From positions 1,408,001 through 1,472,000 of the forward strand of contig OZ220696.1 in the NCBI GenBank assembly GCA_965116495.1: a stretch of DNA of 64,000 bases, read 5' to 3'. Positions 1-64,000 of this stretch are shown here, piece after piece (within the stretch, counting starts at the first letter, position 1; each line of letters begins with the position of its first letter). The stretch is from Gammaproteobacteria bacterium (GTDB taxonomy: Bacteria; Pseudomonadota; Gammaproteobacteria; Eutrophobiales; Eutrophobiaceae). The notes under the pieces were generated by a model that was not told where the DNA came from, ran no database searches, and worked only from the letters and a program-made list of their open reading frames with translations. The translations under genes were made by a program, and so were the position numbers.

Positions 1-461
1 AGAATGCCCGAGACCATGGCCGGCAGGAAAACGGCCGTATACGCCGCATACAGGACCAGTGATGGGACCAGCGTGAAAAAGCCGTTGGCAATGTCGACAT
101 TGAAGCCGTATGTCCTGCGGTCCGCATAAGAACTGTCGTATAAGCAATACGACGCCCATGCGTCCGCCCAAATCGTCGGGGACAATAATTTTCCAACCGG
201 AACTTCTGTAGTCATAAATGCAGCGGCCGGCGTTTGGCCGGTTTTCGCGCACTGATCACGCCAATAACCGGCACGTTCTTCAATATAATCCCGCCGCCAG
301 AAAAGACACATCTCCCAGTAGCACACCAGCAGATTGATCGAAAAAAACAGGCTTAACAGGCAATAGTATGTATTTAGGATACCATTCACCCGGTAATTCA
401 CGCCAATGCCGGCAACGGCAAACCCCACAATAAAAACCGCAATAAACGAACCAACATGCAT
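1..461 (-). CDS. Integral membrane protein, possibly EXPERA/EBP-like (3' end outside window)
   Basis: Not in the ORF track. Manual translation from ATG at 461 is open to the window edge: MHVGSFIAVFIVGFAVAGIG...CYWEMCLF...WADAWASYCLYDSSYADRRTYGFNVDIANGFFTLVPSLVLY. Several hydrophobic helices; the W-x2-Y-x3-D-x2-Y motif resembles EBP/EXPERA. Confidence 0.7.
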   Translation of the reverse strand, partial: MHVGSFIAVFIVGFAVAGIGVNYRVNGILNTYYCLLSLFFSINLLVCYWEMCLFWRRDYIEERAGYWRDQCAKTGQTPAAAFMTTEVPVGKLLSPTIWADAWASYCLYDSSYADRRTYGFNVDIANGFFTLVPSLVLYAAYTAVFLPAMVSGI

Positions 462-580
462 TTTAATTCCAACCTTCCGTCTCAGTAAATTACAATATTA
501 ATCGAGACTGCATTGTATGCTATAAAACGGTAATTCGCTGTACCGGGAATACCGGATTAAGAAATAGAGAGAAAATTCTT

Positions 581-1834
581 ATGCATGTAATCATTGTCGG
601 CGCAGGCATTGGCGGTCTGACTGCTGCATTGAGTCTGGAAAAAGCCGGTATTGAAGCAACCGTCTTTGAAAGTACGGAAAGCATCGAACCATTGGGTGTG
701 GGTATCAATGTCCTGCCCCATGCTGCGAGGGAGTTGATCGCGCTCGGACTTAGGGATGATTTGGACAGGCTTGCCATTCGCACACGCTCCATGAAGTATT
801 TTTCCCGGCGCGGCAAGCTGGTAATCAGTGTCCCATGCGGTGAATATGCCGGTTACAACTGGCCGCAGTACTCGCTGCACCGCGGGGAATTGCAGATGCT
901 GCTGCTTGAAACGTTTAAACGGCGTGCAGGCAGGGACAGGGTTGTCACCGGTCATCAGCTTGGGGGTTTTTCACAAAACGAAGACTCGGTTACGGCGAAT
1001 TTTATCGATCCCTCATCGAATAAACCACGGGCCGATGCCACCGGCGACCTGCTCGCAGGCGCTGACGGACTCCATTCGGCAACGAGAAAAACGTTATACC
1101 CGGATGAAGGCGCAGCAGTCTATGCCGGCATGGTATGTTTCCGCGGCGCAGCTAAGGCATCCCCCTATCTCGATGGCGAATCCATGATTATCTGCGGCGA
1201 CAATCGCCTGCGCCTGGTGTCGTATCCCATCTCCGGGTCGTTACAGAGGAAAGGACACAGCCATATCAACTGGATTGCCGCCGTCCCTTTTGTCACGGAC
1301 AAACGCCAGGAGGAAGATTGGGGCAAGCTGACCAGACCGGATAACCTGATCGAACTCTATAGCGACTGGCAATTCGACTGGCTGGACGTGCCCGGCATCA
1401 TCTCTGACACGGAACAGATATTTGAATTCCCGATCTATGACAGGGACCCGTTGGAGCAGTGGACATTTGACAGGGTAACCCTGCTGGGCGATGCAGCTCA
1501 TCCCCTGATCCCGGTCAGTTCCAGCGGCGCGGTTCATGCCATTATCGATGGCCGGGCGCTGGCTTATGCATTGGCCACACATCGTGATCCGGTAGCAGGT
1601 CTGCAGGCCTATGAAGCCGACAGGCTGCCGAAAGCAAACCAGGTGGTGCTGGCCAGCCGCAGGAACGGTCCCGATGAAGTACTGGAGATAGTCAGAAATG
1701 AATGCCCCGAAGATGCGGTTGACATTCACGACCATGTCAGCAAAACCAGGTTGCAATCCGTTATTGATGACTTCAGGGAGCGCTCGGGTTTTGCCATAGA
1801 AACACTCAACAACGGTCCTTCCTACACAGTCTGA
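581..1834 (+). CDS. FAD-dependent monooxygenase, PhzS-like group A flavoprotein hydroxylase
   Basis: GAGIGG FAD motif, LGVGINVLPHA and PQYSLHRGELQMLLL (PhzS-like), GADGLHS (DG motif), GDAAH (GD motif). Confidence 0.88.
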   Translation: MHVIIVGAGIGGLTAALSLEKAGIEATVFESTESIEPLGVGINVLPHAARELIALGLRDDLDRLAIRTRSMKYFSRRGKLVISVPCGEYAGYNWPQYSLHRGELQMLLLETFKRRAGRDRVVTGHQLGGFSQNEDSVTANFIDPSSNKPRADATGDLLAGADGLHSATRKTLYPDEGAAVYAGMVCFRGAAKASPYLDGESMIICGDNRLRLVSYPISGSLQRKGHSHINWIAAVPFVTDKRQEEDWGKLTRPDNLIELYSDWQFDWLDVPGIISDTEQIFEFPIYDRDPLEQWTFDRVTLLGDAAHPLIPVSSSGAVHAIIDGRALAYALATHRDPVAGLQAYEADRLPKANQVVLASRRNGPDEVLEIVRNECPEDAVDIHDHVSKTRLQSVIDDFRERSGFAIETLNNGPSYTV

Positions 1835-1881
1835 CGCAACACCGGCCAGGAATTGACACCGGGTGAAGAAGTAATTCCTGC

Positions 1882-4212
1882 CTACAATTTTCCCAGCGCC
1901 TGCAGCACCTTCTCCGGCGTAATCGGCAATTCCGTAATCCTGACGCCTATGGCGTTGTATACCGCATTGGCGATGGCCGCGGCGGGGACGATCAGGCACA
2001 TCTCGGACATGCTCTTGGCGCCAAACGGTCCGGTCGGCTCTTCTGAATCGACGAAGATACTCTCTATCTCAGGCGGCATCTCCATGGATGTGGGAATTTT
2101 GTAATCCAGGAAATCTCCGGACAGGCAGGCCCCCGTATCAGGGTCAAACTGCAGGTGTTCCATCAAGGCGTAGCCCATGCCCTGCTGAAAACCTCCCTCA
2201 ACCTGACCCTCGGCTGACTTGGGATGGAATACCCGGCCTGCATCCCCGGCGTACACCGCACGCAGGACCTTGACCTCGCCGGTATCCGTATCGACCTCCA
2301 CTTCGACGAACTGCGCCGCGGCAGGCGACGGGTTTGACGGCGGCGCCTGGCTGGCGGAACCGATGATGGTGCCCTTCTCCGCGACGCTGGTGGGTTGCGG
2401 GCCGGTATCGGTCATCTGTATGAACGGAGATTCGGCCCGGGCGATGATATCCGTCATGGCGACACCGGAGTCCGGTGCGCCTTTGACCAGGATTTGGCCG
2501 TCCTCAAGGTGAAGGTCCTCGGGGTTCGCCTCCATGATCGCGGCAGCAGCCTGAAACAGACGCTGCTTGGCAGCCACTGCGGCTGCCTTTGTACCCAGGC
2601 CCGCCGAGTAAGTCGCACGGCTGGCGTGGGTAGGCGCGTCAAACGGCGCCGTATCGGTATCGGCATAGACGATTTTCACGGCTTCGGGCGCCAGGCCAAG
2701 CTCCTCGGCCACAACCTGGGTCAGCATGGTGATCTGGCCGGAGCCCAGGTCGACACAGGACGACACCACGTCGGCAGTACCGTCCCGATTCAGTTTTACC
2801 GTGGCCCCGGAGTGTTCATAGATGTCCGGGAACCCGAGGCAGCCACTCACCCAGAGCGGATGGCAGGCAAACCCGATACCGCGTTTTATCCTGCCTTCCG
2901 TCGCGCCGGCAGGACCGCGCCGGTCGAAACCGATGCGCTCGGCGCCCTGTTTCAGGCAGTCATCCAGGCGATAACTGTTCAATTTATGACCTTGCAATAC
3001 GGGGTGGGGGTCGCCTTCCTTCCAGGTGTTGCGGGAACGGAATTCAAACGGGTCGAGGCCCAGCTTTTCACAGATCTCGTCATTCTGGGATTCAACCGCA
3101 ACACAGCCCTGGGGGGCGCCGTAGCCGCGATAGCCGCCGCCGATGATGTTGTTGGTATAGACGGTGAAACCTTCCCAGACCTGATTCGGGCATTTCCATG
3201 GGAAAAACGTCCCGTACAGGCCGTGCACCATGATGACCTCAGCCCCGTGGGTGGCATGGGCGCCTGCATCCAGGATGCTCTTGATGTAACGAGCGGTATA
3301 GCTACCATCGTTCTTTACGCCGGTCTTGAGATACACCTTAATGGGGTTGCGGGTAGTCGAGATAAAGTCCTCCCCGCGGGTATGTTCTATTCGTACGGGC
3401 CGTCTCGACTTGCGACTCAACAATGCCGCGACGGGTTCAAGGTGCCCTATATCCAGCTTGCCGCCGAATCCACCGCCGATATAGGCCGGTTTGACTACGT
3501 TTACACTGCTCTCGGGGACACCCAGGGCAACCGCCATTTTCTCTCTCAGGCCAAAACCGTGCTGCATGGAGGAACGAACGGTAATCCTGCCGTCCGTTTC
3601 ACAATCCACCACACAGACGCGGGGCTCCATATAGCAGGTATGCACCCTCTGGGTCTGGTATACGCCCTCAAAAATATGGTCGGCCTCGGCAAACCCGGCT
3701 TCCAGGTCGCCAAAATTAAATGACGGCGTCTTGGCAATATTATTCGGCGCATGGTCGTGGATCTGCGGCGCGCCGTCCTGCATGGCCTGTTCCGGGTCAA
3801 ACACGACCGGCAGTTCCTCGTATTCGACATCGATGAGTTGTAGCGCGGCCTCTGCAATCTCCGGGGTTGACGCAGCGACGGCCGCCACCGGCTGACCGGC
3901 CCAGCGCACCCGCTCGCTCATCACGACAAAATCCTGAACCATGCTCTTGGCATGGGCCGGCACGAAATACACGGGAGTAAAATAATTCTGCGGCACGTCC
4001 GCAGGCGTAATCACCGCCTTCACCCCCGGCAGCCTTTCGGCTTCACTGGTGTCGATGCGGACTATTCGGGCATGGGGATAGGGACTGCGCAGCATCTTCC
4101 CGTGCAACATGCCCGGCAGGCTGTAATTCACAATATAGTGTTTTCCACCCGTGACCTTGTCATACGCATCCGGCCGGACAACGCTGTTACCGATAACATT
4201 CAATTGTGTCAT
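1882..4212 (-). CDS. Xanthine dehydrogenase family molybdopterin-binding (large) subunit
   Basis: DKVTG, LRSPYPHARI, GGGFGGK, YRGYGAPQG, EGQVEGG, GPFGAKSMSE. Start taken at MTQLNVIG (4212) behind a GGGGAA RBS. Confidence 0.93.
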   Translation of the reverse strand: MTQLNVIGNSVVRPDAYDKVTGGKHYIVNYSLPGMLHGKMLRSPYPHARIVRIDTSEAERLPGVKAVITPADVPQNYFTPVYFVPAHAKSMVQDFVVMSERVRWAGQPVAAVAASTPEIAEAALQLIDVEYEELPVVFDPEQAMQDGAPQIHDHAPNNIAKTPSFNFGDLEAGFAEADHIFEGVYQTQRVHTCYMEPRVCVVDCETDGRITVRSSMQHGFGLREKMAVALGVPESSVNVVKPAYIGGGFGGKLDIGHLEPVAALLSRKSRRPVRIEHTRGEDFISTTRNPIKVYLKTGVKNDGSYTARYIKSILDAGAHATHGAEVIMVHGLYGTFFPWKCPNQVWEGFTVYTNNIIGGGYRGYGAPQGCVAVESQNDEICEKLGLDPFEFRSRNTWKEGDPHPVLQGHKLNSYRLDDCLKQGAERIGFDRRGPAGATEGRIKRGIGFACHPLWVSGCLGFPDIYEHSGATVKLNRDGTADVVSSCVDLGSGQITMLTQVVAEELGLAPEAVKIVYADTDTAPFDAPTHASRATYSAGLGTKAAAVAAKQRLFQAAAAIMEANPEDLHLEDGQILVKGAPDSGVAMTDIIARAESPFIQMTDTGPQPTSVAEKGTIIGSASQAPPSNPSPAAAQFVEVEVDTDTGEVKVLRAVYAGDAGRVFHPKSAEGQVEGGFQQGMGYALMEHLQFDPDTGACLSGDFLDYKIPTSMEMPPEIESIFVDSEEPTGPFGAKSMSEMCLIVPAAAIANAVYNAIGVRITELPITPEKVLQALGKL

Positions 4213-4289
4213 AGTCGTATTTTCCCCAATCATGCAGTTCAACGATTCTACAATTATGGACAGTAATCATAATGACGACTGCCCCCGCC

Positions 4290-4316
4290 GTCATACCGGC
4301 GAATGCCGGTATCCAG
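4290..4316. repeat. dRS3/RPE-like palindromic repeat, single arm
   Basis: gtcataccggcgaatgccggtatccag; same family as 11047-11137, 18087-18201, 22994-23199, 56648-56741. Confidence 0.7.
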
Positions 4317-4337
4317 TTAACCAACTTTCATTATTTG

Positions 4338-4799
4338 TCAACTTGCCGCCGCTATCTGCACGGCTTCAACAATTTTCTGGTAACCGGTACAGCGGCACAG
4401 GTTCCCGGAGATGCCTTTACGTATGGCCTCCTCATCGGGATTCGGATTCTCCGCAAGTAACTGTTTGGCCGCCATCATGATTCCGCAGGTACAATAACCA
4501 CATTGCACCGCATCGGCATCGATAAATGCCTGTTGTACGGGGTCCAGGCCGTCACCGTCACCCAGTCCCTCCACGGTCTTCACTTTCCTGTCTCCGACCT
4601 GCATGGCTATGGTCATGCAGGAATAGACGGCTTTACCGTCAAGCAGGACGGTACAACAGCCGCAACCGCCGGAATCACACCCGCGTTTAGCTCCGTTCAA
4701 TCCCAGGGTTTCCCGCAATGTCTGCAACAGGCTGTCATAGGGTTGGACTGCGATCTCATGTACTTCATTATTCACATCAAGCTGAATTACCTGCTTCAT
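4338..4799 (-). CDS. (2Fe-2S)-binding small subunit of molybdenum hydroxylase (CoxS-like)
   Basis: GCDSGGCGCCTV and QCGYCTCG...NLCRCTGY; ATG at 4799 behind AGGAGAG. Confidence 0.93.
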   Translation of the reverse strand: MKQVIQLDVNNEVHEIAVQPYDSLLQTLRETLGLNGAKRGCDSGGCGCCTVLLDGKAVYSCMTIAMQVGDRKVKTVEGLGDGDGLDPVQQAFIDADAVQCGYCTCGIMMAAKQLLAENPNPDEEAIRKGISGNLCRCTGYQKIVEAVQIAAAS

Positions 4800-4812
4800 C
4801 AAGTCTCTCCTT

Positions 4813-5697
4813 TCAACCCACGCCTGCAAGCCTGGCCATTGCCTTGTGCAGGGCTTTCTCTGTCAACACATTGACCATGGCCGAGCGATACGCCTTCGAT
4901 GCCCGGTGGTCGGAGATGGGATCCACGTCGGTTTGCGCCGCGGCAGCCGCTGCGCCGATCACGTCTTCATCCACGCGGGCGCCGGCCAGCCGCTGTTCCG
5001 CCGACCCGGCCCTTACCGGGGTTTCACCGGTACCGCCACCCACAAACACCCTGGCCTGGCTGCATGAGCCGGAGCCCTCCAGCGTCAACGCCACCGCGAC
5101 ATTCACGATAGCCAGGTCATTGGCATTGGTTTCCAGCTTGATGAACGCACTGGCGCTGTTCGGTGGAGGTTGAGGCAGGCTGATTGCGGTAACGAATTCA
5201 TCCGGGGCGAGGCTGTTTTCAAACAGCCCGGGGGAAAATGCTTCGATGGGGATGTCACGGCTGCCATCCGGGCCATAAGCCTGAACCATGCCGTCTAATG
5301 CCAGGAAACCGGTCGGCAGATCGAACAGGGGGCAGGCTGAGGCGATGGAGCCACCCACCGTCGCGGAATTCATGATCTGTACCGGTGGATAGGCAATCGC
5401 ATCTTTAACCGCACCCAGCCAGGGTTCCCGTTGAATTTGTTCACTTGCCTCCAGTTGGGCCAACCGGGTTGTCGCGCCGATAACCACGTTGTCAGAGTCA
5501 ACGGCGATATGATCCAGACCCAGGCCCTGTATATCTATCAACGCCTCGATCCCCGTGAGCAGCCCCCTGGAAGCCAACCCATGCAGAAAAGTGCCCCCGG
5601 CAACGATTAGCGCACTATCCTCGTGCTGCTGCAGTAGCTGCACCACTGCAGGGATATCCGTTGGGCTGTGAAATGATTCAACACTTGTTAATGCCAC
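4813..5697 (-). CDS. FAD-binding medium subunit of molybdenum hydroxylase (CoxM-like)
   Basis: AGGT, QIMNSATVGGS, ISDHRASKAYR; first gene of an M-S-L operon. Confidence 0.9.
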   Translation of the reverse strand: MALTSVESFHSPTDIPAVVQLLQQHEDSALIVAGGTFLHGLASRGLLTGIEALIDIQGLGLDHIAVDSDNVVIGATTRLAQLEASEQIQREPWLGAVKDAIAYPPVQIMNSATVGGSIASACPLFDLPTGFLALDGMVQAYGPDGSRDIPIEAFSPGLFENSLAPDEFVTAISLPQPPPNSASAFIKLETNANDLAIVNVAVALTLEGSGSCSQARVFVGGGTGETPVRAGSAEQRLAGARVDEDVIGAAAAAAQTDVDPISDHRASKAYRSAMVNVLTEKALHKAMARLAGVG

Positions 5698-5867
5698 TGC
5701 GTCTCCCCCTTATCCCGCTGGTTATTTATTCTGATGGTTATTGGGGTCAACAGGATATGTTCTGCCATGTAGAATGGCAAGTGAAAAAGTAATTCAGGAC
5801 ACCCACAAATTTGAGCTGGAGTAATCGGAGCTCGGACAGGAGATGTCCCGTTTCGTTATTCTTCCTG

Positions 5868-5888
5868 TTGACAAACGGGGACAGTCAA
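5868..5888. promoter_or_regulatory. Putative operator overlapping a TTGACA -35 element in the divergent promoter region
   Basis: TTGAC-N11-GTCAA inverted repeat starting with a perfect TTGACA, upstream of the nicX-like gene. Confidence 0.4.
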
Positions 5889-5923
5889 TCAATCATGGTA
5901 AAAAATTATGAGGGGTATTTTAC

Positions 5924-7006
5924 ATGTTGCCTGCAGTCACCCGAGTACAGGAGTTGAACCCGGCAAAGCTGGGGATACTGTTTAAAAAAGAATTCGAACT
6001 CTGCCAGGTACGGCAGGGCGAGACCGTAATGATGCTGAGCGACCTGGCCACCCGGCGTGAATACGTGGAGGCGGCCTTCGCAGCGGCCGAAGACCTGGGT
6101 GCGGACGTGTATGAAATGTGCGTCAACTCCATACCTTCCTGGACCAAGGTCGGCGTTCCCACGGTCGGCCAGTGCAAGGGAACACTGGAAGCAGCCAAGG
6201 CCGCTGACATCATCGTCGCCCTGCATGTGCCGCTGTTCACCAGTTGGTTGAAGGAAGTCAGGAATGCCGGAACCCGGGTACTGATGATTATCGACTCTCC
6301 GGACGACCTGGAGCAATTGATGGCGCCGCCTGGCCTGAAGGAAGCTGTGCTCTATGCCGACAACCTGCTGGCGAAGACCCGGAAAATACGCATCGCCAGC
6401 GCGGCCGGCACCGACCTGGCCTACGACTGCGGGGAATACCCGGTGATGAGCCAGTACGGTTTTGCCGATGCGCCGGGACGGTTCGACCACTGGGGCGGCG
6501 GACACGTGCATACCTTTCCCAACGAAGGCAGCGCCAACGGCACTGTTGTGTTCCAGCCGGGTGATATCGTGATCCTGCCATACTGCCGCTACGTTCAGGA
6601 CGAGGTCAGACTGACTATCAATGATGGTTTTATCGACCGGGTGGAAGGCGGACTCGACGCCAAACTCATGCAGGATTGGCTGGATGATAACCGGGTGAGC
6701 AGCGCGGACAGGGACCCGTATGCCGTTTCCCACCTGGGCTGGGGCCTGAACCCGCAGGCCCTGTGGTACGGCATCGCCCTGAACGGAGATGAACCGGAGC
6801 GCAGCCGCGCCGCGGCCCGTACCTTCCCCGGCAACTTCCTGTTCTCGACCGGCCCCAATAACCAGGGCGGTGGCAAACGCACCACCCGCGGGCACTACGA
6901 CGTACCCATGCGGGATTGCAGCATGGAACTGGATGGCCGGGTCATCATAGAAAACGGCAGGATTATCGATGATAATATGACCGTCGAACGCATCATACAC
7001 ACATAA
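5924..7006 (+). CDS. nicX: 2,5-dihydroxypyridine 5,6-dioxygenase-like protein (NicX/Hpo family, peptidase M29 fold)
   Basis: GRFDHWGGG, FPNEGSANG, YAVSHLGWGLNP, GNFLFSTGPN, GHYDVPMRDC match NicX-family signatures with candidate His/His/Asp iron ligands. Confidence 0.75.
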   Translation: MLPAVTRVQELNPAKLGILFKKEFELCQVRQGETVMMLSDLATRREYVEAAFAAAEDLGADVYEMCVNSIPSWTKVGVPTVGQCKGTLEAAKAADIIVALHVPLFTSWLKEVRNAGTRVLMIIDSPDDLEQLMAPPGLKEAVLYADNLLAKTRKIRIASAAGTDLAYDCGEYPVMSQYGFADAPGRFDHWGGGHVHTFPNEGSANGTVVFQPGDIVILPYCRYVQDEVRLTINDGFIDRVEGGLDAKLMQDWLDDNRVSSADRDPYAVSHLGWGLNPQALWYGIALNGDEPERSRAAARTFPGNFLFSTGPNNQGGGKRTTRGHYDVPMRDCSMELDGRVIIENGRIIDDNMTVERIIHT

Positions 7007-7020
7007 CAGGAAGACACCCC

Positions 7021-7896
7021 ATGAAGGAATTTCAATACTTGGCGCCGCGCGGGCTTGAAGAGGCGGCCGTACTGATGGCTGAACACGCAGGTTCAGCGCA
7101 ACTCCTGGCCGGAGGAACGGACCTGCTGATTTTCATGCGCAATGGCCGCAAGTCTCCCGATTTCATCATCGATGCAAAAAAGATCCCGGAACTCACAGGC
7201 GTGCACCTGGATGCGGACAGCCTGACCATCGGCGCCGCGGTCAGTTGCCGGACAATCTGGGAGAACCAGGAAATAACCGACAGATTTCCCGCCCTGACGG
7301 ATGCAGCGACCTTGATCGGCGGGATACAGATCCAGGGGCGGGCGACGTTTGGCGGCAACCTGTGCAATGCCGCGCCCAGCGCCGACACCGTCCCCCCGGT
7401 GATCGTCTATGGCGCAATTGCCCACATTATCAGCGCCCGGGGTGAACGTGATGTGCCGGTGGAAGAAATCTGCACGGGACCCGGCCGTACTTCACTCGCC
7501 CCGGATGAAATCCTGGTCTCCCTGTCCATCCCTGCGCCAGCGGAAAACTCCGGCGCCGCGTTCCTGCGTTTTATTCCACGTAATGAAATGGACATCGCCG
7601 TGGCGAATGCCGCGGCCCGGGTCGACCTGGACGACAGCGGTGCAACCTTCAAGTCCGCCCGGATAGCCATAGGCGCAGTGGCCCCGACGCCCCTGTTCGC
7701 GGAAGCAGCCGGCGCCGCGCTCATAGGTAAAGCCGTGAACGATGAGTCGATAGCCGAAGCCGCCGGCATCGCCCGGGATGCAGCAACGCCGATCAACGAC
7801 ATGCGCGGCACGATTGAACACCGGAAACAACTGGTCGAGGTGTTGACAACGAGGGCACTGCGGCGAGCCATCGCCCGGGCAAATAACGAAGGATAA
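7021..7896 (+). CDS. FAD-binding medium subunit of second molybdenum hydroxylase
   Basis: LAGGTDL, QIQGRATFGGNLCNAAPSAD, PINDMRGT. Confidence 0.92.
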   Translation: MKEFQYLAPRGLEEAAVLMAEHAGSAQLLAGGTDLLIFMRNGRKSPDFIIDAKKIPELTGVHLDADSLTIGAAVSCRTIWENQEITDRFPALTDAATLIGGIQIQGRATFGGNLCNAAPSADTVPPVIVYGAIAHIISARGERDVPVEEICTGPGRTSLAPDEILVSLSIPAPAENSGAAFLRFIPRNEMDIAVANAAARVDLDDSGATFKSARIAIGAVAPTPLFAEAAGAALIGKAVNDESIAEAAGIARDAATPINDMRGTIEHRKQLVEVLTTRALRRAIARANNEG

Positions 7897-7996
7897 ACAA
7901 CAAGCTACATGGAAGCACATGAATATTGATCATAACTATCCTGTTTATCATATACATCTATGTTAAACACAGAATGATTTGAGGGAGAACAGATTT

Positions 7997-8476
7997 ATGA
8001 GCGGCAAATCACTTGTAACGGCAACGATTAACGGCGAGTCCAGAGGGTTCCTGTGTGAACCCAGGCAGAGCCTGCTGGAGGTATTGCGGGATGTCTTGTA
8101 CCTGACCGGCACGAAGGAAGGCTGCAACGACGGCAACTGCGGCGCCTGCAGCGTCATCGTGGACAGCGTCTTGCTGGACGCCTGCTGCATGCTGGCCGTC
8201 GAGGCGGAAGACAGCAGCATCGAAACCATAGAAGGGCTGGCGACAGGCGCTGAACTGCACCCCCTGCAACAGGCTTTTCTTGAAGATACCGGGTTGCAGT
8301 GCGGGATTTGTACCCCAGGTTTCCTGATGTCGGCAAAGGCATTGCTGGACAAACATCCCCGGCCTGATGAACACCAGGTACGCCACTGGCTGGCCGGGAA
8401 CCTGTGCCGTTGTACCGGTTACGACAAGCTGGTGCGATCCGTGTTGAAGGCAGCCGACAGTATGGCGGAGGCATGA
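7997..8476 (+). CDS. (2Fe-2S)-binding small subunit of second molybdenum hydroxylase
   Basis: GCNDGNCGACSV, QCGICTPG, GNLCRCTGY; RBS GAGGGAG before ATG 7997. Confidence 0.93.
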   Translation: MSGKSLVTATINGESRGFLCEPRQSLLEVLRDVLYLTGTKEGCNDGNCGACSVIVDSVLLDACCMLAVEAEDSSIETIEGLATGAELHPLQQAFLEDTGLQCGICTPGFLMSAKALLDKHPRPDEHQVRHWLAGNLCRCTGYDKLVRSVLKAADSMAEA

Positions 8477-10764
8477 CGATGACTGAAGCGACGAAGAATA
8501 ACGGTTTTAACGTGGTCGGCACCTCGCCGATACGCCCTGACGGGCTGCACAAGGTTACGGGACAGGCGCGCTTCGCCGATGATTTTCACCTACCGAACAT
8601 GTTGCACGGTAAAATACTACGCAGCCCGCACGCCCATGCGCGCATCATCTCCATCGACACCAGCGCCGCGCAAGCCCTTCCGGGCGTGCGCGCGGTGGTC
8701 ACCGGCGCCGACTTCCCTCCCGTCAAGCATGAACTGATCCACGCGGGCACGGCCGGCGTGCTCAACATGCGCGAGATGGCGGAGAACTGCATGGCAAAAG
8801 ACAAGGTCCTGTATGACGGGCATGCCCTGGCCGCGGTGGCCGCGGACAGCCCGCACGATGCGGAACTGGCCGTAAACCTGATTGAGGTGGAGTATGAGCT
8901 GTTGCCGCCGGTGATGAACGTGCGCGCGGCCATGGCTGATGACGCCCCGGTCATCCATGAGGATTTTCACCCGGGGGGGTTTATTGCGCCTACGGAAAAA
9001 TTCATGCCCAATGCCAGTCGCGTGCAACTGGGCAGCGGTGATACCGAACAGGGATTTGCCGAGGCCGATCTCGTCCTGGAACGGGAATACACGGCGGAGA
9101 CCATTCACCAGGGTTACATTGAAAGCCATGTCACCACGGCAAACTGGGACAGCAACGATTACGTGACGGTGTGGACCGCGACCCAGGGGCAGTTCGCCCT
9201 GCGCGACCACCTGGCCGACATCATCCAGGTACCCATAAGCAACATCAACGTGGTGCCGCTGGAGATTGGCGGCGGTTTCGGGGGGAAAGAGCGTATTTAT
9301 ATCGACCCGGTAGCGGCCATGCTCTCGAAAAAGTCCAACTGTCCGGTCAAGATCGCCATGCGCCGCGACGAGGTGTTCCGCGCAACCGGGCCGAGTTCCG
9401 GCACTTATATCAAACTGAAGTTCGGCGTCAAACAGGACGGCACCATCACGGCCGCCGACCTGCACATGGCCTACGAGGCCGGCGCTTACGCGGGCGGCCC
9501 CCTGTTTCTCGGCATCCTGTCCTCCACGTCACGCTATGACATACCCAACATCCATATCGACGGCTTCGACGTCATCGTCAACAAGCCCACCATGCGCCCC
9601 TATCGCGCCCCGGGCGCGCCCCAGGCGCTGTTTGCGGTGGAGCAGATGATAGATGAGTTGGCCCGCGCACTGGATATGGACTCCATTGCCTTCCGCATGA
9701 AGAACCTGGCAAGGACCGGAGACCGGCTGGTGCCGGGTTTCCCGCTGGCGCCCATAGACACGGACCTGATGATGGAAACCGTCAAGGCGCATCCCCATTA
9801 CCATGCGCCCCTGGACGGACCGAACCGGGGACGGGGCCTTGCCTACAGCATCTGGTTCAACATCGGCGAAATTTCCAGCGCACGCATACAGGTCAACCCG
9901 GATGGCTCCGTCATCCTGGCCACTGCCAGCCCCGACCTGAGCGGCACGCGTATTGCGCTGGCCATGCAGGCCGCGGAAATGCTGGGCATAGACGTTGAAC
10001 AGGTAAACCCCTCGGTTGCCGATACCCAATCCATCGGCTTCTCGGTGCCTTCGGTGGGAAGCCGCACCACGTACAGCACGGGCGCTATCGTCTGCGAGGT
10101 AGCGCAGGAGATACTGAACCAGATGTGTGGACGGGCCGCTTTGCTGTGGGAGACGGATGCGGACCAGGTCACCGTCGAAAACGGCACCTTCAGCAACAAG
10201 GCAGACCCCGCACAGTCCCTGTCATTCAATGAACTGGCGGCGAGGATGTTCGAGACCGGCGGCCCCATCAGCTACCACAAGACCGGTACTACCCAGAGTT
10301 TCATCCCCGGCACCGCCGTGCACCTGGTGGACGTAGAGGTGGACCCGGAGACCGGCAAGGTAGACCTCCTGCGCTATACGATATTCCAGGACGTGGGCAA
10401 GGCCGTACACCCGGATTACGTGGAGGGCCAGATGCAGGGCGCCGCGGTACAGGGGATTGGCATGGCGCTGAACGAAGAGTATTTCTACGACGAGGAAGGC
10501 CACCTGAAGAACGCCAGCCTGCTGGATTACCGCCTGCCTACTTCACTGGACGTGCCCATGCTCGAAACCGTGGTACTGGAAACACCCAATCCCGCCCATC
10601 CTTTCGGCGTACGCGGCTGCGGCGAAATCTCCATTGCCCCGCCGCCTGCGGCAATCGCCAACGCCATCCATGATGCGGTCGGGGTGCGCCTTGACTCCAT
10701 GCCGATGGCGCCCCACAAGATCTGTGCAGCCATCAAGGCTGCCGACCCCGCCAAGGCCGCCTGA
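8473..10764 (+). CDS. Xanthine dehydrogenase family molybdopterin-binding (large) subunit, second enzyme
   Basis: KVTGQARF, GGGFGGK, YRAPGAPQ, EGQMQG, GVRGCGE; ATGA overlap with the small-subunit stop. Confidence 0.93.
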   Translation: MTMTEATKNNGFNVVGTSPIRPDGLHKVTGQARFADDFHLPNMLHGKILRSPHAHARIISIDTSAAQALPGVRAVVTGADFPPVKHELIHAGTAGVLNMREMAENCMAKDKVLYDGHALAAVAADSPHDAELAVNLIEVEYELLPPVMNVRAAMADDAPVIHEDFHPGGFIAPTEKFMPNASRVQLGSGDTEQGFAEADLVLEREYTAETIHQGYIESHVTTANWDSNDYVTVWTATQGQFALRDHLADIIQVPISNINVVPLEIGGGFGGKERIYIDPVAAMLSKKSNCPVKIAMRRDEVFRATGPSSGTYIKLKFGVKQDGTITAADLHMAYEAGAYAGGPLFLGILSSTSRYDIPNIHIDGFDVIVNKPTMRPYRAPGAPQALFAVEQMIDELARALDMDSIAFRMKNLARTGDRLVPGFPLAPIDTDLMMETVKAHPHYHAPLDGPNRGRGLAYSIWFNIGEISSARIQVNPDGSVILATASPDLSGTRIALAMQAAEMLGIDVEQVNPSVADTQSIGFSVPSVGSRTTYSTGAIVCEVAQEILNQMCGRAALLWETDADQVTVENGTFSNKADPAQSLSFNELAARMFETGGPISYHKTGTTQSFIPGTAVHLVDVEVDPETGKVDLLRYTIFQDVGKAVHPDYVEGQMQGAAVQGIGMALNEEYFYDEEGHLKNASLLDYRLPTSLDVPMLETVVLETPNPAHPFGVRGCGEISIAPPPAAIANAIHDAVGVRLDSMPMAPHKICAAIKAADPAKAA

Positions 10765-10771
10765 TAACGTT

Positions 10772-11035
10772 ATGCCGACAGTCTGGATTCCAAAAGCCAT
10801 GCAGACGTACACCGGCGGCAAGGAAATCGTCGAGATGGAAGGCCGCACCGTCAGGAGGCTGGTCGCCGCCCTGGACGAGAGCTACCCCGGATTAAAGGAC
10901 GCGCTCATGGACGGTGACAGGTTCAAACCCGGAATAGCCGTTGCCGTCAACGGACAGGTCAGCCACCTGGGCCCTCTGCAACGCCTGGAAGAAGATAACG
11001 AGGTCTTTTTCGTCCCGGCTATCGGCGGGGGATAG
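10772..11035 (+). CDS. MoaD/ThiS family ubiquitin-like sulfur carrier
   Basis: 87 aa from ATG 10772 (MPTVWIP...VAVNG...FFVPAIGGG) ending in a di-glycine motif. Confidence 0.85.
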   Translation: MPTVWIPKAMQTYTGGKEIVEMEGRTVRRLVAALDESYPGLKDALMDGDRFKPGIAVAVNGQVSHLGPLQRLEEDNEVFFVPAIGGG

Positions 11036-11046
11036 GATCAACCATT

Positions 11047-11137
11047 GTCGTTCCGGCGCACACCGGAACCCGGTTCGCCTTTGTGTCGACCATATCGAGC
11101 GTGCGCATTACCGGATACCGGCATTCGCCGGTATGAC
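11047..11137. repeat. dRS3/RPE-like paired palindromic element between convergent genes
   Basis: gtcgttccggcgcacaccggaacccgg ... ccggataccggcattcgccggtatgac (inverted arms, each self-palindromic). Confidence 0.7.
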
Positions 11138-12210
11138 TAGTATTCGCTGTGATAGGTCACTCGGTATATCGCATCCGCTTTATCGTCCGAGATCAACAGG
11201 CTGCCATCCCGGGAGACCAGTACGTCGTTGGGGCGTCCGGTTACCTTCTCGTCCTTCAGCCACAGGTCCAGGAACGGTTCATACACCGATCCGGCTTCGT
11301 CGAAACGTACCACGCTGACCCGGTAGCCCACTTTGGAAGAACGGTTCCAGGAACCGTGTTCGGCGATGAACAGCGCGTGCCGGTACGACTCCGGGAATTG
11401 ATTGCCGGTGTAAAACGTCAGGCCCAGCGCCGCGGAGTGGGCTTGAATCTTTACTTCCGGCGGCATGTAGTCGGCCGGGTCATGGCCCTCGCCAAACTTC
11501 GGATCGAGGATGTCGTCACCATGCACGTAAGGGTAACCGTAGTGGGCGCCGGCTGCGCTGACGCGGTTGATCTCCTCCGGCGGCACGTCATCCCCCAGCA
11601 TGTCGCGGCCGTTGTCGGAAAACCACATCTCGCCGGTTTCCGGGTGCCAGGCCATGCCCACGGAGTTGCGCACGCCGGCTGCATGGATGGTGGTCTCTCC
11701 AGTCGCCGGGTCCATACGCAGGATGCTGGCGAAGCGCGGGTCTTTCGACTCACAGATGTTACAGGGGGCGCCCACAGGAACGTAGAGGAAACCGTCCGGG
11801 CCGACGGACAGGTACTTCCAGCCGTGATGGCGCTTGTCCGGCAAGGCGTCAGTTACCAGTTCCGGTTGCGGACTGTTGCGGTAGGTTTGTTCAATGTCAC
11901 GGTAGCGCAACACCGTGTCCAGCGCACCCACGTACAGGTCATTACCAATCAGAGCCAGGCCGCTGGGCAGAGTCAGACCAGTGGCAAAGGTAACGACTTC
12001 CGCTGCCTCATCAGGACCGGCCACCACCGCATACAGATCGCCCTCACGTAACGAACCCACCAGCAACAGGCCGGATTCCGTCTCTGCCATCTGGCGCGCA
12101 CCGGGCACTTCATCAGTCAGCACGGACAGCGTGAAGTCACCCACAATGGTGTCGGCAAAACCCGCAGAAGCGAACAGGAACCATACAATTACCAGGAGTT
12201 TTGTCTTCAT
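11137..12210 (-). CDS. PQQ-dependent sugar / L-sorbosone dehydrogenase family beta-propeller, secreted
   Basis: Signal peptide MKTKLLVIVWFLFASAGFA; HHGWKYL, GAPCNIC, GVRNSVG, DNGRD, HSAALG, EHGSWNRS. Confidence 0.88.
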   Translation of the reverse strand: MKTKLLVIVWFLFASAGFADTIVGDFTLSVLTDEVPGARQMAETESGLLLVGSLREGDLYAVVAGPDEAAEVVTFATGLTLPSGLALIGNDLYVGALDTVLRYRDIEQTYRNSPQPELVTDALPDKRHHGWKYLSVGPDGFLYVPVGAPCNICESKDPRFASILRMDPATGETTIHAAGVRNSVGMAWHPETGEMWFSDNGRDMLGDDVPPEEINRVSAAGAHYGYPYVHGDDILDPKFGEGHDPADYMPPEVKIQAHSAALGLTFYTGNQFPESYRHALFIAEHGSWNRSSKVGYRVSVVRFDEAGSVYEPFLDLWLKDEKVTGRPNDVLVSRDGSLLISDDKADAIYRVTYHSEY

Positions 12211-12282
12211 AAGCCCTACTCGTGTCAACCACTTACATGATAAAGGATTTTTTCTTGTTTGGATCAGTATTATAATTCTCAC

Positions 12283-15099
12283 ATGAAAACTTTCCCACGC
12301 GTGTTTGCCCTATTGCTGTTAACCGGCGCGGTGTGCGCGGGGGAGCAGGCGCCGGGACTGGAGGAAATTATCGTAACCGGCTCGCGCATCAGCCGGGAAC
12401 CGGCCGATTACGTGGGGCCGATGTCCGTGATAGACAGCGCAGATATTGAGCGTACCCCGAACTACAGCGTGCAGGACATGCTGCTGAAGCTGCCCTCCAT
12501 CGGCCTGCAGGGCAGATCCAGGAACAATGCATCGGGCGGGCGTGGCGCGCATTTATCCGGTATTCACCAGTTGACACCGGAACGGACGCTGGTATTGCTC
12601 AACGGCCGCCGTATGGTGCATACCATCAGCAGTTCGCTTGAAATCGGGGTCGATTTGCAGTCCTTCCCCGTGAACCTGATAGACAGTATCGAGGTGCTGG
12701 CGGACGGGGCCTCAGCCATCTACGGGTCGGACGCGGTGGCCGGCGTCATCAACGTCAGGACCAGGCGTTTTGAGGGCGTCGAACTGAATGCCGGTTTCGG
12801 GTCGCCGGAAGATCCGGGCGGCGACTCCTACAACGCAGGTTTCATCGCCGGCCGCACGGGGGAACGGGGCTACGTCACCCTGGCCGCCACCATTGTGGAT
12901 ACCGGCAACGTAGACGCCCAGCAGCGTGACTGGTCGCAAATACCCATCCTGGGACAACTGGACAGTGGCGACGGCACGATTTTGACCTTGATGGGCAGCG
13001 GCGTACCGCCCGAGGGTAGACAGCCGGATGCCGGCATTATCTTCAAGCCGGACCCGGTCAGCGGCGCCAGCTACCAGCCCTACGACACCTTTGGCAGCAG
13101 CAGCCTGAACGGGTCCGCGGGAGACAGTAGTCTCCAGTCCATCCTGGACACCGGCCATCGTTTCAACTACTCCGATATCGAGGGCGGCGGCCCGTCACTG
13201 GTCAGCGGTTCACGCGTGGCTAACGGCGCCATTACCGGAGAACTGGAACTGGCCCCCGCGGTCCTCTACTACGAGTTGCTGGGCATGCACCGGGAAGGGG
13301 TGCTGAGATACACGCCCATGCCCATCGCGGATGCCCATGGACGGTTTACCGACCTGCTGCAAGTACCGTTCAGCAATCCCCACGTCCCCGCAGACGCCGT
13401 TCCGGCCATTCGCGCCGCAGTGGGGCCTGACGCCGACCGCTTCCAGATGTGGTGGCGCGCGGCAGACCTGCGCCCGCGCCAGTACAACTATGACAGCGAC
13501 ACCATGAAAACCACCGTGGGGCTGCGCGGCAGTCTCCCGGCGCTCATGAACGGCTGGGAGTACGATGCCTGGCTCACCTACGGGCGTTCCACCTTGAAGG
13601 ATGTCACCCGTAACCAGGTCAACGTGGCCCGGTTGCAGACTGCCCTGGACCCGGTTGCCTGCGCGCAAGACCCTGCCTGCCCAAAGGATGCGCGCGGCAA
13701 CCCCACCCTTGATATTTTCGGACGGGACAGGAAGAGCCGGGAGGAAATCGATTACGTACTGTTCACCAACGAGGAAGATACCCGCTATGAGTTCTGGCAC
13801 CTGGCCGGCGCCCTGACCGGTGAGTTATGGTCGTTACCCGGCGGACCCGTTGGCGTGGCGACCGGCCTGGAATGGCGCCATGAAGCAGGCCGCGTGCACG
13901 TCTCCGACCTGGTCCGTTCCGGACATAGCGCCGGCAACTATGCGGAACCGACCCAAGGCGATTTTTCCGTATGGGAGGCCTTCGCGGAGTTCCACGCGCC
14001 GCTGCTTGCCGACCGCAGTTTTGCCCACGAGTTGGCCCTGGACGCAGCCGTGCGTTATTCCGAATACAACCACGTCGGCTCCGAGGCAACCTTCAAGCTG
14101 GCCCTGCACTGGGCGCCGATTCGTGCTATCCACCTGCGCGGGGTCTTTGCCACTGGTTTCCGGGCGCCCAATATCCTGGAGTCCTTCGGCGGTATCGCGG
14201 ATACTTACCCGACCGTAGCCGACCCCTGCAACAGCGCGGCCGACCTGTACCGTAACAACGCCACAGTGCGCGCAAACTGCACGCGCCAGGGCATCCCCGC
14301 CGGTTACGTGCAGAACGCTTCCCAGTTGAGGATTTCCGCGGGCGGCAATCCGGACCTGGAACCGGAAACCTCCGACAGTTTCTCCGTGGGCCTGGCGTGG
14401 ACGCCGGAGATGATTGAGAACCTCTCGCTCACCGTTGACTATTACGACGTACAGGTGGACAAGGCCATTAATACGCCCGACCCGGTGGACGTGGTCCTGA
14501 CCTGTTATACCACGCCGAACCTGGCGGCGCCGGAGTGCGCCCGCATCGGACGCGGATCTTCCGGCACGATCATCCGCTTCGACCTGCTCAAGGAAAACCT
14601 GGCGCGCCTGGAGACCTCCGGTATCGACCTTAACGCGTCCTGGTCCCTGTCAACCGACTTCGGTGCTATCGACTTCAGCGGTAACGTCAACTGGCTCAAC
14701 GAATACGTGGAGACGACCGGCGCCGGCGCGGTCAGCGACCGCACCGACATGGTGGCCGGCAATATTGCCGATTGGGCCGGCTACCCGGAGTGGCGCGCCA
14801 ACCTGTCCGTATCGTTGAACCGGAACGACTGGACCCTGGGCGGTTCCTGGCGCTACCTGGACGCCATGGACGTCTTCGACACCATCCAATTCGACAATAT
14901 TCACACCACCGTGGATGCCATCAACTACTTTGACCTGTTCGGCAACTATCGCGGCGCTACCTTCAACGTCACGCTGGGGGTGGAGAACCTCACCAACGAA
15001 GCGCCGCCCTACGTGCCGGACGTGTCCGACAACACGTCGTCAATCTATGATTACCTGGGGCGGTTTTATTTCGTCCGGCTGAAGTTTGGGTTTTATTAA
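12283..15099 (+). CDS. TonB-dependent outer membrane receptor
   Basis: Signal peptide, LEEIIVTGSRI TonB box, RTLVLLNGRR, IEVLADGASAIYGSDAVAGVIN plug, GNPDLEPETS, C-terminal GRFYFVRLKFGFY. Confidence 0.95.
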   Translation: MKTFPRVFALLLLTGAVCAGEQAPGLEEIIVTGSRISREPADYVGPMSVIDSADIERTPNYSVQDMLLKLPSIGLQGRSRNNASGGRGAHLSGIHQLTPERTLVLLNGRRMVHTISSSLEIGVDLQSFPVNLIDSIEVLADGASAIYGSDAVAGVINVRTRRFEGVELNAGFGSPEDPGGDSYNAGFIAGRTGERGYVTLAATIVDTGNVDAQQRDWSQIPILGQLDSGDGTILTLMGSGVPPEGRQPDAGIIFKPDPVSGASYQPYDTFGSSSLNGSAGDSSLQSILDTGHRFNYSDIEGGGPSLVSGSRVANGAITGELELAPAVLYYELLGMHREGVLRYTPMPIADAHGRFTDLLQVPFSNPHVPADAVPAIRAAVGPDADRFQMWWRAADLRPRQYNYDSDTMKTTVGLRGSLPALMNGWEYDAWLTYGRSTLKDVTRNQVNVARLQTALDPVACAQDPACPKDARGNPTLDIFGRDRKSREEIDYVLFTNEEDTRYEFWHLAGALTGELWSLPGGPVGVATGLEWRHEAGRVHVSDLVRSGHSAGNYAEPTQGDFSVWEAFAEFHAPLLADRSFAHELALDAAVRYSEYNHVGSEATFKLALHWAPIRAIHLRGVFATGFRAPNILESFGGIADTYPTVADPCNSAADLYRNNATVRANCTRQGIPAGYVQNASQLRISAGGNPDLEPETSDSFSVGLAWTPEMIENLSLTVDYYDVQVDKAINTPDPVDVVLTCYTTPNLAAPECARIGRGSSGTIIRFDLLKENLARLETSGIDLNASWSLSTDFGAIDFSGNVNWLNEYVETTGAGAVSDRTDMVAGNIADWAGYPEWRANLSVSLNRNDWTLGGSWRYLDAMDVFDTIQFDNIHTTVDAINYFDLFGNYRGATFNVTLGVENLTNEAPPYVPDVSDNTSSIYDYLGRFYFVRLKFGFY

Positions 15100-15111
15100 T
15101 TTCCAGACTCC

Positions 15112-15243
15112 GGCGCCGGTTTCTTTGGTGGCGAAGGGTTTATTCTGCAACGTCTGCGCGGGGACGGAGTGGCATTCGTCCATGGCGGCAACAAACGTTT
15201 TTCCTTAATGGGTTTCGACGTGCTGCCGTGGTATCTGGCTTGA
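15112..15243 (+). pseudogene. Relic fragment of a TIGR00266/AIM24 family gene
   Basis: Intergenic DNA translates [26 protein letters not shown], the AIM24-family core motif. No start codon; it degenerates afterwards. Confidence 0.65.
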
Positions 15244-15273
15244 GATCGAGCACCGACGAAAAAACTATAACAA

Positions 15274-15576
15274 TCAAGCCGCAACAGGCTTTGCGTTCTC
15301 AATCCGGGTTCGCCGCTTTGGCGTATTCAGCGCTTTCCACAACTCGTTCCGTTGCTGCAGGTTCAACCAGAATTCAGCAGTGTTGCCGAAAACCGTGGCA
15401 AGCATCAATGCAGTGTCCGCCGTGATAGCGCGACGGTTGGTACATAGTTCGTTAACGGTTTTTCGACTCACGCCCATTGCTTCCGCCAGTTGCCCCTGTG
15501 TCAATCCCATAGGCACGAGAAACTCCTCGGTAATCATCTCACCGACACTGACGGGTTGCCGTTTTGTAGTATTCAT
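15274..15576 (-). CDS. higA: HigA family antitoxin (Xre HTH)
   Basis: SVGEMITEEFLVPMGLTQGQLAEAMGVSRKTVNELC...TAEFWLNLQ. Confidence 0.92.
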   Translation of the reverse strand: MNTTKRQPVSVGEMITEEFLVPMGLTQGQLAEAMGVSRKTVNELCTNRRAITADTALMLATVFGNTAEFWLNLQQRNELWKALNTPKRRTRIENAKPVAA

Positions 15577-15584
15577 AGTCTGCC

Positions 15585-15881
15585 TCATCGATAATCGTGA
15601 TTATCCAGATAGACGCCCTGGGCCTCGCCACGTTCATCAGACCATGCAAACACCAGCCGCCATTGTTTGTTGATGCGGACGGAATGTTTACCGGCCAGAT
15701 TTCCTTTCAGCTTTTCAAAATGGTTGCTTGGTGATGATCGCAGGTCGAGGTCACAGGTTGCGTCATCAATTAATTACAGTTTTCTGAACAATCGAGCTCC
15801 GACCTCAGCGGGTAATTTCTTTCCGGCTTTGTCTTCCAGATAAAAGTCCCTCAACCATCTGTCCCGAAAACTGCGAATCAA
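15585..15881 (-). pseudogene. higB: HigB (RelE/ParE family) toxin with in-frame premature stop
   Basis: TTG start behind GGGAG. IRSFRDRWLRDFY...RLFRKL*LIDDATCDLDLRSSPSNHFEKLKGNLAGKHSVRINKQWRLVFAW...YLDNHDYR; single TAA at 15774-15776 and the frame continues to TGA next to higA. Confidence 0.88.
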
Positions 15882-15907
15882 AAATAATCTCCCTGATTTA
15901 TTATCAT

Positions 15908-15926
15908 TGTAACGTACATGGTTACA
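15908..15926. promoter_or_regulatory. Putative HigA operator palindrome
   Basis: TGTAAC-N7-GTTACA just upstream of the higB start. Confidence 0.55.
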
Positions 15927-15988
15927 TTTGGCAAATCGGATTAAACTCAATCGGATTAAACTCAAGCCACGCTGGACTATGTGCGTGT

Positions 15989-16483
15989 TTATAGCAGTAC
16001 CAGCTTTACGCAGGGAAGCGTCGCTTTCCGGGAAAGACAGTACATTTCACCTTCCCCTGTTTTCCTGAATCCGAGTTTGTCCAACACCCTGGCCGAATTG
16101 TCATTCCCTGTCATATGACTGGATTTGACATTCCTGATATTCAGTTCTTCGGCCGCGTAATGGAGCAGTCCCTTGCATGCTTCCGTGGTAAATCCCTGCC
16201 CCCAATGAACTCTGCCCAGCCAGTAACCCAACTCGTAGGAGCCATCATCGTCATGGGTCAATCGAATACCACCGATAAGGGTATCACTTCGATATATGTT
16301 AAACGTCAATTCCTGCCGGCTGAGTGTACTTATCCAGTCGTCAGCATCGTCTTCCGTATACGGGTAGGGAACCTCAGACAACCATTTTACGACTTCCCAG
16401 TCTCCAATCTGGGAAACAATCGATTGTTTGTCCCTGAGTCCGGGCTTTTTTAGAACCAGTCTCTCCGTTGTGATTTCTGTCAT
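15989..16483 (-). CDS. GNAT family N-acetyltransferase (RimJ/RimL-like)
   Basis: [40 protein letters not shown]; start overlaps the guaA stop. Confidence 0.9.
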
Positions 16484-18054
16484 TCCCACTCAATCGTCGC
16501 CGGCGGCTTGCTGGAGATGTCGTAAACCACCCTGGAGACCCCTTCCACCTCATTCATGATACGCTCGGAGACTTCCTGCAGGAATTCGCCGGGCAGGCGC
16601 GCCCAGCGGGCGGTCATGAAATCGACGGTTTCTACCGCACGCAGGGCCACCACGTAGTCGTAGCGCCGGGCATCGCCCTTGACGCCGACCGATTTGACCG
16701 GCAGGAACACGGTGAACGCCTGGCTGGTCTTGTGGTACAGGCCGTGGCGGATGAGCGCCTTTATGAATATATCATCAGCCTGGCGCAGGATGTCCGCGTA
16801 CTCTTTTTTTACCTCCCCGAGGATCCTTACCCCCAGGCCCGGGCCCGGGAACGGGTGACGACTGATGAGTTCCTGCGGCAACCCCAGTTGTTTGCCCAGT
16901 TTACGTACTTCGTCCTTGAACAGTTCCCGCAGGGGTTCGATCAGTTTCAGGTTCATGCGTTCCGGCAGTCCGCCCACGTTGTGGTGTGATTTGATGACGT
17001 GGGCCTTGCCGGTGCCGGCGCCGGCGGACTCGATCACGTCCGGGTAGATGGTGCCCTGGGCCAGCCATTTTTCATTTTTGAGTTTTTTACCTTCCTCTTC
17101 AAAGATGGCGATGAACTCCCGGCCGATGATCTTGCGCTTTTCTTCCGGATCGGCCACGCCCTTGAGTTTATCCAGGTAGCGTTGTGCGGCGTTGACGCGG
17201 ATGACGCGGATACCCATGTGCCTGGCAAAGGTCTCCATGACCTGGTCGCCTTCATTGAGGCGCAGCAGGCCGGTGTCGACAAAGATGCAGGTTAACTGGT
17301 CTCCGATTGCCTGGTGCAACAACGCCGCGGTCACCGCGGAATCGACCCCGCCGGACAGGCCCAGCAATGCTTCGTCACTACCCACCCTGGCGCGTACTTC
17401 CGCGATAGCATCCGTGATGATGTTGTCGGCAGTCCAGAGCGTGTCGCAACCGGCGATATCGCAGGCGAAGCGCCGCAGGATGGCCGCGCCCTGTTGGGTA
17501 TGGGTCACTTCGGGATGAAACTGCAGACCGTAGAAACCCCGTTCCTCATCGGCCATACCGGCAATCGGTGAGTTGTCCGATGAGGCGATACGTTTGAATC
17601 CTTCAGGCAGTTCATCCACCTTATCGCCGTGGCTCATCCAAACGTCCAACAATCCATGACCTTCTTCATTGGTCTCATCCTGGATATCCCGCAACAGGGG
17701 CGAATGCCCGCGCGCCCTGACCCTGGCGTAACCGAACTCGCGCAGATTGGAAGCAGTGACCTGTCCTCCCAGTTGCTGCGCCATGGTCTGCATCCCATAG
17801 CAGATCCCGAGTACCGGCACACCCAACTGGAATACGATGTCAGGTGCACGCCAACTGTTATCACCGGTCACTGATTCAGGCCCACCAGATAATATGACGG
17901 CTTTCGGATTGAAACGCCTGATTGATGCTTCATCCAGGTCAAAAGGATAGATCTCGTTGTAGACGCCTGTCTCCCGCACGCGCCGGGCGATAAGCTGGGT
18001 GTATTGCGATCCGAAATCCAGGATCAGGATTTTGTCACTGTGAATGTCCGACAT
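16480..18054 (-). CDS. guaA: GMP synthase (glutamine-hydrolysing)
   Basis: [55 protein letters not shown]. Confidence 0.98.
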
Positions 18055-18086
18055 AAACGGGAAGGATGTATTTACTATACAGCGCC

Positions 18087-18201
18087 GCCATTCCGGCGAA
18101 GCATGCCCTGGCATGTTGTAAGGCAGGGGCCGGAAGCCAGTGAAATAATGGCTTTTCGACTATATGTTATTGGACTGGATTCCTGCTTTCGCAGGAACGA
18201 C
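18087..18201. repeat. dRS3/RPE-like palindromic element between guaB and guaA
   Basis: gccattccggcgaa...gccggaagccag ... ctggattcctgctttcgcaggaacgac. Confidence 0.65.
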
Positions 18202-18236
18202 AGCATAATTAAATAATCCTTCTCATCCATGTTAAA

Positions 18237-19697
18237 TCAAACGCGGTAGTTAGGCGGTTCCTTGGTGATCGTCACATCGTGAGCGTGGCTCTCTTTCATA
18301 CCCGCGCCGGTCAGTTTGACAAAGTTCGGTTTGTTGCGCATTTCTTCCAGGTCGCGGCAGCCCGTGTAGCCCATGGCGGCGCGCAGTCCGCCGGCCAGTT
18401 GATGTACGATCGCACCCAGCGGCCCTTTATACGGTACCCTTCCTTCAATTCCTTCCGGCACCAGTTTTTCTATTTCGTCGTTCTCCTGGAAATAACGGTC
18501 GGACGAGCCGTGCTGCTGCGACATGGCGCCCAGGGAGCCCATTCCCCGATAGGACTTGTAAGACCGCCCCTGAAACAACTCAACTTCTCCGGGCGCTTCC
18601 TCAGTACCGGCAAACAAACCGCCTATCATGACCGAATAGGCGCCCGCGGCCAGTGTCTTGGCAATATCGCCGGAATAGCGGATGCCGCCGTCGGAAATAA
18701 ACGGGATTCCTGTTCCCTTCAATCCTTCGGCCACGTTGGCAACGGCCGTGATCTGGGGCATACCGACTCCGGTCACCACCCGGGTGGTACAAATCGAACC
18801 AGGCCCTACTCCCACTTTCACCGCGTCCGCACCGGCTTCAACCAGCGCTTGCGCACCTGCGGCAGTCACCACGTTACCGGCAATCACTTCGCAATCAGGA
18901 TGGTCCGACTTGACTGTCCGGACAGCCTGCAACACGCCTTCGGAGTGGCCGTGGGCGGTATCGACCACCAGCACGTCCACACCCGCGCTGATGAGGGCTG
19001 CGACCCGTTCACGGGTGCCAGGACCAACGCCCACTGCGGCGCCGACGCGCAGGCGTTCATCCTCATCCTTGCAGGAATTGGGAAATTCCCGGGCCTTGTG
19101 GATATCCTTGACCGTGACCATGCCCTTGAGCTCGAAGCTGTCGTTGACGACGAGGACTTTCTCGATCCGGTGTTGGTGCAACAGGGAGATGATCTCCTCG
19201 GTGCCGGTACCTTCCCCGACCGTGACCAGGCGTTTCCTGGGTGTCATAATGTTGGCTACGGGGTCATCAAAGCGGGTTTCAAAGCGCAGGTCCCTGCTGG
19301 TGACGATGCCGACAAGGTCCGATCCGTCCACTACGGGCACACCTGAAATATTGTTGGAACGGGTGACCTGCATCACTTCGCCGATACTGGTCTGCGGGCT
19401 GACGGTCACCGGGTCACGTATCACCCCGGCCTCGTATTTCTTCACCTGCAGCACTTCTCTGGCCTGCTGTTCGGGGCTCATGTTCTTGTGGATGATCCCC
19501 ATTCCGCCCTGTACGGCAAGGGCGATTGCGAGGCGCGCTTCGGTTACGGTATCCATGGCCGCCGAAATTAATGGTATATTCAGTTTGATGCGCCGGGACA
19601 GGCGCGTCTCAAGGCTGACTTGCTGGGGCAGAATGCGGGAATGGGCCGGGACCAGTAATACGTCGTCAAAGGTGAGGGCTTCTTCGATAATCTGCAT
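18237..19697 (-). CDS. guaB: Inosine-5'-monophosphate dehydrogenase
   Basis: [21 protein letters not shown] pair, [24 protein letters not shown]. Confidence 0.98.
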
Positions 19698-19709
19698 GAC
19701 CTATTATAC

Positions 19710-19868
19710 AATTAAGAATTACGAATTACGAATTACGAATTAGGAATTAAGAATTAGGAATTAAGAATTGGAGGTTATTTCCCAGTGAGCCTTGATCATG
19801 GTTGCGAAACCGCTGAATCATTAAAAAATGCCGCCACAGCCGGCACATTAATTCCTAATTATTAATTC
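19710..19868. repeat. Miniature element with inverted AATTA(A/C/G)G heptamer arrays (copy 1)
   Basis: 8 tandem heptamers at 19710-19765, a core, then inverted taattcctaattattaattc; homologous to 40768-40920. Confidence 0.8.
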
Positions 19869-19870
19869 TC

Positions 19871-21217
19871 ATGACAGAAGAACAACGCGATATCTACACG
19901 ATCACGCGTCTCAACCGCGAGGTCAGGGCCGTTTTGGAGGACAGCTTCCCCCCGTCCTTGTGGGTGCGCGGCGAAATATCCAACCTGGCGCGGCCCGGCT
20001 CCGGTCATCTTTACTTCACACTGAAGGACAAGCATTCACAGGTACGTTGTGCGATGTTCAGGAGCACCAACCGCCACCTGAGATTCCCGCCGGAGAACGG
20101 CCAGGAAGTACTTGCAAGGGCCGGCGTCAGCCTGTACGAGGGCCGTGGTGAGTTCCAGTTGATCGTGGAGCATATGGAACCTGCCGGCGCCGGCGCCCTG
20201 CAACAGGCGTTCGAGAAACTCAAACAGAAGCTGCTTGAAGAAGGCTTGTTTGCTGAGGATCACAAACAACCGCTCCCGACCTTCCCGGGGACAATCGGGA
20301 TCGTGACGTCGCCGACCGGTGCGGCCGTAAAAGACATAATCCAGGTCCTGGGGAGACGCTACGCCAGTGCCGGTGTCATCGTTTACCCGGTACCCGTTCA
20401 GGGTGAAGGCGCAGCGCAGCAGATTACAGAAACCATCGATGAGGCAAACCGGCGCGGGGAATGCGACGTACTGATCCTCGCGAGGGGCGGCGGCTCCCTG
20501 GAGGACCTGTGGTCATTCAACGAAGAAGTCGTTGCCAGGGCGATCCACCGTTCGACTGTTCCCGTAGTCAGCGGCATAGGTCACGAAATAGATTTTACCA
20601 TTGCCGATTTCGTTGCCGACCAGAGGGCCCCTACTCCGTCGGCAGCGGCTGAACTGGTCAGCCCCGATGCTGCCGCCTTGCAGTCAAGGCTGGATACCCT
20701 GTACTCGCAATTCAGCCTGCGTATCAACGACCTGCTGAATACACACCAGCGCAACGTGATACAGTTGAGCAAACGCCTGCCACGACCTACCCACCTGCTG
20801 CAAAACATGGCTCAACGTATGGATGACCTGGCTATCCGGCTGAGACTCGCACTGGATAACGGTATTGCATTACGCAGGGTGCGTCTGAACCGGTCCGCAG
20901 ACACCCTCACGAGCAGGAGCCCCCTGCAACAGTTGGCAGGATATCGTACAAAATGCAATGACCTGGACAAACAACTGCAAAATCAGCTTGTCCGTAACCT
21001 GCAGGCATGGAAAAAACAACTGGGATATCTTACTCATTCCCTGAAGACAGTCAGTCCTCTTGCCACCTTGGACAGGGGCTATGCCATCGTCACCGATAAA
21101 GATGAAAACATCGTGCGCAGGGCGGATCAATTACGGGAAAATTCGGAGATTAAGACCAGGTTTTCAAAGGGAAATATTCGCTCGACCGTCAACAAAATCG
21201 ATGCGGATGATGAATGA
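19871..21217 (+). CDS. xseA: Exodeoxyribonuclease VII large subunit
   Basis: WVRGEISN, SGHLYFTLKD, TSPTGAA, RGGGSLEDLWSFNEE, GIGHEIDFTIADFVADQRAPTPSAAAE, LDRGYA. Confidence 0.97.
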   Translation: MTEEQRDIYTITRLNREVRAVLEDSFPPSLWVRGEISNLARPGSGHLYFTLKDKHSQVRCAMFRSTNRHLRFPPENGQEVLARAGVSLYEGRGEFQLIVEHMEPAGAGALQQAFEKLKQKLLEEGLFAEDHKQPLPTFPGTIGIVTSPTGAAVKDIIQVLGRRYASAGVIVYPVPVQGEGAAQQITETIDEANRRGECDVLILARGGGSLEDLWSFNEEVVARAIHRSTVPVVSGIGHEIDFTIADFVADQRAPTPSAAAELVSPDAAALQSRLDTLYSQFSLRINDLLNTHQRNVIQLSKRLPRPTHLLQNMAQRMDDLAIRLRLALDNGIALRRVRLNRSADTLTSRSPLQQLAGYRTKCNDLDKQLQNQLVRNLQAWKKQLGYLTHSLKTVSPLATLDRGYAIVTDKDENIVRRADQLRENSEIKTRFSKGNIRSTVNKIDADDE

Positions 21218-21283
21218 ATGATTGAACATGGATGCACTGAATAAACAGGACATGTAGATTCGTAACAGCTTGCTTGCTTGCTT

Positions 21284-21312
21284 TTGTAATATACCAATTG
21301 ACGGTATATAAT
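21284..21312 (+). promoter_or_regulatory. Sigma70 promoter with overlapping operator for the TA operon
   Basis: TTGTAA-N17-TATAAT with a TATACC-N7-GGTATA palindrome (21290-21308) across the spacer; GTG start 7 nt after the -10. Confidence 0.6.
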
Positions 21313-21319
21313 TTACACC

Positions 21320-21586
21320 GTGACATGGACTGTTTACCTGACCAGAAAGGCGGATAAACAACTGGCAAAGTTGCCAAAAATGATGCGGGTTTTGGCAGAA
21401 CTTGCCGTGACTGACATGGAGGAGCAGGGTGTTAACCCTGTGGGATGGGATACTTTGAAAACCGGCAAAGATGAATATCGTCTGTGTCTGAATTACAGGT
21501 ATCGAATGCGTTATCGCGTAACGCCGGAACGTACCTTGAGGGTAGAAGTATTTTATATCGGACATCGACGGGAGGCTTATAGATGA
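21320..21586 (+). CDS. RelE/ParE family type II toxin
   Basis: WTVYLTRKADKQLAKLP...YRL...YRMRY...VEVFYIGHRREAY. Confidence 0.82.
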   Translation: MTWTVYLTRKADKQLAKLPKMMRVLAELAVTDMEEQGVNPVGWDTLKTGKDEYRLCLNYRYRMRYRVTPERTLRVEVFYIGHRREAYR

Positions 21587-21954
21587 GTCATACATCGAAT
21601 ATTCAACACGATTTGAGAAAGGTGTCCGTGGGGCCTGCCGGAAAAACGGAACGAGTACCCCTGAAAAATATGACCAGCCCAAGCATAGAGAAATACTTGG
21701 AGGATGAGCTTGTACCCGCGCAAACGTTGCATGACGAAATCAGACAGCGCTATGGCGATGCTTATAGAACCCCGGGGTACTATCTGAGATTGTATCGCCT
21801 ACGGGCAGACTTGACCCAGGTACAACTGGCAGGCCAAGCAGGTATCCGCCAGCGCCACATCTCTGAGATGGAAAATAACAAACGGTCTATAGACAAAACG
21901 CTGGCCAGAAAGTTAGCGCATATTCTGGACTTCGATTACCGCAAGCTGATATAA
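21583..21954 (+). CDS. Xre-family HTH antitoxin (HigA-like, toxin-first order)
   Basis: C-terminal HTH LRLYRLRADLTQVQLAGQAGIRQRHISEMENNKR; ATGA overlap with the toxin. Confidence 0.82.
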   Translation: MSHTSNIQHDLRKVSVGPAGKTERVPLKNMTSPSIEKYLEDELVPAQTLHDEIRQRYGDAYRTPGYYLRLYRLRADLTQVQLAGQAGIRQRHISEMENNKRSIDKTLARKLAHILDFDYRKLI

Positions 21955-21993
21955 GATCAGAGTTGTAGCAGGATCCCTGTCCAAGCCGCAGAA

Positions 21994-22947
21994 CTAGATC
22001 TCTGCAGCCTGCAGGTCCGCGTGGTACGATGAGCGCACCATGGGGGCGCTGGCCACGCTGGTGAACCCCAGTCCTTTTGCGTATTCACCCAGGTCGGCAA
22101 ACTCGGACGGTTCCACGAACCTCTCCACCTTGAGGTGGTAGCGGCTCGGTTGCAGATACTGGCCCAGGGTCAGCATGTCGCAGTCGTGTTCCCTGAGGTC
22201 GCGCAATACCTGTTTCACGTCCCCAATCTCCTCGCCCAGTCCCAGCATGAGGCCGGATTTTGTCGGTATTCCGGGGTGCTGTGCCTTGAATTTCCTGATC
22301 AGTTCCAGGGACCAGTGATAATCGGCGCCCGGCCTGGCCTTGCGGTACAGGACCGGCGTCGTCTCCAGGTTGTGATTAAACACATCGGGCGGCGCTTCGC
22401 CCAGTCTTTCCAGCGCTATGTCCATGCGGCGGCGGAAGTCCGGGGTCAGGATCTCAATCCTGGTGGCGGGGGTTGCCCGGCGCACGGCGCTGATGCAATC
22501 CCTGAAGTGCCCTGCCCCGCCGTCGCGCAGGTCGTCCCGATCGACGGAAGTGATGACGACGTATTTCAGTCCCATCAGTTTGACGGCTTCAGCCAGGTGT
22601 TCCGGTTCGTTTTGGTCCAGGGGTTGCGGGCGGCCATGGGCAACGTCACAGAACGGGCAACGCCGGGTGCAGGTGTCACCCATGATCATAAAAGTGGCAG
22701 TGCCGTGTGCGAAGCATTCACCCAGGTTGGGACAGGATGCTTCCTCACAGACAGTGTGCAGGGAGCGTTCCCGCAACAGCCGCTTCAATTCGAATACCCT
22801 GGGATCCGTCGGCGCTTTTGCCCTGATCCAGTCGGGCTTTCTCGGCGCTTTGCCTTCCATGGGGACCACTTTTATGGGGATGCGCGCGGTTTTGAATTTT
22901 CCGCGCCGATCAGCCTTTGTCAGATTTTCCAGTGCTGCTGTTGTCAT
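21994..22947 (-). CDS. lipA: Lipoyl synthase
   Basis: [20 protein letters not shown] radical-SAM motif, RSSYHA. Confidence 0.98.
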
Positions 22948-22993
22948 GGGAATACCGTAATCCGAGGCACTATATCATCACACCTCACCGCTT

Positions 22994-23199
22994 GTCATGC
23001 CGGGCTTGCTCCCTTGCCCGTTATGCCGGCCAGGGAATGGCCGGTACCCAGTCACAGGGATGTGGGCAGATGTGTCGCCCCCCGCCTTCGCGGGGGCAGG
23101 CTCCGGGCGACCCGTTGTTTCACTGGATTCCGGCTTTCGCCGGAATGACGAATCAATGAACACCGGAATGACGAATCAATGAACGCCGCTATGACGAAT
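22994..23199. repeat. Composite cluster of palindromic repeats with 23-bp tandem duplications
   Basis: cccccgccttcgcggggg hairpin, ctggattccggctttcgccggaatgac arm, then about 2.5 copies of ccggaatgacgaatcaatgaac. Confidence 0.7.
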
Positions 23200-23209
23200 T
23201 TCTCATTCA

Positions 23210-23839
23210 TCAGATATTTCTGACCTCATCGTATGGGAACTGGTTCATCAGGCAGGGCAGAAATTTGTCAACCGTTTCACTGACTGTCAAATCAATATCC
23301 AGATCCGCCAGTTGCGTTACTTCCAGGCCGGGGTAACCGCACGGATTGACACGCCGGAACGGGGACAGATCCATACTCACGTTCAGCGCCAGGCCGTGAT
23401 AACAGCATCCTTTTCTCACCCGCACGCCCAGGGCCGCGATCTTGCTGTCATCCAGGTATACGCCCGGCATTCCCCGGCGGCGCTGCGCGTCCAGGTCGAA
23501 GGTCGCGAGAAAGTCGATGACGGCCTGTTCCAGCAGGTTAACATACTTCCTGATAGATATACCCAGCCGCTTCAGGTCAAGCAACAGGTAAACAACCAGT
23601 TGGCCCGGGCCGTGGTAAGTCACCTGTCCGCCCCGGTCCACCTTATGCACCGGGACAGCGCCCGGGTCCAGCAGGTGTTCGGTCCTGCCTGCAAGGCCCA
23701 GGGTAAATACCGGTTCGTGTTCCAGGCACCAGATTTCATCCACAGTAGCCGGGGTGCGCCTGTTGGTAAAATCAACCATGGCTTCATAGGCGCCGGTGTA
23801 TTCCTGCAAACCGAATTGTCTGATTAATACCTTGTTCAT
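23210..23839 (-). CDS. lipB: Lipoate-protein ligase B (octanoyltransferase)
   Basis: [40 protein letters not shown]. Confidence 0.97.
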
Positions 23840-24009
23840 GGATTACTTACATGGAGGCTGAGATTCACGACCAAAGTGTATATTTCGACAAGTTTTTACT
23901 CTGACCCCATATATCCATAGAATCCTGTATGATGATAGTTTCGCCCGGACGTATAAAACCTTAGTATACGCCCGGGTGTTCAGAAAACATATTTTCATAG
24001 GAGGCGCTC

Positions 24010-24390
24010 ATGAAGTTGGCAGCACTGTATTTGTCCTGTTCCCTGATGTTAGGCATCGCACCTGTCCAGGTCGCGCTCGCACAGGCCGATTCCGCATCTA
24101 CCGAAGTGATTGAAACCTGCCCGATGCCGGAAAGACCTTCCATTCCCAACGGGCTGAAGTCCAGCGAAGAGGAGATGATTGAGGCGCAGAAAGGCATCAA
24201 GGACTATATCGCCAAAGGGGAAGCCGTATTGGCATGCCTTGACGGACTCCGGGAAAGCTGGGGAGAAACCGTCACTGAAGAGCAATCGCAAATCAACATG
24301 CTTTTCTACAATAAAATGGTGGATGAAATGACATCGACGGGAGAGTTGTTCAACTCTGCGGTCCGGGCCTACAAAGGCAGGAACCAGTAA
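24010..24390 (+). CDS. Secreted hypothetical protein (helical, two Cys in mature part)
   Basis: AGGAGG RBS, signal peptide ending ALA-QA, plausible composition. Confidence 0.75.
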   Translation: MKLAALYLSCSLMLGIAPVQVALAQADSASTEVIETCPMPERPSIPNGLKSSEEEMIEAQKGIKDYIAKGEAVLACLDGLRESWGETVTEEQSQINMLFYNKMVDEMTSTGELFNSAVRAYKGRNQ

Positions 24391-24589
24391 TCTGCCGCAA
24401 GCACCTGACAACCTGGGATCAATACACAGGTTGCTGTGACAATTTAACCATAGGATGCCGTAAAGCCGTCATTGTGGGTGCAGGTTCCCTCTTGCCTGTA
24501 ACATGCAGGTGCGATCTGTTTTTTGGTGTTGGGCAGAGTTCCGATTGCAGGAATCCATGAGCAGACCTTGAGGTATCGTCGTATTACGA

Positions 24590-25519
24590 ATGAAAGCGCT
24601 GGAGATTAACCGCCTCGAAAAAACCTACAAGAACGGGTTTCAGGCACTGAAAGGAATCGACCTGGAAGTGGATGAAGGCGATTTCTTCGCGTTACTCGGC
24701 CCCAACGGCGCCGGCAAGTCCACCACTATCGGCATTATTTCCTCGCTGGTGACAAAAACCGCCGGCAGTGTACGCGTGCTCGGCCTGGACAGCGATACCC
24801 ATATCACCGAGATCAAATCCCGGTTGGGCATCGTTCCCCAGGAAATCAACTTCTCATTATTTGAAACCTGCCTGAATATCGTGCTGAACCAGGCGGGCTA
24901 TTACGGTATTGACCGTAAACAGGCTTACACCAACGCGGAGAAATACCTCAGGCAACTGGGATTGTGGGAGCGGCGCAACGGTATATCCCGCAACCTCTCT
25001 GGCGGTCTCAAACGCCGGCTGCTGATCGCGAGGGCCCTGGTCCATGAACCAAAGCTGCTGCTGCTGGATGAGCCGACCGCCGGCGTTGACGTGGAGTTGC
25101 GCCGCTCCACCTGGGATTTTCTGAAGGAGATTAACCGCCGGGGTACAACCATTGTTCTGACCACCCATTACCTGGAAGAAGCCGAGAGCCTGTGTGAAAA
25201 AATCGCCATCATCGACAAGGGTTCAATCATTGAATTCGGCTATAAAAAGGACCTGCTGGCCAAATTGCATTCGGAGACGTTTATCCTGGACCTGGCAAGC
25301 CCCCTGGAGAAACTGCCCTCCATGCCGTTCCTGGATATCCGTCAGATAGATCCGATAACCCTGGAAGTGGTCATCAACCGGGAGCAGAACGCCAACGCCG
25401 TATTTGAGATGCTGTCGGAACACATGATCATCGTGAGCAGCATGCGCAATAAAGCCAATCGCCTGGAAGAATTATTCATCCGGTTACTGGACGACAATGA
25501 GCACGGAAATGACCGCTGA
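24590..25519 (+). CDS. yadG: ABC transporter ATP-binding protein (YadG-like)
   Basis: GPNGAGKST, LSGGLKRR, LLDEPTAGVD, SSMRNKANRLEELF. Confidence 0.9.
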   Translation: MKALEINRLEKTYKNGFQALKGIDLEVDEGDFFALLGPNGAGKSTTIGIISSLVTKTAGSVRVLGLDSDTHITEIKSRLGIVPQEINFSLFETCLNIVLNQAGYYGIDRKQAYTNAEKYLRQLGLWERRNGISRNLSGGLKRRLLIARALVHEPKLLLLDEPTAGVDVELRRSTWDFLKEINRRGTTIVLTTHYLEEAESLCEKIAIIDKGSIIEFGYKKDLLAKLHSETFILDLASPLEKLPSMPFLDIRQIDPITLEVVINREQNANAVFEMLSEHMIIVSSMRNKANRLEELFIRLLDDNEHGNDR

Positions 25520-26285
25520 GCGATTCTACATAGCCTACAAGACCATCGTCACCAAGGAGATCACCCGGTTCCTGCGTATCTGGATGCAAACCGTGCTGCC
25601 GGCGGCGATCAGCATGGCGCTTTACTTCATCATATTCGGCAACCTGATCGGCCCTCGCATCGGCGTAATGGGCGGGTTCTCCTATATGGAGTTTATCGCG
25701 CCGGGCATCATTATGATGTCGATAATCAACAACTCCTATTCCAATGTATCTTCCTCTTTCTTTGGGGCAAGGTTTCAACGCCATATCGAGGAAATGCTGA
25801 TTGCGCCCGTGCCTGCCTGGATCATCCTCGCCGGTTATATTACCGGCGGTGTATTCAGGGGCCTGGTTGTAGGGCTCATCGTGACCACTATTGCGTTGTT
25901 CTTCACCGGGATGCCCTCGGTTCACAACCCCTTCATCGTCTTGACTATTGTCATCCTGACCTCCGTCCTGTTTTCCCTGGGTGGTTTTCTTAACGGTATA
26001 TTTGCGAAGAACTTCGATGACATCTCCATCATCCCAACATTCGTACTGACCCCGCTGATATACCTGGGAGGGGTGTTCTATTCCATAGACCTGCTGCCGC
26101 GCATCTGGCAATCCATCTCGCTGGCCAATCCGATACTGTACATGGTGAACGCCTTCCGTTACGGCATCCTGGGCGTCTCCGACATCAGCATCCATGTTGC
26201 GTTCGTCATCATCCTGCTGTTTATCATCATCCTGTCGTTCCTGTCCCTTTACCTGCTGCAACGGGGAACGGGGATAAAGACCTGA
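25497..26285 (+). CDS. yadH: ABC-2 type transporter permease (YadH-like)
   Basis: KEITRFLRIWMQT, PGIIMMSIINNSYSNVSSSFF, NPILYMVNAFRYG. Confidence 0.9.
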   Translation: MSTEMTAERFYIAYKTIVTKEITRFLRIWMQTVLPAAISMALYFIIFGNLIGPRIGVMGGFSYMEFIAPGIIMMSIINNSYSNVSSSFFGARFQRHIEEMLIAPVPAWIILAGYITGGVFRGLVVGLIVTTIALFFTGMPSVHNPFIVLTIVILTSVLFSLGGFLNGIFAKNFDDISIIPTFVLTPLIYLGGVFYSIDLLPRIWQSISLANPILYMVNAFRYGILGVSDISIHVAFVIILLFIIILSFLSLYLLQRGTGIKT

Positions 26286-26355
26286 ACCGCATTACGTGCC
26301 CGGCCTCCTGACGTCATGCCGCTCCTAACGTCGTGCCGGGCTCGACCCGGCACCG

Positions 26356-26859
26356 TTATTCCCCTGTCTTGTCCAGGTCTTTATTGATCCTGACAAGCTC
26401 CTGCATCAACCGGTCAATATCCGGGATCAATTTTTTCAGGGCATTCTGCTCTTTTGCCACCAGTTTTTTTGCGACCTCATGGCGTATCACTCCGGCATCC
26501 GACGGAAAGATCTCGATAATCCTCCGGTCCTCATGGTGTGGTTTTCTGTAGACAAGGTTGTCATTTACCATGCGGTCTATGAGTTTTGTGGCCGTCGGCA
26601 GGTTCAATACCATCGCTTCCGCAATCCCACCCATTGACCTGCTGCTTTCCGTAACCAGCATATTCAATACCAGCCACGCATCCAGACTCAGTCCCACAGT
26701 GCGTAACTTGGCGGTCAGCCGGTTGTTTACTTTACGACCGGTCCGGACCATCAGGCCGGCCAGATGATTGTCAATAATTCGTTTTCCCAAAAGACTTTCC
26801 CCGGTCCCATCAACGCATCTTATTGTACTCATGATACCTGAGCATGAGTGTCTTACCAA
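26356..26859 (-). CDS. MarR family transcriptional regulator (true start probably downstream of 26859)
   Basis: GLSLDAWLVL...NLPTATKLIDRMVNDNLVYR...DRR winged-helix pattern. Confidence 0.82.
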   Translation of the reverse strand: MVRHSCSGIMSTIRCVDGTGESLLGKRIIDNHLAGLMVRTGRKVNNRLTAKLRTVGLSLDAWLVLNMLVTESSRSMGGIAEAMVLNLPTATKLIDRMVNDNLVYRKPHHEDRRIIEIFPSDAGVIRHEVAKKLVAKEQNALKKLIPDIDRLMQELVRINKDLDKTGE

Positions 26860-26937
26860 AATGCTGGAAAGGTCTATGTTAGGAAGTTGAATATCCGGCC
26901 ACGGAGTTGCTTGAATGTTTTGGCCGCTTCCAGACTT

Positions 26938-29900
26938 TCAATGCGGGAGACACGGTCCATCTTCCCGCTTGGCTTCTTCCTCATAGTCTTTCGCCGCACG
27001 TCGAAGTGAAGCGGCGGTTTTTGGCCACTCCATCTCGCATTGATTCGCAAATCGATGATATTTCCCGGCAAGTTCATTTTCTCGTAACCCTTTCCCTTCA
27101 AAACGGACGCTGCCGTTTTTATTATATATCCCAACTCTAAATCCTCGGGCTAAAGCATCGCTGTCGAATTCATCGATAACGTCACGGACCGGATTACTCG
27201 GCCACTCATCTTTACCTTCCGGCTCCTGCGCCAGTACCTCGCCGATACGCTCATCACATACTTCCAGGTGACCTGATTCTTCACATTTTTCTCTGGCGAT
27301 CCTTACCCAATCCATAAGTTCCTGTTCATTGATCAGCCCATCGTTGTTCATGCCGGGTATCATCTTCCATTGAGTTAACAACACATACGCTTGATGCGCT
27401 CGTGCTTTGTCCCGCTCTGTGAAAGCTTGCCGGTTATCTTCCGGCTTTTTGTCCGAGTGAAAAACCGTCCGGATGAGTCGACAAAAGAATTCGGGGTCCT
27501 GTTGTAATGATTTTTCCAGTGTTACCGGAGATGATCCACTGTATTCATCCAGAAATTCAAGGTAGACCCACTCCAATTCAGTGAGTCTGATCGTATCTGT
27601 ATCAGAGCATCTTTCTTGTAGATATTTAAATAATTCCTGGATTTTGTATTTGATATCACTCTCTGTTACTTCTTCAAGGCTAATTTGAATTTGCCCCTTC
27701 CGTGCAGTTTCTAATGTCTCCAGTGTTTTGATAACCAGATCCGGGTCAATCTCGCATCCGTCATACAAAGCCATATTCAATATGTCAATGGCTTTAAGAG
27801 GATGTCCATAGTGGATTAATTTTGTTACCGCGAACTCAACGTCTTCTTTGCTGCCATCACGAACAAAGTCTCTAACGTGTCCCCAATAAACAGACCTGGC
27901 CTTAGAATTCTGTTTTTCTACCCATACCCAGGTTTCTCGTTTGAAGGGCAATACAGATAAAAACAATCCGGATTGTTCCGGTTGCCATGCCTTCAGGGGA
28001 AGTACTTCAACCCAATCCCAGTCTTTTTGCTCAAACAGTGCGCGGACGATACCAGCTGTAAATTCTTTCTCACGTTCATTATCCGAAGTCAGCAAAGCAG
28101 GAATGACGTCATCAGTATCGTTATAGAGTGCGCTACGCACATAACCATTGCCCACGATATCCGGACGACCGGATTCTTTGGCAAGCTTGAGAATTTCTTT
28201 TATTCCCCCATCCTCGTATATTTCCTGCAAAGCCTGAGCCCTGATTTGATAAATTGCTTCCTCTCGCTGTTGCGAGGACGTTCCAAGATTCATGTAGCCA
28301 TCGGGATAAGACGCAAATAACCAAAGGTGCCTGGCGACCAGATCAACGGGCTCGAAACGGTTTTGCAGGGTCTCCAGCCTGTTGGCAATATTTGGCGGTA
28401 TAGCTCTTTTTTTGTCTGATGCACGGGTTTTTATTACCTGTTTTCTTATGCTTTCCGTTATTTTTCTCCTGACTACCGTATCCAATTCTGTCAGGTCCCA
28501 CTGTTCCAGTCGATCAAACAGTTGTTTTTGTGTAGCTTGCGGGAGATGGTCAAACTCATTGAGCAACTGTAACCATCGTTCAATATCAGTTCCTGCCATG
28601 GAAATCAGATAACCTGCACAAGCGGATATCTGTTGCCAATACCCGTCGTGATCAGGTGTCTGCTCCCAAGCCAAAGACCAGTCCCGCCATACCGGCATAC
28701 GGGTATCTGATGACGTCCTTAACACATTCGGCATGAGGCTGAGCAATAATTCCCAGGCTGCTTTCGGGGTTTTTTCGACCAACTTTTTTATTGCTTTTAT
28801 TCTTTGTTCAACGGATGCCGTTGTGTGGGGATGCCAAGGCAGGAAAACCTGTTGCAGACTGGACAGGGGGCTGCTTGACCATTGCCCCTGCGAGCCGATC
28901 TCATATAAGCGTCCAAGAATTAAACTCACCTTAGTAAGGTAAGATGGATTCCAGGCCAGTACTTCTAGTGCGCCCAATATTCCTTCGTATGCAGAAAAGG
29001 CAACGGGTAAAGGAGCATCAGAATCGTTAAACAATTCTTTCAATACAGGACTCTCGCATTTGAGATCGTTTTCGACGGTTGACAAAAATACTTCGGGAGC
29101 CGCTTCTGCCAATTTGGGTAACAAGCCGGACAAAGAAGCCCATAGTTGCCAGGAAGTCTCCTCATTCAGAAGTCTACCCACTATTTGCTCAGCTTTTCCC
29201 TCGGGTTTGATGTCACTTTGCATCGTGCCGTTCCCAGACCTGCATGCCAACAGGACCAGCGTTTCACACATAGCCAAGCGGATCTGCGCGGAATATCTAA
29301 GTTCATTATCGTGGAACGCCGCATACGGCTGATCCTCTGCCGGCAGGTCATGTCTGATGTCCACTTCACCGAGAATTTCTACTGTCAGTTCCTCAAATGT
29401 GAGAAGGTCTTGTCGGGTTATATAGCATGCCAGTAACCGCCATGAATCTTCTCGCGATTCCAGGCTACAATGTTCATGTACACGTAAGAAAGGAGAGTCA
29501 GGTCTATTCAGCCAGAGGTTAACGATGTTTGCATTCTTTTCATACGATTTGCCGGATAATTTTTCAATAGCGCGTTGATCGGCATCGGATATTTCGTCCC
29601 AAGAGCCGACTAAAATAAAAGGTATTAATTCTCGAGCCCTGTCTGCTTCGCTCCATTCAGGATGTTTTGTAACAGGAAAGCGGGAAATAGAGCGTTTCAG
29701 CACGGTTAAACTTCCACCCGCCATGCGAGCGTAGTCAGATGCCACTTGCTCGGTAAGACCGGAGGTCAATAATGCTTTCTTCAACGCGTAACGATCAGGA
29801 CGCTGCAAATGAATTCGATCATATTTCGCGGAGAAGTGGTGATAGCAAAGCAGAACGTGATGACCCTGCTGCACGGCTTCTGTGATCATTGCTGCATCCA

Positions 29901-31038
29901 CGGGTAAATCCGGTTCAGGGATTAATAGTAACGAATTGGGGGATGCCGAGAGGTCTATCCACGCGTCCTTGTCCCGTATAATTAATGTTCTTGCCACCAT
30001 TTCATCTGCAAATTCACGAGGATCTACTTTCAACTCAAGGGTGGCTTCCTGGCTCCTGAAATACACGTGACAAGCAGAAATAAAATCAATTACGTCAACA
30101 GGAGAGGATGATTCAACAGCCAGTACGGAAGGTGCCGAACCCAACCATTCTGTAAACATATTTACTGCTTTATCACGTGATGTGAGGAACACGCTTGCAG
30201 GTAATGAAGGATTGGTCGAAGCGGATAGCTTTTCCCAATACCCCTCAAGATCAACAACTCCTTCCGGTTGGAGGCCAAGCATACGGGCAAGCCAGTTTTC
30301 GACACCTCTGGCAAACTCCAACCATTCCTCCTGGCTTTCGGAGTCGTATACCCTGACATCTTTCCAGATATTCAAGTTTTTCTTCTCCGAACACCATGTG
30401 TCTTTCCCTTGCCATCTTCGCGGTGTGACAAATATAAAGGTTGCCTGTTTTTTGTCCACTCCACATGAATTTTCAGTGCGTTTTCTGAAATCCTCCTCAG
30501 CCCTTCTACACGGCTGCCTATTGACACTCATTTCCCACACACTCAGTCCCGCAGGCACAAATTCATTGCCGCGGGCTGCCTCAATGAGCCCATCCCAACC
30601 CGGAATTTGCACGCATTCAAAGGCGGGAACTTGCACACGAATAAGGTTGTCTGAATCAACAGTACCGCGAACCAACCGTCGAACCAGGAGGGGGAAGATA
30701 GATTGCGCATCAATTCGGTCAGCCCACTGTTCCAACATTACAGATCTGACCCGGGTCGATATTCTTCTGCTGCGGGGAGGTTGGGGCAACCTGTCTACAC
30801 CTTCCTTTCGCGCTAGCCCGAACAGTGTTTGCCGTTCAGTGGATTCAGGCTCCATTTTAAGCGCCTTTGCGTACGATTCCAGGAGCGTTGCAGATCTTGG
30901 CGGGGCGAGAATATTCCGTTCAAGTTTGCTGATGTTGCCCTGATCAAATCCATTTCGGCGCGAGAATTCACGCAGGGACAAGCCCAACGCCTTACGGCGC
31001 TGCCGGAAATAGTCACCAAAGCGTATTGAAGAAGACAT
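26938..31038 (-). CDS. 1366-aa multidomain protein: Xre HTH + putative PD-(D/E)xK-like domain + degenerate NTPase-like/helical region; candidate defence protein
   Basis: N-terminal HTH (RQRRKALGLSLREFSRRNGFDQGNISKLER), then GWDG...GLSVWEMS...DFRKRT...FIFVTPRRW and a long helical C-terminus. Visibly more AT-rich than the flanks. Confidence 0.75.
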   Translation of the reverse strand: MSSSIRFGDYFRQRRKALGLSLREFSRRNGFDQGNISKLERNILAPPRSATLLESYAKALKMEPESTERQTLFGLARKEGVDRLPQPPRSRRISTRVRSVMLEQWADRIDAQSIFPLLVRRLVRGTVDSDNLIRVQVPAFECVQIPGWDGLIEAARGNEFVPAGLSVWEMSVNRQPCRRAEEDFRKRTENSCGVDKKQATFIFVTPRRWQGKDTWCSEKKNLNIWKDVRVYDSESQEEWLEFARGVENWLARMLGLQPEGVVDLEGYWEKLSASTNPSLPASVFLTSRDKAVNMFTEWLGSAPSVLAVESSSPVDVIDFISACHVYFRSQEATLELKVDPREFADEMVARTLIIRDKDAWIDLSASPNSLLLIPEPDLPVDAAMITEAVQQGHHVLLCYHHFSAKYDRIHLQRPDRYALKKALLTSGLTEQVASDYARMAGGSLTVLKRSISRFPVTKHPEWSEADRARELIPFILVGSWDEISDADQRAIEKLSGKSYEKNANIVNLWLNRPDSPFLRVHEHCSLESREDSWRLLACYITRQDLLTFEELTVEILGEVDIRHDLPAEDQPYAAFHDNELRYSAQIRLAMCETLVLLACRSGNGTMQSDIKPEGKAEQIVGRLLNEETSWQLWASLSGLLPKLAEAAPEVFLSTVENDLKCESPVLKELFNDSDAPLPVAFSAYEGILGALEVLAWNPSYLTKVSLILGRLYEIGSQGQWSSSPLSSLQQVFLPWHPHTTASVEQRIKAIKKLVEKTPKAAWELLLSLMPNVLRTSSDTRMPVWRDWSLAWEQTPDHDGYWQQISACAGYLISMAGTDIERWLQLLNEFDHLPQATQKQLFDRLEQWDLTELDTVVRRKITESIRKQVIKTRASDKKRAIPPNIANRLETLQNRFEPVDLVARHLWLFASYPDGYMNLGTSSQQREEAIYQIRAQALQEIYEDGGIKEILKLAKESGRPDIVGNGYVRSALYNDTDDVIPALLTSDNEREKEFTAGIVRALFEQKDWDWVEVLPLKAWQPEQSGLFLSVLPFKRETWVWVEKQNSKARSVYWGHVRDFVRDGSKEDVEFAVTKLIHYGHPLKAIDILNMALYDGCEIDPDLVIKTLETLETARKGQIQISLEEVTESDIKYKIQELFKYLQERCSDTDTIRLTELEWVYLEFLDEYSGSSPVTLEKSLQQDPEFFCRLIRTVFHSDKKPEDNRQAFTERDKARAHQAYVLLTQWKMIPGMNNDGLINEQELMDWVRIAREKCEESGHLEVCDERIGEVLAQEPEGKDEWPSNPVRDVIDEFDSDALARGFRVGIYNKNGSVRFEGKGLRENELAGKYHRFANQCEMEWPKTAASLRRAAKDYEEEAKREDGPCLPH

Positions 31039-31056
31039 ACTAATAAAGTATATTAG

Positions 31057-31112
31057 TTGTAATTATTTTACAAATTTTCAATATGAAAAAATTATTTGTT
31101 TATTTTTTACAA
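31057..31112. promoter_or_regulatory. Palindromic operator-like boxes in a very AT-rich divergent promoter
   Basis: TTGTAA-N5-TTACAA (31057-31073), TTTTCA-N3-TGAAAA (31075-31089), degenerate TTGTTT-N5-TTACAA (31096-31112). Confidence 0.5.
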
Positions 31113-31237
31113 CATAAAAGTTTTTTTATTTAACTACCTAAATATTCTATATATATTATATAAACTCATATATTTGTTAATTATAATATTTTTAGTTAAT
31201 TTCTTTATAAAGGATTTACTTAAAATAGATTAATATT

Positions 31238-32044
31238 ATGTTTTTTTATTATTTTGGTCCGCTGGAATTCAGGTTCTTCAGCTATATCCAGGCTCGCAAG
31301 ATGCAATCTGTCGAAATCGGCAAAATCGGGTTGGAACTGGGATTAACCCCTGTCCAGGAACGTAAACTGCTGAGTCGACTATCCCGCCGGGGGCTCATTA
31401 CCAGGGTAAGACGGGGCCTGTATCTTGTGCCTCCAACCATTCCACCCGGAGGGAAGTGGAGCCCCGGTGAAGCACTGGCATTATCCACTCTGATGATGGA
31501 CAAAAAAGGCCAATACCAGTTATGTGGGCCCAATGCCTTTTATCGGTACAGGTGGACTGATCAAGTTCCGAACCGGTTATATGTTTATAATAATCGCTTG
31601 TCAGGTACCCGAAAAATCGGGCCTGTAACCTTAACATTGATTAAGGTTTATGATGAGCGCCTCGGATCTACGGAAACTGTAACTACCCCTGAGGGAATTG
31701 TTTTAAATTACTCCAGCAAAGCACGTGCACTAATGGATGCTGTCTATGATTGGTCAAGATTCAACACTCTCCCACGTGCTTATGATTGGATATCACAGGA
31801 AATTGATAAAGACGATGCCCTACCGGCAGATTTGGTGGACGTTTGTATCAGTTACGGGAATCAAAGCACGCTACGCCGTATAGGAAAATTACTTGCTGAG
31901 GAAGCAGTGAACGAGCCTTTATTGAGAAAATTGACAAAACGGATAAAACCATCTTCCAGCTTGATCCCCTGGATACCATCTAAACCGAAAAAAGGACAAA
32001 TCGATAAACGTTGGGGAATAATTCTGAATAATGGACAGCTTTGA
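31238..32044 (+). CDS. Type IV TA antitoxin, AbiEi family
   Basis: N-terminal wHTH LSRLSRRGLITRVRRGLYLVP, AFYRYRWTDQVP, RALMDAV; overlaps the abiEii start. Confidence 0.82.
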   Translation: MFFYYFGPLEFRFFSYIQARKMQSVEIGKIGLELGLTPVQERKLLSRLSRRGLITRVRRGLYLVPPTIPPGGKWSPGEALALSTLMMDKKGQYQLCGPNAFYRYRWTDQVPNRLYVYNNRLSGTRKIGPVTLTLIKVYDERLGSTETVTTPEGIVLNYSSKARALMDAVYDWSRFNTLPRAYDWISQEIDKDDALPADLVDVCISYGNQSTLRRIGKLLAEEAVNEPLLRKLTKRIKPSSSLIPWIPSKPKKGQIDKRWGIILNNGQL

Positions 32045-32936
32045 TATTGGAATCAAGATTCATGAAGATAAACCCAGGTTCCGTGAGGTACTGATTTTTT
32101 CAGAACAGCAAACAGGTTTTGGCGCCAGACTGATTGAAAAAGATTATTATTGTTCATTGGTACTACATGATTTAACGATACAAGAACAAAATTCTCTCAT
32201 ATTCAAAGGCGGTACCTGTCTCTGTAAGGTTCATGCAGATTTCTATCGGATGAGTGAAGACCTGGATTTTCTTATTTCAACCGACACTGATGCTACCCGG
32301 CCAAAACGTCGTGAATTGATTGAACCCTTGAAATTACATTTCAGTGAAATACCCGAGCGGTTACCCGGTTTTCGGATATATGAGGGGTTACGAGGTCATG
32401 ATAATTCTAAACATTATGCGAGCAGTCTGTCATATCAGTCAGTTATTACCGGAGAAGAAGAATATATAAAGATTGAAATCAGTTTGCGAGAACCTGTATT
32501 GGAATCGATTCAAAATAAAGCAGCCAAGACATTACTCATTGACCCGTTTACCGGAAGCTCCTTGGTTGATGCAATACCTGTAAACGTACTGTCATATAGC
32601 GAGAGTTATGCCGAAAAGTTCCGAGCTGCGCTGACACGCAGAAATCTTGCGATTCGTGATTTTTACGATATTGACGTTGCAATCCGATCAGGCAGACTGA
32701 CTGTAAACAGCAGCACGTTTATTGCTCTAATTCGTAATAAAATAGCTATTCCAGGGACTAACGCCATTGATATATCCGAAGACAGGATCAATATCCTGCA
32801 TAATCAGCTTGAGACAGAATTAAAACCTGTTTTACGAAGTAATGATTATACAAATTTCGATGCGAAAAAGGCGATAACAATAGTTGTCGATGTAATGAAT
32901 AGATTAAATTTGAATCCGGGAAAAAGCCCGTTATAG
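32031..32936 (+). CDS. Type IV TA toxin, AbiEii/AbiGii nucleotidyltransferase
   Basis: LIEKDYY, FKGGTCLCK, YRMSEDLDF, AEKFRA, RDFYD. Confidence 0.9.
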   Translation: MDSFDIGIKIHEDKPRFREVLIFSEQQTGFGARLIEKDYYCSLVLHDLTIQEQNSLIFKGGTCLCKVHADFYRMSEDLDFLISTDTDATRPKRRELIEPLKLHFSEIPERLPGFRIYEGLRGHDNSKHYASSLSYQSVITGEEEYIKIEISLREPVLESIQNKAAKTLLIDPFTGSSLVDAIPVNVLSYSESYAEKFRAALTRRNLAIRDFYDIDVAIRSGRLTVNSSTFIALIRNKIAIPGTNAIDISEDRINILHNQLETELKPVLRSNDYTNFDAKKAITIVVDVMNRLNLNPGKSPL

Positions 32937-32960
32937 CCCTTCGCTGGCTTAAGAATAACC

Positions 32961-33224
32961 CTACAAATCCAGCACCAGCAAATCGCTTTTTGAGCGTGAG
33001 CAGCACAGGGTCATCTGGTCGTTGGCCGCTTGCTCTTCATCGGTCATGAACACGTCATTATGTTCCGGTTCCCCTTCCAGCACGCCGGTGAGGCAGGTGC
33101 CGCAGATACCTTGCTCGCAGGACACGGGGATAATGATGCCGTGCTCGCCCAGGGCGTCGACGATCCTGACGCCGTCTTCTACGGTGATCACTTCACCGGT
33201 GCTCGCTATCTTTACTTTGAACAT
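32961..33224 (-). CDS. Stand-alone [2Fe-2S] ferredoxin resembling the C-terminal domain of VanB/PDR reductases
   Basis: VSCEQGICGTCLTGVLEGEPEHND...TLCCSRSKSDLLVLDL. Confidence 0.9.
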   Translation of the reverse strand: MFKVKIASTGEVITVEDGVRIVDALGEHGIIIPVSCEQGICGTCLTGVLEGEPEHNDVFMTDEEQAANDQMTLCCSRSKSDLLVLDL

Positions 33225-33313
33225 TTGGATAGTTGTTTTGACAAGTAGTTGGTCGGATTATCAGGAAGCCTATCATAAAGCAATGCTGGTTCGCACTAAC
33301 TGAAACCGGTTTA

Positions 33314-36300
33314 TTATTCCGGACCGAAGACCAGTTCGGGTATCACGATCTCCCAGGCATCAGACTTGATGCGTTCCTGGTACTCAGGCTTTGACTGCTC
33401 CCGTTTACGGGTAATGATTGCCAACACTTTCGCGTACAGGCAGCGCATTCCCTCCGGCGCTTCGAAAGCGGTGGTGAGGCGTCCTACCTTATTGCCGGCA
33501 TGGTCAAGTAATTCCCACCGTTTCTTCTCGTTCAGGCATGCGCTGAGTGAGTCACCGGGATGCAGCGCGGCAATATTTCGATGCACGCGATAATGGGGTT
33601 GAGCACGGCTTGCGAAGCCTAAATCGATCTTCTTGAGATCAGGTCGCTTGTAAACATGATAGAGTTCGGGAACAGGTGACGGTAGTTGTACGGGGTCACG
33701 CTGCAGTATGGAAGAATGTTCTTGCAATGAGCTGATGACATGACCCTTTCTGTTGTCAGCCTCGTTAAAGCATAGCAGCGAAAGCGTTTGCCGCGCGCGC
33801 GTCATGGCGACGTAGTACAATCTGCGCGGCGCGTCCCTGCCTTCTTTGCTGTTGCGACTGTCCCATCCTCCATCCAACACTACCACGTGATCGAATTCCA
33901 ACCCTTTGGCGCTGTGGGCAGTGAGCAGCAACAGCCCGTTCTGGCGCCCGCGCGCCGCCTGGCCCCATTCAGCCAGCCATTCGATGAACAGGGTAACCGG
34001 TATATCCGACGCCGTCTCCCCGGTTTCCTCCTGGTACGCAGTCGCAGCCTCCTGCAGCAATTCGATCCAGGGGTTTTGTCGCTGGGCTTTCAGCCAGGCC
34101 TTGAACTCAGACATTTTTACCACTTTCCTGTTGTCTTGCTTCAGCCAGTCCAGGCAGGCCTGGGTTTCCCGCAGACGCCAGAAATTCGGGAGTTCTTCGT
34201 TACCCAACTGTACTGGAATTCTCTCGTGCTCACAGAACCCGCGCACCGGATCCAGGTACTTCCACTCACGAGCAATCACCGCGCAGGACGACCAGTCCCA
34301 ATCTTGCGTGAGACTGGACAGACGTTGCAACTCCAGCATGGCTGCCTGTGCCTGCGCTACCGGATCTTCCCCCGCCGGCAGTAGCTGTACCCTGCCCTCG
34401 CCCACCGGGTCGATTTTGCCCCAATCGCCGCCATGGGGTTGTTTTGCGCGCGCCTGGTTTATCCTGATCGGATGCCCGGTTTTCATCCTGTGAGGCGCCG
34501 GCTCGATCAACGCGTTGGCCGCGCTGATGACGTGGGCGGTGGAACGGTAGTTATCCGTGAGATAGACCGGCTTGGCCTTGTAGTCCTCCTCAAAACGGCG
34601 GATATATTTCACCGAAGCGCCCTTGAAGGAGTAGATGTTCTGGTCGTCATCGCCGACCGCGAACAGTGTCAGCTTATCGTCTTCATCCGTCAGCGTGCGT
34701 CCCGTAAGAGCGGCGATGAGGTCATATTCTTCCTGGCCTATGTCCTGGTATTCGTCCACCAGGATCCAGCGAAAACCGGCCAGCAGTCGTTCTCGCTGTT
34801 CACTCGCATCTTCCGCTTCCAAACCATCGCCACGCAGCAATGCTGTCGCATCTCGCAGCAGGGAGTCAAAGACCGAATCGTCAGTCATATCATGGCGATC
34901 AGTGAAACTGGCACCTACCAAGCGCATCGCTAGACCGTGGCACGTAAGTACCATTACCCCTCGAGCATCATCACCGACCATATCCGTGAGGCGGCGGCGA
35001 ATTTCCACCGCAGCATGGCGGTTGTAAGCCAGTGCCAGGATGCCGCGCGGGTTCTCGCGTCGCACCCGTAACAGGTAAGCGATGCGATGCACCAATACCC
35101 GCGTCTTGCCAGAGCCGGGACCCGCCAGCGCCAGCACGTTGGTCTGTTCCCGGTCGTCCGCGACAATATTTTGTTGTACGGGATTATCAAGATATTCGAC
35201 AATGTTGCGCCAGGATTCCGGCGTGGTCTGGTGTTCAATTTCCTTGCCGGTATCGGGAAGCCAGTAATCCAGGAAATCATCCTGTTTCTGTTTGAAGTAA
35301 TCCAGTGCCAACTCCAGCGCTTTTTTAATATCGTCCAGCCCAAGCTGCGCATAGGCTTTCATAATGTGGATCTGTAAGATCTGACCCAGGTAATGGTCTT
35401 TGAGCGGCGCAAAGTCGGTGTTGCGAAAGCCGCGCTTGCCTTGATCCCCTTGCGCCAGGCGGATGGTCATGGCCGGACGGAATACCGCCAGGCCCTTGTT
35501 CAGGCGAATCACTTCGAGTTCGTGCAGCCACAATAATGCACGCTCCATCAGCTTCTCGGGTTTTTTCATCTCCTGTTTCAAGATGATGTCAGCGTTGAGG
35601 ACCTCGAGCAGCTTACCCAGTGTTGTCTCGGCCAGCAGATCGACACCACGGCTACCGGACGGCAGACCGTCAAGCAGGTGTCCCAACAAACATGCGGCAG
35701 CAGTACGTCGCCGTTCGGCTGTTTTTTCCAATGCCGACCAATCACGTCTCAGTGTTACCCGCACCGTCTCTGCGTCCAGTTTGCGCACTTCGAGGCTACT
35801 GCCACTGCCGTCTTCACCACGGCCATCAGCACCAAGACTGCGTAGAATACGCAACAATCGTTCCGGCAAGGCGTCCTCATGGCCGGCATCCTTAAGTTGC
35901 TGGTTAAGCTGGCGCAGGTGTAGCGGCCAGGCATCACCCTTGCCCATATCCGGCGCCGCCTCGCGCAGGCGCTCGATCAGCGCACGTTCCAACTGTATCG
36001 CTTCGTTCAGTCGTTTCTTCGATGAATGCTCCACGCCGGCATGCACAAACGCGGTCAGCACGGTGTCATTACTGGCGATCCCCAGTTTCTCAAGGTCGTA
36101 CAATGCGGCGCGCAATCCTTCAGCATTCATATCTGCAACACCGATTAACTCATCCGTGGAAATGCCCTCATCCGGATCAGCCTGCATCAGGGTTTCCACG
36201 ATGCGCAGTAACTGCTTGCGATAGTCATCCGGGATAAATGCTTTGCTGAGCCTGTCTTGTGCCTGCTCGATCGAGTTTACACGTAGAGATGATGGGAAAA

Positions 36301-38494
36301 CCTGCACCTGGTTCTCTTCCCTTGACAATAACTTTGCCTCCTCCAGCCAGGCGATAGCGGTGCGCACCCGGTTATCGTCGGTCGCCGAGTCCCGCTCGAA
36401 TTCCTTGTCCTCCTCATCCAGCAGAATCTCACCGGCTGTGGCCACCACTTCACCTTGCCCGTACTTTTTCCGGTCCAGGCGGCGCAATGCTCTCAGGATA
36501 CTGTGAATTTCGCGCCGGTTAAGTCGTCCACGACTGGATAACATGAACTGCTGCTCTACATCGTCCAATGTATAAAACAGCACACAACGCGCCGGTTGCC
36601 GATCCCTGCCGGCGCGGCCAGCTTCCTGCAGGTAGTTCTCCAGTGAGCCTGGGATATCGGCGTGCACGACCAGGCGCACGTCTGGCTTGTCGATGCCCAT
36701 GCCAAACGCGTTGGTGGCAACAATCACCCGTAATTCACCACCAACAAAACGCTTTTGCACGTCCTTTTTGCTTTCCGGTTGCAGACCTGCGTGGAAATAA
36801 TCCGCAGCGACGTCCCGCAATTGCAAAAATTTGGCAAGTTCCTCTGTGTCCTTTCGCTTGGCACGATAAATAATACTGCCGCCCGGCTCTTCATCCAGGC
36901 ACTCTCTCACCATCTGGTGGATATGGGAAAACTTCTCCGGCCCTGTTGTCGGCAGCACTTCAAATTCCAGGTTATCACGCTGCGCCCCACCGTTAAAAAC
37001 CTTCATCCCGATGTTGAGTTTGTCTTGCAGGTGTCCCACTATGTCGGCTACAACGTCCGGCTTGGCGGTGGCAGTCAGGCATATCAACGGTGGCACCGGC
37101 TCCTCACCTGCTTTCTCACGGATGAAGCGTGCCACGTAACGATAATCTGGGCGAAAATCATGTCCCCACTTTGACAGGCAATGGGCTTCATCCAATACCC
37201 AGGCGCCGATCTCGCGCTGGCTCAGCGCCCGGCGCACGGAACGGTTGCGCAACTGTTCGGGGGAGATGAGGAGGATACCGGCATCTCCCAGACGCACCTT
37301 GTCCAGCACGTCACTGCGCTCAGGGAGAGATAACAATCCGTTGACCGCGACGCTACAACCAATCCCATGTTTTTCCAGACCGGCAACCTGGTCCGCCATC
37401 AGCGCCACCAGAGGCGAGATAACTACGGTGAGTGCGCCGGTCTTGTCATAGCGGGACAGGGCCGGGATCTGGTAGCACAGAGACTTGCCGGTGCCTGTGG
37501 GCAGGATACCCAGTACGTGTTCTCCTGCAAGCGCCGTCTCGACGATGGACTGCTGCAAGGGTTTTCCCTGTACGTCTGCGGGTTCCGCCCGGAAAGTGTT
37601 GAACCCAAACCAGCGCTTGAGTTCCTTGTTTGTATCGTGCCGCTCCCTGCACCAGCCACATTTGGGGTCAGTGCAGGCGAGATCCCGCAGGCGACGCACC
37701 AGTTCACCCGCTTCGGGAAACTGGTGGCAGACCCAGGGTGGCATGACCGAGTTGCCCCCGCATACCGACAACCAGGCCAGCGTATAAGCCAATGACCATG
37801 TAAATGTCTGCCCGGCTTGCGTTATAATCTCCCTTGCCTGGATGATGCAGCCACGATCATCCAGGAGTCTTTGCAGCGCCGCCCCGGCCTCCATATCGGG
37901 AGGCCTGGATGCCTTTCGAATATCGGAGAAAACAGCATCGAAACCAGCATCGTTTTCCGTTGTGGCGGTCAACCAGTGCCAGGCAGCCAACTGATCCGGA
38001 TGGGCGCTTACCAATTTGGCCAGCTCCAGGCGCTGCTCAGTGAACACCTGCAAGGCAAGTCGTGAATCCAGATACGGATCATTCAGGCGGCCACGTATCA
38101 GTTGTCCATCCTGGTAATGTTTCACCAGACGGTGGTAGGGGTTGGCGGGGAAAGCCAGGGGACTCAAGCGCAACGTATCGATCGGAGGCAACTTCAACAG
38201 CTTAAGACCCGGTTGCGCGGCGCGCAGGTGAGGAATGTCAAATTCAATCAGGTTATGGCCCAAAAGGTAATCCGTCCCGACCGCCAACTCATCCAGCTTT
38301 GACAATGCCCTGTTCAAGTCTCTACGCTGAGAATTTCCAGGATAAACCAATGACTCATCAGTGTCCGAACGTACCGCAGCGAAAGCATGGATGCGTTTGT
38401 CCTGTTTTCCGACTTCCAGGTCAAGCGAAAGGCAGCAATGAGAAAAGCGTCCCTTTTTATTTAACGGCCGGTTCACTCTGTTCACCGATGACAA
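33314..38494 (-). CDS. 1726-aa fusion: DEDD-type exonuclease-like domain + RecQ (SF2) helicase + UvrD/Rep (SF1) helicase
   Basis: LDLE...GHNLIEFD...DTL; LPTGTGKSLCYQ, LDEAHCLSKWGHDFRPDY, LTATA, VATNAFGMGIDKPDVR, QEAGRAGRD; AGPGSGKT, LVDEYQD, VGDDDQNIYSFKG, NYRS, TAHSAKGLEFD, LYYVAMTRA. Confidence 0.93.
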   Translation of the reverse strand: MSSVNRVNRPLNKKGRFSHCCLSLDLEVGKQDKRIHAFAAVRSDTDESLVYPGNSQRRDLNRALSKLDELAVGTDYLLGHNLIEFDIPHLRAAQPGLKLLKLPPIDTLRLSPLAFPANPYHRLVKHYQDGQLIRGRLNDPYLDSRLALQVFTEQRLELAKLVSAHPDQLAAWHWLTATTENDAGFDAVFSDIRKASRPPDMEAGAALQRLLDDRGCIIQAREIITQAGQTFTWSLAYTLAWLSVCGGNSVMPPWVCHQFPEAGELVRRLRDLACTDPKCGWCRERHDTNKELKRWFGFNTFRAEPADVQGKPLQQSIVETALAGEHVLGILPTGTGKSLCYQIPALSRYDKTGALTVVISPLVALMADQVAGLEKHGIGCSVAVNGLLSLPERSDVLDKVRLGDAGILLISPEQLRNRSVRRALSQREIGAWVLDEAHCLSKWGHDFRPDYRYVARFIREKAGEEPVPPLICLTATAKPDVVADIVGHLQDKLNIGMKVFNGGAQRDNLEFEVLPTTGPEKFSHIHQMVRECLDEEPGGSIIYRAKRKDTEELAKFLQLRDVAADYFHAGLQPESKKDVQKRFVGGELRVIVATNAFGMGIDKPDVRLVVHADIPGSLENYLQEAGRAGRDRQPARCVLFYTLDDVEQQFMLSSRGRLNRREIHSILRALRRLDRKKYGQGEVVATAGEILLDEEDKEFERDSATDDNRVRTAIAWLEEAKLLSREENQVQVFPSSLRVNSIEQAQDRLSKAFIPDDYRKQLLRIVETLMQADPDEGISTDELIGVADMNAEGLRAALYDLEKLGIASNDTVLTAFVHAGVEHSSKKRLNEAIQLERALIERLREAAPDMGKGDAWPLHLRQLNQQLKDAGHEDALPERLLRILRSLGADGRGEDGSGSSLEVRKLDAETVRVTLRRDWSALEKTAERRRTAAACLLGHLLDGLPSGSRGVDLLAETTLGKLLEVLNADIILKQEMKKPEKLMERALLWLHELEVIRLNKGLAVFRPAMTIRLAQGDQGKRGFRNTDFAPLKDHYLGQILQIHIMKAYAQLGLDDIKKALELALDYFKQKQDDFLDYWLPDTGKEIEHQTTPESWRNIVEYLDNPVQQNIVADDREQTNVLALAGPGSGKTRVLVHRIAYLLRVRRENPRGILALAYNRHAAVEIRRRLTDMVGDDARGVMVLTCHGLAMRLVGASFTDRHDMTDDSVFDSLLRDATALLRGDGLEAEDASEQRERLLAGFRWILVDEYQDIGQEEYDLIAALTGRTLTDEDDKLTLFAVGDDDQNIYSFKGASVKYIRRFEEDYKAKPVYLTDNYRSTAHVISAANALIEPAPHRMKTGHPIRINQARAKQPHGGDWGKIDPVGEGRVQLLPAGEDPVAQAQAAMLELQRLSSLTQDWDWSSCAVIAREWKYLDPVRGFCEHERIPVQLGNEELPNFWRLRETQACLDWLKQDNRKVVKMSEFKAWLKAQRQNPWIELLQEAATAYQEETGETASDIPVTLFIEWLAEWGQAARGRQNGLLLLTAHSAKGLEFDHVVVLDGGWDSRNSKEGRDAPRRLYYVAMTRARQTLSLLCFNEADNRKGHVISSLQEHSSILQRDPVQLPSPVPELYHVYKRPDLKKIDLGFASRAQPHYRVHRNIAALHPGDSLSACLNEKKRWELLDHAGNKVGRLTTAFEAPEGMRCLYAKVLAIITRKREQSKPEYQERIKSDAWEIVIPELVFGPE

Positions 38495-38553
38495 CTCAAG
38501 GGTTCATGTGGATTTACCAAAATTTCTGTCACATTATATCTTGTTTTGTGCTT

Positions 38554-38588
38554 TATCATTTGATATATTATAAATTACTCAAATGATA
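38554..38588. promoter_or_regulatory. Putative Xre antitoxin operator
   Basis: Perfect 10-bp inverted repeat TATCATTTGA-N15-TCAAATGATA in the helicase/xre divergent region. Confidence 0.6.
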
Positions 38589-38598
38589 TTAATCTCTT

Positions 38599-39051
38599 AT
38601 GGCAAAAAGCACGACAAGTAAAGTATTCAGGCCTGGTACGACAGGCGATCTGTTCTGGCAACAATTAGGTGTACCCGGACGCGGCCCGCGCTTATTCGAA
38701 CAACTGGAAACAGGCTTCCACTACCGCTTCTTTGTTTTGCTGGCCGAACTGTCAGGATTACAGAAAAAACAGCTCTCCACCTTGCTGGCAATTTCTCCTG
38801 CCACCCTGGCGCGGCGCGCTAACGCAGGCCGTTTTACCCCCGCTGAGAGTGACCGGCTGTTTCGTTGCGCGGAAATTCTTAAGGCTACTATTGATCTTTT
38901 TGAGGGTGATCAGAACGGGGCATGTCGCTGGATGATAAACCCAAGTATCGGGTTGAACGGCAAGGCTCCCGTAGAGATGCTGCGTAGCGCAACGGAAGCA
39001 AGCGCCGTAGAAGACCTGATCGGCCGAATGGAGCATGGAGTTATTGCGTGA
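38599..39051 (+). CDS. Xre/MbcA/ParS family antitoxin (DUF2384)
   Basis: LAISPATLARR...FTPAESDRLFR...LFEGD...W...GLNGKAPVEML...LIGRMEHG. Confidence 0.9.
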   Translation: MAKSTTSKVFRPGTTGDLFWQQLGVPGRGPRLFEQLETGFHYRFFVLLAELSGLQKKQLSTLLAISPATLARRANAGRFTPAESDRLFRCAEILKATIDLFEGDQNGACRWMINPSIGLNGKAPVEMLRSATEASAVEDLIGRMEHGVIA

Positions 39052-39533
39052 TTCGAGCCTACCGGCTGGTTAAGCGCCGGCAGTCTGCAACCGCTTTCGA
39101 CGGTGAGGGCGCCCGACGTTTCGGAGGGCGGTGGAACAGCAAAGGACAGGCATGTATTTATCTTACGAGTTCCATCTCTCTGGGGCATCTCGAGATTATG
39201 GTCCATGTAAGTGATTATCACATACTGAGACAATACACCGTACTAAGTCTGGACCTGGAGGTAAGGGATATGATGGTGCTCCCGGATGATGCGCTTCCGA
39301 ACGACTGGCGTGACTATCCGGCGCCGTTATCGACTGCGCTTATCGGCAATGAGTGGTTAGCTGGTCGGGAGTCAGCGGTCTTGTCAGTACCCAGCGTAAT
39401 TGTCCCGTCTGAAAGGAATTATCTGCTCAATCCCCGACATCCGCGATTCACGGTAATTATCGGGACAGCCCGGGACGTGGAGTTCTCTTTTGACCCGAGG
39501 CTAGGGTCTACAGGCATTACCGGGGGATTCTGA
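39048..39533 (+). CDS. RES domain toxin (NAD+ phosphorylase/ART family)
   Basis: AYRL, FDGEGARRFGGRWNSKG, Y...LEIMVH, LSVPSVIVPSERNYLLNP, FDPRL. Confidence 0.92.
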   Translation: MIRAYRLVKRRQSATAFDGEGARRFGGRWNSKGQACIYLTSSISLGHLEIMVHVSDYHILRQYTVLSLDLEVRDMMVLPDDALPNDWRDYPAPLSTALIGNEWLAGRESAVLSVPSVIVPSERNYLLNPRHPRFTVIIGTARDVEFSFDPRLGSTGITGGF

Positions 39534-39559
39534 CACAACTGTTTCAGTACTATTCCGTC

Positions 39560-39587
39560 TTGAAAAAATATCGATGTTTTTTATAAT
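39560..39587 (+). promoter_or_regulatory. Putative sigma70 promoter with palindromic operator upstream of the Rieske oxygenase
   Basis: TTGAAA...TATAAT enclosing the near-palindrome aaaaatatcgatgttttt. Confidence 0.45.
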
Positions 39588-39635
39588 CACCGGAATTATT
39601 TTTCGTCAATAAAGTAAATTCCGAGGGAGATCCAA

Positions 39636-40760
39636 GTGTCAAAAACGTTTCTGAAAAATGCCTGGTATGCGGCAACGTGGAGCTATGAGGTAAAAAAGGA
39701 ACTGTTCGAACGCACCATCATCGGCGAGTCCATCCTGTTTTACCGCAAGGAAAACAACCAGGCGGTCGCCATCAACAACGCCTGCCCGCACCGCTATTCA
39801 CCCTTGCACCTGGGCACCCTGATGGGCGACGTGGTTGAATGCAAGTACCACGGCCTGCGTTATGACGGCACGGGGCGTTGCGTACACAATCCCCACGGGG
39901 ACGGCAGGATACCGGAAAAGATGTGCACGAGGGCCTATCCGCTGGAGGAAATCCATAACATGTTATGGATATGGATGGGCGACCCGGCATTGGCCGACCC
40001 CGCCACCATCCCCGATTTCAGTTGCCATACCGACCCTGATTATCCCTCCGTCCAGGGGGTTATCGAGATGCACGGCAACTACGAACTGATAACCGACAAC
40101 CTGATGGACCTGTCCCACGTCGAGTTCCTGCATAAGGGCATTCTGGGCAGTGACGCAATCAAGCGCGGCGAGCACGAACTGTTGCAGGACGGCACCACCG
40201 TCTGGTCGAACCGCTGGTGCCCGGACGGGCTGGCGCCACCGGCCTGGGACCACATGTTCAAGGACTACGGCAAGCCGGTGGACCACTGGTTATATATGCG
40301 CTGGGATGCCCCCGCCCACATGCTGCTGGACGTGGGCATCACCCCCACGGGCAGGCCGCGTGATGAAGGGATCTGGATGTACGGAACGGATATCCTCACG
40401 CCAAAAAACGAGACATCCACCTATTACTATTGGGGCGTAGCCAGGTCCCATGACAAGGACAGCACCGAGATGGACAAAATCTGGACCGGCGCTATCGAAA
40501 CCGCGTTCGGGACCCAAGACAAGCCCATGGTCGAGGCCCAGCAGGGGATGCTGGAATCACTGGGCGTCACCGACCTTGACGAAGTCGATCCTGTACTGCT
40601 GCCCATGGACAGCGCCACGGTGCGCTGCCGCCGCATCATGGATAAATTACGTGGACAGGATGGTGTTACATTGCCCGATCCCCGTAACCCGGCCCTGACA
40701 GACCTTGTCAGGAAAGCGAACGCCGAGGAATACAGCGGCAGGGTAGTACCGGTGGTGTGA
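39636..40760 (+). CDS. Rieske non-heme iron oxygenase, VanA/DdmC (O/N-dealkylase) family
   Basis: NAWY, CPHR...CKYHG Rieske motif, DNLMDLSHVEFLH mononuclear-iron motif, ILTP, QDKPMVEAQQ. Confidence 0.9.
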   Translation: MSKTFLKNAWYAATWSYEVKKELFERTIIGESILFYRKENNQAVAINNACPHRYSPLHLGTLMGDVVECKYHGLRYDGTGRCVHNPHGDGRIPEKMCTRAYPLEEIHNMLWIWMGDPALADPATIPDFSCHTDPDYPSVQGVIEMHGNYELITDNLMDLSHVEFLHKGILGSDAIKRGEHELLQDGTTVWSNRWCPDGLAPPAWDHMFKDYGKPVDHWLYMRWDAPAHMLLDVGITPTGRPRDEGIWMYGTDILTPKNETSTYYYWGVARSHDKDSTEMDKIWTGAIETAFGTQDKPMVEAQQGMLESLGVTDLDEVDPVLLPMDSATVRCRRIMDKLRGQDGVTLPDPRNPALTDLVRKANAEEYSGRVVPVV

Positions 40761-40767
40761 AGGGGAG

Positions 40768-40920
40768 AATTAGGAATTACGAATTAGGAATTAGGAATTA
40801 CGAATTGGGGATGTTACGTAACTGTGTGCTTTGATTCAATTTGCGGAAGACATAAGATGCATTGAAAAACCGCCGCCACGGGCGGCACATTCATTCCTAA
40901 TTCGTAATTCCTAATTCTTA
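40768..40920. repeat. Miniature element with inverted AATTA(C/G)G heptamer arrays (copy 2)
   Basis: 5 tandem heptamers + aattgg, a core ending gccgccacgggcggcacatt, inverted cctaattcgtaattcctaatt. Confidence 0.8.
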
Positions 40921-42460
40921 CTTCCTCAAATGCCGGTTTTATCTCGGTCTTCGGAGTCCAGTCCGGGCCGTACAGTCGTTTGTATCTTTCCGGCCGGTCC
41001 ACCGACCCCTTGGCGCCACCGCCCCGCCATAGATCATATTTTTCATCGGCATACTCATCAAAGAATTCTATCAGCCTTGCATCCAGGTCTGCGACTATTT
41101 CCCGGTATGCCGGGTCATCGTAGACATTCCGGTTCTGTTCTGGGTCTTTTCTGATATCGTACAGCGCCGGTTCGCCGGTAGAGCGCAGCCGTTTCCAGTA
41201 GGCATAATTTTCAGTCCTGATGGCCCTGGTCTCTTCCTGTTCAAAGAATACTGCGTCATGCCAGTTGTCTGTTTTACCGGTTAATGCAGACCTGAAGCTC
41301 TTGCCGGGGCTGTTGCCGAAGGTCACGTCGCCCAAGCCGATATAATCCAGGATGGTCAGCGGGATATCATACTGGCCTATCAATAACTCGCTGACCTGGC
41401 CTGCTTTGATGTTGTCCGGGTGTCTGATAATCAACGGAATATTCATGGCCGTTTCATACATACTCGAAGGCGTCGTCACGACAGTATGTTGCCAGAGACC
41501 GTGCTGACCATAGAAGTTACCCTGGTCCGAGGAAAAGATGACCAGGGTGTTTTTTTCCAGCCCTTTCTCCCGCAACGCGGCCAGCACCCTGCCTACGCCG
41601 TCGTCCACCAGAGTATTCTGGGAGGCAACATTGGCCATGGTGGCCGGGTCATTGTGCATGGCCAGTCCTTCGCGCAGCTTGTTCCGCAGAAAAGGGTTGG
41701 TGTCATCACTGAGCAACTGCTCGACCAGGTTTTCGTTATAGGCTGTCCGGGGGAAAGATTTAAATTCCTTGCCCGCGTATTCCTGGTAGAACCGGTTTCT
41801 TGCGGGCCCGTAGTTCGTGGGCGGGTTGGTATAAGGTCCGTCGTAATTCAGTTGCAGGTAAAACGGCTGATCGCCGGCGTAATCCTGTATGTACTCAACT
41901 GCCTTGTCCGTAAAGAAATCGACGATATGCCGGTCTTTTACCGGGTAGGTTTTGTCATTATCGATGATGGTGTTGTCCCAGAAATCAATGGTGTGGCCAT
42001 AAGGAAACGTAACCCAGTGCTGGTAGCCGATGGACGCTTTCCAGGGCTGGCCCAGGTGCCATTTCCCGATCATGGCGGTCCGGTAACCGCGGTTTTTCAG
42101 CGTAAGCGGCAACGTGCGGAATTCCGCCACGGCAGACCAGCTTTCCGGCCATTGGTCCAGTAACTCGTCATCCAGCCAGCTGTGTACGCCGTGCTGGGAC
42201 GGCATCAAGCCGGTCATCAAGGTGGCCCGGGTGGGCGAGCACATGCCGTTGACGGCGAAGGCGCGGGTGAACCTGATGCCCTCTTCGGCCAATCTGTCCA
42301 CGTGGGGCGTCCTGACATCCGGGTTGCCGTAGGCGCCCAGCAGGGAAGCAGCCTGGTTATCGGTCAGTATGAACAGGATATTCGGCGGCCGCTCTCCGGC
42401 AACGGCAATCCCAACCGACAGCAATAATGCGAAAAAACAGGAAAGATATGATGTTTTCAT
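40814..42460 (-). CDS. Formylglycine-dependent sulfatase (S1 family), secreted; C-terminus reads into a repeat element
   Basis: PNILFILTDN, CSPTRATLMTG (CxPxR), GKWHLG, SSDQG; signal peptide from ATG 42460. Confidence 0.92.
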   Translation of the reverse strand: MKTSYLSCFFALLLSVGIAVAGERPPNILFILTDNQAASLLGAYGNPDVRTPHVDRLAEEGIRFTRAFAVNGMCSPTRATLMTGLMPSQHGVHSWLDDELLDQWPESWSAVAEFRTLPLTLKNRGYRTAMIGKWHLGQPWKASIGYQHWVTFPYGHTIDFWDNTIIDNDKTYPVKDRHIVDFFTDKAVEYIQDYAGDQPFYLQLNYDGPYTNPPTNYGPARNRFYQEYAGKEFKSFPRTAYNENLVEQLLSDDTNPFLRNKLREGLAMHNDPATMANVASQNTLVDDGVGRVLAALREKGLEKNTLVIFSSDQGNFYGQHGLWQHTVVTTPSSMYETAMNIPLIIRHPDNIKAGQVSELLIGQYDIPLTILDYIGLGDVTFGNSPGKSFRSALTGKTDNWHDAVFFEQEETRAIRTENYAYWKRLRSTGEPALYDIRKDPEQNRNVYDDPAYREIVADLDARLIEFFDEYADEKYDLWRGGGAKGSVDRPERYKRLYGPDWTPKTEIKPAFEEVRIRNYELGMNVPPVAAVFQCILCLPQIESKHTVT

Positions 42461-42467
42461 AAGAATA

Positions 42468-43249
42468 TCAATACCATGTGAATGATAAAGGGTTGGCGCC
42501 CGGCGTCTCAAAGTAGTCCAGGAACCGGTTCAGTTCGGACAGCTCTCCCGTTAATGTCATGCCGCCGTTCAGCACCGCTGCCTCTATGGTTGTATTACCC
42601 GATAATACCTCGTTGAAGACAGGTTTTGTCATGTACAGAACCATGTCCATCTCGTTTTCCGGATCGGTATCGAGCTGGCAGACGCCGCGCCGTATCGTCA
42701 ACCCGTAGGATTCGTCCAAATCGGTGAATACAAACCCCAGCGACCTGCTCTCGGTCAGGGTCTGCTCCGCCTTGAGCCTGGGCGTCCAGGCGTCAATGCT
42801 CACATCAACGGGTATTTCCGCCAGGATATCAGGCGGCATGAATATGTTTGCCATTTGTTTTTGCGGTCTCCAGCGTATCGAAGCTGCCCTCAAGTTCCAG
42901 CGCCGAGGTAAGGTACCAGTTACGCCAGTTGATATTCATACTGGCGTAACCCAGTGGGTTTGTCCGTGATCTTGCGGAACCCGGCAAGAACCTCCCTGCT
43001 GGTTTCCGGGCTCAGGCCAGCATCAACCATGATGAGGCCGTCATCGCCGACGATCACGACGATGTCAGCCACGTTCCAGCCGACCGCGCTGTAGACACGG
43101 TCCGTTACCTTGTAGATCTTTTTCGCAAAGTGTTCCGTATGGGCTTTCAGTTCAGGGCGTATCGCCGGTTCCGCGCGGCCTGTTACGTCGGCATGGCAAT
43201 GCAGACCGATGAGGTTGGCAACGATGAAGCAGGAAAATAATTTATTCAT
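42468..43249 (-). pseudogene. Alkyl/aryl sulfatase (SdsA1/BDS1 MBL family) pseudogene: internal deletion plus frameshift
   Basis: N-terminal part (KVTDRVYSAVG...VDAG...KITDKP) is joined out of frame to the end of the dimerisation domain (LGYASMNINWRNWYLTSALELEG). A further frameshift in an A-run near 42860 precedes the SCP2-like C-domain; the HxHxDH core is missing. Confidence 0.8.
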
Positions 43250-43322
43250 GAATTAAGGGATCTTTTGCCACAGAGGGCACAGAGTATATAGAATAACTTG
43301 CGGTGTATCGATGTTGCTTGGA

Positions 43323-43436
43323 GTGAATGGGGTCAGGTCGCACAATGCACACCAGTGTGGACATCGGGTCGAGGAATGAAACAAATTACCGGTGTGCATT
43401 GTGCGACCTGACCCCATTCACTTGACCCCATTCACT
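43323..43436. repeat. REP-like miniature inverted repeat
   Basis: Perfect 31-bp IR gtgaatggggtcaggtcgcacaatgcacacc (43323-43353) / 43391-43421, plus an extra tgaccccattcac. Confidence 0.8.
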
Positions 43437-43461
43437 CTGTTAAACTGCAGCGGAAATGGCG

Positions 43462-43944
43462 ATGAAACGCAGAGATTTTCTTCAATTAACCCTATCCCTG
43501 GCATTTGCTTCCCTGGGCGGCCGCGCCGGCGCGAAGGGAGGCGCGGCCGGGATACCGGGCAACAATGGCGAGGTATTATCCGGTGTCGTCTATCAACTGT
43601 TCCCCCATGAACGGTTAAACAAGGATGTTTACGAGCAGGTAACGGAGCAACTGAGCGGCAAGATCGGTCAATCCGCCGAACTGACGGCGATGATGGACGA
43701 CGCGCTGGAGATCCTGGCAGGTAACGGCAATGAACGATGGCCGGAACTGACGCAACAGCAGAAGGCGGCTTCGCTTGAGAAAATACAACAGACACCATTC
43801 TTCCGGTTTATCCTGAATGAAACCCTGGGCGGGATATACCAGCACCCCCGCACCTGGGAACTGTTGGGATTTGAAGGCTCGTCCCTGGAGTTCGGTGGCT
43901 ACATCAACAGGGGCCTGGACGATATTGACTGGCTGCCTGAATAG
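43462..43944 (+). CDS. Tat-exported small subunit (gluconate 2-dehydrogenase subunit 3-like)
   Basis: MKRRDFL twin-arginine motif; IYQHPRTWELLGFEG...GGYINRGLDDIDWL; upstream of the GMC gene. Confidence 0.82.
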   Translation: MKRRDFLQLTLSLAFASLGGRAGAKGGAAGIPGNNGEVLSGVVYQLFPHERLNKDVYEQVTEQLSGKIGQSAELTAMMDDALEILAGNGNERWPELTQQQKAASLEKIQQTPFFRFILNETLGGIYQHPRTWELLGFEGSSLEFGGYINRGLDDIDWLPE

Positions 43945-43964
43945 CTTGAGACATTTAGAGAAGA

Positions 43965-45521
43965 ATGACGAAATTCTCACTGAATGACTCTTCCGTGGTT
44001 GTAGTCATCGGCTCCGGCGCCGGCGGCGGGACAGTGGCCGACGTACTCTCCAACAACGGGGTTGGCGTCGTCTGCCTTGAAGCCGGCGGACGGCTGGATC
44101 CCGCGGATATTGTCACCAACGAAGCCGAGATGTTCGACAAGCTCACCTGGCTGGATGAAAGACAGGGCAGCGGTATTGCCTCGCCCCCTTTCCCCGTCTG
44201 GAACTGCAAGACCGTGGGCGGTACGACCGTACACTGGACCGCGACCAGCGTACGCTTGTCTCAACACGAATTTAACGCACGCAGCCACTACGGTGATATG
44301 GCAGGTGCGACACTGGCCGACTGGCCGGTGAAGCTTGCCGATCTTGAACCCTGGTACTCGGTTGCCGAAGACCGGCTGGGTGTGACCGGGACACACGGTA
44401 TCGAACGGCTGCCCGCCAGCAATAATTTCCTCGTGTTCGAAGCCGGGGCAAAACGCTGCGGTTACAAGGAAATCAATACCGGTAACCTGGCCATTAACCC
44501 GGCGCCGCGGGACGGCAGGGGCAGTTGCCTGCAACTGGGGTTTTGCACCAGCGGCTGCGCGGTGGGGGCGAAATGGTCGACCCTGTATAGCGACATTCCC
44601 TCGGCGGAACAAAGCGGCCATTTTGAATTAAGGACTGAAGCAATGGCGGTAAAGCTGAACCATGACAACAATGGCAGGGTAACCGGCGTCGACTACCTGG
44701 ACAGTGGCGGCAAGCTGCATACCCAGGCATCCCGGGCGGTCTGCGTGGCAGGAAATACCGTTGAGACGACCCGGTTGCTGCTGAACTCCCGATCCGGACA
44801 ATTCCCCAGCGGCCTGGCGAACCGCAGCGGCCAGGTAGGCCGGAACTACATGCGGCACGTCATGGCGGGGGTGGTCGGGGTAATGCCCGGGCAGGTCAAC
44901 CTGTACCGCGGCGCGCACCAGGCGGGAATAATTTATGACGAGCGCCACCATGACGAGGCGCGCGGATTTTCCGGCGGTTTTTTGTTTGAGACGGTAAATT
45001 TTACGCCGGAATCCATGGCCCGGTTTCTACGGCCCGGAGGCTGGGGAAAGGAATACGCAAAACTGCTTGAGCAGTACGGGCGGATGGCAGCCATGCTAAT
45101 CGTGGGCGAGGACCCGCCGATGGCCGCTAATTCGATAAGCCTGCACCCGACGCGCAAGGACCGCTACGGCCTGCCTGTGCCGGTCATTCACTACGAACAT
45201 CATGACAACTCGAAGAAGATGCTGCGCTACGGGTTGGACCGGGGACGCAGGATATACGAGGCGCTGGGAGCCGAACAGGTGGTGGAAATGGTGGACGTGT
45301 TCCCCGCTACCCACAATATGGGTACTGCACGCATGGGCAACGACCCGGCCACCAGTGTCTGTAACCAATGGGGACAAACCCATGACCTCGACAACCTGTT
45401 CATCAGCGACGGCAGCCTGTTCCCTACCTCAGGCTGCGCCAACCCGACGCTGACCATTATTGCGCTGGCGTTGCGGCAGGCGGAGTACCTGGCCTCGCAG
45501 ATACAGTCAAATGCGATTTAG
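43965..45521 (+). CDS. GMC family oxidoreductase flavoprotein subunit
   Basis: IGSGAGGG, VGGTTVHW, CxxxGxCxxGC [3Fe-4S]-like motif, HNMGTARMG, NPTLTIIALALR. Confidence 0.92.
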   Translation: MTKFSLNDSSVVVVIGSGAGGGTVADVLSNNGVGVVCLEAGGRLDPADIVTNEAEMFDKLTWLDERQGSGIASPPFPVWNCKTVGGTTVHWTATSVRLSQHEFNARSHYGDMAGATLADWPVKLADLEPWYSVAEDRLGVTGTHGIERLPASNNFLVFEAGAKRCGYKEINTGNLAINPAPRDGRGSCLQLGFCTSGCAVGAKWSTLYSDIPSAEQSGHFELRTEAMAVKLNHDNNGRVTGVDYLDSGGKLHTQASRAVCVAGNTVETTRLLLNSRSGQFPSGLANRSGQVGRNYMRHVMAGVVGVMPGQVNLYRGAHQAGIIYDERHHDEARGFSGGFLFETVNFTPESMARFLRPGGWGKEYAKLLEQYGRMAAMLIVGEDPPMAANSISLHPTRKDRYGLPVPVIHYEHHDNSKKMLRYGLDRGRRIYEALGAEQVVEMVDVFPATHNMGTARMGNDPATSVCNQWGQTHDLDNLFISDGSLFPTSGCANPTLTIIALALRQAEYLASQIQSNAI

Positions 45522-45532
45522 CCGAGCCCGGC

Positions 45533-45558
45533 CGGGGACAGATTTAAATCTGTCCCCG
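45533..45558. repeat. REP-like perfect palindrome, possible bidirectional terminator
   Basis: cggggacagatttaaatctgtccccg between convergent genes; two more copies at 61495-61565. Confidence 0.75.
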
Positions 45559-45589
45559 TTCTATTCAGGAGCAGCCGTGTTATTGATGT

Positions 45590-46051
45590 TTACTGGGTTC
45601 CTGCTTCCGCAGGAACGACGGACCCCCGGCGCCGTTTTTCTATATCTTCCAGCAGGCGGTCGCGCTCGCTGCCCACGGTATTTCCGCCGCGATACTCGGT
45701 GCCGTCTTCCGTCACGATCAGCTTCCAGTCCATCTTGTGGCCGCCGTCCCGCGCCGGGTTCCCGGTGATCTTAATCACGTCTCCGGGTTGCAGCGTATCC
45801 TTGTCCCACCCCCTGCGCCGCAAAATGGCCGAAGCATTTCCTTCCGCGAACCAGTGCTGGACCTCACCGTCAGGGGGCGTGACATCGAAATAGATGCGGG
45901 CGTGGGGATTGATCAGGCGGAACTTCGTCACCACGCCGGTAACGGTTATCAGTTCGCTGACTATGTAGTGTGACTCCGGACTGTGATGCGCGAACGCCGG
46001 CGAGCCGAACAGCACTGCCGTAATAAAAGATGCAACCAGTAAATTTTTCAT
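45590..46051 (-). CDS. DUF6152 family secreted protein
   Basis: Signal peptide ending AFA-HHS; GVVTKFRLINPHARI...W..EG...L.RRGW...LQPGD. Confidence 0.78.
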   Translation of the reverse strand: MKNLLVASFITAVLFGSPAFAHHSPESHYIVSELITVTGVVTKFRLINPHARIYFDVTPPDGEVQHWFAEGNASAILRRRGWDKDTLQPGDVIKITGNPARDGGHKMDWKLIVTEDGTEYRGGNTVGSERDRLLEDIEKRRRGSVVPAEAGTQ

Positions 46052-46077
46052 AAACGACCCCTCGTGATCATGATGCA

Positions 46078-46911
46078 CTAATACTCTCCGGTGATCGCCT
46101 CACACACGAACTCCTCAAGCTCCCAACCAGGCGCAGGCAAGAAACTTCTCTGGTTGTCATAGGGTGCACGAAAATGTACCGGGTCGATGATGGCCAGTTC
46201 CAGGTCCAGCCTGCCGTTGCCGGCATTCAGTGTATAGCGTTCGATAAAGCGCGTGTCCTTATCGGGAGCAATCGCGCCGCCGCCGGGGACACCAATCATG
46301 TTAGGAATAACGTGGGTCGTCTCCACTACCAGGGTTGACCCCTCGTACCGGCCGGTCGAATGTCCGAGCCGTGTCAGTGGCGAGTCGGGAGGGCTCGCCC
46401 TTCCATCCAGGTATACCGTCCTCACGGCATTCCAGTATTCGTAACGGAAAACGACCCTATCGTCGAACTGCTCAATCTGCATGGGCACAGGCGCCAGGAT
46501 CTGGTGGCGCAAGCTGTCGCCCTCCGGGGTGCAGTCCAGGGCCGCGCCTTTCGCAGGGTCGTATTCCGACTGTTTTTTCCGGGCGAGCGGGGTAAGCAGG
46601 TCCTTATTCTGCTGTTTCACATAGTCCTGCATCTCGTAAAACAGTTCTTTCACGGTCCGGTCGTCGTTACCGGGGTCTGCCAGCAGGCTTTGCAGGTACT
46701 TGAACCCTGCCATGGAACACCCCGAACGGGAGCAGGCCAGGTCCTCAACGCGCCAGCGTTCATCGTCTGGTGAAAGCAATGCGTTGGTCCAGACACCCGA
46801 AATATCCGGTCTGCTATCCTCCCCGGCAAGGCCTGCGCCATGGGCGAAGGTTGTCATTACAACCACTGCAGTGATGTTGAAGTATTTTCCGAACATCTTC
46901 GATATTTCCAA
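46078..46911 (-). CDS. Secreted hypothetical protein (typical DUF6152 partner)
   Basis: PDISGVW, C-x-P-x-G, VRTVYLDG, GHSTGRYEGSTLVVET, IERY, C-terminal EFVCE. Confidence 0.75.
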   Translation of the reverse strand: MEISKMFGKYFNITAVVVMTTFAHGAGLAGEDSRPDISGVWTNALLSPDDERWRVEDLACSRSGCSMAGFKYLQSLLADPGNDDRTVKELFYEMQDYVKQQNKDLLTPLARKKQSEYDPAKGAALDCTPEGDSLRHQILAPVPMQIEQFDDRVVFRYEYWNAVRTVYLDGRASPPDSPLTRLGHSTGRYEGSTLVVETTHVIPNMIGVPGGGAIAPDKDTRFIERYTLNAGNGRLDLELAIIDPVHFRAPYDNQRSFLPAPGWELEEFVCEAITGEY

Positions 46912-47000
46912 TAACTACGATAAGTTACAGAGTATAACAGGGATCATTCGAGCTGCGACGCCGGTAGCTGAAAATCAATGGGCCCGGGTTCCATTTGATT

Positions 47001-48665
47001 TTACCCTGTAGATTTTTGCAGCCTGCGCTTCAGCAGTCCCCTGGCGATAATGTTTGCCTGGATCTCCGCGGAACCTTCGAAGATGCTCAATACCCTGGCA
47101 TCGCATAATACCCTCGAGATCTCGAACTCTGTGGCATAGCCGTTGCCTCCATGGATCTGCAAGGCGTTATCCGCGCAGGACCAGGCTACCCGTGCGCTCA
47201 ACATTTTCGCCATGCCCGCCTCGACGTCACAACGCCGCCCCGTATCTGCCTGACGCGCGGCAAAATAAACCAGTTGCCGCAATAACATGATCTCGGCCGC
47301 CATCCAGCCGATCTTGCCGGCCACCCTGGGAAAGGCCAGAATGGGTTTGCCGAACTGTACGCGCTGCCGGGCATAGTCCAGGGCCAGTTCCAGCGCGTTC
47401 TGCGCGACGCCCACAGCGCGCGCCGCGGTCTGCAACCGCCCCGCTTCAAAAGACGCCATGAGTTGCCTGAACCCCTGCCCTTCAACCCCTCCCAGCAACC
47501 CGTCCGGGTTTGCCCTGCAACCGTCAAAACTGATCTCGTATTCCTTCATGCCGCGGTACCCGAGTACCGGAATTTCACTGCCGCTCATTCCCTGCAACGG
47601 AAATGGCTCGGCGTCGGTCCCGCCCGGCTTGTCCACGAGAAACATGCTCAATCCCCGGTATCCCTTTTCCGTGGGGTCGGTGCGCGCCAGCAGGACCATC
47701 AGGTTGGCCCTTCCTGCATGAGTGCTCCAGGTCTTGTTGCCGGTTATCCCGTAACAATCCCCGGCCTTCACGGCCCTGGTCTTCAACCCCGCAAGGTCGG
47801 ATCCGGCATCGGGTTCGGTCACCAGCACCGCGGGCAGTATGTCGCCGGATGCAATCCCGGGCAGGTATCGTCTCTTCTGCTCTTCGGTCCCGGCCTTCAG
47901 TATCAATTCCGCGGCAATCTCGGAACGGGTGGCAAGCGAGCCCACACCGAGATATCCCCTGCTCAACTCTTCCGTGATGACGCACATCGCGAGCTTGCCT
48001 AAAGCATGGCCGCCGTATTGTTCCGGGATACAGACCGCGAAAACCCCCATTTCAGCCAGTTGGCGGATCAGGCCGGACGGGATAAGACTGTCTTGCCGGT
48101 GCCATACACCCGCCTGCCCGGCTATTTCTTCATCTGTAAAACGGCGGAACTGCTCCCTGACCAGGGTCAACGTCGGATCCAGGGTTGGATCAACTGGCTG
48201 TTCTCCGCCGGCCAGCAACTCAGCAATCCGCACACGGTTTTCAATGGTGTTGCCGTCCCTGATCAACTGGTTAATGGAGTCATCGGCCATCAGTTCAGGC
48301 AGGATTGCCGGGGACAGGACGTCACCGGGACGGAATACCTCGTCCTGGCTCATGGCAATACCGTGCAGCAACTGCTGCAGGTAAGCGCCTGTCCCTGTCT
48401 TGAAGACGGCCTGGTCCAGTTCCGTAAATCCGCCCTGCTCCAGTAACCGCCCGGACCAGTCCGCCAGTTGTCTCAGCGCCTCCAGGTACGTCGCCGCCCA
48501 GGCGTAGCCGTGGGAGGCGAACTGGTGCTTTTCAAGGGACGGCGCATGAACGGCATTATCCCTGACCACCTTCCCTGCCAGGGCTTCCAGGTAACCGTGC
48601 ACCAGCCTTTCAATGCCGCTGATGGCATGCTCTGCTTGCTGTAACCGTTCTTCCACAGGGATCAT
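47001..48665 (-). CDS. mcd: Acyl-CoA dehydrogenase, (2S)-methylsuccinyl-CoA dehydrogenase-like
   Basis: Mcd-type N-terminal extension (HGYAWAATYLEALRQL), EELSRGYLGVGSLATRSEIA, TEPDAGSDL, VLGYRGMKEY, IFEGSAEIQ. Confidence 0.8.
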   Translation of the reverse strand: MIPVEERLQQAEHAISGIERLVHGYLEALAGKVVRDNAVHAPSLEKHQFASHGYAWAATYLEALRQLADWSGRLLEQGGFTELDQAVFKTGTGAYLQQLLHGIAMSQDEVFRPGDVLSPAILPELMADDSINQLIRDGNTIENRVRIAELLAGGEQPVDPTLDPTLTLVREQFRRFTDEEIAGQAGVWHRQDSLIPSGLIRQLAEMGVFAVCIPEQYGGHALGKLAMCVITEELSRGYLGVGSLATRSEIAAELILKAGTEEQKRRYLPGIASGDILPAVLVTEPDAGSDLAGLKTRAVKAGDCYGITGNKTWSTHAGRANLMVLLARTDPTEKGYRGLSMFLVDKPGGTDAEPFPLQGMSGSEIPVLGYRGMKEYEISFDGCRANPDGLLGGVEGQGFRQLMASFEAGRLQTAARAVGVAQNALELALDYARQRVQFGKPILAFPRVAGKIGWMAAEIMLLRQLVYFAARQADTGRRCDVEAGMAKMLSARVAWSCADNALQIHGGNGYATEFEISRVLCDARVLSIFEGSAEIQANIIARGLLKRRLQKSTG

Positions 48666-48697
48666 TCTATATAATAGAGTTTTCCGGGCAAGGAACT

Positions 48698-49885
48698 ATG
48701 AACAAGCGCAAGATCCTCATACTGGTGATTTCCGCCAGTTTCATCACCTTGATGTCAACGGACTTGTATATACCGAGTATGGCCCATATGCCGGGACTGC
48801 TCGGCACCAGCCCCGAACTGGTCAAGCTGACAGTCGGCCTCAACCTGCTGGGGTACGGTTTCGCCACCCTGCTTCACGGTCCGCTTTCCGAACGTTTCGG
48901 CCGCAGGCCGGTCCTGCTCTGCGGCATGGTCGGATTTACCCTGGCCAGCTTATTCTGCGCCCTTGCAGCCGATATAGGTCAACTGATAACGGCGCGGGTG
49001 TTCCAGGGCATCGCCGCTGCCGTGGAAGGCGTTGTTGTGCTGGCGATCATTCGCGATATTTTTTCGGAGAAGGAACAGGTACGGGCGATAGCCGTTTACG
49101 GCATCGCCACTGCACTTGCTCCCGCCATTGCTCCAGTATTGGGTGGTTATATCCACGTATATTTCGGCTGGAGGATGAATTTTTATTTACTCACATGCCT
49201 GGCGCTGGTGGTAACCGTGCTGCTGACCCTGTACCTGGACGAATCAAGCAAAAAGGATTATCACGCTCTTGACCTGAAGGAAATTTACTCTGACTATTTC
49301 AGTATACTCAGCAACAGGTCGTTCCTGATTTATGTCACCATCGGCGGCTGCAGCCTGGGCTGCATATTTGCCTTCATCACCGCAGCTCCGTTCATCCTGA
49401 TTACCAACCATGGCGTGCCGACCGAGCATTTCGGCTACTACCAGGGAGCCATCGTGCTGACCTTCGTTATCGGAAGCCTGGTCGCGGCCAGGATGACAAG
49501 GAAACAAGGGACCGGGGATATTTTACGCATAGGCGTTTACTCCGCAGCAGGCGGAGCCTTGTTGCTGCTGGCTATCATGGTAACTGGATGGGAGACTCCG
49601 GTCACGCTGACGTTTGCCGTGGCGCTGCTCACGTTCGCCGACGGGCCGATCTTTGCCGTGGTACCCACCCTGGCCATGAATTCAACCAGTAAAAGAACCG
49701 GCGCGGCGGCAGCCATGATCGTTGCCGCGGAGATGGCAATAGGCTCGGTTGCAGCACTGTTTCTCAGTTGGTTTCACGACGGCACGGCATGGCCGATGAT
49801 GATCACCATGCTGGGACTGGTGCTGGTTATCGTCCTGGCCTACATGAGCGGTGCGAAAGCAGCCGGTGCGGAAAATACCGGATAA
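48698..49885 (+). CDS. Bcr/CflA family MFS efflux transporter
   Basis: STDLYIPSM, GPLSERFGRRPVL, ARVFQG, APAIAPVLGG, about 12 TM segments. Confidence 0.9.
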   Translation: MNKRKILILVISASFITLMSTDLYIPSMAHMPGLLGTSPELVKLTVGLNLLGYGFATLLHGPLSERFGRRPVLLCGMVGFTLASLFCALAADIGQLITARVFQGIAAAVEGVVVLAIIRDIFSEKEQVRAIAVYGIATALAPAIAPVLGGYIHVYFGWRMNFYLLTCLALVVTVLLTLYLDESSKKDYHALDLKEIYSDYFSILSNRSFLIYVTIGGCSLGCIFAFITAAPFILITNHGVPTEHFGYYQGAIVLTFVIGSLVAARMTRKQGTGDILRIGVYSAAGGALLLLAIMVTGWETPVTLTFAVALLTFADGPIFAVVPTLAMNSTSKRTGAAAAMIVAAEMAIGSVAALFLSWFHDGTAWPMMITMLGLVLVIVLAYMSGAKAAGAENTG

Positions 49886-49951
49886 GTCCCGACTTTCCCC
49901 GGTATGCAATCACGGGGCTCAGCGACGATTTATACTCCCTGTTCTTATTGA

Positions 49952-50803
49952 CTATTCAGCCGTGACGCTTGCCCGGGCTGCAATTTCTCCGTCTGAACGC
50001 TGCACCTGCATGCTGATGGTATCTGCTCCTTCTGCTGTTGCAGAGAGACGGACAGGCTGATCGTCAAACAGCGGCGCCAGGGCGCGATATTCAAACCTGT
50101 TAATGTCCTTATCTGTGTGTTCCCTGACCAGTTGCAGCAATAGCATGGCTACCAGGGGGGCATGCACCACCAAGGCGGGATAGCCCTCCCCTGTCGCGGC
50201 GTAGGTCCTGTCGTAATGAATCTTGTGGCTGTTGAACGTCACGGCCGAGAAACGGAACAACATACCGGCATCCACGGTCAGTTCATGTGACCAGGTGTTC
50301 GCTCCCGGTTCCGCAAATGGCTTGACATCCGGCAGCGCCACAGGCGCTCCCTTGTCCCGGTAGACGATGTCCTGCTCCTCAACAACGCACAGGTTTCCCC
50401 GTTGCTTGAAACTGTTACGAATCCGGACGAATACCAAATCGCCGGACGCGCCGGATTTTTCAGTTATATCAATGACCTCTGACTCGCGTCCGGTCTCATG
50501 GCCGATGATTAACGGTTGCAGGAAATTCACCTTCATTCCGGCAAACAAGCGCCGGGGCAACGTTACGGGAGGAAGAAAACCGCCCCGTCTCGGATGGCCA
50601 TCCTCACCCAGGCCGGATTGGGGTACAGGTTTGATGGTAAAAACCCAGTGCCACAAAGGCGGCAGCCTGTCTCCTTCCCCATAGTCCGGCGCCGGTTCAT
50701 CCAGCGTTGCCGCGAGCCTGTTGACCTGGGCAGGGGTTATGATTTCGGCGCAGCGTTCAACCTTTGGGCGCCAGCCGGGAAACAGTTCGTTGAGTTGGGT
50801 CAT
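49952..50803 (-). CDS. meh: Double hot-dog hydratase, mesaconyl-C4-CoA / itaconyl-CoA hydratase family
   Basis: LPPLWHW, LGEDGHPRRGGFLPPV.LPRRLFAG, EEQDIVYR, LFRFSAVTFNSHKIHYD..Y...EGYP.LVVH.PL. Confidence 0.78.
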   Translation of the reverse strand: MTQLNELFPGWRPKVERCAEIITPAQVNRLAATLDEPAPDYGEGDRLPPLWHWVFTIKPVPQSGLGEDGHPRRGGFLPPVTLPRRLFAGMKVNFLQPLIIGHETGRESEVIDITEKSGASGDLVFVRIRNSFKQRGNLCVVEEQDIVYRDKGAPVALPDVKPFAEPGANTWSHELTVDAGMLFRFSAVTFNSHKIHYDRTYAATGEGYPALVVHAPLVAMLLLQLVREHTDKDINRFEYRALAPLFDDQPVRLSATAEGADTISMQVQRSDGEIAARASVTAE

Positions 50804-52632
50804 CGAATGTGTTTTTCCAGGTTTCCAGCTCGAACGCGTTTTCTTTCATACTCCTTTAGTAGTTTTTTTCGTAACCGGATATTGTCAGGTGTAACTTCCA
50901 CCAGTTCGTCGTCATTGATAAATTCCAGTGCCTGCTCCAACGAGAACTTCACGGGCGGGGTCAATAGAATATTGTCATCCTTGCCGGCAGCACGAATGTT
51001 GGTGAGTTGTTTGGCTTTGAGCGGATTAACCATAAGATCATTATCGCGGGAGTGGATGCCGACAATCATGCCTTCGTAAACATTCGTGCCGGGCTCTATC
51101 AGTAGCCGGCCGCGTGGCTGCAAGTTGAACAAGGGATAGGCCAGTGCCTTACCCTTACCGTTGGAAATCAGTACGCCATTGACTCTTTGATTGTTCAGCG
51201 TCGATTTTAACGGCCCGTAGTGGTCGAAAACATAATGCATCAGTCCTGTGCCTGCTGTTGCCGTCAGGTACTCAGTACGAAAACCGATGATACCGCGGGC
51301 GGGGATCAGGTAATCAAGCCTTATACGTCCCTTGCCGTCCGGCACCATGTCCTGCAAGCCGCCTCCGCGGGAACCCAGCAATTCCATAACGCTTCCCTGG
51401 TAACCGGCCTCCATATCGACGGTGAGTTGTTCATAGGGTTCGCATAATTGACCGTCGACATCCTTGATAATAACTTCAGGGCGCGAGACGCTGAACTCAT
51501 AACTTTCCCTGCGCATATTTTCTATCAGAATGGACAGGTGTAATTCGCCGCGACCGGAGACCCTGAACTTGTCGGAGTCGCCTGTTTCTTCAACGCGTAA
51601 GGCAACATTGTGTTTTAGTTCGCGGAACAATCGCTCGCTGAGTTGGCGCGAGGTGACGTATTTACCTTCCCGGCCGTTAAAAGGCGAGTCGTTGACCTGG
51701 AAGGTCATGGTGACCGTCGGTTCGTCAACGGTCAGTGGGGGTAAGGCTTCGACTGTATCCGGTTCACATAAGGTATCTGATATATCAAGTTCATCAATAC
51801 CGGCTATGGCGATAATATCGCCGGCAGACGCGCTGTTAATTTCAGTTCGTTCAAGACCGAGCAGACGAAACAGTTGCAGAATGCGTCCTCTGCGTATTTT
51901 ATTGTCTTTATCAATGATCGAAACAGGTGTATTGGATATCACTTTACCGCGGGTGATGCGGCCGATTCCAATTACCCCTATATAACTGTTGTAATCAAGT
52001 GCACTGACCTGAAATTGAAAAGCGCCATTTTCATTGACATCGGGCGCCGGGACTTTGGTTACGATAGTTTCAAATAATGCGGTCATGTCCTGGTCTTTAC
52101 AATCGGGATCAGGGCCGCTGTAGCCTTCTTTCGCGGATGTATATATCACCGGGAAATCCAGTTGTTCATCGCTGGCGCCAAGAAGATCAAATAAATCGAA
52201 GGTGCGGTGGAGCACCCAGTCAGGCCGCGCGCCGCTACGGTCAATCTTGTTTATTACGACGATAGGGGTCAGTTGGCGGGCCAATGCTTTTTGCGTGACA
52301 AAACGGGTTTGCGGCATCGGCCCCTCAACGGCATCGACCAGCAACAGCACTGAGTCGACCATAGACAAAATTCTTTCCACTTCTCCGCCAAAATCTGCGT
52401 GACCCGGGGTATCGATAATATTGATGCGATAGTCATTCCAGCGTAGCGCGGTATTCTTCGCCAGAATTGTGATGCCACGTTCTTTTTCGATGTCGTTGGA
52501 GTCCATGACGCGAACAGAACTCATGTCTCTCGCCTGCAGAGTGCCGGATTGTTTCAATAATTGATCCACCAGCGTCGTCTTGCCGTGATCTACATGGGCG
52601 ATAATAGCGATGTTACGAATTACTTCAGGCAT
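50800..52632 (-). CDS. typA: Translational GTPase TypA/BipA
   Basis: RNIAIIAHVDHGKTT, ERGITILAKN, DTPGHADFGGEVER, NKID, GRGELHL, KQLTNIRAAG, DELVEVTP. Confidence 0.97.
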   Translation of the reverse strand: MPEVIRNIAIIAHVDHGKTTLVDQLLKQSGTLQARDMSSVRVMDSNDIEKERGITILAKNTALRWNDYRINIIDTPGHADFGGEVERILSMVDSVLLLVDAVEGPMPQTRFVTQKALARQLTPIVVINKIDRSGARPDWVLHRTFDLFDLLGASDEQLDFPVIYTSAKEGYSGPDPDCKDQDMTALFETIVTKVPAPDVNENGAFQFQVSALDYNSYIGVIGIGRITRGKVISNTPVSIIDKDNKIRRGRILQLFRLLGLERTEINSASAGDIIAIAGIDELDISDTLCEPDTVEALPPLTVDEPTVTMTFQVNDSPFNGREGKYVTSRQLSERLFRELKHNVALRVEETGDSDKFRVSGRGELHLSILIENMRRESYEFSVSRPEVIIKDVDGQLCEPYEQLTVDMEAGYQGSVMELLGSRGGGLQDMVPDGKGRIRLDYLIPARGIIGFRTEYLTATAGTGLMHYVFDHYGPLKSTLNNQRVNGVLISNGKGKALAYPLFNLQPRGRLLIEPGTNVYEGMIVGIHSRDNDLMVNPLKAKQLTNIRAAGKDDNILLTPPVKFSLEQALEFINDDELVEVTPDNIRLRKKLLKEYERKRVRAGNLEKHIR

Positions 52633-52663
52633 TAGGCTCTGTGTGGGGTAAACAACCCGGTGA

Positions 52664-53887
52664 CTAATCAGCTGTAATGCCGGCAATGATTCCCCGGTCG
52701 TGCAGGCCGCCGATGGCGGCGGCGCTCAAACCCAGGATCGTGGCGAGTATCTCGTCGGTATCGGCGCCGAGTTGCGGCGCCGGTGTGACCTGTCGGCGCG
52801 GTTCCGCCTCAAAGCGCAGAGGTGAACCGGGCATCAGGTATTCACCGATACCGGGTTGCAGGACAGTTGAAAAAACAGGGTTCTTGTCAGAACAGCGCGG
52901 ATCATGGTCTACCAGTTCGGAAAAAGTCTGGTACGGCCCCCAACACACACCGTGGGAATCGAATATCGATGCCAATTCTGCAAGGTCATAGCGCGCACAC
53001 CAGGGTTCCAATAAACCGATTATGGAGTCCGTGGCCTGGTAACGATCACCTTCCCGGTCGAGTTTCAATCCGCGTCCGGTTTCTATCTTGTTAAACTCCT
53101 GCTCAAGTTGAGATGCCGTGATCAGGTTCCGCCATTGTCTGTGAGTGATGGCCACCAGCATGATCTCATGCCCGTCCCTGGTTTTAAAATTGTGGCCGAA
53201 CGCACCGTACAACCGGTTACCGATAGCCTGACGTTGTGCGCCATTGATTTGCGCTTCAGCGACATGTCCCAGGTTGCCGACCATGGAAAATGCAATATCC
53301 GACAGCGCCAGCCTGACCAGTTGGCCGGAACCGTTAAGTCGTCGTTGGCGCTCTGCGACTACCACTGCCAGCGCTGCATTGATGCCTGTCAGCGCATCCC
53401 AAGCCGGAAACATGTGGTTGACCGGCGCAGGATCATCTGCTGATCCTGTCGCATAGGGAATACCCGTTGCGGAATTGATGGTGTAGTCAACCGCACTGCC
53501 CCCATCGGGGGTTCCCTGTACCTGTACCATGATCAGGTCGTCACGCCGTTTCTTCAATGCCGTATAGTCCAGCCAGTCCGACTGCGGGAAGTTGGTCAGG
53601 AAAATCCCCGCGTTGGGGGCATCCCCGGTGATCAGTGAAACGGCGAGTTCTTTTCCTTCGGGGGAGCGTAAATCGATGGCAATAGAGCGTTTGCCCTTGT
53701 TCAGACCCGACCAGTACAGGCTTTGTCCCTGTTCTGTCACTGGCCAGCGCCGGTAGTCCAGTCCGCCACCAATCGGGTCAAAGCGTATGACATCCGCCCC
53801 CAGTTGCGCCAGGGTCATGCCCCCCAGCGGCGCAGCGACAAAGGCGGAGCCTTCAACGATGCGCAGGTCTTTCAGCAGGTCATACAT
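52664..53887 (-). CDS. mct: Family III CoA transferase, mesaconyl-CoA C1-C4 isomerase (Mct)-like
   Basis: VEGSAFVAAPLGGMTLAQLGADVIRFDPIGGGLDYRRWP, GLNKGKRS, AVDYTIN, PVNHMFPAWD; typical of the Mct subfamily. Confidence 0.82.
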   Translation of the reverse strand: MYDLLKDLRIVEGSAFVAAPLGGMTLAQLGADVIRFDPIGGGLDYRRWPVTEQGQSLYWSGLNKGKRSIAIDLRSPEGKELAVSLITGDAPNAGIFLTNFPQSDWLDYTALKKRRDDLIMVQVQGTPDGGSAVDYTINSATGIPYATGSADDPAPVNHMFPAWDALTGINAALAVVVAERQRRLNGSGQLVRLALSDIAFSMVGNLGHVAEAQINGAQRQAIGNRLYGAFGHNFKTRDGHEIMLVAITHRQWRNLITASQLEQEFNKIETGRGLKLDREGDRYQATDSIIGLLEPWCARYDLAELASIFDSHGVCWGPYQTFSELVDHDPRCSDKNPVFSTVLQPGIGEYLMPGSPLRFEAEPRRQVTPAPQLGADTDEILATILGLSAAAIGGLHDRGIIAGITAD

Positions 53888-53892
53888 AGGAG

Positions 53893-54043
53893 TATCCGCA
53901 GCACAAGCGCAGATTTACGCAGACTAAAATCAGTCTTTTGAGGAACAGGTAAAATCTATGATACATGCAACTGTATTTACGCTGATAAACACACGGTTTT
54001 TTTGTGTTCTTACCTGCGTAAATCTGCGCTTGTGCTGCGGATA
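53893..54043. repeat. Miniature inverted-repeat element (cgcagat-type arms)
   Basis: Perfect 30-bp IR tatccgcagcacaagcgcagatttacgcag (53893-53922) / 54014-54043 around an AT-rich core. Confidence 0.82.
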
Positions 54044-54058
54044 ATTCTCTCCTTTTTG

Positions 54059-54925
54059 TCAACTAGGCATCAGACCCAAGTCGAATTGCAGGTGGCTGAA
54101 CGGCACGGGAATGTTGTACCGGGCAGCCAGGTCGGCATCTTCGGACTCGGTGTAGCGGCCTATCAATGAACTCTTGGTGGCAAACACCGCGTCCGAGTCC
54201 AGGTATTCGTCGCCGTCGGAGAATACATGGGTCGTCAGCGACTCGTAGCCATCCGCGGAAACGATGAAATGGATATGCGCGGGACGCATGGCGTGACGGC
54301 CGCTGGCCCGGAGCAACTCACCAACGGGCCCGTCTGTCGGTACCGAATATGACAATGGTTTTTCCGTGACAAATGCATAGTTGCCCTCCGTGTCCGTGGT
54401 GAATATACCCCGCATATTATCTTCGGGCATTGAGTTATCCTGCACATCGTAGAAACCATTGGCCGCGGTTTGCCAGACGTCCAGTTTGGCGCCGGCTATC
54501 GGTTTGCCGTCCGGGTCCACCACCTTCCCTTGCACCAGTGCGACTTGCTCGGCATATTGCTGCTTTATGATGCTGGCGCCGCTCTCGTATTCCGGCGCGC
54601 CAGACACGTAAAATGGTCCCAGTACCGTGGACTCCGTCCCCTTGCCCGACTTGGGATGGTTGATCGCGTCCACCAGCATGGAGACGCCCATTACGTCTGA
54701 CAACAGGATAAATTCCTGGCGCTTGTCATCACAGGTCTGTCCAGTCCTGGTCAGGAACATGATGGCCTTGAACCATTCTTCTTCCGTCAACTCCACGTCC
54801 TTGACGAAAGCGTGCAGGTGTTTGAGCAGTGAAGTGATTATCTGCCTGAACCTGGGATCATCTGTTTTGGAGCCGTATTCCTCCAGAACGATTTCCGTTA
54901 AATTGTCGATGGTAAAATCACGCAT
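54059..54925 (-). CDS. Intradiol ring-cleavage dioxygenase (hydroxyquinol/catechol 1,2-dioxygenase family)
   Basis: RQEFILLSDVMG, TVLGPFY, GFYDVQ, RPAHIHF (Tyr/Tyr/His/His iron ligands), DSDAVF. Confidence 0.92.
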   Translation of the reverse strand: MRDFTIDNLTEIVLEEYGSKTDDPRFRQIITSLLKHLHAFVKDVELTEEEWFKAIMFLTRTGQTCDDKRQEFILLSDVMGVSMLVDAINHPKSGKGTESTVLGPFYVSGAPEYESGASIIKQQYAEQVALVQGKVVDPDGKPIAGAKLDVWQTAANGFYDVQDNSMPEDNMRGIFTTDTEGNYAFVTEKPLSYSVPTDGPVGELLRASGRHAMRPAHIHFIVSADGYESLTTHVFSDGDEYLDSDAVFATKSSLIGRYTESEDADLAARYNIPVPFSHLQFDLGLMPS

Positions 54926-54947
54926 GAGTAACCCCCATATGGATATT

Positions 54948-55226
54948 TCAGTAACTGATAACTATATCTTCCAAAGGCGTGACAGAGCACGGCAACATGC
55001 CTCCGTTATCTAGATTCGCCGGGTCAATGGTAGCATACCTTGACAAGGGCCGGAGCGATGTAACGCTACCTTTGAGCAAGCGCACACGGCAGGTCATGCA
55101 GCGGCCCTGTTGACAGCCGCAGGTCAACTGGTGCCCGGCCGCGTAAGCAGACTTCAGTATCGAGGCCTTCTCCCTGCAAAAAAATTCAACCGGCCCGGCA
55201 TCGGAAACCAGTGTCACCTTGTACAT
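54948..55226 (-). CDS. Plant-type [2Fe-2S] ferredoxin
   Basis: CQQGRCMTC...LPC motif; starts 1 nt after the DUF1329 stop. Confidence 0.85.
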   Translation of the reverse strand: MYKVTLVSDAGPVEFFCREKASILKSAYAAGHQLTCGCQQGRCMTCRVRLLKGSVTSLRPLSRYATIDPANLDNGGMLPCSVTPLEDIVISY

Positions 55227-55227
55227 C

Positions 55228-56526
55228 TCAGCGCCCTTTGGCGCGCAACGCCTGCACGGTGAAATCCGTCTCGCGAAATGGCTTCTCCGGCAATATCGCC
55301 TTGAATTGCAAGGTGGTGCAGTGCAGTGCCTGGATATCTATCATGGAGACCGCATCGATGATCGGGACGCCCATACCCCGGTTGGAAAGGTGATGTCGGT
55401 CCGGGTGGGAATATGCGGCCATGGCGACCTTCCACAGGTTGCCGGGCTTGTCGAAGATGTGACCATAGACCGGCAGCATAGTCTGGGCATCCAGGTAATA
55501 CCGTCGCTTTGACAACGGATGTTGTTTCCAGTAAGGCTCAGCCTCCAATATGTAGGCCTTGCGCACGTGCCAGGTGACGTTCGGAAAACAATTGCCTTTA
55601 CCGTGAAAACCGATGAATTTGAATCCATCAAGCTGCTGACCGGCTTCCTCCAATGGTTGCTCGTCGTGGTTAAAGAAAGGTAGCAGGACCCAGGTGACTC
55701 CCTTGTAAGTCCATTTCTGGTCCATGATGCGGCCGTTATAGCCGAGAAAATCCTCAATCATGATATCGCTGCCCAGGAAGGCATCAGTAGTCTGTCCTGA
55801 CGCCAGGCGCCGGACGCGCCGGTGGCCGGAAAGATAAAGCCAGACCTGTTCCTGCTTGGTGTCGTCTTCCAGGCGTTGCACCAGCAATTGCGTGCCGCGT
55901 ATATCGGGCGGGGCCAGCACCTTCAGGTACAACGCATGGTAGATCTGTGATGGATTTCTGGGCATGGACGGAACAGGGTCCTGTACATGCCGGTGCATGA
56001 ACTTCATGGAACTTGCATAGAAGGACAACTGCCTTTCAATCCTGTTATTTCGCATATCCCGGTACTGCCAGTAAAAGCTGGCCACCTCGCCACTGTCGTA
56101 TGAGTAGGTATAACGCAGGTTCCAGGCCAGCTTGTCGCCAGCCCTGGGATCATCCGGTTGCGGTTCCCTGGGGAACGGCCTGCCTGCTACGTAATTACGG
56201 ATAATCCCTGGTTGTTCCCCAAGTTCGGTCGTATCCAGGTAGCGCTTTGTAGCCTCGAGGTAGGCCGGATGTGTAGGAATAGACAGGGCCTCGCTGGTGG
56301 TGATGGTTAAAAATTCATCACCGATCAACTCAACGAGCTTCGGCGCCAGGATATTGCTGAAAGATGCAACATTCTCTTTTGTGATGACCGTGCCCGGCGC
56401 GGGATTGAGCGATGCAATTTTTTCAGGGTCAACGGCAAACGACTGTTCGACAATGTCTGCCGTCACCACGGGGGGATTAACCAGCAGGCAGAAAAACAAT
56501 GTACGAGTCAGGGTTTGCAATGTCAT
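55228..56526 (-). CDS. DUF1329 family periplasmic protein (paralogue 2)
   Basis: AGRPFP...GDKLAWN, WLYLSGHRRVRRL, GSDIMIEDFLGYNG. Start set at ATG 56526 because the upstream ORF extension is repeat-derived. Confidence 0.85.
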   Translation of the reverse strand: MTLQTLTRTLFFCLLVNPPVVTADIVEQSFAVDPEKIASLNPAPGTVITKENVASFSNILAPKLVELIGDEFLTITTSEALSIPTHPAYLEATKRYLDTTELGEQPGIIRNYVAGRPFPREPQPDDPRAGDKLAWNLRYTYSYDSGEVASFYWQYRDMRNNRIERQLSFYASSMKFMHRHVQDPVPSMPRNPSQIYHALYLKVLAPPDIRGTQLLVQRLEDDTKQEQVWLYLSGHRRVRRLASGQTTDAFLGSDIMIEDFLGYNGRIMDQKWTYKGVTWVLLPFFNHDEQPLEEAGQQLDGFKFIGFHGKGNCFPNVTWHVRKAYILEAEPYWKQHPLSKRRYYLDAQTMLPVYGHIFDKPGNLWKVAMAAYSHPDRHHLSNRGMGVPIIDAVSMIDIQALHCTTLQFKAILPEKPFRETDFTVQALRAKGR

Positions 56527-56556
56527 GATTACTTGTATAAGACGTATGTTTTTTAT

Positions 56557-56781
56557 GCCACAGAGGACACAGAAATGTATTTTTGCCATTCCTGTCATTC
56601 CCGCCATTCCTGTCATTCCCGCCACTCCTGTCATTCCCGCCATTCCTGTCATTCTGGCGAATGCCAGAATCCAGTCAAAAAATTATTCATTATTTATAAG
56701 GTACATTTGTTTGCCGGATTCCGGGTCAAGCCCGGAATGACGTCTATTGGCTAACTCTGTGTCCTCTGTGTCCTCTGTGGC
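56557..56781. repeat. Nested repeat elements
   Basis: Outer IR gccacagaggacacaga / tctgtgtcctctgtggc encloses 8 tandem nonamers (gYcaYtcYN, 56585-56656) and a dRS3-like pair ending ccggattccgggtcaagcccggaatgac. Confidence 0.8.
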
Positions 56782-56790
56782 TTTAACGGT

Positions 56791-58368
56791 TTAATCTGCG
56801 GCATCTGCGGATTTTTTCATGAACAAATTCACGTCATGGGGATTGACAAGGTCTGCCACTGTCCAGCCGTTAACGTCGTATTCGTCCATGCACTGCTGGG
56901 CAAAGTCCTTGAGTTGCTTGTCCAGGCCGGTGCCCTGCGCATTCCATAGCGCCTCAATCCGGATGTTTTCGTTATTGCCGGAGTAATTGCGCTCATACAG
57001 TTCATGGCGGCCGCCGAATTCGGTGCCTATGGCATCCCACAACAGGCGCATGGTCTTGACCCTGTCTTCCGCGTCGTGGCCGTATGAACCGCGCAGGTAT
57101 TTATCCAGGTAACCTTTCAATTCCGGCACATTAAAATCCGAAGCATGGGAGTTCAGGTAAATCAGGCCGCTGGCGACCATGTTCTCGATCAACTCTTTCG
57201 CCCGGGGGTAGGCCATGGTCATCAGCACCCGGTACACATGGCCGGCGTGGCCGTTCGGTACTTTCGCCCCCTTGAAATCGTCGGGCATGCCACACATGGC
57301 GTCCGATAACGCCCAGAACAGGTGCCGCCAGACGATCATTTCACCGATTGCCACCTGCACGCCGCGAAAATCCTTGGTGCCGGTGATCTCCAGGGCTTTC
57401 ATGAATAAGCCAGTGATAAAATCAAACTTGACTGCGAGACGGGTGCAACCGTGAAAGGCAAACGTGTAGGCCCAGCCGGATGTGCCCAAGAAAGTGCTGG
57501 CCGCGTCCAGGTCCTCGTAGATAAAGATATCCTCCCAGCGCATCAGGGCATTGTCCAGTATCAATATCGCGTCGTTTTCATCCAGCCGGCTTGACAGCGG
57601 GTTATCGAACGGACTGCCCATTACTTCCGCGGCATACGAATAAGAAGGACGGCACAGCAGCTTGACACCGGGGGTGTTCATTTTCAACATGCCGCTGATG
57701 GCAAAGCGTTTATCCTTCACGGGTATCGGCCCGTACTGGCCGAGGAAATTGTAATGGGTCAATGCCGACCCGGTAGCCACCACCTTGGCGCCGGAGATAA
57801 TAATGCCTTCGTCGGTTTCCCTGACGCAGTGCATATAAACGTCTTCTATCTCCTCGTGGGATTTATTGCGGTCTACCGGGGGATTGACCAGGGCATGATT
57901 CAGGAAAGGCACGCGTTCCTGGGCATTCCTGTACCAGCTCCGGGCGTTGCCGGCATAATCACCGAAGTACTCCGGGTTAAACCCCAGGGTCAGCATAAGG
58001 CTGGCCTTGTAGTCAGGGGTACGTCCCATCCAGCCATAGGTCAGGCGCGCCCATTGGGCAATCGCTTCACGTTGCGCAATCACGTCCTCACGCGTGCGCG
58101 CCACCTTGAAATAGGGGTGGGTAAAACCGCCGTTGCCGGTATCCGTAGCGGTGCGCAGGTGCGGGTATTCCTTCTCGTTATGCAACGCGTTATACAGCCG
58201 CGCCATCATCCTGGCAGGATTGCGAAACGCTGGATGCTCCGTTACGTCTTTCACGCGCTCGCCGTAGATCCAGATTTCCCGGTCGTCTTTCAGGTCCGCC
58301 AGAAATTCATCGCCGGTATACGGACGAACATTGTTTTCCATATCTTCTTTCTCGGGCATGCCACTCAT
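56791..58368 (-). CDS. Two-component flavin-dependent phenolic hydroxylase, oxygenase subunit (HpaB/PheA1/PvcC family)
   Basis: GERVKDVTEHPAF, GWMGRTPDY, NHALVNPPVDR, SGAKVVAT, PLSSRLDENDA, EFGGRHELYE. Confidence 0.92.
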   Translation of the reverse strand: MSGMPEKEDMENNVRPYTGDEFLADLKDDREIWIYGERVKDVTEHPAFRNPARMMARLYNALHNEKEYPHLRTATDTGNGGFTHPYFKVARTREDVIAQREAIAQWARLTYGWMGRTPDYKASLMLTLGFNPEYFGDYAGNARSWYRNAQERVPFLNHALVNPPVDRNKSHEEIEDVYMHCVRETDEGIIISGAKVVATGSALTHYNFLGQYGPIPVKDKRFAISGMLKMNTPGVKLLCRPSYSYAAEVMGSPFDNPLSSRLDENDAILILDNALMRWEDIFIYEDLDAASTFLGTSGWAYTFAFHGCTRLAVKFDFITGLFMKALEITGTKDFRGVQVAIGEMIVWRHLFWALSDAMCGMPDDFKGAKVPNGHAGHVYRVLMTMAYPRAKELIENMVASGLIYLNSHASDFNVPELKGYLDKYLRGSYGHDAEDRVKTMRLLWDAIGTEFGGRHELYERNYSGNNENIRIEALWNAQGTGLDKQLKDFAQQCMDEYDVNGWTVADLVNPHDVNLFMKKSADAAD

Positions 58369-58395
58369 ATCAATCTCTTTAATAAAATATTTTTG

Positions 58396-58570
58396 TCCGC
58401 AGATGACGCAGATGAACGCAGATTAAAATAAAGATAAGAAACTGTAGATAGAAACTAAAGACTCATAATCGGATAGATTATTTCAGTTACTATAAAGACT
58501 TGTTTTTATCTGCGTTCATCTGCGTCATCTGCGGATATATTCTTACATACCGTCATCTGCGGACAAAAAA
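58396..58570. repeat. Miniature inverted-repeat element (cgcagat-type arms)
   Basis: Perfect 28-bp IR tccgcagatgacgcagatgaacgcagat (58396-58423) / 58508-58535 plus a partial extra arm. Confidence 0.82.
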
Positions 58571-58582
58571 CCTGCGGATAAA

Positions 58583-60817
58583 TCACTTCATCCGGGCCTT
58601 GTATTCTTCCGGACTTTCCGCGCTTTTGTATTTCTGCACCGCTATCTTCCTGTGCAGGATAACCGGTTGTTCCGAGACCGGCGGCGATGCTATATCTGCC
58701 GGGTAACAGCCCATGGTTTGCTTTTCCGGATCCATGTTCGTGCGTGTAGAGAACTGGCGTTTGTTGGTTCGCTTTGCCGGGATGATATTGCCCTGCTCGT
58801 CCGAATCCAGGTCCCACCACCATTTCTTTACCGGGTTGATCAGACCGTTACCCACCTTGTCGTCCAGCCTGGCGATCCACTTCCGGGTGAACGGCAGGTT
58901 CATGGCCGCCCACAGGAATGGTCTCTCGGACAGTACCCCTTCAATATTCCATGGACAGGTTTTCATGCAACGGCCGCACAACGCTCCGGCAGAATTGGTG
59001 ATGCGGTAGCGGGCACACTTTTCCACGTCCGGCTTCCACATTTCATAGCCGTTGAACATGATTTTGTTACCGTAGGGGATCGCCTGACACGGGCATTCCC
59101 TGGCGCACTTGGTGCATTTCTCACAGAAATCCTGCAAACCGAAATCTATGGGTTTATCCGGCAGCAACGGCAGGTCGGTCGTGATGATGCCCGATTTGAA
59201 ACGCGGCCCGACGTAGGGGTTTAACACCAGTTCACCAATCCGGCTCAACTCGCCCAGACCGGCTTCCAGTATAATCGGTATATGCAGTACGTCCTGGTCC
59301 ATCACGCTGTGGCCGCGGGCAGAATAACCCAGGGAACGGATATGCGCGCCGACAACACCCCCAATCAATTGCGCGCGCAAGTAGGCGCGCATACTCTGTG
59401 CGCCGCTGATCCAGTCATCCCCGCTGGCCCCTTCCATGGTCTCGTACCCCTGGTCCACCAGGATTGCGATCCCGTATTTGTGGTACGGCTTTATCTCCGA
59501 ACCATCCGTATCATGGGAGTACCATACATATTCGGGCAACTGACAGATTCCCACCATGTCCGCACCCATGTAATACAAAGCCGCCTTAATCGCTTCTGCG
59601 TTTTTCTTCGGGTCGTCTGTCCCCGGTGCGATTTCATCCGCCTCTTTGCCATATTGCAGCGGGACCATGGCGCCCAGGGGCGGTATCATGGCGTGGCCGT
59701 ATGGCGACTTGGTGATCATGCGAAAGTTTTCCAGTTCCTTTTGCGGCTTTTTCCCCAGGTCGCCCAGGGCAGCCCGGAGAAACATGTCATGCCGTTTCGG
59801 TATGCGCGGCACGTTTGGCTTGTCAATAAGAGTCGTGGTGGTTTCCTGCGGTTTTAGATTTTCCATTGGATAAGGCCCCAGGTGAAGCGGCCTGTTTTTG
59901 AATAACCTGCCCTTGTAACCGGGCCGCGCCCCGCCCAATCCCAACCACCAGCCCGGACCATGGGATTTCAGGGAATCCATAAACCCCCTGCCGGCCAGGG
60001 GTTCGTCAGCAGCAAGCTCCATGGTCGTAGAAACCACGGCCATGCCGAATTGATCGCCCAGGTAGGGATTGCTGACAGTACTGCTGCCGTTCCTGCCGTT
60101 AACCTCACCCAGACCGCTGCAAAGCAACAGGTAATCAAGAGCAACGTCGCTTGCCGTTGCCGTGTGCAATGTTGCTTCAAATCCCAGGAAACGGATGTAA
60201 TTCACCATGACCGCAGCCGCTTCGGCAACCCTGACTGCTGCCCGTTGCGCCTGGGTACCGACCAGCCAGGCTTCGCTATCAGTGCGGGGGTCCGGTTCCC
60301 TGGTGTACTCGACCAGTAACACCAGCGCAAAGCCGTGGTTGAACTCCTTTGCAGAGTCCTGCAGGGATCGCTGCCAGGCTTCCTGGCCTTCCCTGACGGT
60401 GGTCTCAGCCATTACGTTAGTCGCCGAGCCGGCCTGGTATTCCTTTTCCTGGGCCTGCGCCAGGGACTCATTGATGATGGGCTGCGCCAGTATCGCCTGT
60501 TCCGGAATGGCGCAGGTTGCTGCCATACTGACGTCGAGGTTATAGCAGCCGGCCTTCAGGTGGTCGGCCCGCTCCTGCGGGTCTGACGGAATGGGCGCCT
60601 GCTCAGGTACAGGCTCTCCCAGGCGCATGCGGTCGAACAGGTCGATATACTCGCGAAACGCTTCAGCCATGGATGCCGGGTTGGACGATTCAGTTGTATC
60701 CTCGGCACGATGTTTCCCGGAGGGCGAATATTCAGGTATTGAATCCTGCCGGGCAAGCCGTTCCAGTGGAAATGGGCCCAGGTGCATAGCCCGTTTTTTA
60801 TGGGAAAAGAGGCGCAT
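58583..60817 (-). CDS. rdhA: Catabolic cobalamin-dependent reductive dehalogenase (NpRdhA/BhbA-type, no fused reductase)
   Basis: Internally duplicated HLGPF/YPxE.L motifs, SGDDWISGAQSMRAY, AGLGELSRIGE..LNPYVGPRFKS, FCEKCTKCARECPC and CGRCMKTCPW (two [4Fe-4S]), KKWWWDL; no Tat signal. Confidence 0.9.
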   Translation of the reverse strand: MRLFSHKKRAMHLGPFPLERLARQDSIPEYSPSGKHRAEDTTESSNPASMAEAFREYIDLFDRMRLGEPVPEQAPIPSDPQERADHLKAGCYNLDVSMAATCAIPEQAILAQPIINESLAQAQEKEYQAGSATNVMAETTVREGQEAWQRSLQDSAKEFNHGFALVLLVEYTREPDPRTDSEAWLVGTQAQRAAVRVAEAAAVMVNYIRFLGFEATLHTATASDVALDYLLLCSGLGEVNGRNGSSTVSNPYLGDQFGMAVVSTTMELAADEPLAGRGFMDSLKSHGPGWWLGLGGARPGYKGRLFKNRPLHLGPYPMENLKPQETTTTLIDKPNVPRIPKRHDMFLRAALGDLGKKPQKELENFRMITKSPYGHAMIPPLGAMVPLQYGKEADEIAPGTDDPKKNAEAIKAALYYMGADMVGICQLPEYVWYSHDTDGSEIKPYHKYGIAILVDQGYETMEGASGDDWISGAQSMRAYLRAQLIGGVVGAHIRSLGYSARGHSVMDQDVLHIPIILEAGLGELSRIGELVLNPYVGPRFKSGIITTDLPLLPDKPIDFGLQDFCEKCTKCARECPCQAIPYGNKIMFNGYEMWKPDVEKCARYRITNSAGALCGRCMKTCPWNIEGVLSERPFLWAAMNLPFTRKWIARLDDKVGNGLINPVKKWWWDLDSDEQGNIIPAKRTNKRQFSTRTNMDPEKQTMGCYPADIASPPVSEQPVILHRKIAVQKYKSAESPEEYKARMK

Positions 60818-60887
60818 GTCAATTAATCCGCAGATGTATGTCAATAAACAGTCGGGATATATGGGGTCAGATCCGTCCCCTGATAAC

Positions 60888-61478
60888 TTATTTCCTCAAT
60901 CCAAGTTCGCTTAAATGGTCATGGACGAAATCAATCCTGTCGTTGCCCCAGAAGATCTGGTCGTCAATGACGAATGTCGGCACGCCGATGACGCCGGATT
61001 CCTGTGCCTCATGCCAGTTGTCTTCGAGGATCTTCTGCCTGGCCGGATCATTCAGTGATGCGCTGAACTCATCGGGGTCGAGGCCGCTCTGACGGGCGAT
61101 GTCCACCAGTGTATCGGGCTGGCCGATATCCACTCCCTGCCCCCATTCGGTATCCATCACATTGATAACATATTCCCGCAAACAGCCTTTCTCTTCTGCC
61201 AGCAGGGAGCCGATACCTGCCGGTGTCGGGTCTGTGGTAATGGGTGGGGGGATACAGGGAATATTCATCCGCTTTGCCCAGCGGGCCACGTCCTGGCGGG
61301 TAATGGGTATCTTGACCTTGGCCCGGTCCGGCGCCGAGCGCCCGTTCCACCCGGCCAGGGGCTTCCAAATGAAATTGACATGGTAGTCATCCACCAGGCT
61401 GAACATCGTCTTGCTGGCGAGATAACAATAGGGACTGCGGAAATTGAAGAAAAACTTTAGATCAACGTTCTGTATCAT
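60888..61478 (-). CDS. 2-hydroxychromene-2-carboxylate isomerase / kappa-class GST (DsbA fold)
   Basis: FFFNFRSPYCYLA, DVARWA, GVIGVPTFVIDDQIFWGNDR. Confidence 0.85.
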   Translation of the reverse strand: MIQNVDLKFFFNFRSPYCYLASKTMFSLVDDYHVNFIWKPLAGWNGRSAPDRAKVKIPITRQDVARWAKRMNIPCIPPPITTDPTPAGIGSLLAEEKGCLREYVINVMDTEWGQGVDIGQPDTLVDIARQSGLDPDEFSASLNDPARQKILEDNWHEAQESGVIGVPTFVIDDQIFWGNDRIDFVHDHLSELGLRK

Positions 61479-61494
61479 CGGATCGAAAATAACC

Positions 61495-61565
61495 GGGGAC
61501 AGGTTTAAATCTGTCCCCAATACACCTGGCGAAATATCCGGGGACAGATTTAAACCTGTCCCCGG
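61495..61565. repeat. Pair of REP-like palindromes
   Basis: ggggacaggtttaaatctgtcccc and ccggggacagatttaaacctgtccccgg, mutually inverted; same family as 45533-45558. Confidence 0.8.
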
Positions 61566-61576
61566 TAAACTCCATG

Positions 61577-62884
61577 CTATCTACCGCTCTTGCGCAGGTT
61601 CTGCACCGTGAACATCTGCGGCGGGTTCAACGTGGGATCAAGCTGTCCCTTGAACTGGCCGGTGGTGCAGTGTTTGGCCTGTACGTCATACATCATGAAG
61701 CAGTCGTCGATGGCGACGCCGGACCCCTTGTTCTTGGGCATGTGGTTGTCCGGGTAGGCCTGGCAGATGGAGAAGGATTTCCACAGGTCGCCCTTGCGAT
61801 CGAACTCAGCCTGGCGCGGAATGGTATAGGTCTGTGCGTCAATATACATCTCGCGGCGGCTTAACGGGTGGTTCGGATCCTTGGGTGTGCCATGCAGTTC
61901 ATAGACCTTGCGCAGTTCCCAGGTGGTCTTGGGGTAGCAACCATCCACGTCCACAAACTGGTAGCCGTCCGGTTCCGGCGGCATGTCGGTAGCCAGTTCC
62001 AGTTCATTATGGTTGTGGAACGGCAGGAAGGCGTTTTTGGCGCCGACAAATTTCCAGTTGTAGTCGGACACGCGGTTATTGTAGCCTTCAAAGTCTTCGA
62101 TCATGATATCCGTGCCCAGGAAAGCGTCCGTGGTCTGGCCGGTAGCGAGACGGCGTACACGCCGTTGAAAACCCAGGTACAACCAGGCGTCATCACGCTT
62201 CAGGTCATTCTTGTAGCGGTGAATGAGAAGCTGGGTGTTGGCGATATCGAACGGCTCCAAGGCCCGGACGTAAATCGACCGGAACAATTCAGCCGGATTG
62301 TCGGTAAATTCCGGGGTGGGTTCCTGGTTGACCCGGTGTTTCCAGTTCAGGAAGTGGAAGCTCCACTTGATGGTGCGCTCCAGCTTGCCGCTCTTGGCAT
62401 TCCTGAATTTCCAGTAAAACGGCGAGATGGCCGCGTTGTCACCCCAGTTATAGCCGTACTGGTAATTCCAGGCCATTTTCAGACCCGCCTGGGGATCATT
62501 GGGGTCCGGTTCCTTGGGGAAGGCCCGGCCGGCCACGAAATTGTCCACCAGGCCGTCAGCGCTGAGGCCGGGCGGGTTGTTCACCGCATCCATGGTGACC
62601 TTGATGTAGTTCGGGTGCAGCACCAGGGAATCCGTCTCCTTGGTCTGCAAGGACGTCTCACCGTTCTTGATGTGGTCGTACAGCGCCGGGTCAAGAATCT
62701 CCTTGAACTGCTCCACGTTGCCCTGGTCTATGACCATGCCGGGGGTGTAACCCGCGAACTCCGGCGTCCAGTTTTCATACGGATAAAACGAATTCCTTAC
62801 GTCATCCTCGGTGAAATCGGCCGAGACTGCCAGACTCAGGGCAACCAGCGGCATAACAGCAAGATACTTTACATACTTAAACAT
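61577..62884 (-). CDS. DUF1329 family periplasmic protein (paralogue 1)
   Basis: Signal peptide, AGRAFP...GLKMAWN, WLYLGFQRRVRRLATGQTTDAFLGTDIMIEDFEGYN. Confidence 0.87.
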   Translation of the reverse strand: MFKYVKYLAVMPLVALSLAVSADFTEDDVRNSFYPYENWTPEFAGYTPGMVIDQGNVEQFKEILDPALYDHIKNGETSLQTKETDSLVLHPNYIKVTMDAVNNPPGLSADGLVDNFVAGRAFPKEPDPNDPQAGLKMAWNYQYGYNWGDNAAISPFYWKFRNAKSGKLERTIKWSFHFLNWKHRVNQEPTPEFTDNPAELFRSIYVRALEPFDIANTQLLIHRYKNDLKRDDAWLYLGFQRRVRRLATGQTTDAFLGTDIMIEDFEGYNNRVSDYNWKFVGAKNAFLPFHNHNELELATDMPPEPDGYQFVDVDGCYPKTTWELRKVYELHGTPKDPNHPLSRREMYIDAQTYTIPRQAEFDRKGDLWKSFSICQAYPDNHMPKNKGSGVAIDDCFMMYDVQAKHCTTGQFKGQLDPTLNPPQMFTVQNLRKSGR

Positions 62885-62914
62885 GATGATTAAGCCTCCT
62901 TCCTGTAAATATTA

Positions 62915-64000
62915 TTAGAAGCGATAGCGGAGCAGAACTTGAAATTCATCTTCGTGCTGCGCCATGCCGAGGGGACCGGAACGGAAACGACCCAGTGGTT
63001 CGAAGCCTCTGCGGATTCCCAGGCTGGAAAATTCATTACCAGGAAGGCAAGGTGCGACACTGTCTGGCGGGGCGCATGCCGGGCCGGCGGTAAATGGCGG
63101 ATACGTATTAGATGTACGACCATCGTCAGCCACCCTGCGACCACTACCAAACTTGATATTGGCGCCGAAGATCAAACGCAGGTTATCGTTGATCAGGTAG
63201 TCTACGCCCGGGGCTATTACGGTTGCCTTGGCGCGGAAATCACGCGCCATAATGATGCGCGGCAGCACCCGGTCATTCCTGAAGAAACCCTGGAACAGGA
63301 AGGTGCCGATATAGCCGTTCTGCCAGTCCTGGAAACCTATCTGTTCCCCGGTCAGGGGATGACTGATTGATTTATGGTCAAGCAGGTGCTGACCGAATAT
63401 CTGCGCGGAGAGCAGGAAGGTCCGGTTCGGGTTCAGCCAGCGGATATAGGTGGGACGATCCCAGCCTATTACCCATCGTATCACGTCTGACTCGGAGTTC
63501 AGGTCAGATACCGAGGTATCGGCAAATTCCTCACCACTGGTATGAGCCATCTCCACCCGAAATGCAGATTTTAACGGATCAACGTAAAAGTCAGCCGAGC
63601 CACCTACCAGGGTGACACGCGGGAAATAAATATCAAATGCCGGCAGATAGGGTCTGGGTTTGTATGCGCCGCCCACTTCAGTCGGGTCAGGCACAATAGG
63701 ATGACCTACGCCAGGCGCCAGAAACGGATTCACTGCGGGTATCCCACCACGTAATGCCGGTAGTTGAGAGTAAAACGTCATGGCGTTGACGGAGAAACCC
63801 ACACTCCTGAACACGCCTTCAAGCCTCACACCGCCTTGGTCAAAATCCCAGCCAGGCATATGGACATCCCGGATGCCGATAGTATTGGCAGGGAAATCGG
63901 TAGACAGATTACCACCTGGGACCAGGCCGGTGGCAAAGTTACTGACGGTACAGCCATTATCCCAGCAGTTCTTCAAGGACCGGAACAGGTCACCGGCCAG
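62915..64000 (-). CDS. DUF1302-like outer-membrane beta-barrel protein (5' end outside window)
   Basis: Frame open to the window edge, amphipathic beta-strands, C-terminal ...QVLLRYRF, directly upstream of DUF1329. Confidence 0.75.
   Translation of the reverse strand: MAGDLFRSLKNCWDNGCTVSNFATGLVPGGNLSTDFPANTIGIRDVHMPGWDFDQGGVRLEGVFRSVGFSVNAMTFYSQLPALRGGIPAVNPFLAPGVGHPIVPDPTEVGGAYKPRPYLPAFDIYFPRVTLVGGSADFYVDPLKSAFRVEMAHTSGEEFADTSVSDLNSESDVIRWVIGWDRPTYIRWLNPNRTFLLSAQIFGQHLLDHKSISHPLTGEQIGFQDWQNGYIGTFLFQGFFRNDRVLPRIIMARDFRAKATVIAPGVDYLINDNLRLIFGANIKFGSGRRVADDGRTSNTYPPFTAGPACAPPDSVAPCLPGNEFSSLGIRRGFEPLGRFRSGPLGMAQHEDEFQVLLRYRF

Follow-up and report, generated by a model that had tools for sequence, protein, structure and literature searches.

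What does the 1366-aa product of the minus-strand reading frame at 26938-31038 do, and does it act alone? The frame lies in the window, a stretch of 64,000 nucleotides of gammaproteobacterial DNA. It is real, and its translation confirms what the first-pass annotation observed from the letters; the interpretation given there, a single-gene defence system of Avs type, is partly supported. The favoured reading, with a probability of roughly 0.6, is a distant Walker-less homologue of Avs8/PD-lambda-4A. Such a receptor would sense phage capsids, oligomerise without ATP, cut DNA and repress its own gene, with the adjacent AbiE pair as a separate unit. Its role would be phage defence.

Features of the locus

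26951..32959, no strand: inserted three-gene cassette, approximate extent, between ABC permease/MarR and the ferredoxin gene
26938..31038, minus: Avs8-like receptor gene, 1366 aa, with HTH, predicted nuclease, Walker-less STAND domain and helical sensor
26941..29448, minus: predicted sensor of alpha-helical repeats, aa 531-1366 (AF2 secondary structure, modelled up to aa 1294; matched to the Avs8 sensor by hhalign)
29449..30261, minus: predicted STAND-type module, aa 260-530, an NBD without Walker A/B followed by helical and winged-helix parts
30274..30747, minus: predicted PD-(D/E)xK-fold nuclease domain, aa 98-255 (D149, E169, D183; the family K179 is R here)
30799..31038, minus: Xre-type HTH, aa 1-80 (Pfam HTH_31; dN/dS 0.19 against the G401 copy)
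31056..31074, minus: palindromic box, predicted HTH operator, over the predicted -10, with one mismatch to GTTGTA-N7-TACAAC
31095..31113, minus: second, weaker box of the GTTG-N11-CAAC type, upstream of the -35 position
31238..32044, plus: AbiEi antitoxin/regulator, 268 aa, divergent from the receptor gene (PADLOC AbiEi E 7.3e-21; Pfam AbiEi_4)
32031..32936, plus: AbiEii nucleotidyltransferase toxin, 301 aa (Pfam AbiEii E 3.7e-29; FKGGT and SEDLDF motifs intact)

The receptor gene has a GC content of 47.3%, the intergenic region 31039-31237 of 12% and the genome of 54.7%, so that the DNA is more AT-rich than the host genes, as first remarked. A public contig (n=1), which may be the source sample, spans the stretch with 0 differences.

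Domain architecture and predicted structure

The N-terminal Xre HTH was recovered as a Pfam HTH_31 match (aa 6-68, E 6.9e-6), which at 26.7 bits narrowly missed the cut-off of 27. It is the sole part of the receptor recognised by NCBIfam and Pfam. PDB sequence searches gave nothing significant, and the ESM Atlas returned only HTH-labelled clusters of the receptor's own family.

The AF2 model of aa 95-1294 has a pLDDT of 89.8, and of 94.2 in the STAND-type module (aa 260-530). A nuclease fold is predicted by VIA (AF1548 Z 9.7, FokI Z 8.7, MspJI Z 8.6), and the restriction-endonuclease fold matches 1y88 at Z 9.7 (rmsd 2.6, 112 aligned). The next domain is predicted to share AAA+/STAND folds at Z 8-9 (2chg Z 8.9, rmsd 3.5, 159 aligned; ZAR1-type 6j5t against model 167-434, Z 7.7), scores that do not tell STAND from other AAA+ folds. 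The only Foldseek matches at E<1e-3 were Avs3 and Avs4, both at the top for both models. These matches favour the effector-NTPase-sensor layout proposed at first, against which a lack of nuclease and STAND folds was to count. A VIA search with the whole model returned mostly generic helical repeats (best Z 10.2) and was uninformative; the fold matches listed include neither Avs7 nor Avs8 chains, and their absence there excludes nothing.

The model is all-helical after about aa 530, as the first pass had it, although the length is about 830 aa and not 900. This sensor exceeds the mark of at least 400 aa set for Avs membership. The N-terminal effector and the STAND-fold NBD with helical and winged-helix domains also agree with that class, whereas its intact Walker A and B are missing. 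The P-loop position reads AESSSPVD, in keeping with the earlier failure to recognise a Walker A, and the Walker B strand reads LLLIPEP, without the acidic pair. Walker A is intact in 1/150 family rows against 66/66 Avs8 rows, and such family-wide loss agrees with the apparently inactive NTPase first suggested. The ATP sites of Avs3 and Avs4 are intact. The receptor would oligomerise without using ATP, and its family offers a natural test of ATP-free switching-on in an NLR-type receptor.

The motif first given as GWDG-x18-WE is present (G147-G150, W168-E169), with a spacing one residue shorter, x17. Among the family rows (n=150), D149 is kept in 100% and E169 in 99%. The canonical nuclease Lys is absent in the family, which has E-x-G/S, and K179, found in 98% of rows, is probably its substitute. 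On detection of a capsid, the nuclease domain would cut DNA.

Relationship to Avs8 and other known systems

Rather than having an orphan architecture, the receptor is by profile alignment a distant end-to-end homologue of Avs8/PD-lambda-4A, with an hhalign value of 99.1% over 1128 columns, or 99.6% with a second alignment. By region the values are 87.7% for the nuclease, 97.4% for the sensor overall and 96.9% for its N-part; the C-part of the sensor (7%) and the NBD (1%) do not align on their own. Reversed-sequence controls of the regional comparison stayed under 1%. The only PADLOC matches to the core are to PD-Lambda-4_A models, in 9/36 and 3/36 members, and the receptor itself scores E 0.015 on the PD-lambda-4A model, too weak to be called.

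Shared with Avs8/PD-lambda-4A is a colinear order of Mrr-like nuclease, STAND module and helical sensor over about 1260 aa, with homology strongest in the nuclease and the sensor N-part. Two PD-lambda-4A matches (L005, L009) likewise have N-terminal extensions that align to the receptor HTH. Degenerate Walker motifs have already been reported for KpAvs8 (PMC13581612), a protein compared here by its published description, with no family membership implied. In contrast, identity to Avs8 is about 14%, the receptor family forms a separate long-branch clade (FastTree), and the loss of Walker A/B is family-wide. Avs8 has a D..Q-x-K motif, whereas the receptor family has D..E-x-G/S plus a helix Lys. 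E169 and S171 align with Avs8 Q79 and K81, which by numbering appear to be the sites of the EcAvs8 Q78A-K80A mutant (EcAvs8 and KpAvs8: PMC13581612; 10.1101/2025.07.02.662641). The fused HTH with its palindrome and the divergent AbiE pair are further differences. No conserved Avs8B-like downstream gene was seen beside the receptor family; a neighbour-family comparison among L034-L128 gave no recurrent downstream family besides ABC-type matches, and the downstream gene in the window is MarR. Avs3 and Avs4 (PDB 8DGC, 8DGF) have the same nuclease-STAND-helical sensor order, but their whole-chain TM-scores to the receptor are low (0.12-0.27), there is no PADLOC match, and the complexes solved for them contain terminase or portal.

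The first pass had also named enrichment of homologues near defence genes as a check. Of 51 eligible loci 34 were scanned, with 8 AbiE-coupled loci set aside, using ORFs of at least 90 aa, truncated at 520 aa. For comparison, 20 random 8-kb stretches were drawn from 10 Pseudomonadota genomes as controls, two of which were moved by hand to prevent overlap. Strict defence genes lay near 7/26 AbiE-less receptor loci and 1/20 controls (p=0.11, not significant); with toxin-antitoxin genes added the counts were 10/26 and 4/20 (p=0.21). The sole class with a low p value, 'defence or integrase' (p=0.013), was defined post hoc, and enrichment is therefore not counted as shown.

The probable trigger

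Capsid proteins are the trigger of Avs8; despite its degenerate Walker motifs, KpAvs8 responds to the capsids of ZL19 and Pal001. The helical sensor of the receptor likely binds a phage capsid protein too. A complex model pairing aa 635-1355 with a T1-like capsid, whose phage infects another host, scored 0.41 against 0.00 for the best control, a weak pass, with a partner pLDDT of 71-73 and at least 40% of contacts shared between runs. The mark was reached by 116/157 solved and 2/215 mismatched pairs, and scores from the mark up to 0.60 comprised 18 solved pairs and both mismatches.

Since the sensor C-part is barely alignable to Avs8 and the NBD on its own is not, the ligand may differ. A receptor of the same kind that senses another phage protein or signal is rather unlikely. 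The triggers of Avs families comprise 13 different phage proteins, with none found for four of the families, and the weak complex score, obtained with a foreign capsid, points the same way. Against this, the sensor N-part is clearly Avs8-like, and both tested Avs8 proteins sense capsids.

Predicted operators and probable self-repression

In 27/28 loci with this HTH, and in 0/128 without it, the palindrome GTTGTA-N7-TACAAC overlaps the -10 box. A general scan for promoters across the AT-rich spacer was uninformative. The second box is present at up to one mismatch in 19/28 loci, and the TTGAC -35 of most relatives is degenerate in this copy. Assignment of the box to AbiEi was rejected, as it tracks the HTH and not AbiE: four of four HTH loci without AbiE have 0-2 mismatches, whereas five of five stand-alone AbiE loci have 4-5. 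Counted against the favoured reading is the similar-looking TGTTG...CAACA repeat bound by S. agalactiae AbiEi (PMC3985639).

The HigA-type HTH clade has a different palindrome of its own in 9/10 loci. Because this second clade, too, is paired with a palindrome, autoregulation is likely; the receptor would repress its own promoter through the fused HTH, and the palindromes of the two HTH clades favour the built-in autoregulator proposed at first. Control by a self-repressor domain was not found described for Avs proteins in the literature searched. Exact predicted operators can now be given for a receptor to which a repressor domain is fused.

The AbiE pair and the cassette

The gene of AbiEi, a wHTH antitoxin, overlaps that of the DUF1814 nucleotidyltransferase behind it, whose motifs are intact (31238-32936), as in described AbiE systems (PMC3985639; 10.64898/2026.01.19.700257). 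A divergent AbiEi-AbiEii pair lies upstream, about 187-219 bp away, in 22/26 loci of this HTH type and 0/101 others. Within its own clade the receptor is thus not the single-gene system first proposed. Unlike AbiE in general, a single AbiEi subfamily (identity between copies at least 50%, median 63%) stands back-to-back with an Avs8-like gene across phyla, a pairing for which no description was found in the literature searched.

Pairwise identities of receptor and AbiE correlate (r 0.79, 0/2000 permutations), and four clades are common to both trees, one of which (7 rows) spans Gammaproteobacteria, Myxococcota and Planctomycetota. This raises the possibility of one circuit, in which, upon sensing, the receptor would bind the shared 199-bp promoter region, or contact AbiEi, in a different way and release AbiEii to act as main or back-up effector. 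The tight linkage speaks for such a circuit, as does an altered conserved nuclease residue in both copies in the genus (K179R here, E169A in the G401 copy) beside intact AbiEii motifs. The cross-phylum link makes a sensor-to-toxin connection directly testable and, if it held, AbiE would gain a dedicated phage sensor. The circuit is nevertheless unlikely. Each unit also occurs alone, in four HTH loci without AbiE and five AbiE loci without receptor, one of the latter in the same place on the chromosome. A conserved promoter motif of its own is present on each side, the majority of the receptor family lacks AbiE, and co-transfer alone accounts for the matching trees.

A broader joint reading, rather doubtful as a whole, holds that a large clade of phage receptors resembling NLRs dropped ATP control for transcriptional self-control and that in a sub-clade capsid sensing triggers the divergent AbiEii. 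Unrelated DNA-binding domains (several Xre types, LexA, TetR, excisionase-type) would have been captured repeatedly, each with its own operator.

In the favoured reading, AbiE is co-inherited with the HTH clade and is most likely a separate self-regulated unit, which would stabilise the 6-kb cassette or add a second abortive defence. Autoregulation and plasmid stabilisation have been reported for AbiE, and S. agalactiae AbiE by itself did not protect against 32 coliphages. Among the ferredoxin loci of the genus (n=22), permease and ferredoxin are immediate neighbours in 4, AbiE stands alone in 1 and the full cassette is present in 2 (G000, G401). A contig joint (n=1) skips 26948-32959, its short side only 30 letters. 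For AbiEi, viral contigs yielded no pattern match, and plasmids a single distant one.

State of this copy and the regulator label

K179R and L236Q are not present in the closest relatives of this copy, which might mean that the family is a defence receptor of which this member is weakened or decaying. The final codons, moreover, derive from host DNA found also in relatives without the cassette, and contigs of a related strain carry deletions in the HTH, promoter and AbiEii. Decay is very unlikely even so, as the reading frame is intact and dN/dS is 0.29 overall (0.19-0.36 across all domains). This copy departs from the family at 3 of 33 conserved nuclease positions, which is ordinary, 39/150 rows having at least 3 such changes.

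The STAND domain with an HTH resembles MalT-type regulators, and many homologues carry database names such as 'HigA addiction module antitoxin'; that the receptor is an antitoxin or ordinary transcription regulator is nonetheless highly improbable, as the HigA label derives solely from the 70-aa HTH, 118/268 family proteins lack an N-terminal extension, the residues of the nuclease hardly vary, and the box at up to one mismatch occurs at just 12 sites in the 4.3-Mb genome. TIGR02607 gave no match in this copy. HigA itself, a small HTH protein beside a HigB toxin, was rejected for a product of 1366 aa with MarR and AbiEi as neighbours. A large family, whose members are often labelled 'HigA antitoxin' or 'HTH regulator', is thereby re-assigned to Avs8-like receptors, amounting to 3006 clusters at E<=1e-30 and 6173 at E<=1e-3.

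Relation to Avs8 and predicted structure

The open reading frame at 26938-31038 (reverse strand) encodes 1366 residues. Beyond an Xre HTH at residues 6-68, domain libraries gave only one faint PADLOC match, to PD-Lambda-4_A (E 0.015). Judged from homology, the core protein belongs among Avs8-like receptors as a distant relative; an Avs8 with degenerate Walker motifs has already been published. The family profile aligns end to end with Avs8/PD-lambda-4A (99.1%, E 6.7e-19, 1128 columns, 14% identity; 99.6% in a second alignment), the comparison set being the PD-lambda-4A matches from 401 genomes and their relatives. By region, the likeness lies in the nuclease (87.7%) and the N-terminal part of the sensor (96.9%), and is weak in the NBD (1%), HD1-WHD (6%) and the C-terminal part of the sensor (7%); reversed controls stayed below 1%. 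Of the 5027 models in PADLOC, just two, both for PD-Lambda-4_A, match past the HTH, in 9/36 and 3/36 members. One member has a weak methylase match, and mad1 matches in 4/36 are read as putative HTH matches.

According to the accessible text of Lee et al., Avs8 senses capsids and the Walker motifs of KpAvs8 are degenerate (bioRxiv 10.64898/2026.01.04.697583; Nature PMC13581612); of the 23 capsid rows, the first 13 show KpAvs8 responding to ZL19 and Pal001 only (PMC13581612). The available part of another report describes Avs8A as combining an Mrr nuclease with a P-loop NTPase and as accompanied by a second gene (10.1101/2025.07.02.662641). The receptor is filed as one that would work like Avs8, set beside it and not confirmed as a member.

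AF2 models of residues 95-1294 (pLDDT 89.8) and 95-530 (94.2) contain a restriction-endonuclease fold and a P-loop-type domain of five strands, together with helical and winged-helix portions and a long stretch of helical repeat. The nuclease and STAND-type folds proposed in the first-pass annotation are both supported by the models, at moderate Z: the former through AF1548 (9.7; rmsd 2.6, 112 aligned), FokI (8.7) and MspJI (8.6), the latter through AAA+ domains (8-9) and through Foldseek, where the N-terminal part matched Avs3 and Avs4 and no others at E <1e-3. With the long model, Avs3, Avs4, SAMD9 and Avs5 rank high amid generic repeats. The NTPase is degenerate, as had been supposed: Walker A is present in 1/150 family rows versus 66/66 Avs8 rows, and the Avs8 P-loop GLSGVGKT pairs with AESSSPVD.

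The GWDG...WE motif is present, with a spacing of x17 (GWDG-x17-WE) and not the x18 first read. D149 and E169 are kept, but G/S stands in place of the Avs8 lysine. K179, D183 and R187 are conserved at 95-98% in the family, and we infer that K179 could stand in for the missing lysine. Residue 179 is R in the window's copy, and residue 169 is A in the copy of G401, the second genome of the genus with the full cassette. Between these copies, dN/dS is 0.19-0.36 for every domain.

Family and distribution

Homologues span the whole protein, with identities of 26-87%. The family comprises 3006 clusters at E<=1e-30 in a 50%-cluster library, from Pseudomonadota, Planctomycetota, Cyanobacteria, Actinomycetota, Chloroflexota and others, and also occurs on 24 plasmid records and six viral contigs. 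An alignment search matched 15/401 sampled genomes of the phylum, including the receptor's own and two weak matches at the Avs8 level.

Among 268 proteins, an N-terminal extension is missing in 118, is of the receptor's Xre type in 56, is a HigA-type HTH in 57 and is of another kind in 21; the other 16 proteins are partial. In a set of 16 proteins, Pfam identified LexA, TetR and HTH_17 domains and Xre domains of other types. The extension types require 12 changes on a FastTree tree of 66 rows, so the family probably acquired DNA-binding domains on several occasions. One member carries an additional NB-ARC domain ahead of the nuclease (L071, 5275-10479, forward). Other variants, including plasmid matches H21 and H22, have a different N-terminus and retain only the region from about the winged helix onward:

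L333, 112-3807 (reverse), N-terminus putatively Cap4-like
L047, 8002-11538 (reverse), no Pfam match
L043, 9075-11492 (reverse), no Pfam match

Putative operators and the AbiE cassette

Upstream, loci with the receptor's HTH type have in common a TTGAC, a -10 box and a pair of palindromes, of which the proximal reads GTTGTA-N7-TACAAC. With at most one mismatch, this box occurs at 27/28 loci with this HTH versus 0/128 others; it was derived from the same HTH loci, from which two duplicates were dropped, and the comparison group was not dereplicated and includes L152, mis-sorted there despite its HTH and perfect box. The box is kept in 4/4 HTH loci without AbiE (0, 0, 1 and 2 mismatches) and absent at 5/5 stand-alone AbiE loci (4-5 mismatches). 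HigA-type members have their own, different palindrome, TGTATTGTGTA-N4-TACACAATACA, with at most 6/22 mismatches in 9/10 loci and at least 8 in 158 others. As each of the two HTH types has a box of its own, unlike the other's, over its promoter, self-repression through the HTH at a putative operator is likely, and the built-in autoregulator proposed earlier holds at that strength.

IrrE/M78 peptidase genes, mostly HTH-fused, repeatedly lie beside HTH-less members (upstream at L069, L078 and L086; also L077) and are possibly a separate regulator.

A divergent AbiEi adjoins the receptor gene at 21/25 HTH loci by script (22/26 with L152) and at 0/101 without the HTH; Fisher p-values for this link are overstated because the loci are kin. 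The count took in 144/160 loci after dereplication and required at least 500 bases upstream, three HTH loci being dropped for short upstream DNA. AbiEii matches lie close by at HTH-less L062 and L177, and L152 (92-4802) has a tandem of two different AbiE pairs upstream of the receptor. Receptor and AbiEi identities correlate (r 0.79) and their trees share four clades, one spanning three phyla, which indicates putative transfer as a unit; each is also found alone. The accessible part of one source states that AbiEi autoregulates at inverted repeats and that AbiE stabilises plasmids (PMC3985639); that of another, that S. agalactiae AbiE gave no protection against 32 coliphages (10.64898/2026.01.19.700257). 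The fused autoregulator, putative operators and AbiE link are the parts for which no description was found in the literature searched; material in the supplements to Lee et al. may be relevant to them.

At the ABC permease-ferredoxin site, 22 loci of the genus include four empty, one with AbiE alone and two with the full cassette. Contig joints over 25500-34000 skip 26948-32959 (the whole cassette), 30733-31531 and 32384-32813, which suggests that related strains carry empty and decayed versions; for two of the joints the short side is only 30 letters. The receptor gene is AT-richer than the host, as first noted (47.3% GC versus 54.7%). Its C-terminal end seems to have been taken over from host DNA, because a ~65-bp element at 26886-26950, overlapping the last codons, is known from four relatives without the cassette.

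Predicted capsid contact and defence context

The predicted complex of the sensor (residues 635-1355) with a T1-like capsid scored 0.41, against 0.00 for the best control. The capsid is a stand-in whose phage has a different host, and the tool rates the score as weak: its mark is reached by 116/157 solved and 2/215 mismatched pairs, and among these 18 solved pairs and both mismatches score 0.60 or less. Partner pLDDT was 71-73 and runs share at least 40% of contacts. Model memory may add to the score, since an Avs7-ZL19 capsid structure exists (Lee et al., 10.64898/2026.01.04.697583, accessible text).

Homology, architecture and a patchy distribution (4/41 related genomes) are the grounds for the putative defence role. 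The anticipated enrichment near defence genes did not emerge: with neighbour categories assigned in this analysis, strict defence domains lie within 4 kb in 7/26 scanned AbiE-less loci versus 1/20 control stretches (p 0.11), and 10/26 versus 4/20 with toxin-antitoxin genes included (p 0.21). Directly downstream of individual members lie:

L060, 12201-16762, a CBASS-like set (SMODS, ThiF, SAVED)
L040, 12784-13497, a CAP12 TIR gene
L058, 12074 onward, an nSTAND1 gene

The ferredoxin and Rieske genes, adjacent in several relatives, are separated in the window by a second variable insertion, and a lower-GC patch lies elsewhere in the window:

33314-38494 (reverse), 1726-residue RecQ-UvrD double helicase, in the insertion
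38599-39533 (forward), Xre/RES toxin-antitoxin pair, in the same insertion
21320-21954 (forward), ParE/RelE-like toxin gene, then an Xre HTH gene, in the lower-GC patch

Follow-up and report, generated by a model that had tools for sequence, protein, structure and literature searches.

A mobile bacterial protein family joining a DEDD-type exonuclease domain to RecQ-type and UvrD-type helicase motors, possibly in the service of defence

The gene described here lies in a 64,000-nucleotide stretch of contig OZ220696.1 (positions 1,408,001 to 1,472,000; a gammaproteobacterium of the Eutrophobiaceae), the whole of which we call the window. It encodes a single long polypeptide with two helicase motors and, together with an Xre-RES toxin-antitoxin pair, fills a ~6.3-kb insertion. 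The insertion interrupts a short spacer from which two genes diverge, one for a 2Fe-2S ferredoxin and the other for a vanA-like Rieske oxygenase. The features are as follows.

33227..39551 (limits approximate): insertion of ~6.3 kb, placed by empty sites and the joint of run X6
33314..38494, minus strand: whole gene, 1726 aa, start codon uncertain; in order, exonuclease domain, RecQ motor, probable winged helices, UvrD motor and beta domain
38030..38437, minus strand: DEDD-type 3'-5' exonuclease domain, aa 20-155 (hhalign 98.6%, E 1e-15; key residues conserved in 49-50/50)
37625..38029, minus strand: helical linker in which C216 and the cysteines of C274-x4-C279-x2-C282 are conserved and likely form a zinc site
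36551..37624, minus strand: RecQ-family SF2 motor, aa 291-648, lacking two features of ordinary RecQ, the RQC cysteine cluster and HRDC
35450..36550, minus strand: family-specific middle region, aa 649-1015, with four helix-strand-helix-helix-hairpin repeats
35195..35449, minus strand: aa 1016-1100, a helical stretch that connects the motors
33695..35194, minus strand: UvrD/Rep-type SF1 motor in a compact form, aa 1101-1600
33317..33694, minus strand: C-terminal beta-rich domain, aa 1601-1726, weakly HIRAN-like by hhalign and model
38599..39533, plus strand: Xre antitoxin and RES toxin pair, inside the same insertion but optional

The 1726-codon frame (1723 aa in its database form) is open throughout and contains the motifs from which a RecQ (SF2) and a UvrD (SF1) motor had originally been read: GTGKS (334-338), DEAH (435-438) and QEAGRAGRD (623-631) in the first, and GSGKT (1127-1131), DEYQD (1247-1251) and YVAMTRA (1561-1567) in the second. 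Pfam agrees, with DEAD at 312-483 (E 3e-31), Helicase_C at 528-631, UvrD from 1104 (E 2e-37) and UvrD_C at 1519-1574. The fusion is real because 119 of its 120 best homologues align over 98-100% of the query, at 64-100% identity. These full-cover homologues, together with the eight contig pieces among the matches listed in run X2, which equal the window letters with the sole exception of one alternative copy, rule out an assembly chimera. Walker A/B, motif III and motif VI of both motors are conserved in 49-50 of 50 family proteins drawn from across phyla (34-60% identity), and dN/dS values of 0.09-0.33 in 26 of 27 domain comparisons indicate purifying selection, which excludes a pseudogene or neutral cargo. 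An RNA run returned scattered, partly divergent pieces of the gene (share 0.06) that do not establish expression, and a promoter scan gave signal at chance level.

The N terminus had been described as DEDD exonuclease-like, and profile-profile comparison with DEDDh enzymes bears this out (hhalign probability 98.6, E 1e-15, 121 columns; cross-controls at E 0.1-0.2). The domain fits a DnaQ-like profile with four acidic residues, D25 and E27 in the DxE motif (25-27), D86 in the GHN..FD motif (79-86) and D143, all conserved in 49-50 of the 50 proteins. Pfam itself finds no exonuclease in the window protein and RNase_T in 8 of 27 family members (best E 5e-4). Neither classical subtype is matched: the DEDDh His position (x4-D) is N138, an Asn in 42 of 50 proteins, and the DEDDy Tyr position (x3-D) is D139, found in 36 of 50. 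Hence the idea of a degradation machine stands as far as an exonuclease-type domain is concerned, whereas degradation of DNA is not assured, because the usual His is mostly replaced by Asn. The domain also conserves H121 (49/50) and K125 (50/50), which could supply catalysis.

The first motor exceeds the cut-off of the broad RecQ subfamily model TIGR00614 (307.7 versus 219.8 bits), the only model to be exceeded among the 25 NCBIfam rows listed. With the canonical RecQ model TIGR01389 it reaches 341.7 bits against a cut-off of 640.2, aligning with profile positions 4-336 of 591. RQC and HRDC gave no Pfam match, and the cysteine cluster after motif VI is absent. The four repeats of the middle region are likely winged helices. 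The second motor has SF1 motifs I-VI and the fold of UvrD/Rep/PcrA (SF1A), its nearest kin, and scores 178.9 bits where the full-length UvrD/Rep/PcrA equivalog asks for 1144; by motif spacing, the intervals that hold 1B and 2B each fall ~68 aa short of those in the host UvrD. RecQ and UvrD/Rep/PcrA-type motors both run 3'-5', and from this kinship both motors of the fusion protein probably do so as well. At the C terminus the likeness to HIRAN is weak (hhalign 36%, E 4e-4, 39 columns). HIRAN's conserved N-x-x-D-x-x-A loop is absent, Pfam HIRAN had no match in 32 family members, and the domain lacks any Pfam or PDB match.

The top structural matches were RecQL4, WRN, Rep and UvrD; helicases took up the matches of these fold searches, which thus barely probed the exonuclease, middle and C-terminal parts. 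PDB sequence searches with the same three parts gave no significant match, the best of exonuclease type being T7 polymerase at E 0.16, and an ESM Atlas search gave unnamed clusters only.

It is conceivable that the protein is active in part only, and that the rest is regulated by one motor, or by the Asn-bearing DEDD domain, serving as a sensor of nucleotides or DNA ends. The Asn in 42 of 50 proteins and the shortened 1B and 2B would suit such a role, and full-length Nhi, a phage-defence nuclease-helicase, is reported to have little nuclease activity, suggesting autoinhibition (10.1101/776245). Against this, the DEDD acids and the motif residues of both motors are conserved almost without exception, and H121 and K125 might stand in for the His. 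We regard this reading as very improbable.

No named system accounts for the protein, as had been noted at the outset: neither PADLOC nor NCBIfam has a system that matches it over its length, and the 25 best of 81 PADLOC models are each confined to one motor. The best scores came from the RecQ-like PsyrT of PsyrTA/RqlHI and DpdF and from the UvrD-like GajB of Gabija, but each model covers a single motor (~aa 285-670 or 1100-1570), and no PsyrA/DprA, Dpd or GajA partner was present among the neighbours scanned. The N-terminal half resembles WRN. In contrast to WRN and RecQL4, however, the fusion is bacterial and mobile, lacks the RQC cysteine cluster and HRDC, and has a second, UvrD-type motor; moreover, the WRN exonuclease is of the DEDDy type, and the corresponding Tyr position is D/N in the fusion family.

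The dual-motor RecBCD, offered originally as an analogue, compares only loosely. RecBCD, AddAB and AdnAB share with the fusion protein a helicase-nuclease logic and an SF1 motor of RecB/UvrD fold, but they are multi-subunit enzymes with SF1 motors only and PD-(D/E)XK nucleases, and RecB and RecD have opposite polarity. The fusion is a single chain that has a DEDD-type nuclease and combines SF2 with SF1, both probably 3'-5', rather than an opposite-polarity SF1A and SF1B pair with a PD-(D/E)XK nuclease. The analogy is weak because RecB and RecD advance side by side, one on each strand, and two motors of the same polarity cannot. A contrast between RecD2 and PcrA/UvrD is drawn in PMC8469786.

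Two single-chain proteins have a comparable layout. Bacillus subtilis DinG is reported to have a DEDD exonuclease fused ahead of an SF2 helicase (PMC12525004), but this helicase belongs to the DinG/XPD family, not RecQ, and is the only motor. Nhi is likewise a single chain, in which a nuclease at the N terminus is joined to a helicase; it degrades intermediates of phage replication, its proposed target (10.1101/776245). It differs in having 606 aa, a nuclease of the PD-(D/E)XK type and a lone SF1 motor (DUF2075), as opposed to 1726 aa, a DEDD domain and SF2 plus SF1 motors; DUF2075 is not among the eight Pfam matches of the fusion protein. Nuclease-helicase fusions are thus a known kind, while the exonuclease-RecQ-UvrD architecture was not found described in the literature searched and is apparently undescribed, bearing in mind that supplementary candidate tables could list the family. 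Passages of PMC5512222, PMC13069673, PMC11232893, 10.1101/2022.05.11.491447, PMC12904381, PMC12458937 and PMC8469786 deal with subjects other than this family.

The insertion that holds the gene has neither an integrase nor att-like end repeats, and the window contains no tRNA. Its empty counterpart joins 33226 to 39552 (run X6). In 12 ferredoxin regions from genomes without the gene at this place, the flanking genes are adjacent in six, deletion remnants persist in two, and other cargo or arrangements are found in four. The remnants, at the same site, lie at 7915-8965 of L074 (genome G004) and 8385-8560 of L075 (genome G016). Eight regions were available from the nine carriers in the genus: six adjoin the same ferredoxin gene, with differing toxin-antitoxin cargo, and two lie elsewhere. 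In the two relatives with the closest vanA (95%), the site is empty and a 72% copy of the gene lies at another place. The flanking toxin-antitoxin pairs differ between genomes and so are not partners of the fusion gene.

The original prediction had placed the gene between AbiE and RES-Xre modules. Both are neighbours, but AbiE (AbiEi/AbiEii) is not a direct one: the ferredoxin gene intervenes, and AbiE forms, with a 1366-aa HTH protein, a separate insertion on its other side. AbiE was ruled out as a partner: of eight carrier regions one has it beside the site, and an empty-site genome has a diverged version there. The 1366-aa protein (26938-31038, minus strand) has an N-terminal Xre-type HTH followed by ~1300 aa without a Pfam, NCBIfam or PADLOC match, has a 73% identical copy at the same place in genome G001, and is possibly an unrecognised defence protein. 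Nearby, a 65-bp piece (26886-26950), single-copy in the window's genome, has counterparts of 91-95% identity near marR/ferredoxin in six regions of the genus and likely belongs to a small unannotated gene that overlaps the ORF at 26874-27134.

The family is large and goes by unspecific names. Searching with the exonuclease region alone brought up at least 3,030 clusters (90% identity level; 7,996 candidates scored), and the middle region yielded 920 representatives at E 1e-3, 597 at 1e-10 and 246 at 1e-30; named members are labelled merely as RecQ-family, DNA 3'-5' or partial helicases. The gene was found in 16 of 400 phylum genomes drawn at random and in 9 of the 22 other members of the genus, with no carrier among 18 further relatives, and a 2.6-kb middle piece of the gene had no match in E. 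coli genomes. A quick 36-protein tree intermingles Pseudomonadota, Chloroflexota, Binatota, Thermodesulfobacteriota and Acidobacteriota, with at least three changes forced for Pseudomonadota. Such mixing of phyla fits transfer, although mis-binning could contribute to it. The gene itself is a mosaic: codons ~300-1300 are 88-98% identical to those of genome G005, while codons 1-300 and 1500-1726 are 60-77% identical, and codons 1-100 are 92% identical to those of genome G008, so that the ends and the middle differ in their nearest relative. Partial second UvrD-type segments lie just downstream of the gene in L020 (15977-16819) and L023 (15849-16658). The patchy presence, with gain and loss at one site, supports an accessory and mobile family.

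Mobility could also mean that the gene serves the mobile elements themselves, in plasmid, chromid or island replication, recombination or the exclusion of rivals, rather than the host. Seventeen plasmid records carry it, with Cereibacter, Allochromatium, Thiothrix and Paracoccus among the hosts that are cultured and non-pathogenic, and integrases or transposases are close by in L006, L026, L028 and L030 and on pALVIN01. Yet these 17 came from a set of 72,556 plasmid records, and 10 of the 17 are non-mobilizable; no full-length copy occurs in 50,697 phage records. Mobility genes are not conserved partners, and the insertion studied here has no integrase or end repeats. We therefore find such service unlikely. 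In two of four carrier plasmids that were opened, type I RM or CRISPR lies near the gene.

The fraction of homologues in defence neighbourhoods, a check proposed with the original prediction, came out in its favour. Defence or toxin-antitoxin Pfam domains (restriction, CBASS, Lamassu, HNH, TA or similar) lie within ~7 kb of 10 of 16 unselected copies and in 2 of 15 control regions (Fisher p 0.009; 0.006 without AAA_21-only cases; 0.02 after dropping two positives). The copies came from the random phylum sample and the controls, four of them only ~5 kb, were chosen by a fixed rule in the same genomes; 126 of 160 test ORFs (~177 kb) and 149 of 169 control ORFs (~173 kb) were scanned, the test ORFs left out being those below 100 aa, one antisense call and some outermost ones. 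Scoring was by eye from Pfam names and not blind, and kin among the copies are not independent. PADLOC, run on a hand-picked set of 60 proteins with only three controls, from which no statistic was drawn, named CBASS, Lamassu, Septu PtuA, type IIG/I/IV restriction, Mokosh MkoC, SoFic, DrmD and PDC proteins, and in L008 a full Azaca set directly upstream of the gene. Among these neighbourhoods, L103 (15141-18755) contains a CBASS cyclase and phospholipase with DACNG/DACNH sensor domains, resembling the CBASS-DAC named in PMC13069673, and L108 (1799-6991) a 1731-aa Mokosh MkoC-like helicase with Toprim and topoisomerase-like domains. Across 37 loci, no partner gene recurred beyond close kin. Residence in a hotspot is common to any mobile gene, and so the enrichment of defence neighbours does not show function.

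The most serious competitor is an accessory, horizontally spread repair or fork-processing enzyme, in effect a WRN-like protein of bacteria with a UvrD motor added. It would act on stalled forks, restarting or trimming them, and clear away recombinase filaments, and would reside in hotspots through mobility alone. RecQ, UvrD, DEDD and HIRAN-like parts are all classic repair modules, and the top structural matches are in keeping with this. In L115 (6289-12555) and L116 (1894-7041) the gene lies on the same strand as, and directly beside, genes for an XPB/ERCC3-type helicase and 760-aa unknown proteins, in an operon-like setting; in L009 it adjoins mutY and an Exo_endo_phos gene, and in L014 a DNA ligase gene is a neighbour. 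Five of 25 carrier genomes have no RecQ found above cut-off, and the low dN/dS in nearly all comparisons would suit a repair role too. On the other hand, the remaining 20 of 25 carriers do have a canonical RecQ above cut-off, the window's genome has its own RecQ and UvrD, and the gene has been deleted in two relatives. LexA-type boxes upstream of family genes are at chance (2 of 39 versus 1.6 expected), and the excess of defence neighbours over controls speaks against repair as well. The three loci L009, L115 and L116 do have repair-type neighbours. On balance we consider an accessory repair role possible but on the doubtful side.

We favour, with about even confidence, a stand-alone defence nuclease-helicase that would attack phage or plasmid DNA intermediates. 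For defence speak the neighbour enrichment, the patchiness, the empty sites, the own RecQ of most hosts and the phylum-mixed tree, as well as plasmid carriage, the mosaic ends, LexA boxes at chance and the precedent of Nhi. Against it count the 6 of 16 copies without a defence or toxin-antitoxin neighbour (in L114 the gene lies between ileS and lspA), the three repair-type loci and the good conservation of the sequence across phyla. In such a defence enzyme, the winged helices and the C-terminal beta domain may bind forks, gaps or DNA ends. Both motors, probably 3'-5', might then follow one another along a single strand and strip it of SSB or recombinase, or else separate the two arms of a fork or D-loop. 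Freed 3' ends would be trimmed by the DEDD domain, possibly slowly or under control because Asn mostly stands for the usual catalytic His.

More boldly, and as a tentative suggestion, this may be the first single-chain machine to join two working motors of different superfamilies to an Asn-for-His DEDD nuclease, giving one-gene immunity against the forks or recombination intermediates of invaders, with specificity set by swaps of the terminal modules. The conserved pairing of SF2 and SF1 in one chain poses a clean, testable question, namely how two motors of the same direction cooperate. If the family is indeed defensive, it would represent an overlooked one-gene immune system present in ~4% of the sampled genomes of the phylum.

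Follow-up and report, generated by a model that had tools for sequence, protein, structure and literature searches.

A predicted reductive dehalogenase in the 3′ half of a putative phenol meta-cleavage operon of uncultured Gammaproteobacteria

The stretch of DNA analysed here (the window; 64,000 nucleotides, positions 1,408,001 to 1,472,000 of contig OZ220696.1) ends in eight genes that we read, with a probability of roughly 0.6, as the closing part of an operon for phenol meta-cleavage in which a reductive dehalogenase (RdhA) likely removes ortho bromine or chlorine before hydroxylation and meta-cleavage, and to which an added monooxygenase–dioxygenase pair likely gives a second exit via maleylacetate. 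Gene identities, catalytic residues, and gene order with its variants in relatives were observed directly; the chemistry is predicted from sequence. Every part comes from a known family; what is new is how the genes are combined and that this combination is spread across a genus of bacteria not yet cultured.

All eight open reading frames (ORFs) are intact, without internal stops, and are encoded by the minus strand, following the order given by the initial annotation, which had described a co-oriented run at 54059..64000. Its genes stand but its start at 64000 does not: the window edge truncates the DUF1302 gene, and ten further co-oriented genes lie upstream, outside the window. The run counts 18 genes, and the eight make up its 3′ half. 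From the 5′ side they encode the 3′ part of an AmeA-like DUF1302 outer-membrane protein (62915..64000; PF06980; the whole gene encodes 680 aa and starts 957 bases past the window), an AmeB-like DUF1329 periplasmic protein with a hydrophobic N-terminus (copy a; 61577..62884; 435 aa; PF07044, 226.6 bits), a kappa-class GST/HCCA-isomerase-like protein (60888..61478; 196 aa; PF01323, DSBA/kappa-GST), RdhA (58583..60817; 744 aa), the oxygenase part of a two-component flavin monooxygenase of the PheA1/NphA1/AphA/SgcC type (HpaB; 56791..58368; 525 aa; HpaB_N and HpaB domains), a second DUF1329 periplasmic protein (copy b; 55228..56526; 432 aa; sharing 42% identity with copy a), a basic [2Fe-2S] ferredoxin (54948..55226; 92 aa; Fer2) and an intradiol dioxygenase of the hydroxyquinol 1,2-dioxygenase type (54059..54925; 288 aa; Dioxygenase_N and Dioxygenase_C). 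Translation of RdhA likely begins at the ATG at 60817, which aligns with residue 1 of NpRdhA, that of the kappa-GST likely at 61478 and that of DUF1329 b likely at 56526, the start of the longer ORF being a 9-bp tandem repeat. Three of the gaps contain repeats. DUF1329 a and the kappa-GST are separated by a pair of inverted REP-like repeats (61487..61570; 26 exact copies of its core word in the genome), rdhA and hpaB by a dispersed palindromic element (58390..58569; core word 34 times in the genome), and hpaB and DUF1329 b by nested repeats, palindromic and 9-bp tandem (56552..56786); the rdhA–hpaB gap ranges from −22 to 214 bases across 15 relatives. A promoter and terminator scan returned signals no more frequently than in shuffled sequences. 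By a crude Nei–Gojobori estimate, dN/dS was 0.04–0.18 for six genes against four relatives.

Beyond the window, the run starts with a GST gene, dmpCEFGH and an AmeABCD-type transporter. DmpC, E, F, G and H all exceeded their NCBIfam cut-offs, and the genome has one copy each of DmpF and DmpG. Catechol 2,3-dioxygenase (C23O) and phenol hydroxylase are encoded outside the run, at 575–589 kb (C23O 0.9 Mb away), and C23O is present in 20 of the 22 genomes of the genus. Genome-wide searches for the cat pathway gave no CatC match and a best CatB score of 38.5, below the cut-off of 334.95. The phenol-catabolism setting proposed in the initial annotation is supported; its single chain of import, dehalogenation, hydroxylation and ortho-cleavage is not, because the run carries a lower meta pathway, the genome having neither CatC nor a CatB above cut-off, and because RdhA and the HpaB–dioxygenase pair have been lost independently of each other. 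The DUF1302, DUF1329, Ycf48-like and HAE3-type RND genes stand together in the run, the RND protein scoring 127 bits on TIGR00921, under its cut-off of 351.9; a characterised DUF1302/DUF1329/RND cassette, AmeABCD of Castellaniella defragrans, is described as an exporter (PMC6394551), which speaks against the uptake role first assigned to these proteins. DUF1329 b directly follows RdhA in the sister genus (G141) and in locus L032. Identity between the upstream GST and the glutathione-dependent dehalogenase BbdI is 35.6%, while the best solved match of this GST is the beta-etherase LigF; a 35% match cannot fix its function.

RdhA is predicted to be an NpRdhA-type catabolic dehalogenase, oxygen-tolerant and B12-dependent, that removes bromine or chlorine from phenols. 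It scores 207.6 bits on TIGR02486, above the cut-off of 160.35, and 27.5 on the QueG profile TIGR00276, below the cut-off of 200; NpRdhA is its best solved match (E about 1e-174). A tree built from 53 of 87 rows, NpRdhA not among them, placed it in a 47-row clade with BhbA (support 100/99), among the catabolic rather than the respiratory enzymes. Residues S475, Y479, K541 and R603 correspond to NpRdhA S422, Y426, K488 and R552, which bind the hydroxyl group of an ortho-halophenol (PMC7565698), and ortho-halophenols are substrates of all characterised catabolic RdhAs (PMC10463259). Two 4Fe-4S motifs lie at 565 and 601, and the N-terminal half matches the C-terminal half at 24.6% over 301 columns (E 2.6e-20), a vestigial duplicate of the B12-binding domain. 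Searches of RdhA found no twin-arginine (TAT) motif or transmembrane helix (top 19-residue hydropathy 1.23) and no C-terminal phthalate-dioxygenase-reductase domain, the protein ending where NpRdhA ends. The lack of a fused reductase is not new: NpRdhA already defines a reductase-less clade (PMC10463259). The pocket differs from that of NpRdhA by F290M, A419G, N452V and a two-residue insertion near 307–311; K307, considered as a marker of benzoate substrates, proved uninformative, being also missing in BhbA and lying where the alignment register is ambiguous. Cobamide salvage genes are present in the genome. Seven Rdh-like genes also occur there, a large number for an aerobe; across the genus there are 2 to 10 per genome.

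The string kappa-GST–RdhA–HpaB–DUF1329–dioxygenase is repeated at 15 of the 79 RdhA loci, each from a close relative; with the dN/dS values, this points to more than a chance arrangement and supports a conserved gene order. A single block in G141 unites phenol hydroxylase, C23O, GST, dmpCEFGH, transporter, kappa-GST, RdhA and DUF1329 b, with no HpaB, and in G074 RdhA faces dmp–C23O genes. Of 18 more distant loci belonging to this RdhA group, nine have a dmp hydroxylase, C23O, aminophenol dioxygenase, PcpA or maleylacetate reductase, a count based on queries drawn from those same loci, with no PobA or LigB query and with kin that are not independent; none of 44 other loci has any of these genes. 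RdhA is dispensable to the operon, being absent from the operons of G136, G137 and G139 and deleted in its core in G003, and the operon readily gains and loses genes. In G006, for example, the HpaB slot is taken by an FAD monooxygenase, a PcpA-type dioxygenase, a maleylacetate reductase and a CoA-transferase. This FAD monooxygenase, considered as a PcpB, has no close named match; four of the 22 genomes of the genus carry it, and in G000 just a fragment is present.

Together, the HpaB-type monooxygenase and the dioxygenase of hydroxyquinol type form an addition that can be separated from the rest of the operon. The monooxygenase is far closer to SgcC (E 1e-189) than to the HadA/TftD kind (1e-28) and stays below the cut-off of TIGR02310, 4-hydroxyphenylacetate 3-monooxygenase HpaB (672.6; cut-off 885.2). 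Its catalytic Arg, Tyr and His (R116, Y120 and H158) are invariant in 18 rows, and its para-substituent site, Gln211-Tyr212, is nearer, though not identical, to the His-Tyr of the phenol type than to the Ser-Thr of 4-HPA hydroxylase (positions from PMC6710988). No flavin reductase gene adjoins it, both PF01613 genes of the genome lying far away. Its nearest outside relatives (67–69%) belong to clusters for polycyclic aromatics that have no RdhA, which means that HpaB is not specific to halogenated compounds; in metagenomes, RdhA or the dioxygenase accompanied HpaB in 1 of 80 loci, that one close kin. The dioxygenase matches PnpC (E 3e-86) better than catechol 1,2-dioxygenase (8e-45), has PnpC, 8R2X, 8R2W and 1TMX among its top five PDB hits, and scores 209 on TIGR02439 (catechol 1,2-dioxygenase), below the cut-off of 392. 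Its G141 ortholog shares an operon with the genes for maleylacetate reductase and a 3-oxoacid CoA-transferase; maleylacetate reductase is encoded in the present genome, unlinked to the run, and in 13 of 15 genomes searched. Some hydroxyquinol dioxygenases have an extradiol side activity. A stand-in for C23O by that means, on which a literature search gave no hits, is unnecessary because C23O is present in the genome.

These distributions bear on a dedicated RdhA–HpaB–dioxygenase route, for example from 2,6-dibromohydroquinone or a 4-halophenol to hydroxyquinol and maleylacetate, which would narrow the originally proposed chain and which we consider unlikely. The three genes are adjacent in those 15 loci, with gaps down to overlap, the 19 genomes of the genus (of 22) that have HpaB are also those with the dioxygenase, a different maleylacetate-forming module takes this position in G006, and a 4-chlorophenol pathway via hydroxyquinol is known (PMC3975901). 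However, neither HpaB nor the dioxygenase was found in any of the 18 distant loci of this RdhA group, G003 keeps both without RdhA, G006 and G017 keep RdhA without either, and the G141 dioxygenase is paired with a different monooxygenase.

No electron donor for RdhA was found, the operon having no reductase gene; the genome does encode a PDR-like reductase at 1.775 Mb. The ferredoxin occurs in 3 of 15 genus genomes searched and in 6 of 15 close loci (five whole, one remnant), all six with a downstream CoA-transferase; eight loci have neither gene, two of them ending soon after the dioxygenase, and one has the CoA-transferase without the ferredoxin. The G141 ferredoxin lies in a CoA-transferase/MaoC/acyl-CoA dehydrogenase operon apart from RdhA. 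Counting the other way, two distant loci carry a 46–47% homolog 6–9 kb from RdhA without those CoA-module genes. Overall, the ferredoxin tracks the neighbouring CoA module more than RdhA and is therefore a poor electron-donor candidate. The kappa-GST matches 2IMD (E 3e-18), is 33% identical to a NahD-like protein and shares the fold family of the NahD HCCA isomerase; no naphthalene upper-pathway genes were found in the run. Present in 21 of 22 genus genomes and 30 of 125 family genomes, it is part of the phenol-operon backbone; these include the complete genomes G070 and G071, which lack a long RdhA. The kappa-GST is accordingly rejected as RdhA partner, and its proposed role of replacing the fused reductase is not supported.

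In the preferred reading, RdhA, with salvaged cobamide and a cytoplasmic donor, would convert 2-bromo- and 2,6-dibromophenol to phenol, and 2,4-di- or 2,4,6-tribromophenol to 4-bromophenol. Catechol or 4-halocatechol would then be formed by the Dmp phenol hydroxylase, whose genes lie elsewhere, or by the run's own enzyme of PheA/NphA type, C23O (adjacent in the sister genus) would open the ring, and DmpC, H, E, G and F would complete the breakdown. Products of the hydroquinone or resorcinol type would become hydroxyquinol through hydroxylation; the run's dioxygenase would open this to maleylacetate, to be reduced by the maleylacetate reductase encoded elsewhere. The envelope module would move hydrophobic aromatics, whether inward or outward. 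3-Chlorocatechol inactivates C23O (PMC3975901, section 7), although some C23O enzymes tolerate it (PMC3975901); dehalogenating first likely spares the ring-opening enzyme from poisoning while the cell eats natural halophenols.

RdhA might instead merely share an aromatic-responsive promoter and act on halo-hydroxybenzoates or bromotyrosine-derived acids, or detoxify, its product leaving via PobA/LigAB or by export. Halo-4-hydroxybenzoates are substrates of NpRdhA and BhbA, PobA- and LigB-like genes, the route used after BhbA, are present in the genome, and both the exporter description of AmeABCD and the ready turnover of operon genes fit; yet this RdhA group stands repeatedly beside phenol hydroxylase, C23O and aminophenol or hydroquinone dioxygenases, in several arrangements (by queries without PobA and LigB), and we rate this account as rather improbable, somewhat below the dedicated route. 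That an RdhA-family B12/Fe-S enzyme here reduces something other than a carbon–halogen bond, as the many Rdh-like genes and the pocket differences at F290, A419 and N452 might suggest, is very improbable given the full catalytic set and the grouping with BhbA.

More tentatively, the operon could encode an undescribed aerobic bromophenol strategy, reducing first and then meta-cleaving, with B12- and glutathione-dependent dehalogenases joined to dmp genes in a genus of specialist organobromine scavengers and a donor unlike that of NpRdhA. The substrates of characterised catabolic RdhAs are halogenated hydroxybenzoates and related phenolics. Debromination of simple bromophenols ahead of a meta pathway, if true, would name an aerobic sink for marine bromophenols and explain how the meta pathway escapes 3-halocatechol poisoning, and the gain and loss variants G003, G006, G137 and G141 would be useful for finding the physiological donor of reductase-less RdhAs.

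Among known systems, the run matches the dmp phenol meta-cleavage pathway in dmpCEFGH, all above cut-off. The Rhodococcus aph pathway couples meta-cleavage with a two-component hydroxylase from the same family as the one here, with no dehalogenase in the part of its description consulted (PMC6710988); here C23O is 0.9 Mb distant and the oxygenase has no flavin reductase beside it. The hydroxyquinol routes (cph of Arthrobacter chlorophenolicus A6, PnpC, had/tft) likewise lead through a monooxygenase and hydroxyquinol 1,2-dioxygenase to maleylacetate, but the monooxygenase here is not of the HadA/TftD kind and maleylacetate reductase is unlinked. AmeABCD shares the grouping of DUF1302, DUF1329, Ycf48-like and HAE3/MMPL-like RND genes and differs in gene order, in lacking the second DUF1329 and in its monoterpene rather than phenol context. 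BbdI (Aminobacter MSH1 pBAM2) and the upstream GST have a similar N-terminal S-x-C-S-Q-K-V-R site, but no glutathione reductase gene adjoins the latter and three other GSTs of the genome are about as close (31–35%). NpRdhA (Nitratireductor pacificus pht-3B; PDB 4RAS, 6ZXU) resembles RdhA in length, duplicated B12 domain, two 4Fe-4S motifs, the S422/Y426/K488/R552 set and the lack of TAT motif and fused reductase; its neighbours are a ferredoxin reductase and two ferredoxins (PMC10463259), whereas RdhA lies in a phenol meta-cleavage operon. BhbA (WP_015585978; bhb cluster of Comamonas sp. 7D-2), 44% identical to RdhA, likewise belongs to an aerobic route with a catabolic RdhA adjoining ring-cleavage genes, but it has 1071 aa with a fused reductase and stands beside protocatechuate 4,5-dioxygenase genes, whereas RdhA stands beside dmp genes.

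The eight genes from which the initial annotation had assembled its operon are all present, intact and co-oriented on the minus strand of this 4.34-Mb, single-contig genome (99.5% complete), but the start of the run lies outside the window, where further genes precede. The window covers genome positions 1408001-1472000. In transcription order it comprises GST, GlcG-like, DmpC, DmpE, DmpF, DmpG, DmpH, Ycf48-like, RND, DUF1302 (window 62915..64000, cut by the window end), DUF1329 a (61577..62884), kappa-GST (60888..61478), RdhA (58583..60817), HpaB-type oxygenase (56791..58368), DUF1329 b (55228..56526), ferredoxin (54948..55226) and dioxygenase (54059..54925), that is, 17 genes behind a divergent GntR, or 18 counting the co-oriented CoA-transferase after the dioxygenase. 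All five Dmp proteins score above their NCBIfam cut-offs. Because the gaps run from -4 to 264 bases, palindromic elements dispersed over the genome occupy the longer of those inside the window, and the same gaps shrink to overlaps in relatives (the close ones being MAGs labelled Gammaproteobacteria), the gene layout predicts that the run is likely to be co-transcribed. The palindromic elements, of several families (window 53888-54048, 56552-56786, 58390-58569 and 61487-61570), have core words with 3-34 exact copies in the genome and produce false ORF starts in the gaps. Window 47001-53887 holds a 2-methylfumaryl-CoA isomerase-like CoA-transferase, a MaoC-like dehydratase and an acyl-CoA dehydrogenase. 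Both bipA and an MFS gene interrupt this set here; in the sister-genus genome G141 it is contiguous with the ferredoxin.

The operon is real and conserved: the whole string occurs in 15 of 79 RdhA loci, with RdhA 83-97% identical. Among the 22 other genus genomes, the RdhA ortholog is full-length in 18, cut by a contig end in one and internally deleted in one; kappa-GST occurs in 21, catechol 2,3-dioxygenase (C23O) in 20, HpaB in 19 and the dioxygenase in the same 19. One relative (G003) is short of about 1350 bases of rdhA and keeps the rest of the run; in another (G013) HpaB-DUF1329 b-dioxygenase lies about 14 kb away; a third (G006, 98% complete) keeps RdhA and has, in the HpaB slot, an FAD monooxygenase, a PcpA-type dioxygenase, maleylacetate reductase, an O-demethylase-like gene and a CoA-transferase. 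G141 joins phenol hydroxylase, C23O, GntR, GST, GlcG, dmpCEFGH, Ycf48, RND, DUF1302, DUF1329 a, kappa-GST, RdhA and DUF1329 b in one block, which G137 carries from GntR on without RdhA; G136 and G139 have neither RdhA nor the transporter at the corresponding place. Outside the genus, HpaB was found at E 1e-150 in only 2/103 family genomes, there at 55% identity. Read most simply, the backbone would be phenol meta-cleavage, RdhA an optional member of it, and HpaB plus dioxygenase an add-on in this genus.

The meta-pathway branch carried by the run is the dehydrogenase branch, the route for phenol and para-substituted phenols. We propose, with a probability of about 0.6, that RdhA would first strip ortho halogens and that the dehalogenated product would then enter hydroxylation and meta-cleavage. 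Dehalogenating first would avoid 3-halocatechol, since meta-cleavage of the latter yields a suicide product, with which some strains cope (excerpt of PMC3975901).

The initial annotation instead had RdhA feed the HpaB-type oxygenase and the dioxygenase. The oxygenase, encoded next to RdhA, is nearest to SgcC (E 1e-189) and E. coli HpaB (1e-177), distant from HadA/TftD (1e-28) and under the HpaB equivalog cut-off; its catalytic R/Y/H residues are in place, and Gln-Tyr stands at the site of the His-Tyr of PheA/NphA/AphA (positions from an excerpt of PMC6710988). PheA1 enzymes accept phenol, 4-chlorophenol and resorcinol and refuse 4-hydroxybenzoate (available text of PMC6165268). The closest outside relatives of the HpaB-type oxygenase occur in polycyclic-aromatic clusters that lack RdhA, evidence against its role being halogen-specific. 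A dedicated RdhA-HpaB-dioxygenase chain seems unlikely. Because the dioxygenase is nearest to hydroxyquinol enzymes, CatC is absent from the genome with no CatB above cut-off, maleylacetate reductase is present (at 2.70 Mb, with a PcpA-type dioxygenase and a fused 3-oxoacid CoA-transferase), and the G141 ortholog (75%) shares an operon with maleylacetate reductase, 3-oxoacid CoA-transferase and another monooxygenase, maleylacetate rather than muconate is its most likely product. The added pair would thus likely give a hydroxyquinol exit, a route described in excerpts of PMC3727088 and PMC3975901. The 2.70-Mb locus (2698667-2703327) also carries TetR and an FAD monooxygenase, a short remnant here and whole in 4/22 relatives. 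One relative has tandem repeats of hpaB (two copies) and dioxygenase (three copies; L018:12296-19958), which may be amplification or assembly error.

Our preferred reading, dehalogenation ahead of meta-cleavage, also faces an unlikely alternative, slightly less probable than the dedicated chain, in which RdhA is only co-regulated with the run and acts on acids or in detoxification. RdhA is dispensable to the block, as in G137. In 9/18 more distant loci from this RdhA's own group at least one ring-degradation gene is present, versus 0/44 other loci. These counts are descriptive and carry no test because the queries derive in part from the loci themselves, several of them short, and kin are non-independent. 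The 18 contain dmp hydroxylase plus C23O (4), aminophenol dioxygenase (4), PcpA (4), maleylacetate reductase (3) and kappa-GST (5), and neither HpaB nor the dioxygenase (0 and 0). GST-family genes occur in 6/18, in 1/44 other loci and in 13/197 22-kb windows of the genome. In one distant locus (L015:6959-9936), a 2-oxoacid:ferredoxin oxidoreductase pair directly upstream of RdhA is a possible source of low-potential electrons.

Kappa-GST, put in place of the missing reductase by the initial annotation, is a poor stand-in for it, as it occurs also without RdhA. The ferredoxin (basic, pI 8.6; 3/15 genus genomes searched) is likewise a poor stand-in, as it tracks the CoA-transferase module, with homologs near RdhA in two distant loci. 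Uptake is no more than a candidate role for the envelope genes: they match AmeABCD, reported as an exporter (excerpt of PMC6394551), and an esterase or cell-wall role has been suggested for DUF1302/DUF1329 (excerpt of bioRxiv 2020.07.04.188060). The first GST is 35.6% identical to BbdI, a glutathione-dependent thiolytic dehalogenase (available text of PMC8460812), a resemblance that offers a lead only. A second DUF1302/DUF1329/RND/Ycf48-like module (L091, L092; 569000-589400) faces a DmpR-like regulator and is followed by two multicomponent monooxygenases, an XylT-like ferredoxin and C23O. At 3334668-3336987 (L094) lie a 2-aminophenol 1,6-dioxygenase-like pair and a deaminase-like gene, whose products would also need dmpC/H of the RdhA operon.

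That RdhA is not a dehalogenase is highly improbable. It scores above the TIGR02486 and below the QueG cut-off, matches NpRdhA end to end as its best solved relative (E about 1e-174), and carries a duplicated B12 domain, both Fe-S motifs and S422, Y426, K488 and R552 (NpRdhA numbering), which serve phenolic OH binding and proton donation (excerpt of PMC7565698). Neither TAT motif nor membrane helix was found in its sequence. In a tree of 53/87 rows that leaves out NpRdhA and has weak within-clade support, it joins BhbA in the catabolic clade (100/99). Outside that clade fall two respiratory enzymes and this genome's four short Rdh-like proteins. The short proteins (322-363 aa; 689333-690301, 991301-992275, 2266294-2267385, 3702794-3703795) form their own long branch, score under the RDH cut-off, lack a TAT motif and, like respiratory enzymes, carry Tyr and Arg where NpRdhA has Y426 and K488. 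Rdh-like genes occur in 21/22 other genus genomes, with 2-10 in each member having any match. A second long RdhA (2732399-2737215), with Asn for R552, lies directly behind three BbdI/LigF-like GSTs; a third (4156145-4158409), flanked by a solute-symporter-like gene on one side and paa-like genes on the other, is of a type that, counted with the others, occurs in 40/125 family genomes. An extra RdhA in a relative (L095, G016:C4:48937-51156), in a 1115-codon frame, groups with BhbA and is probably fused and self-sufficient. The cobamide genes (cobT, S, D/CbiB, C, U, Q and a Btu-like transporter, without CobN in the genome) fit salvage, judged from gene content.

Record labels of some RdhA relatives may point to sponge metagenomes. 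A literature search covering few subscription papers and no supplements returned no description of RdhA inside a dmp-type operon. The reductase-less catabolic RdhA clade itself is already described, its physiological electron donor not reconstituted so far according to the available text (PMC10463259), and marine MAGs carry cytosolic rdhA-like genes with other neighbours (excerpt of PMC12219181).
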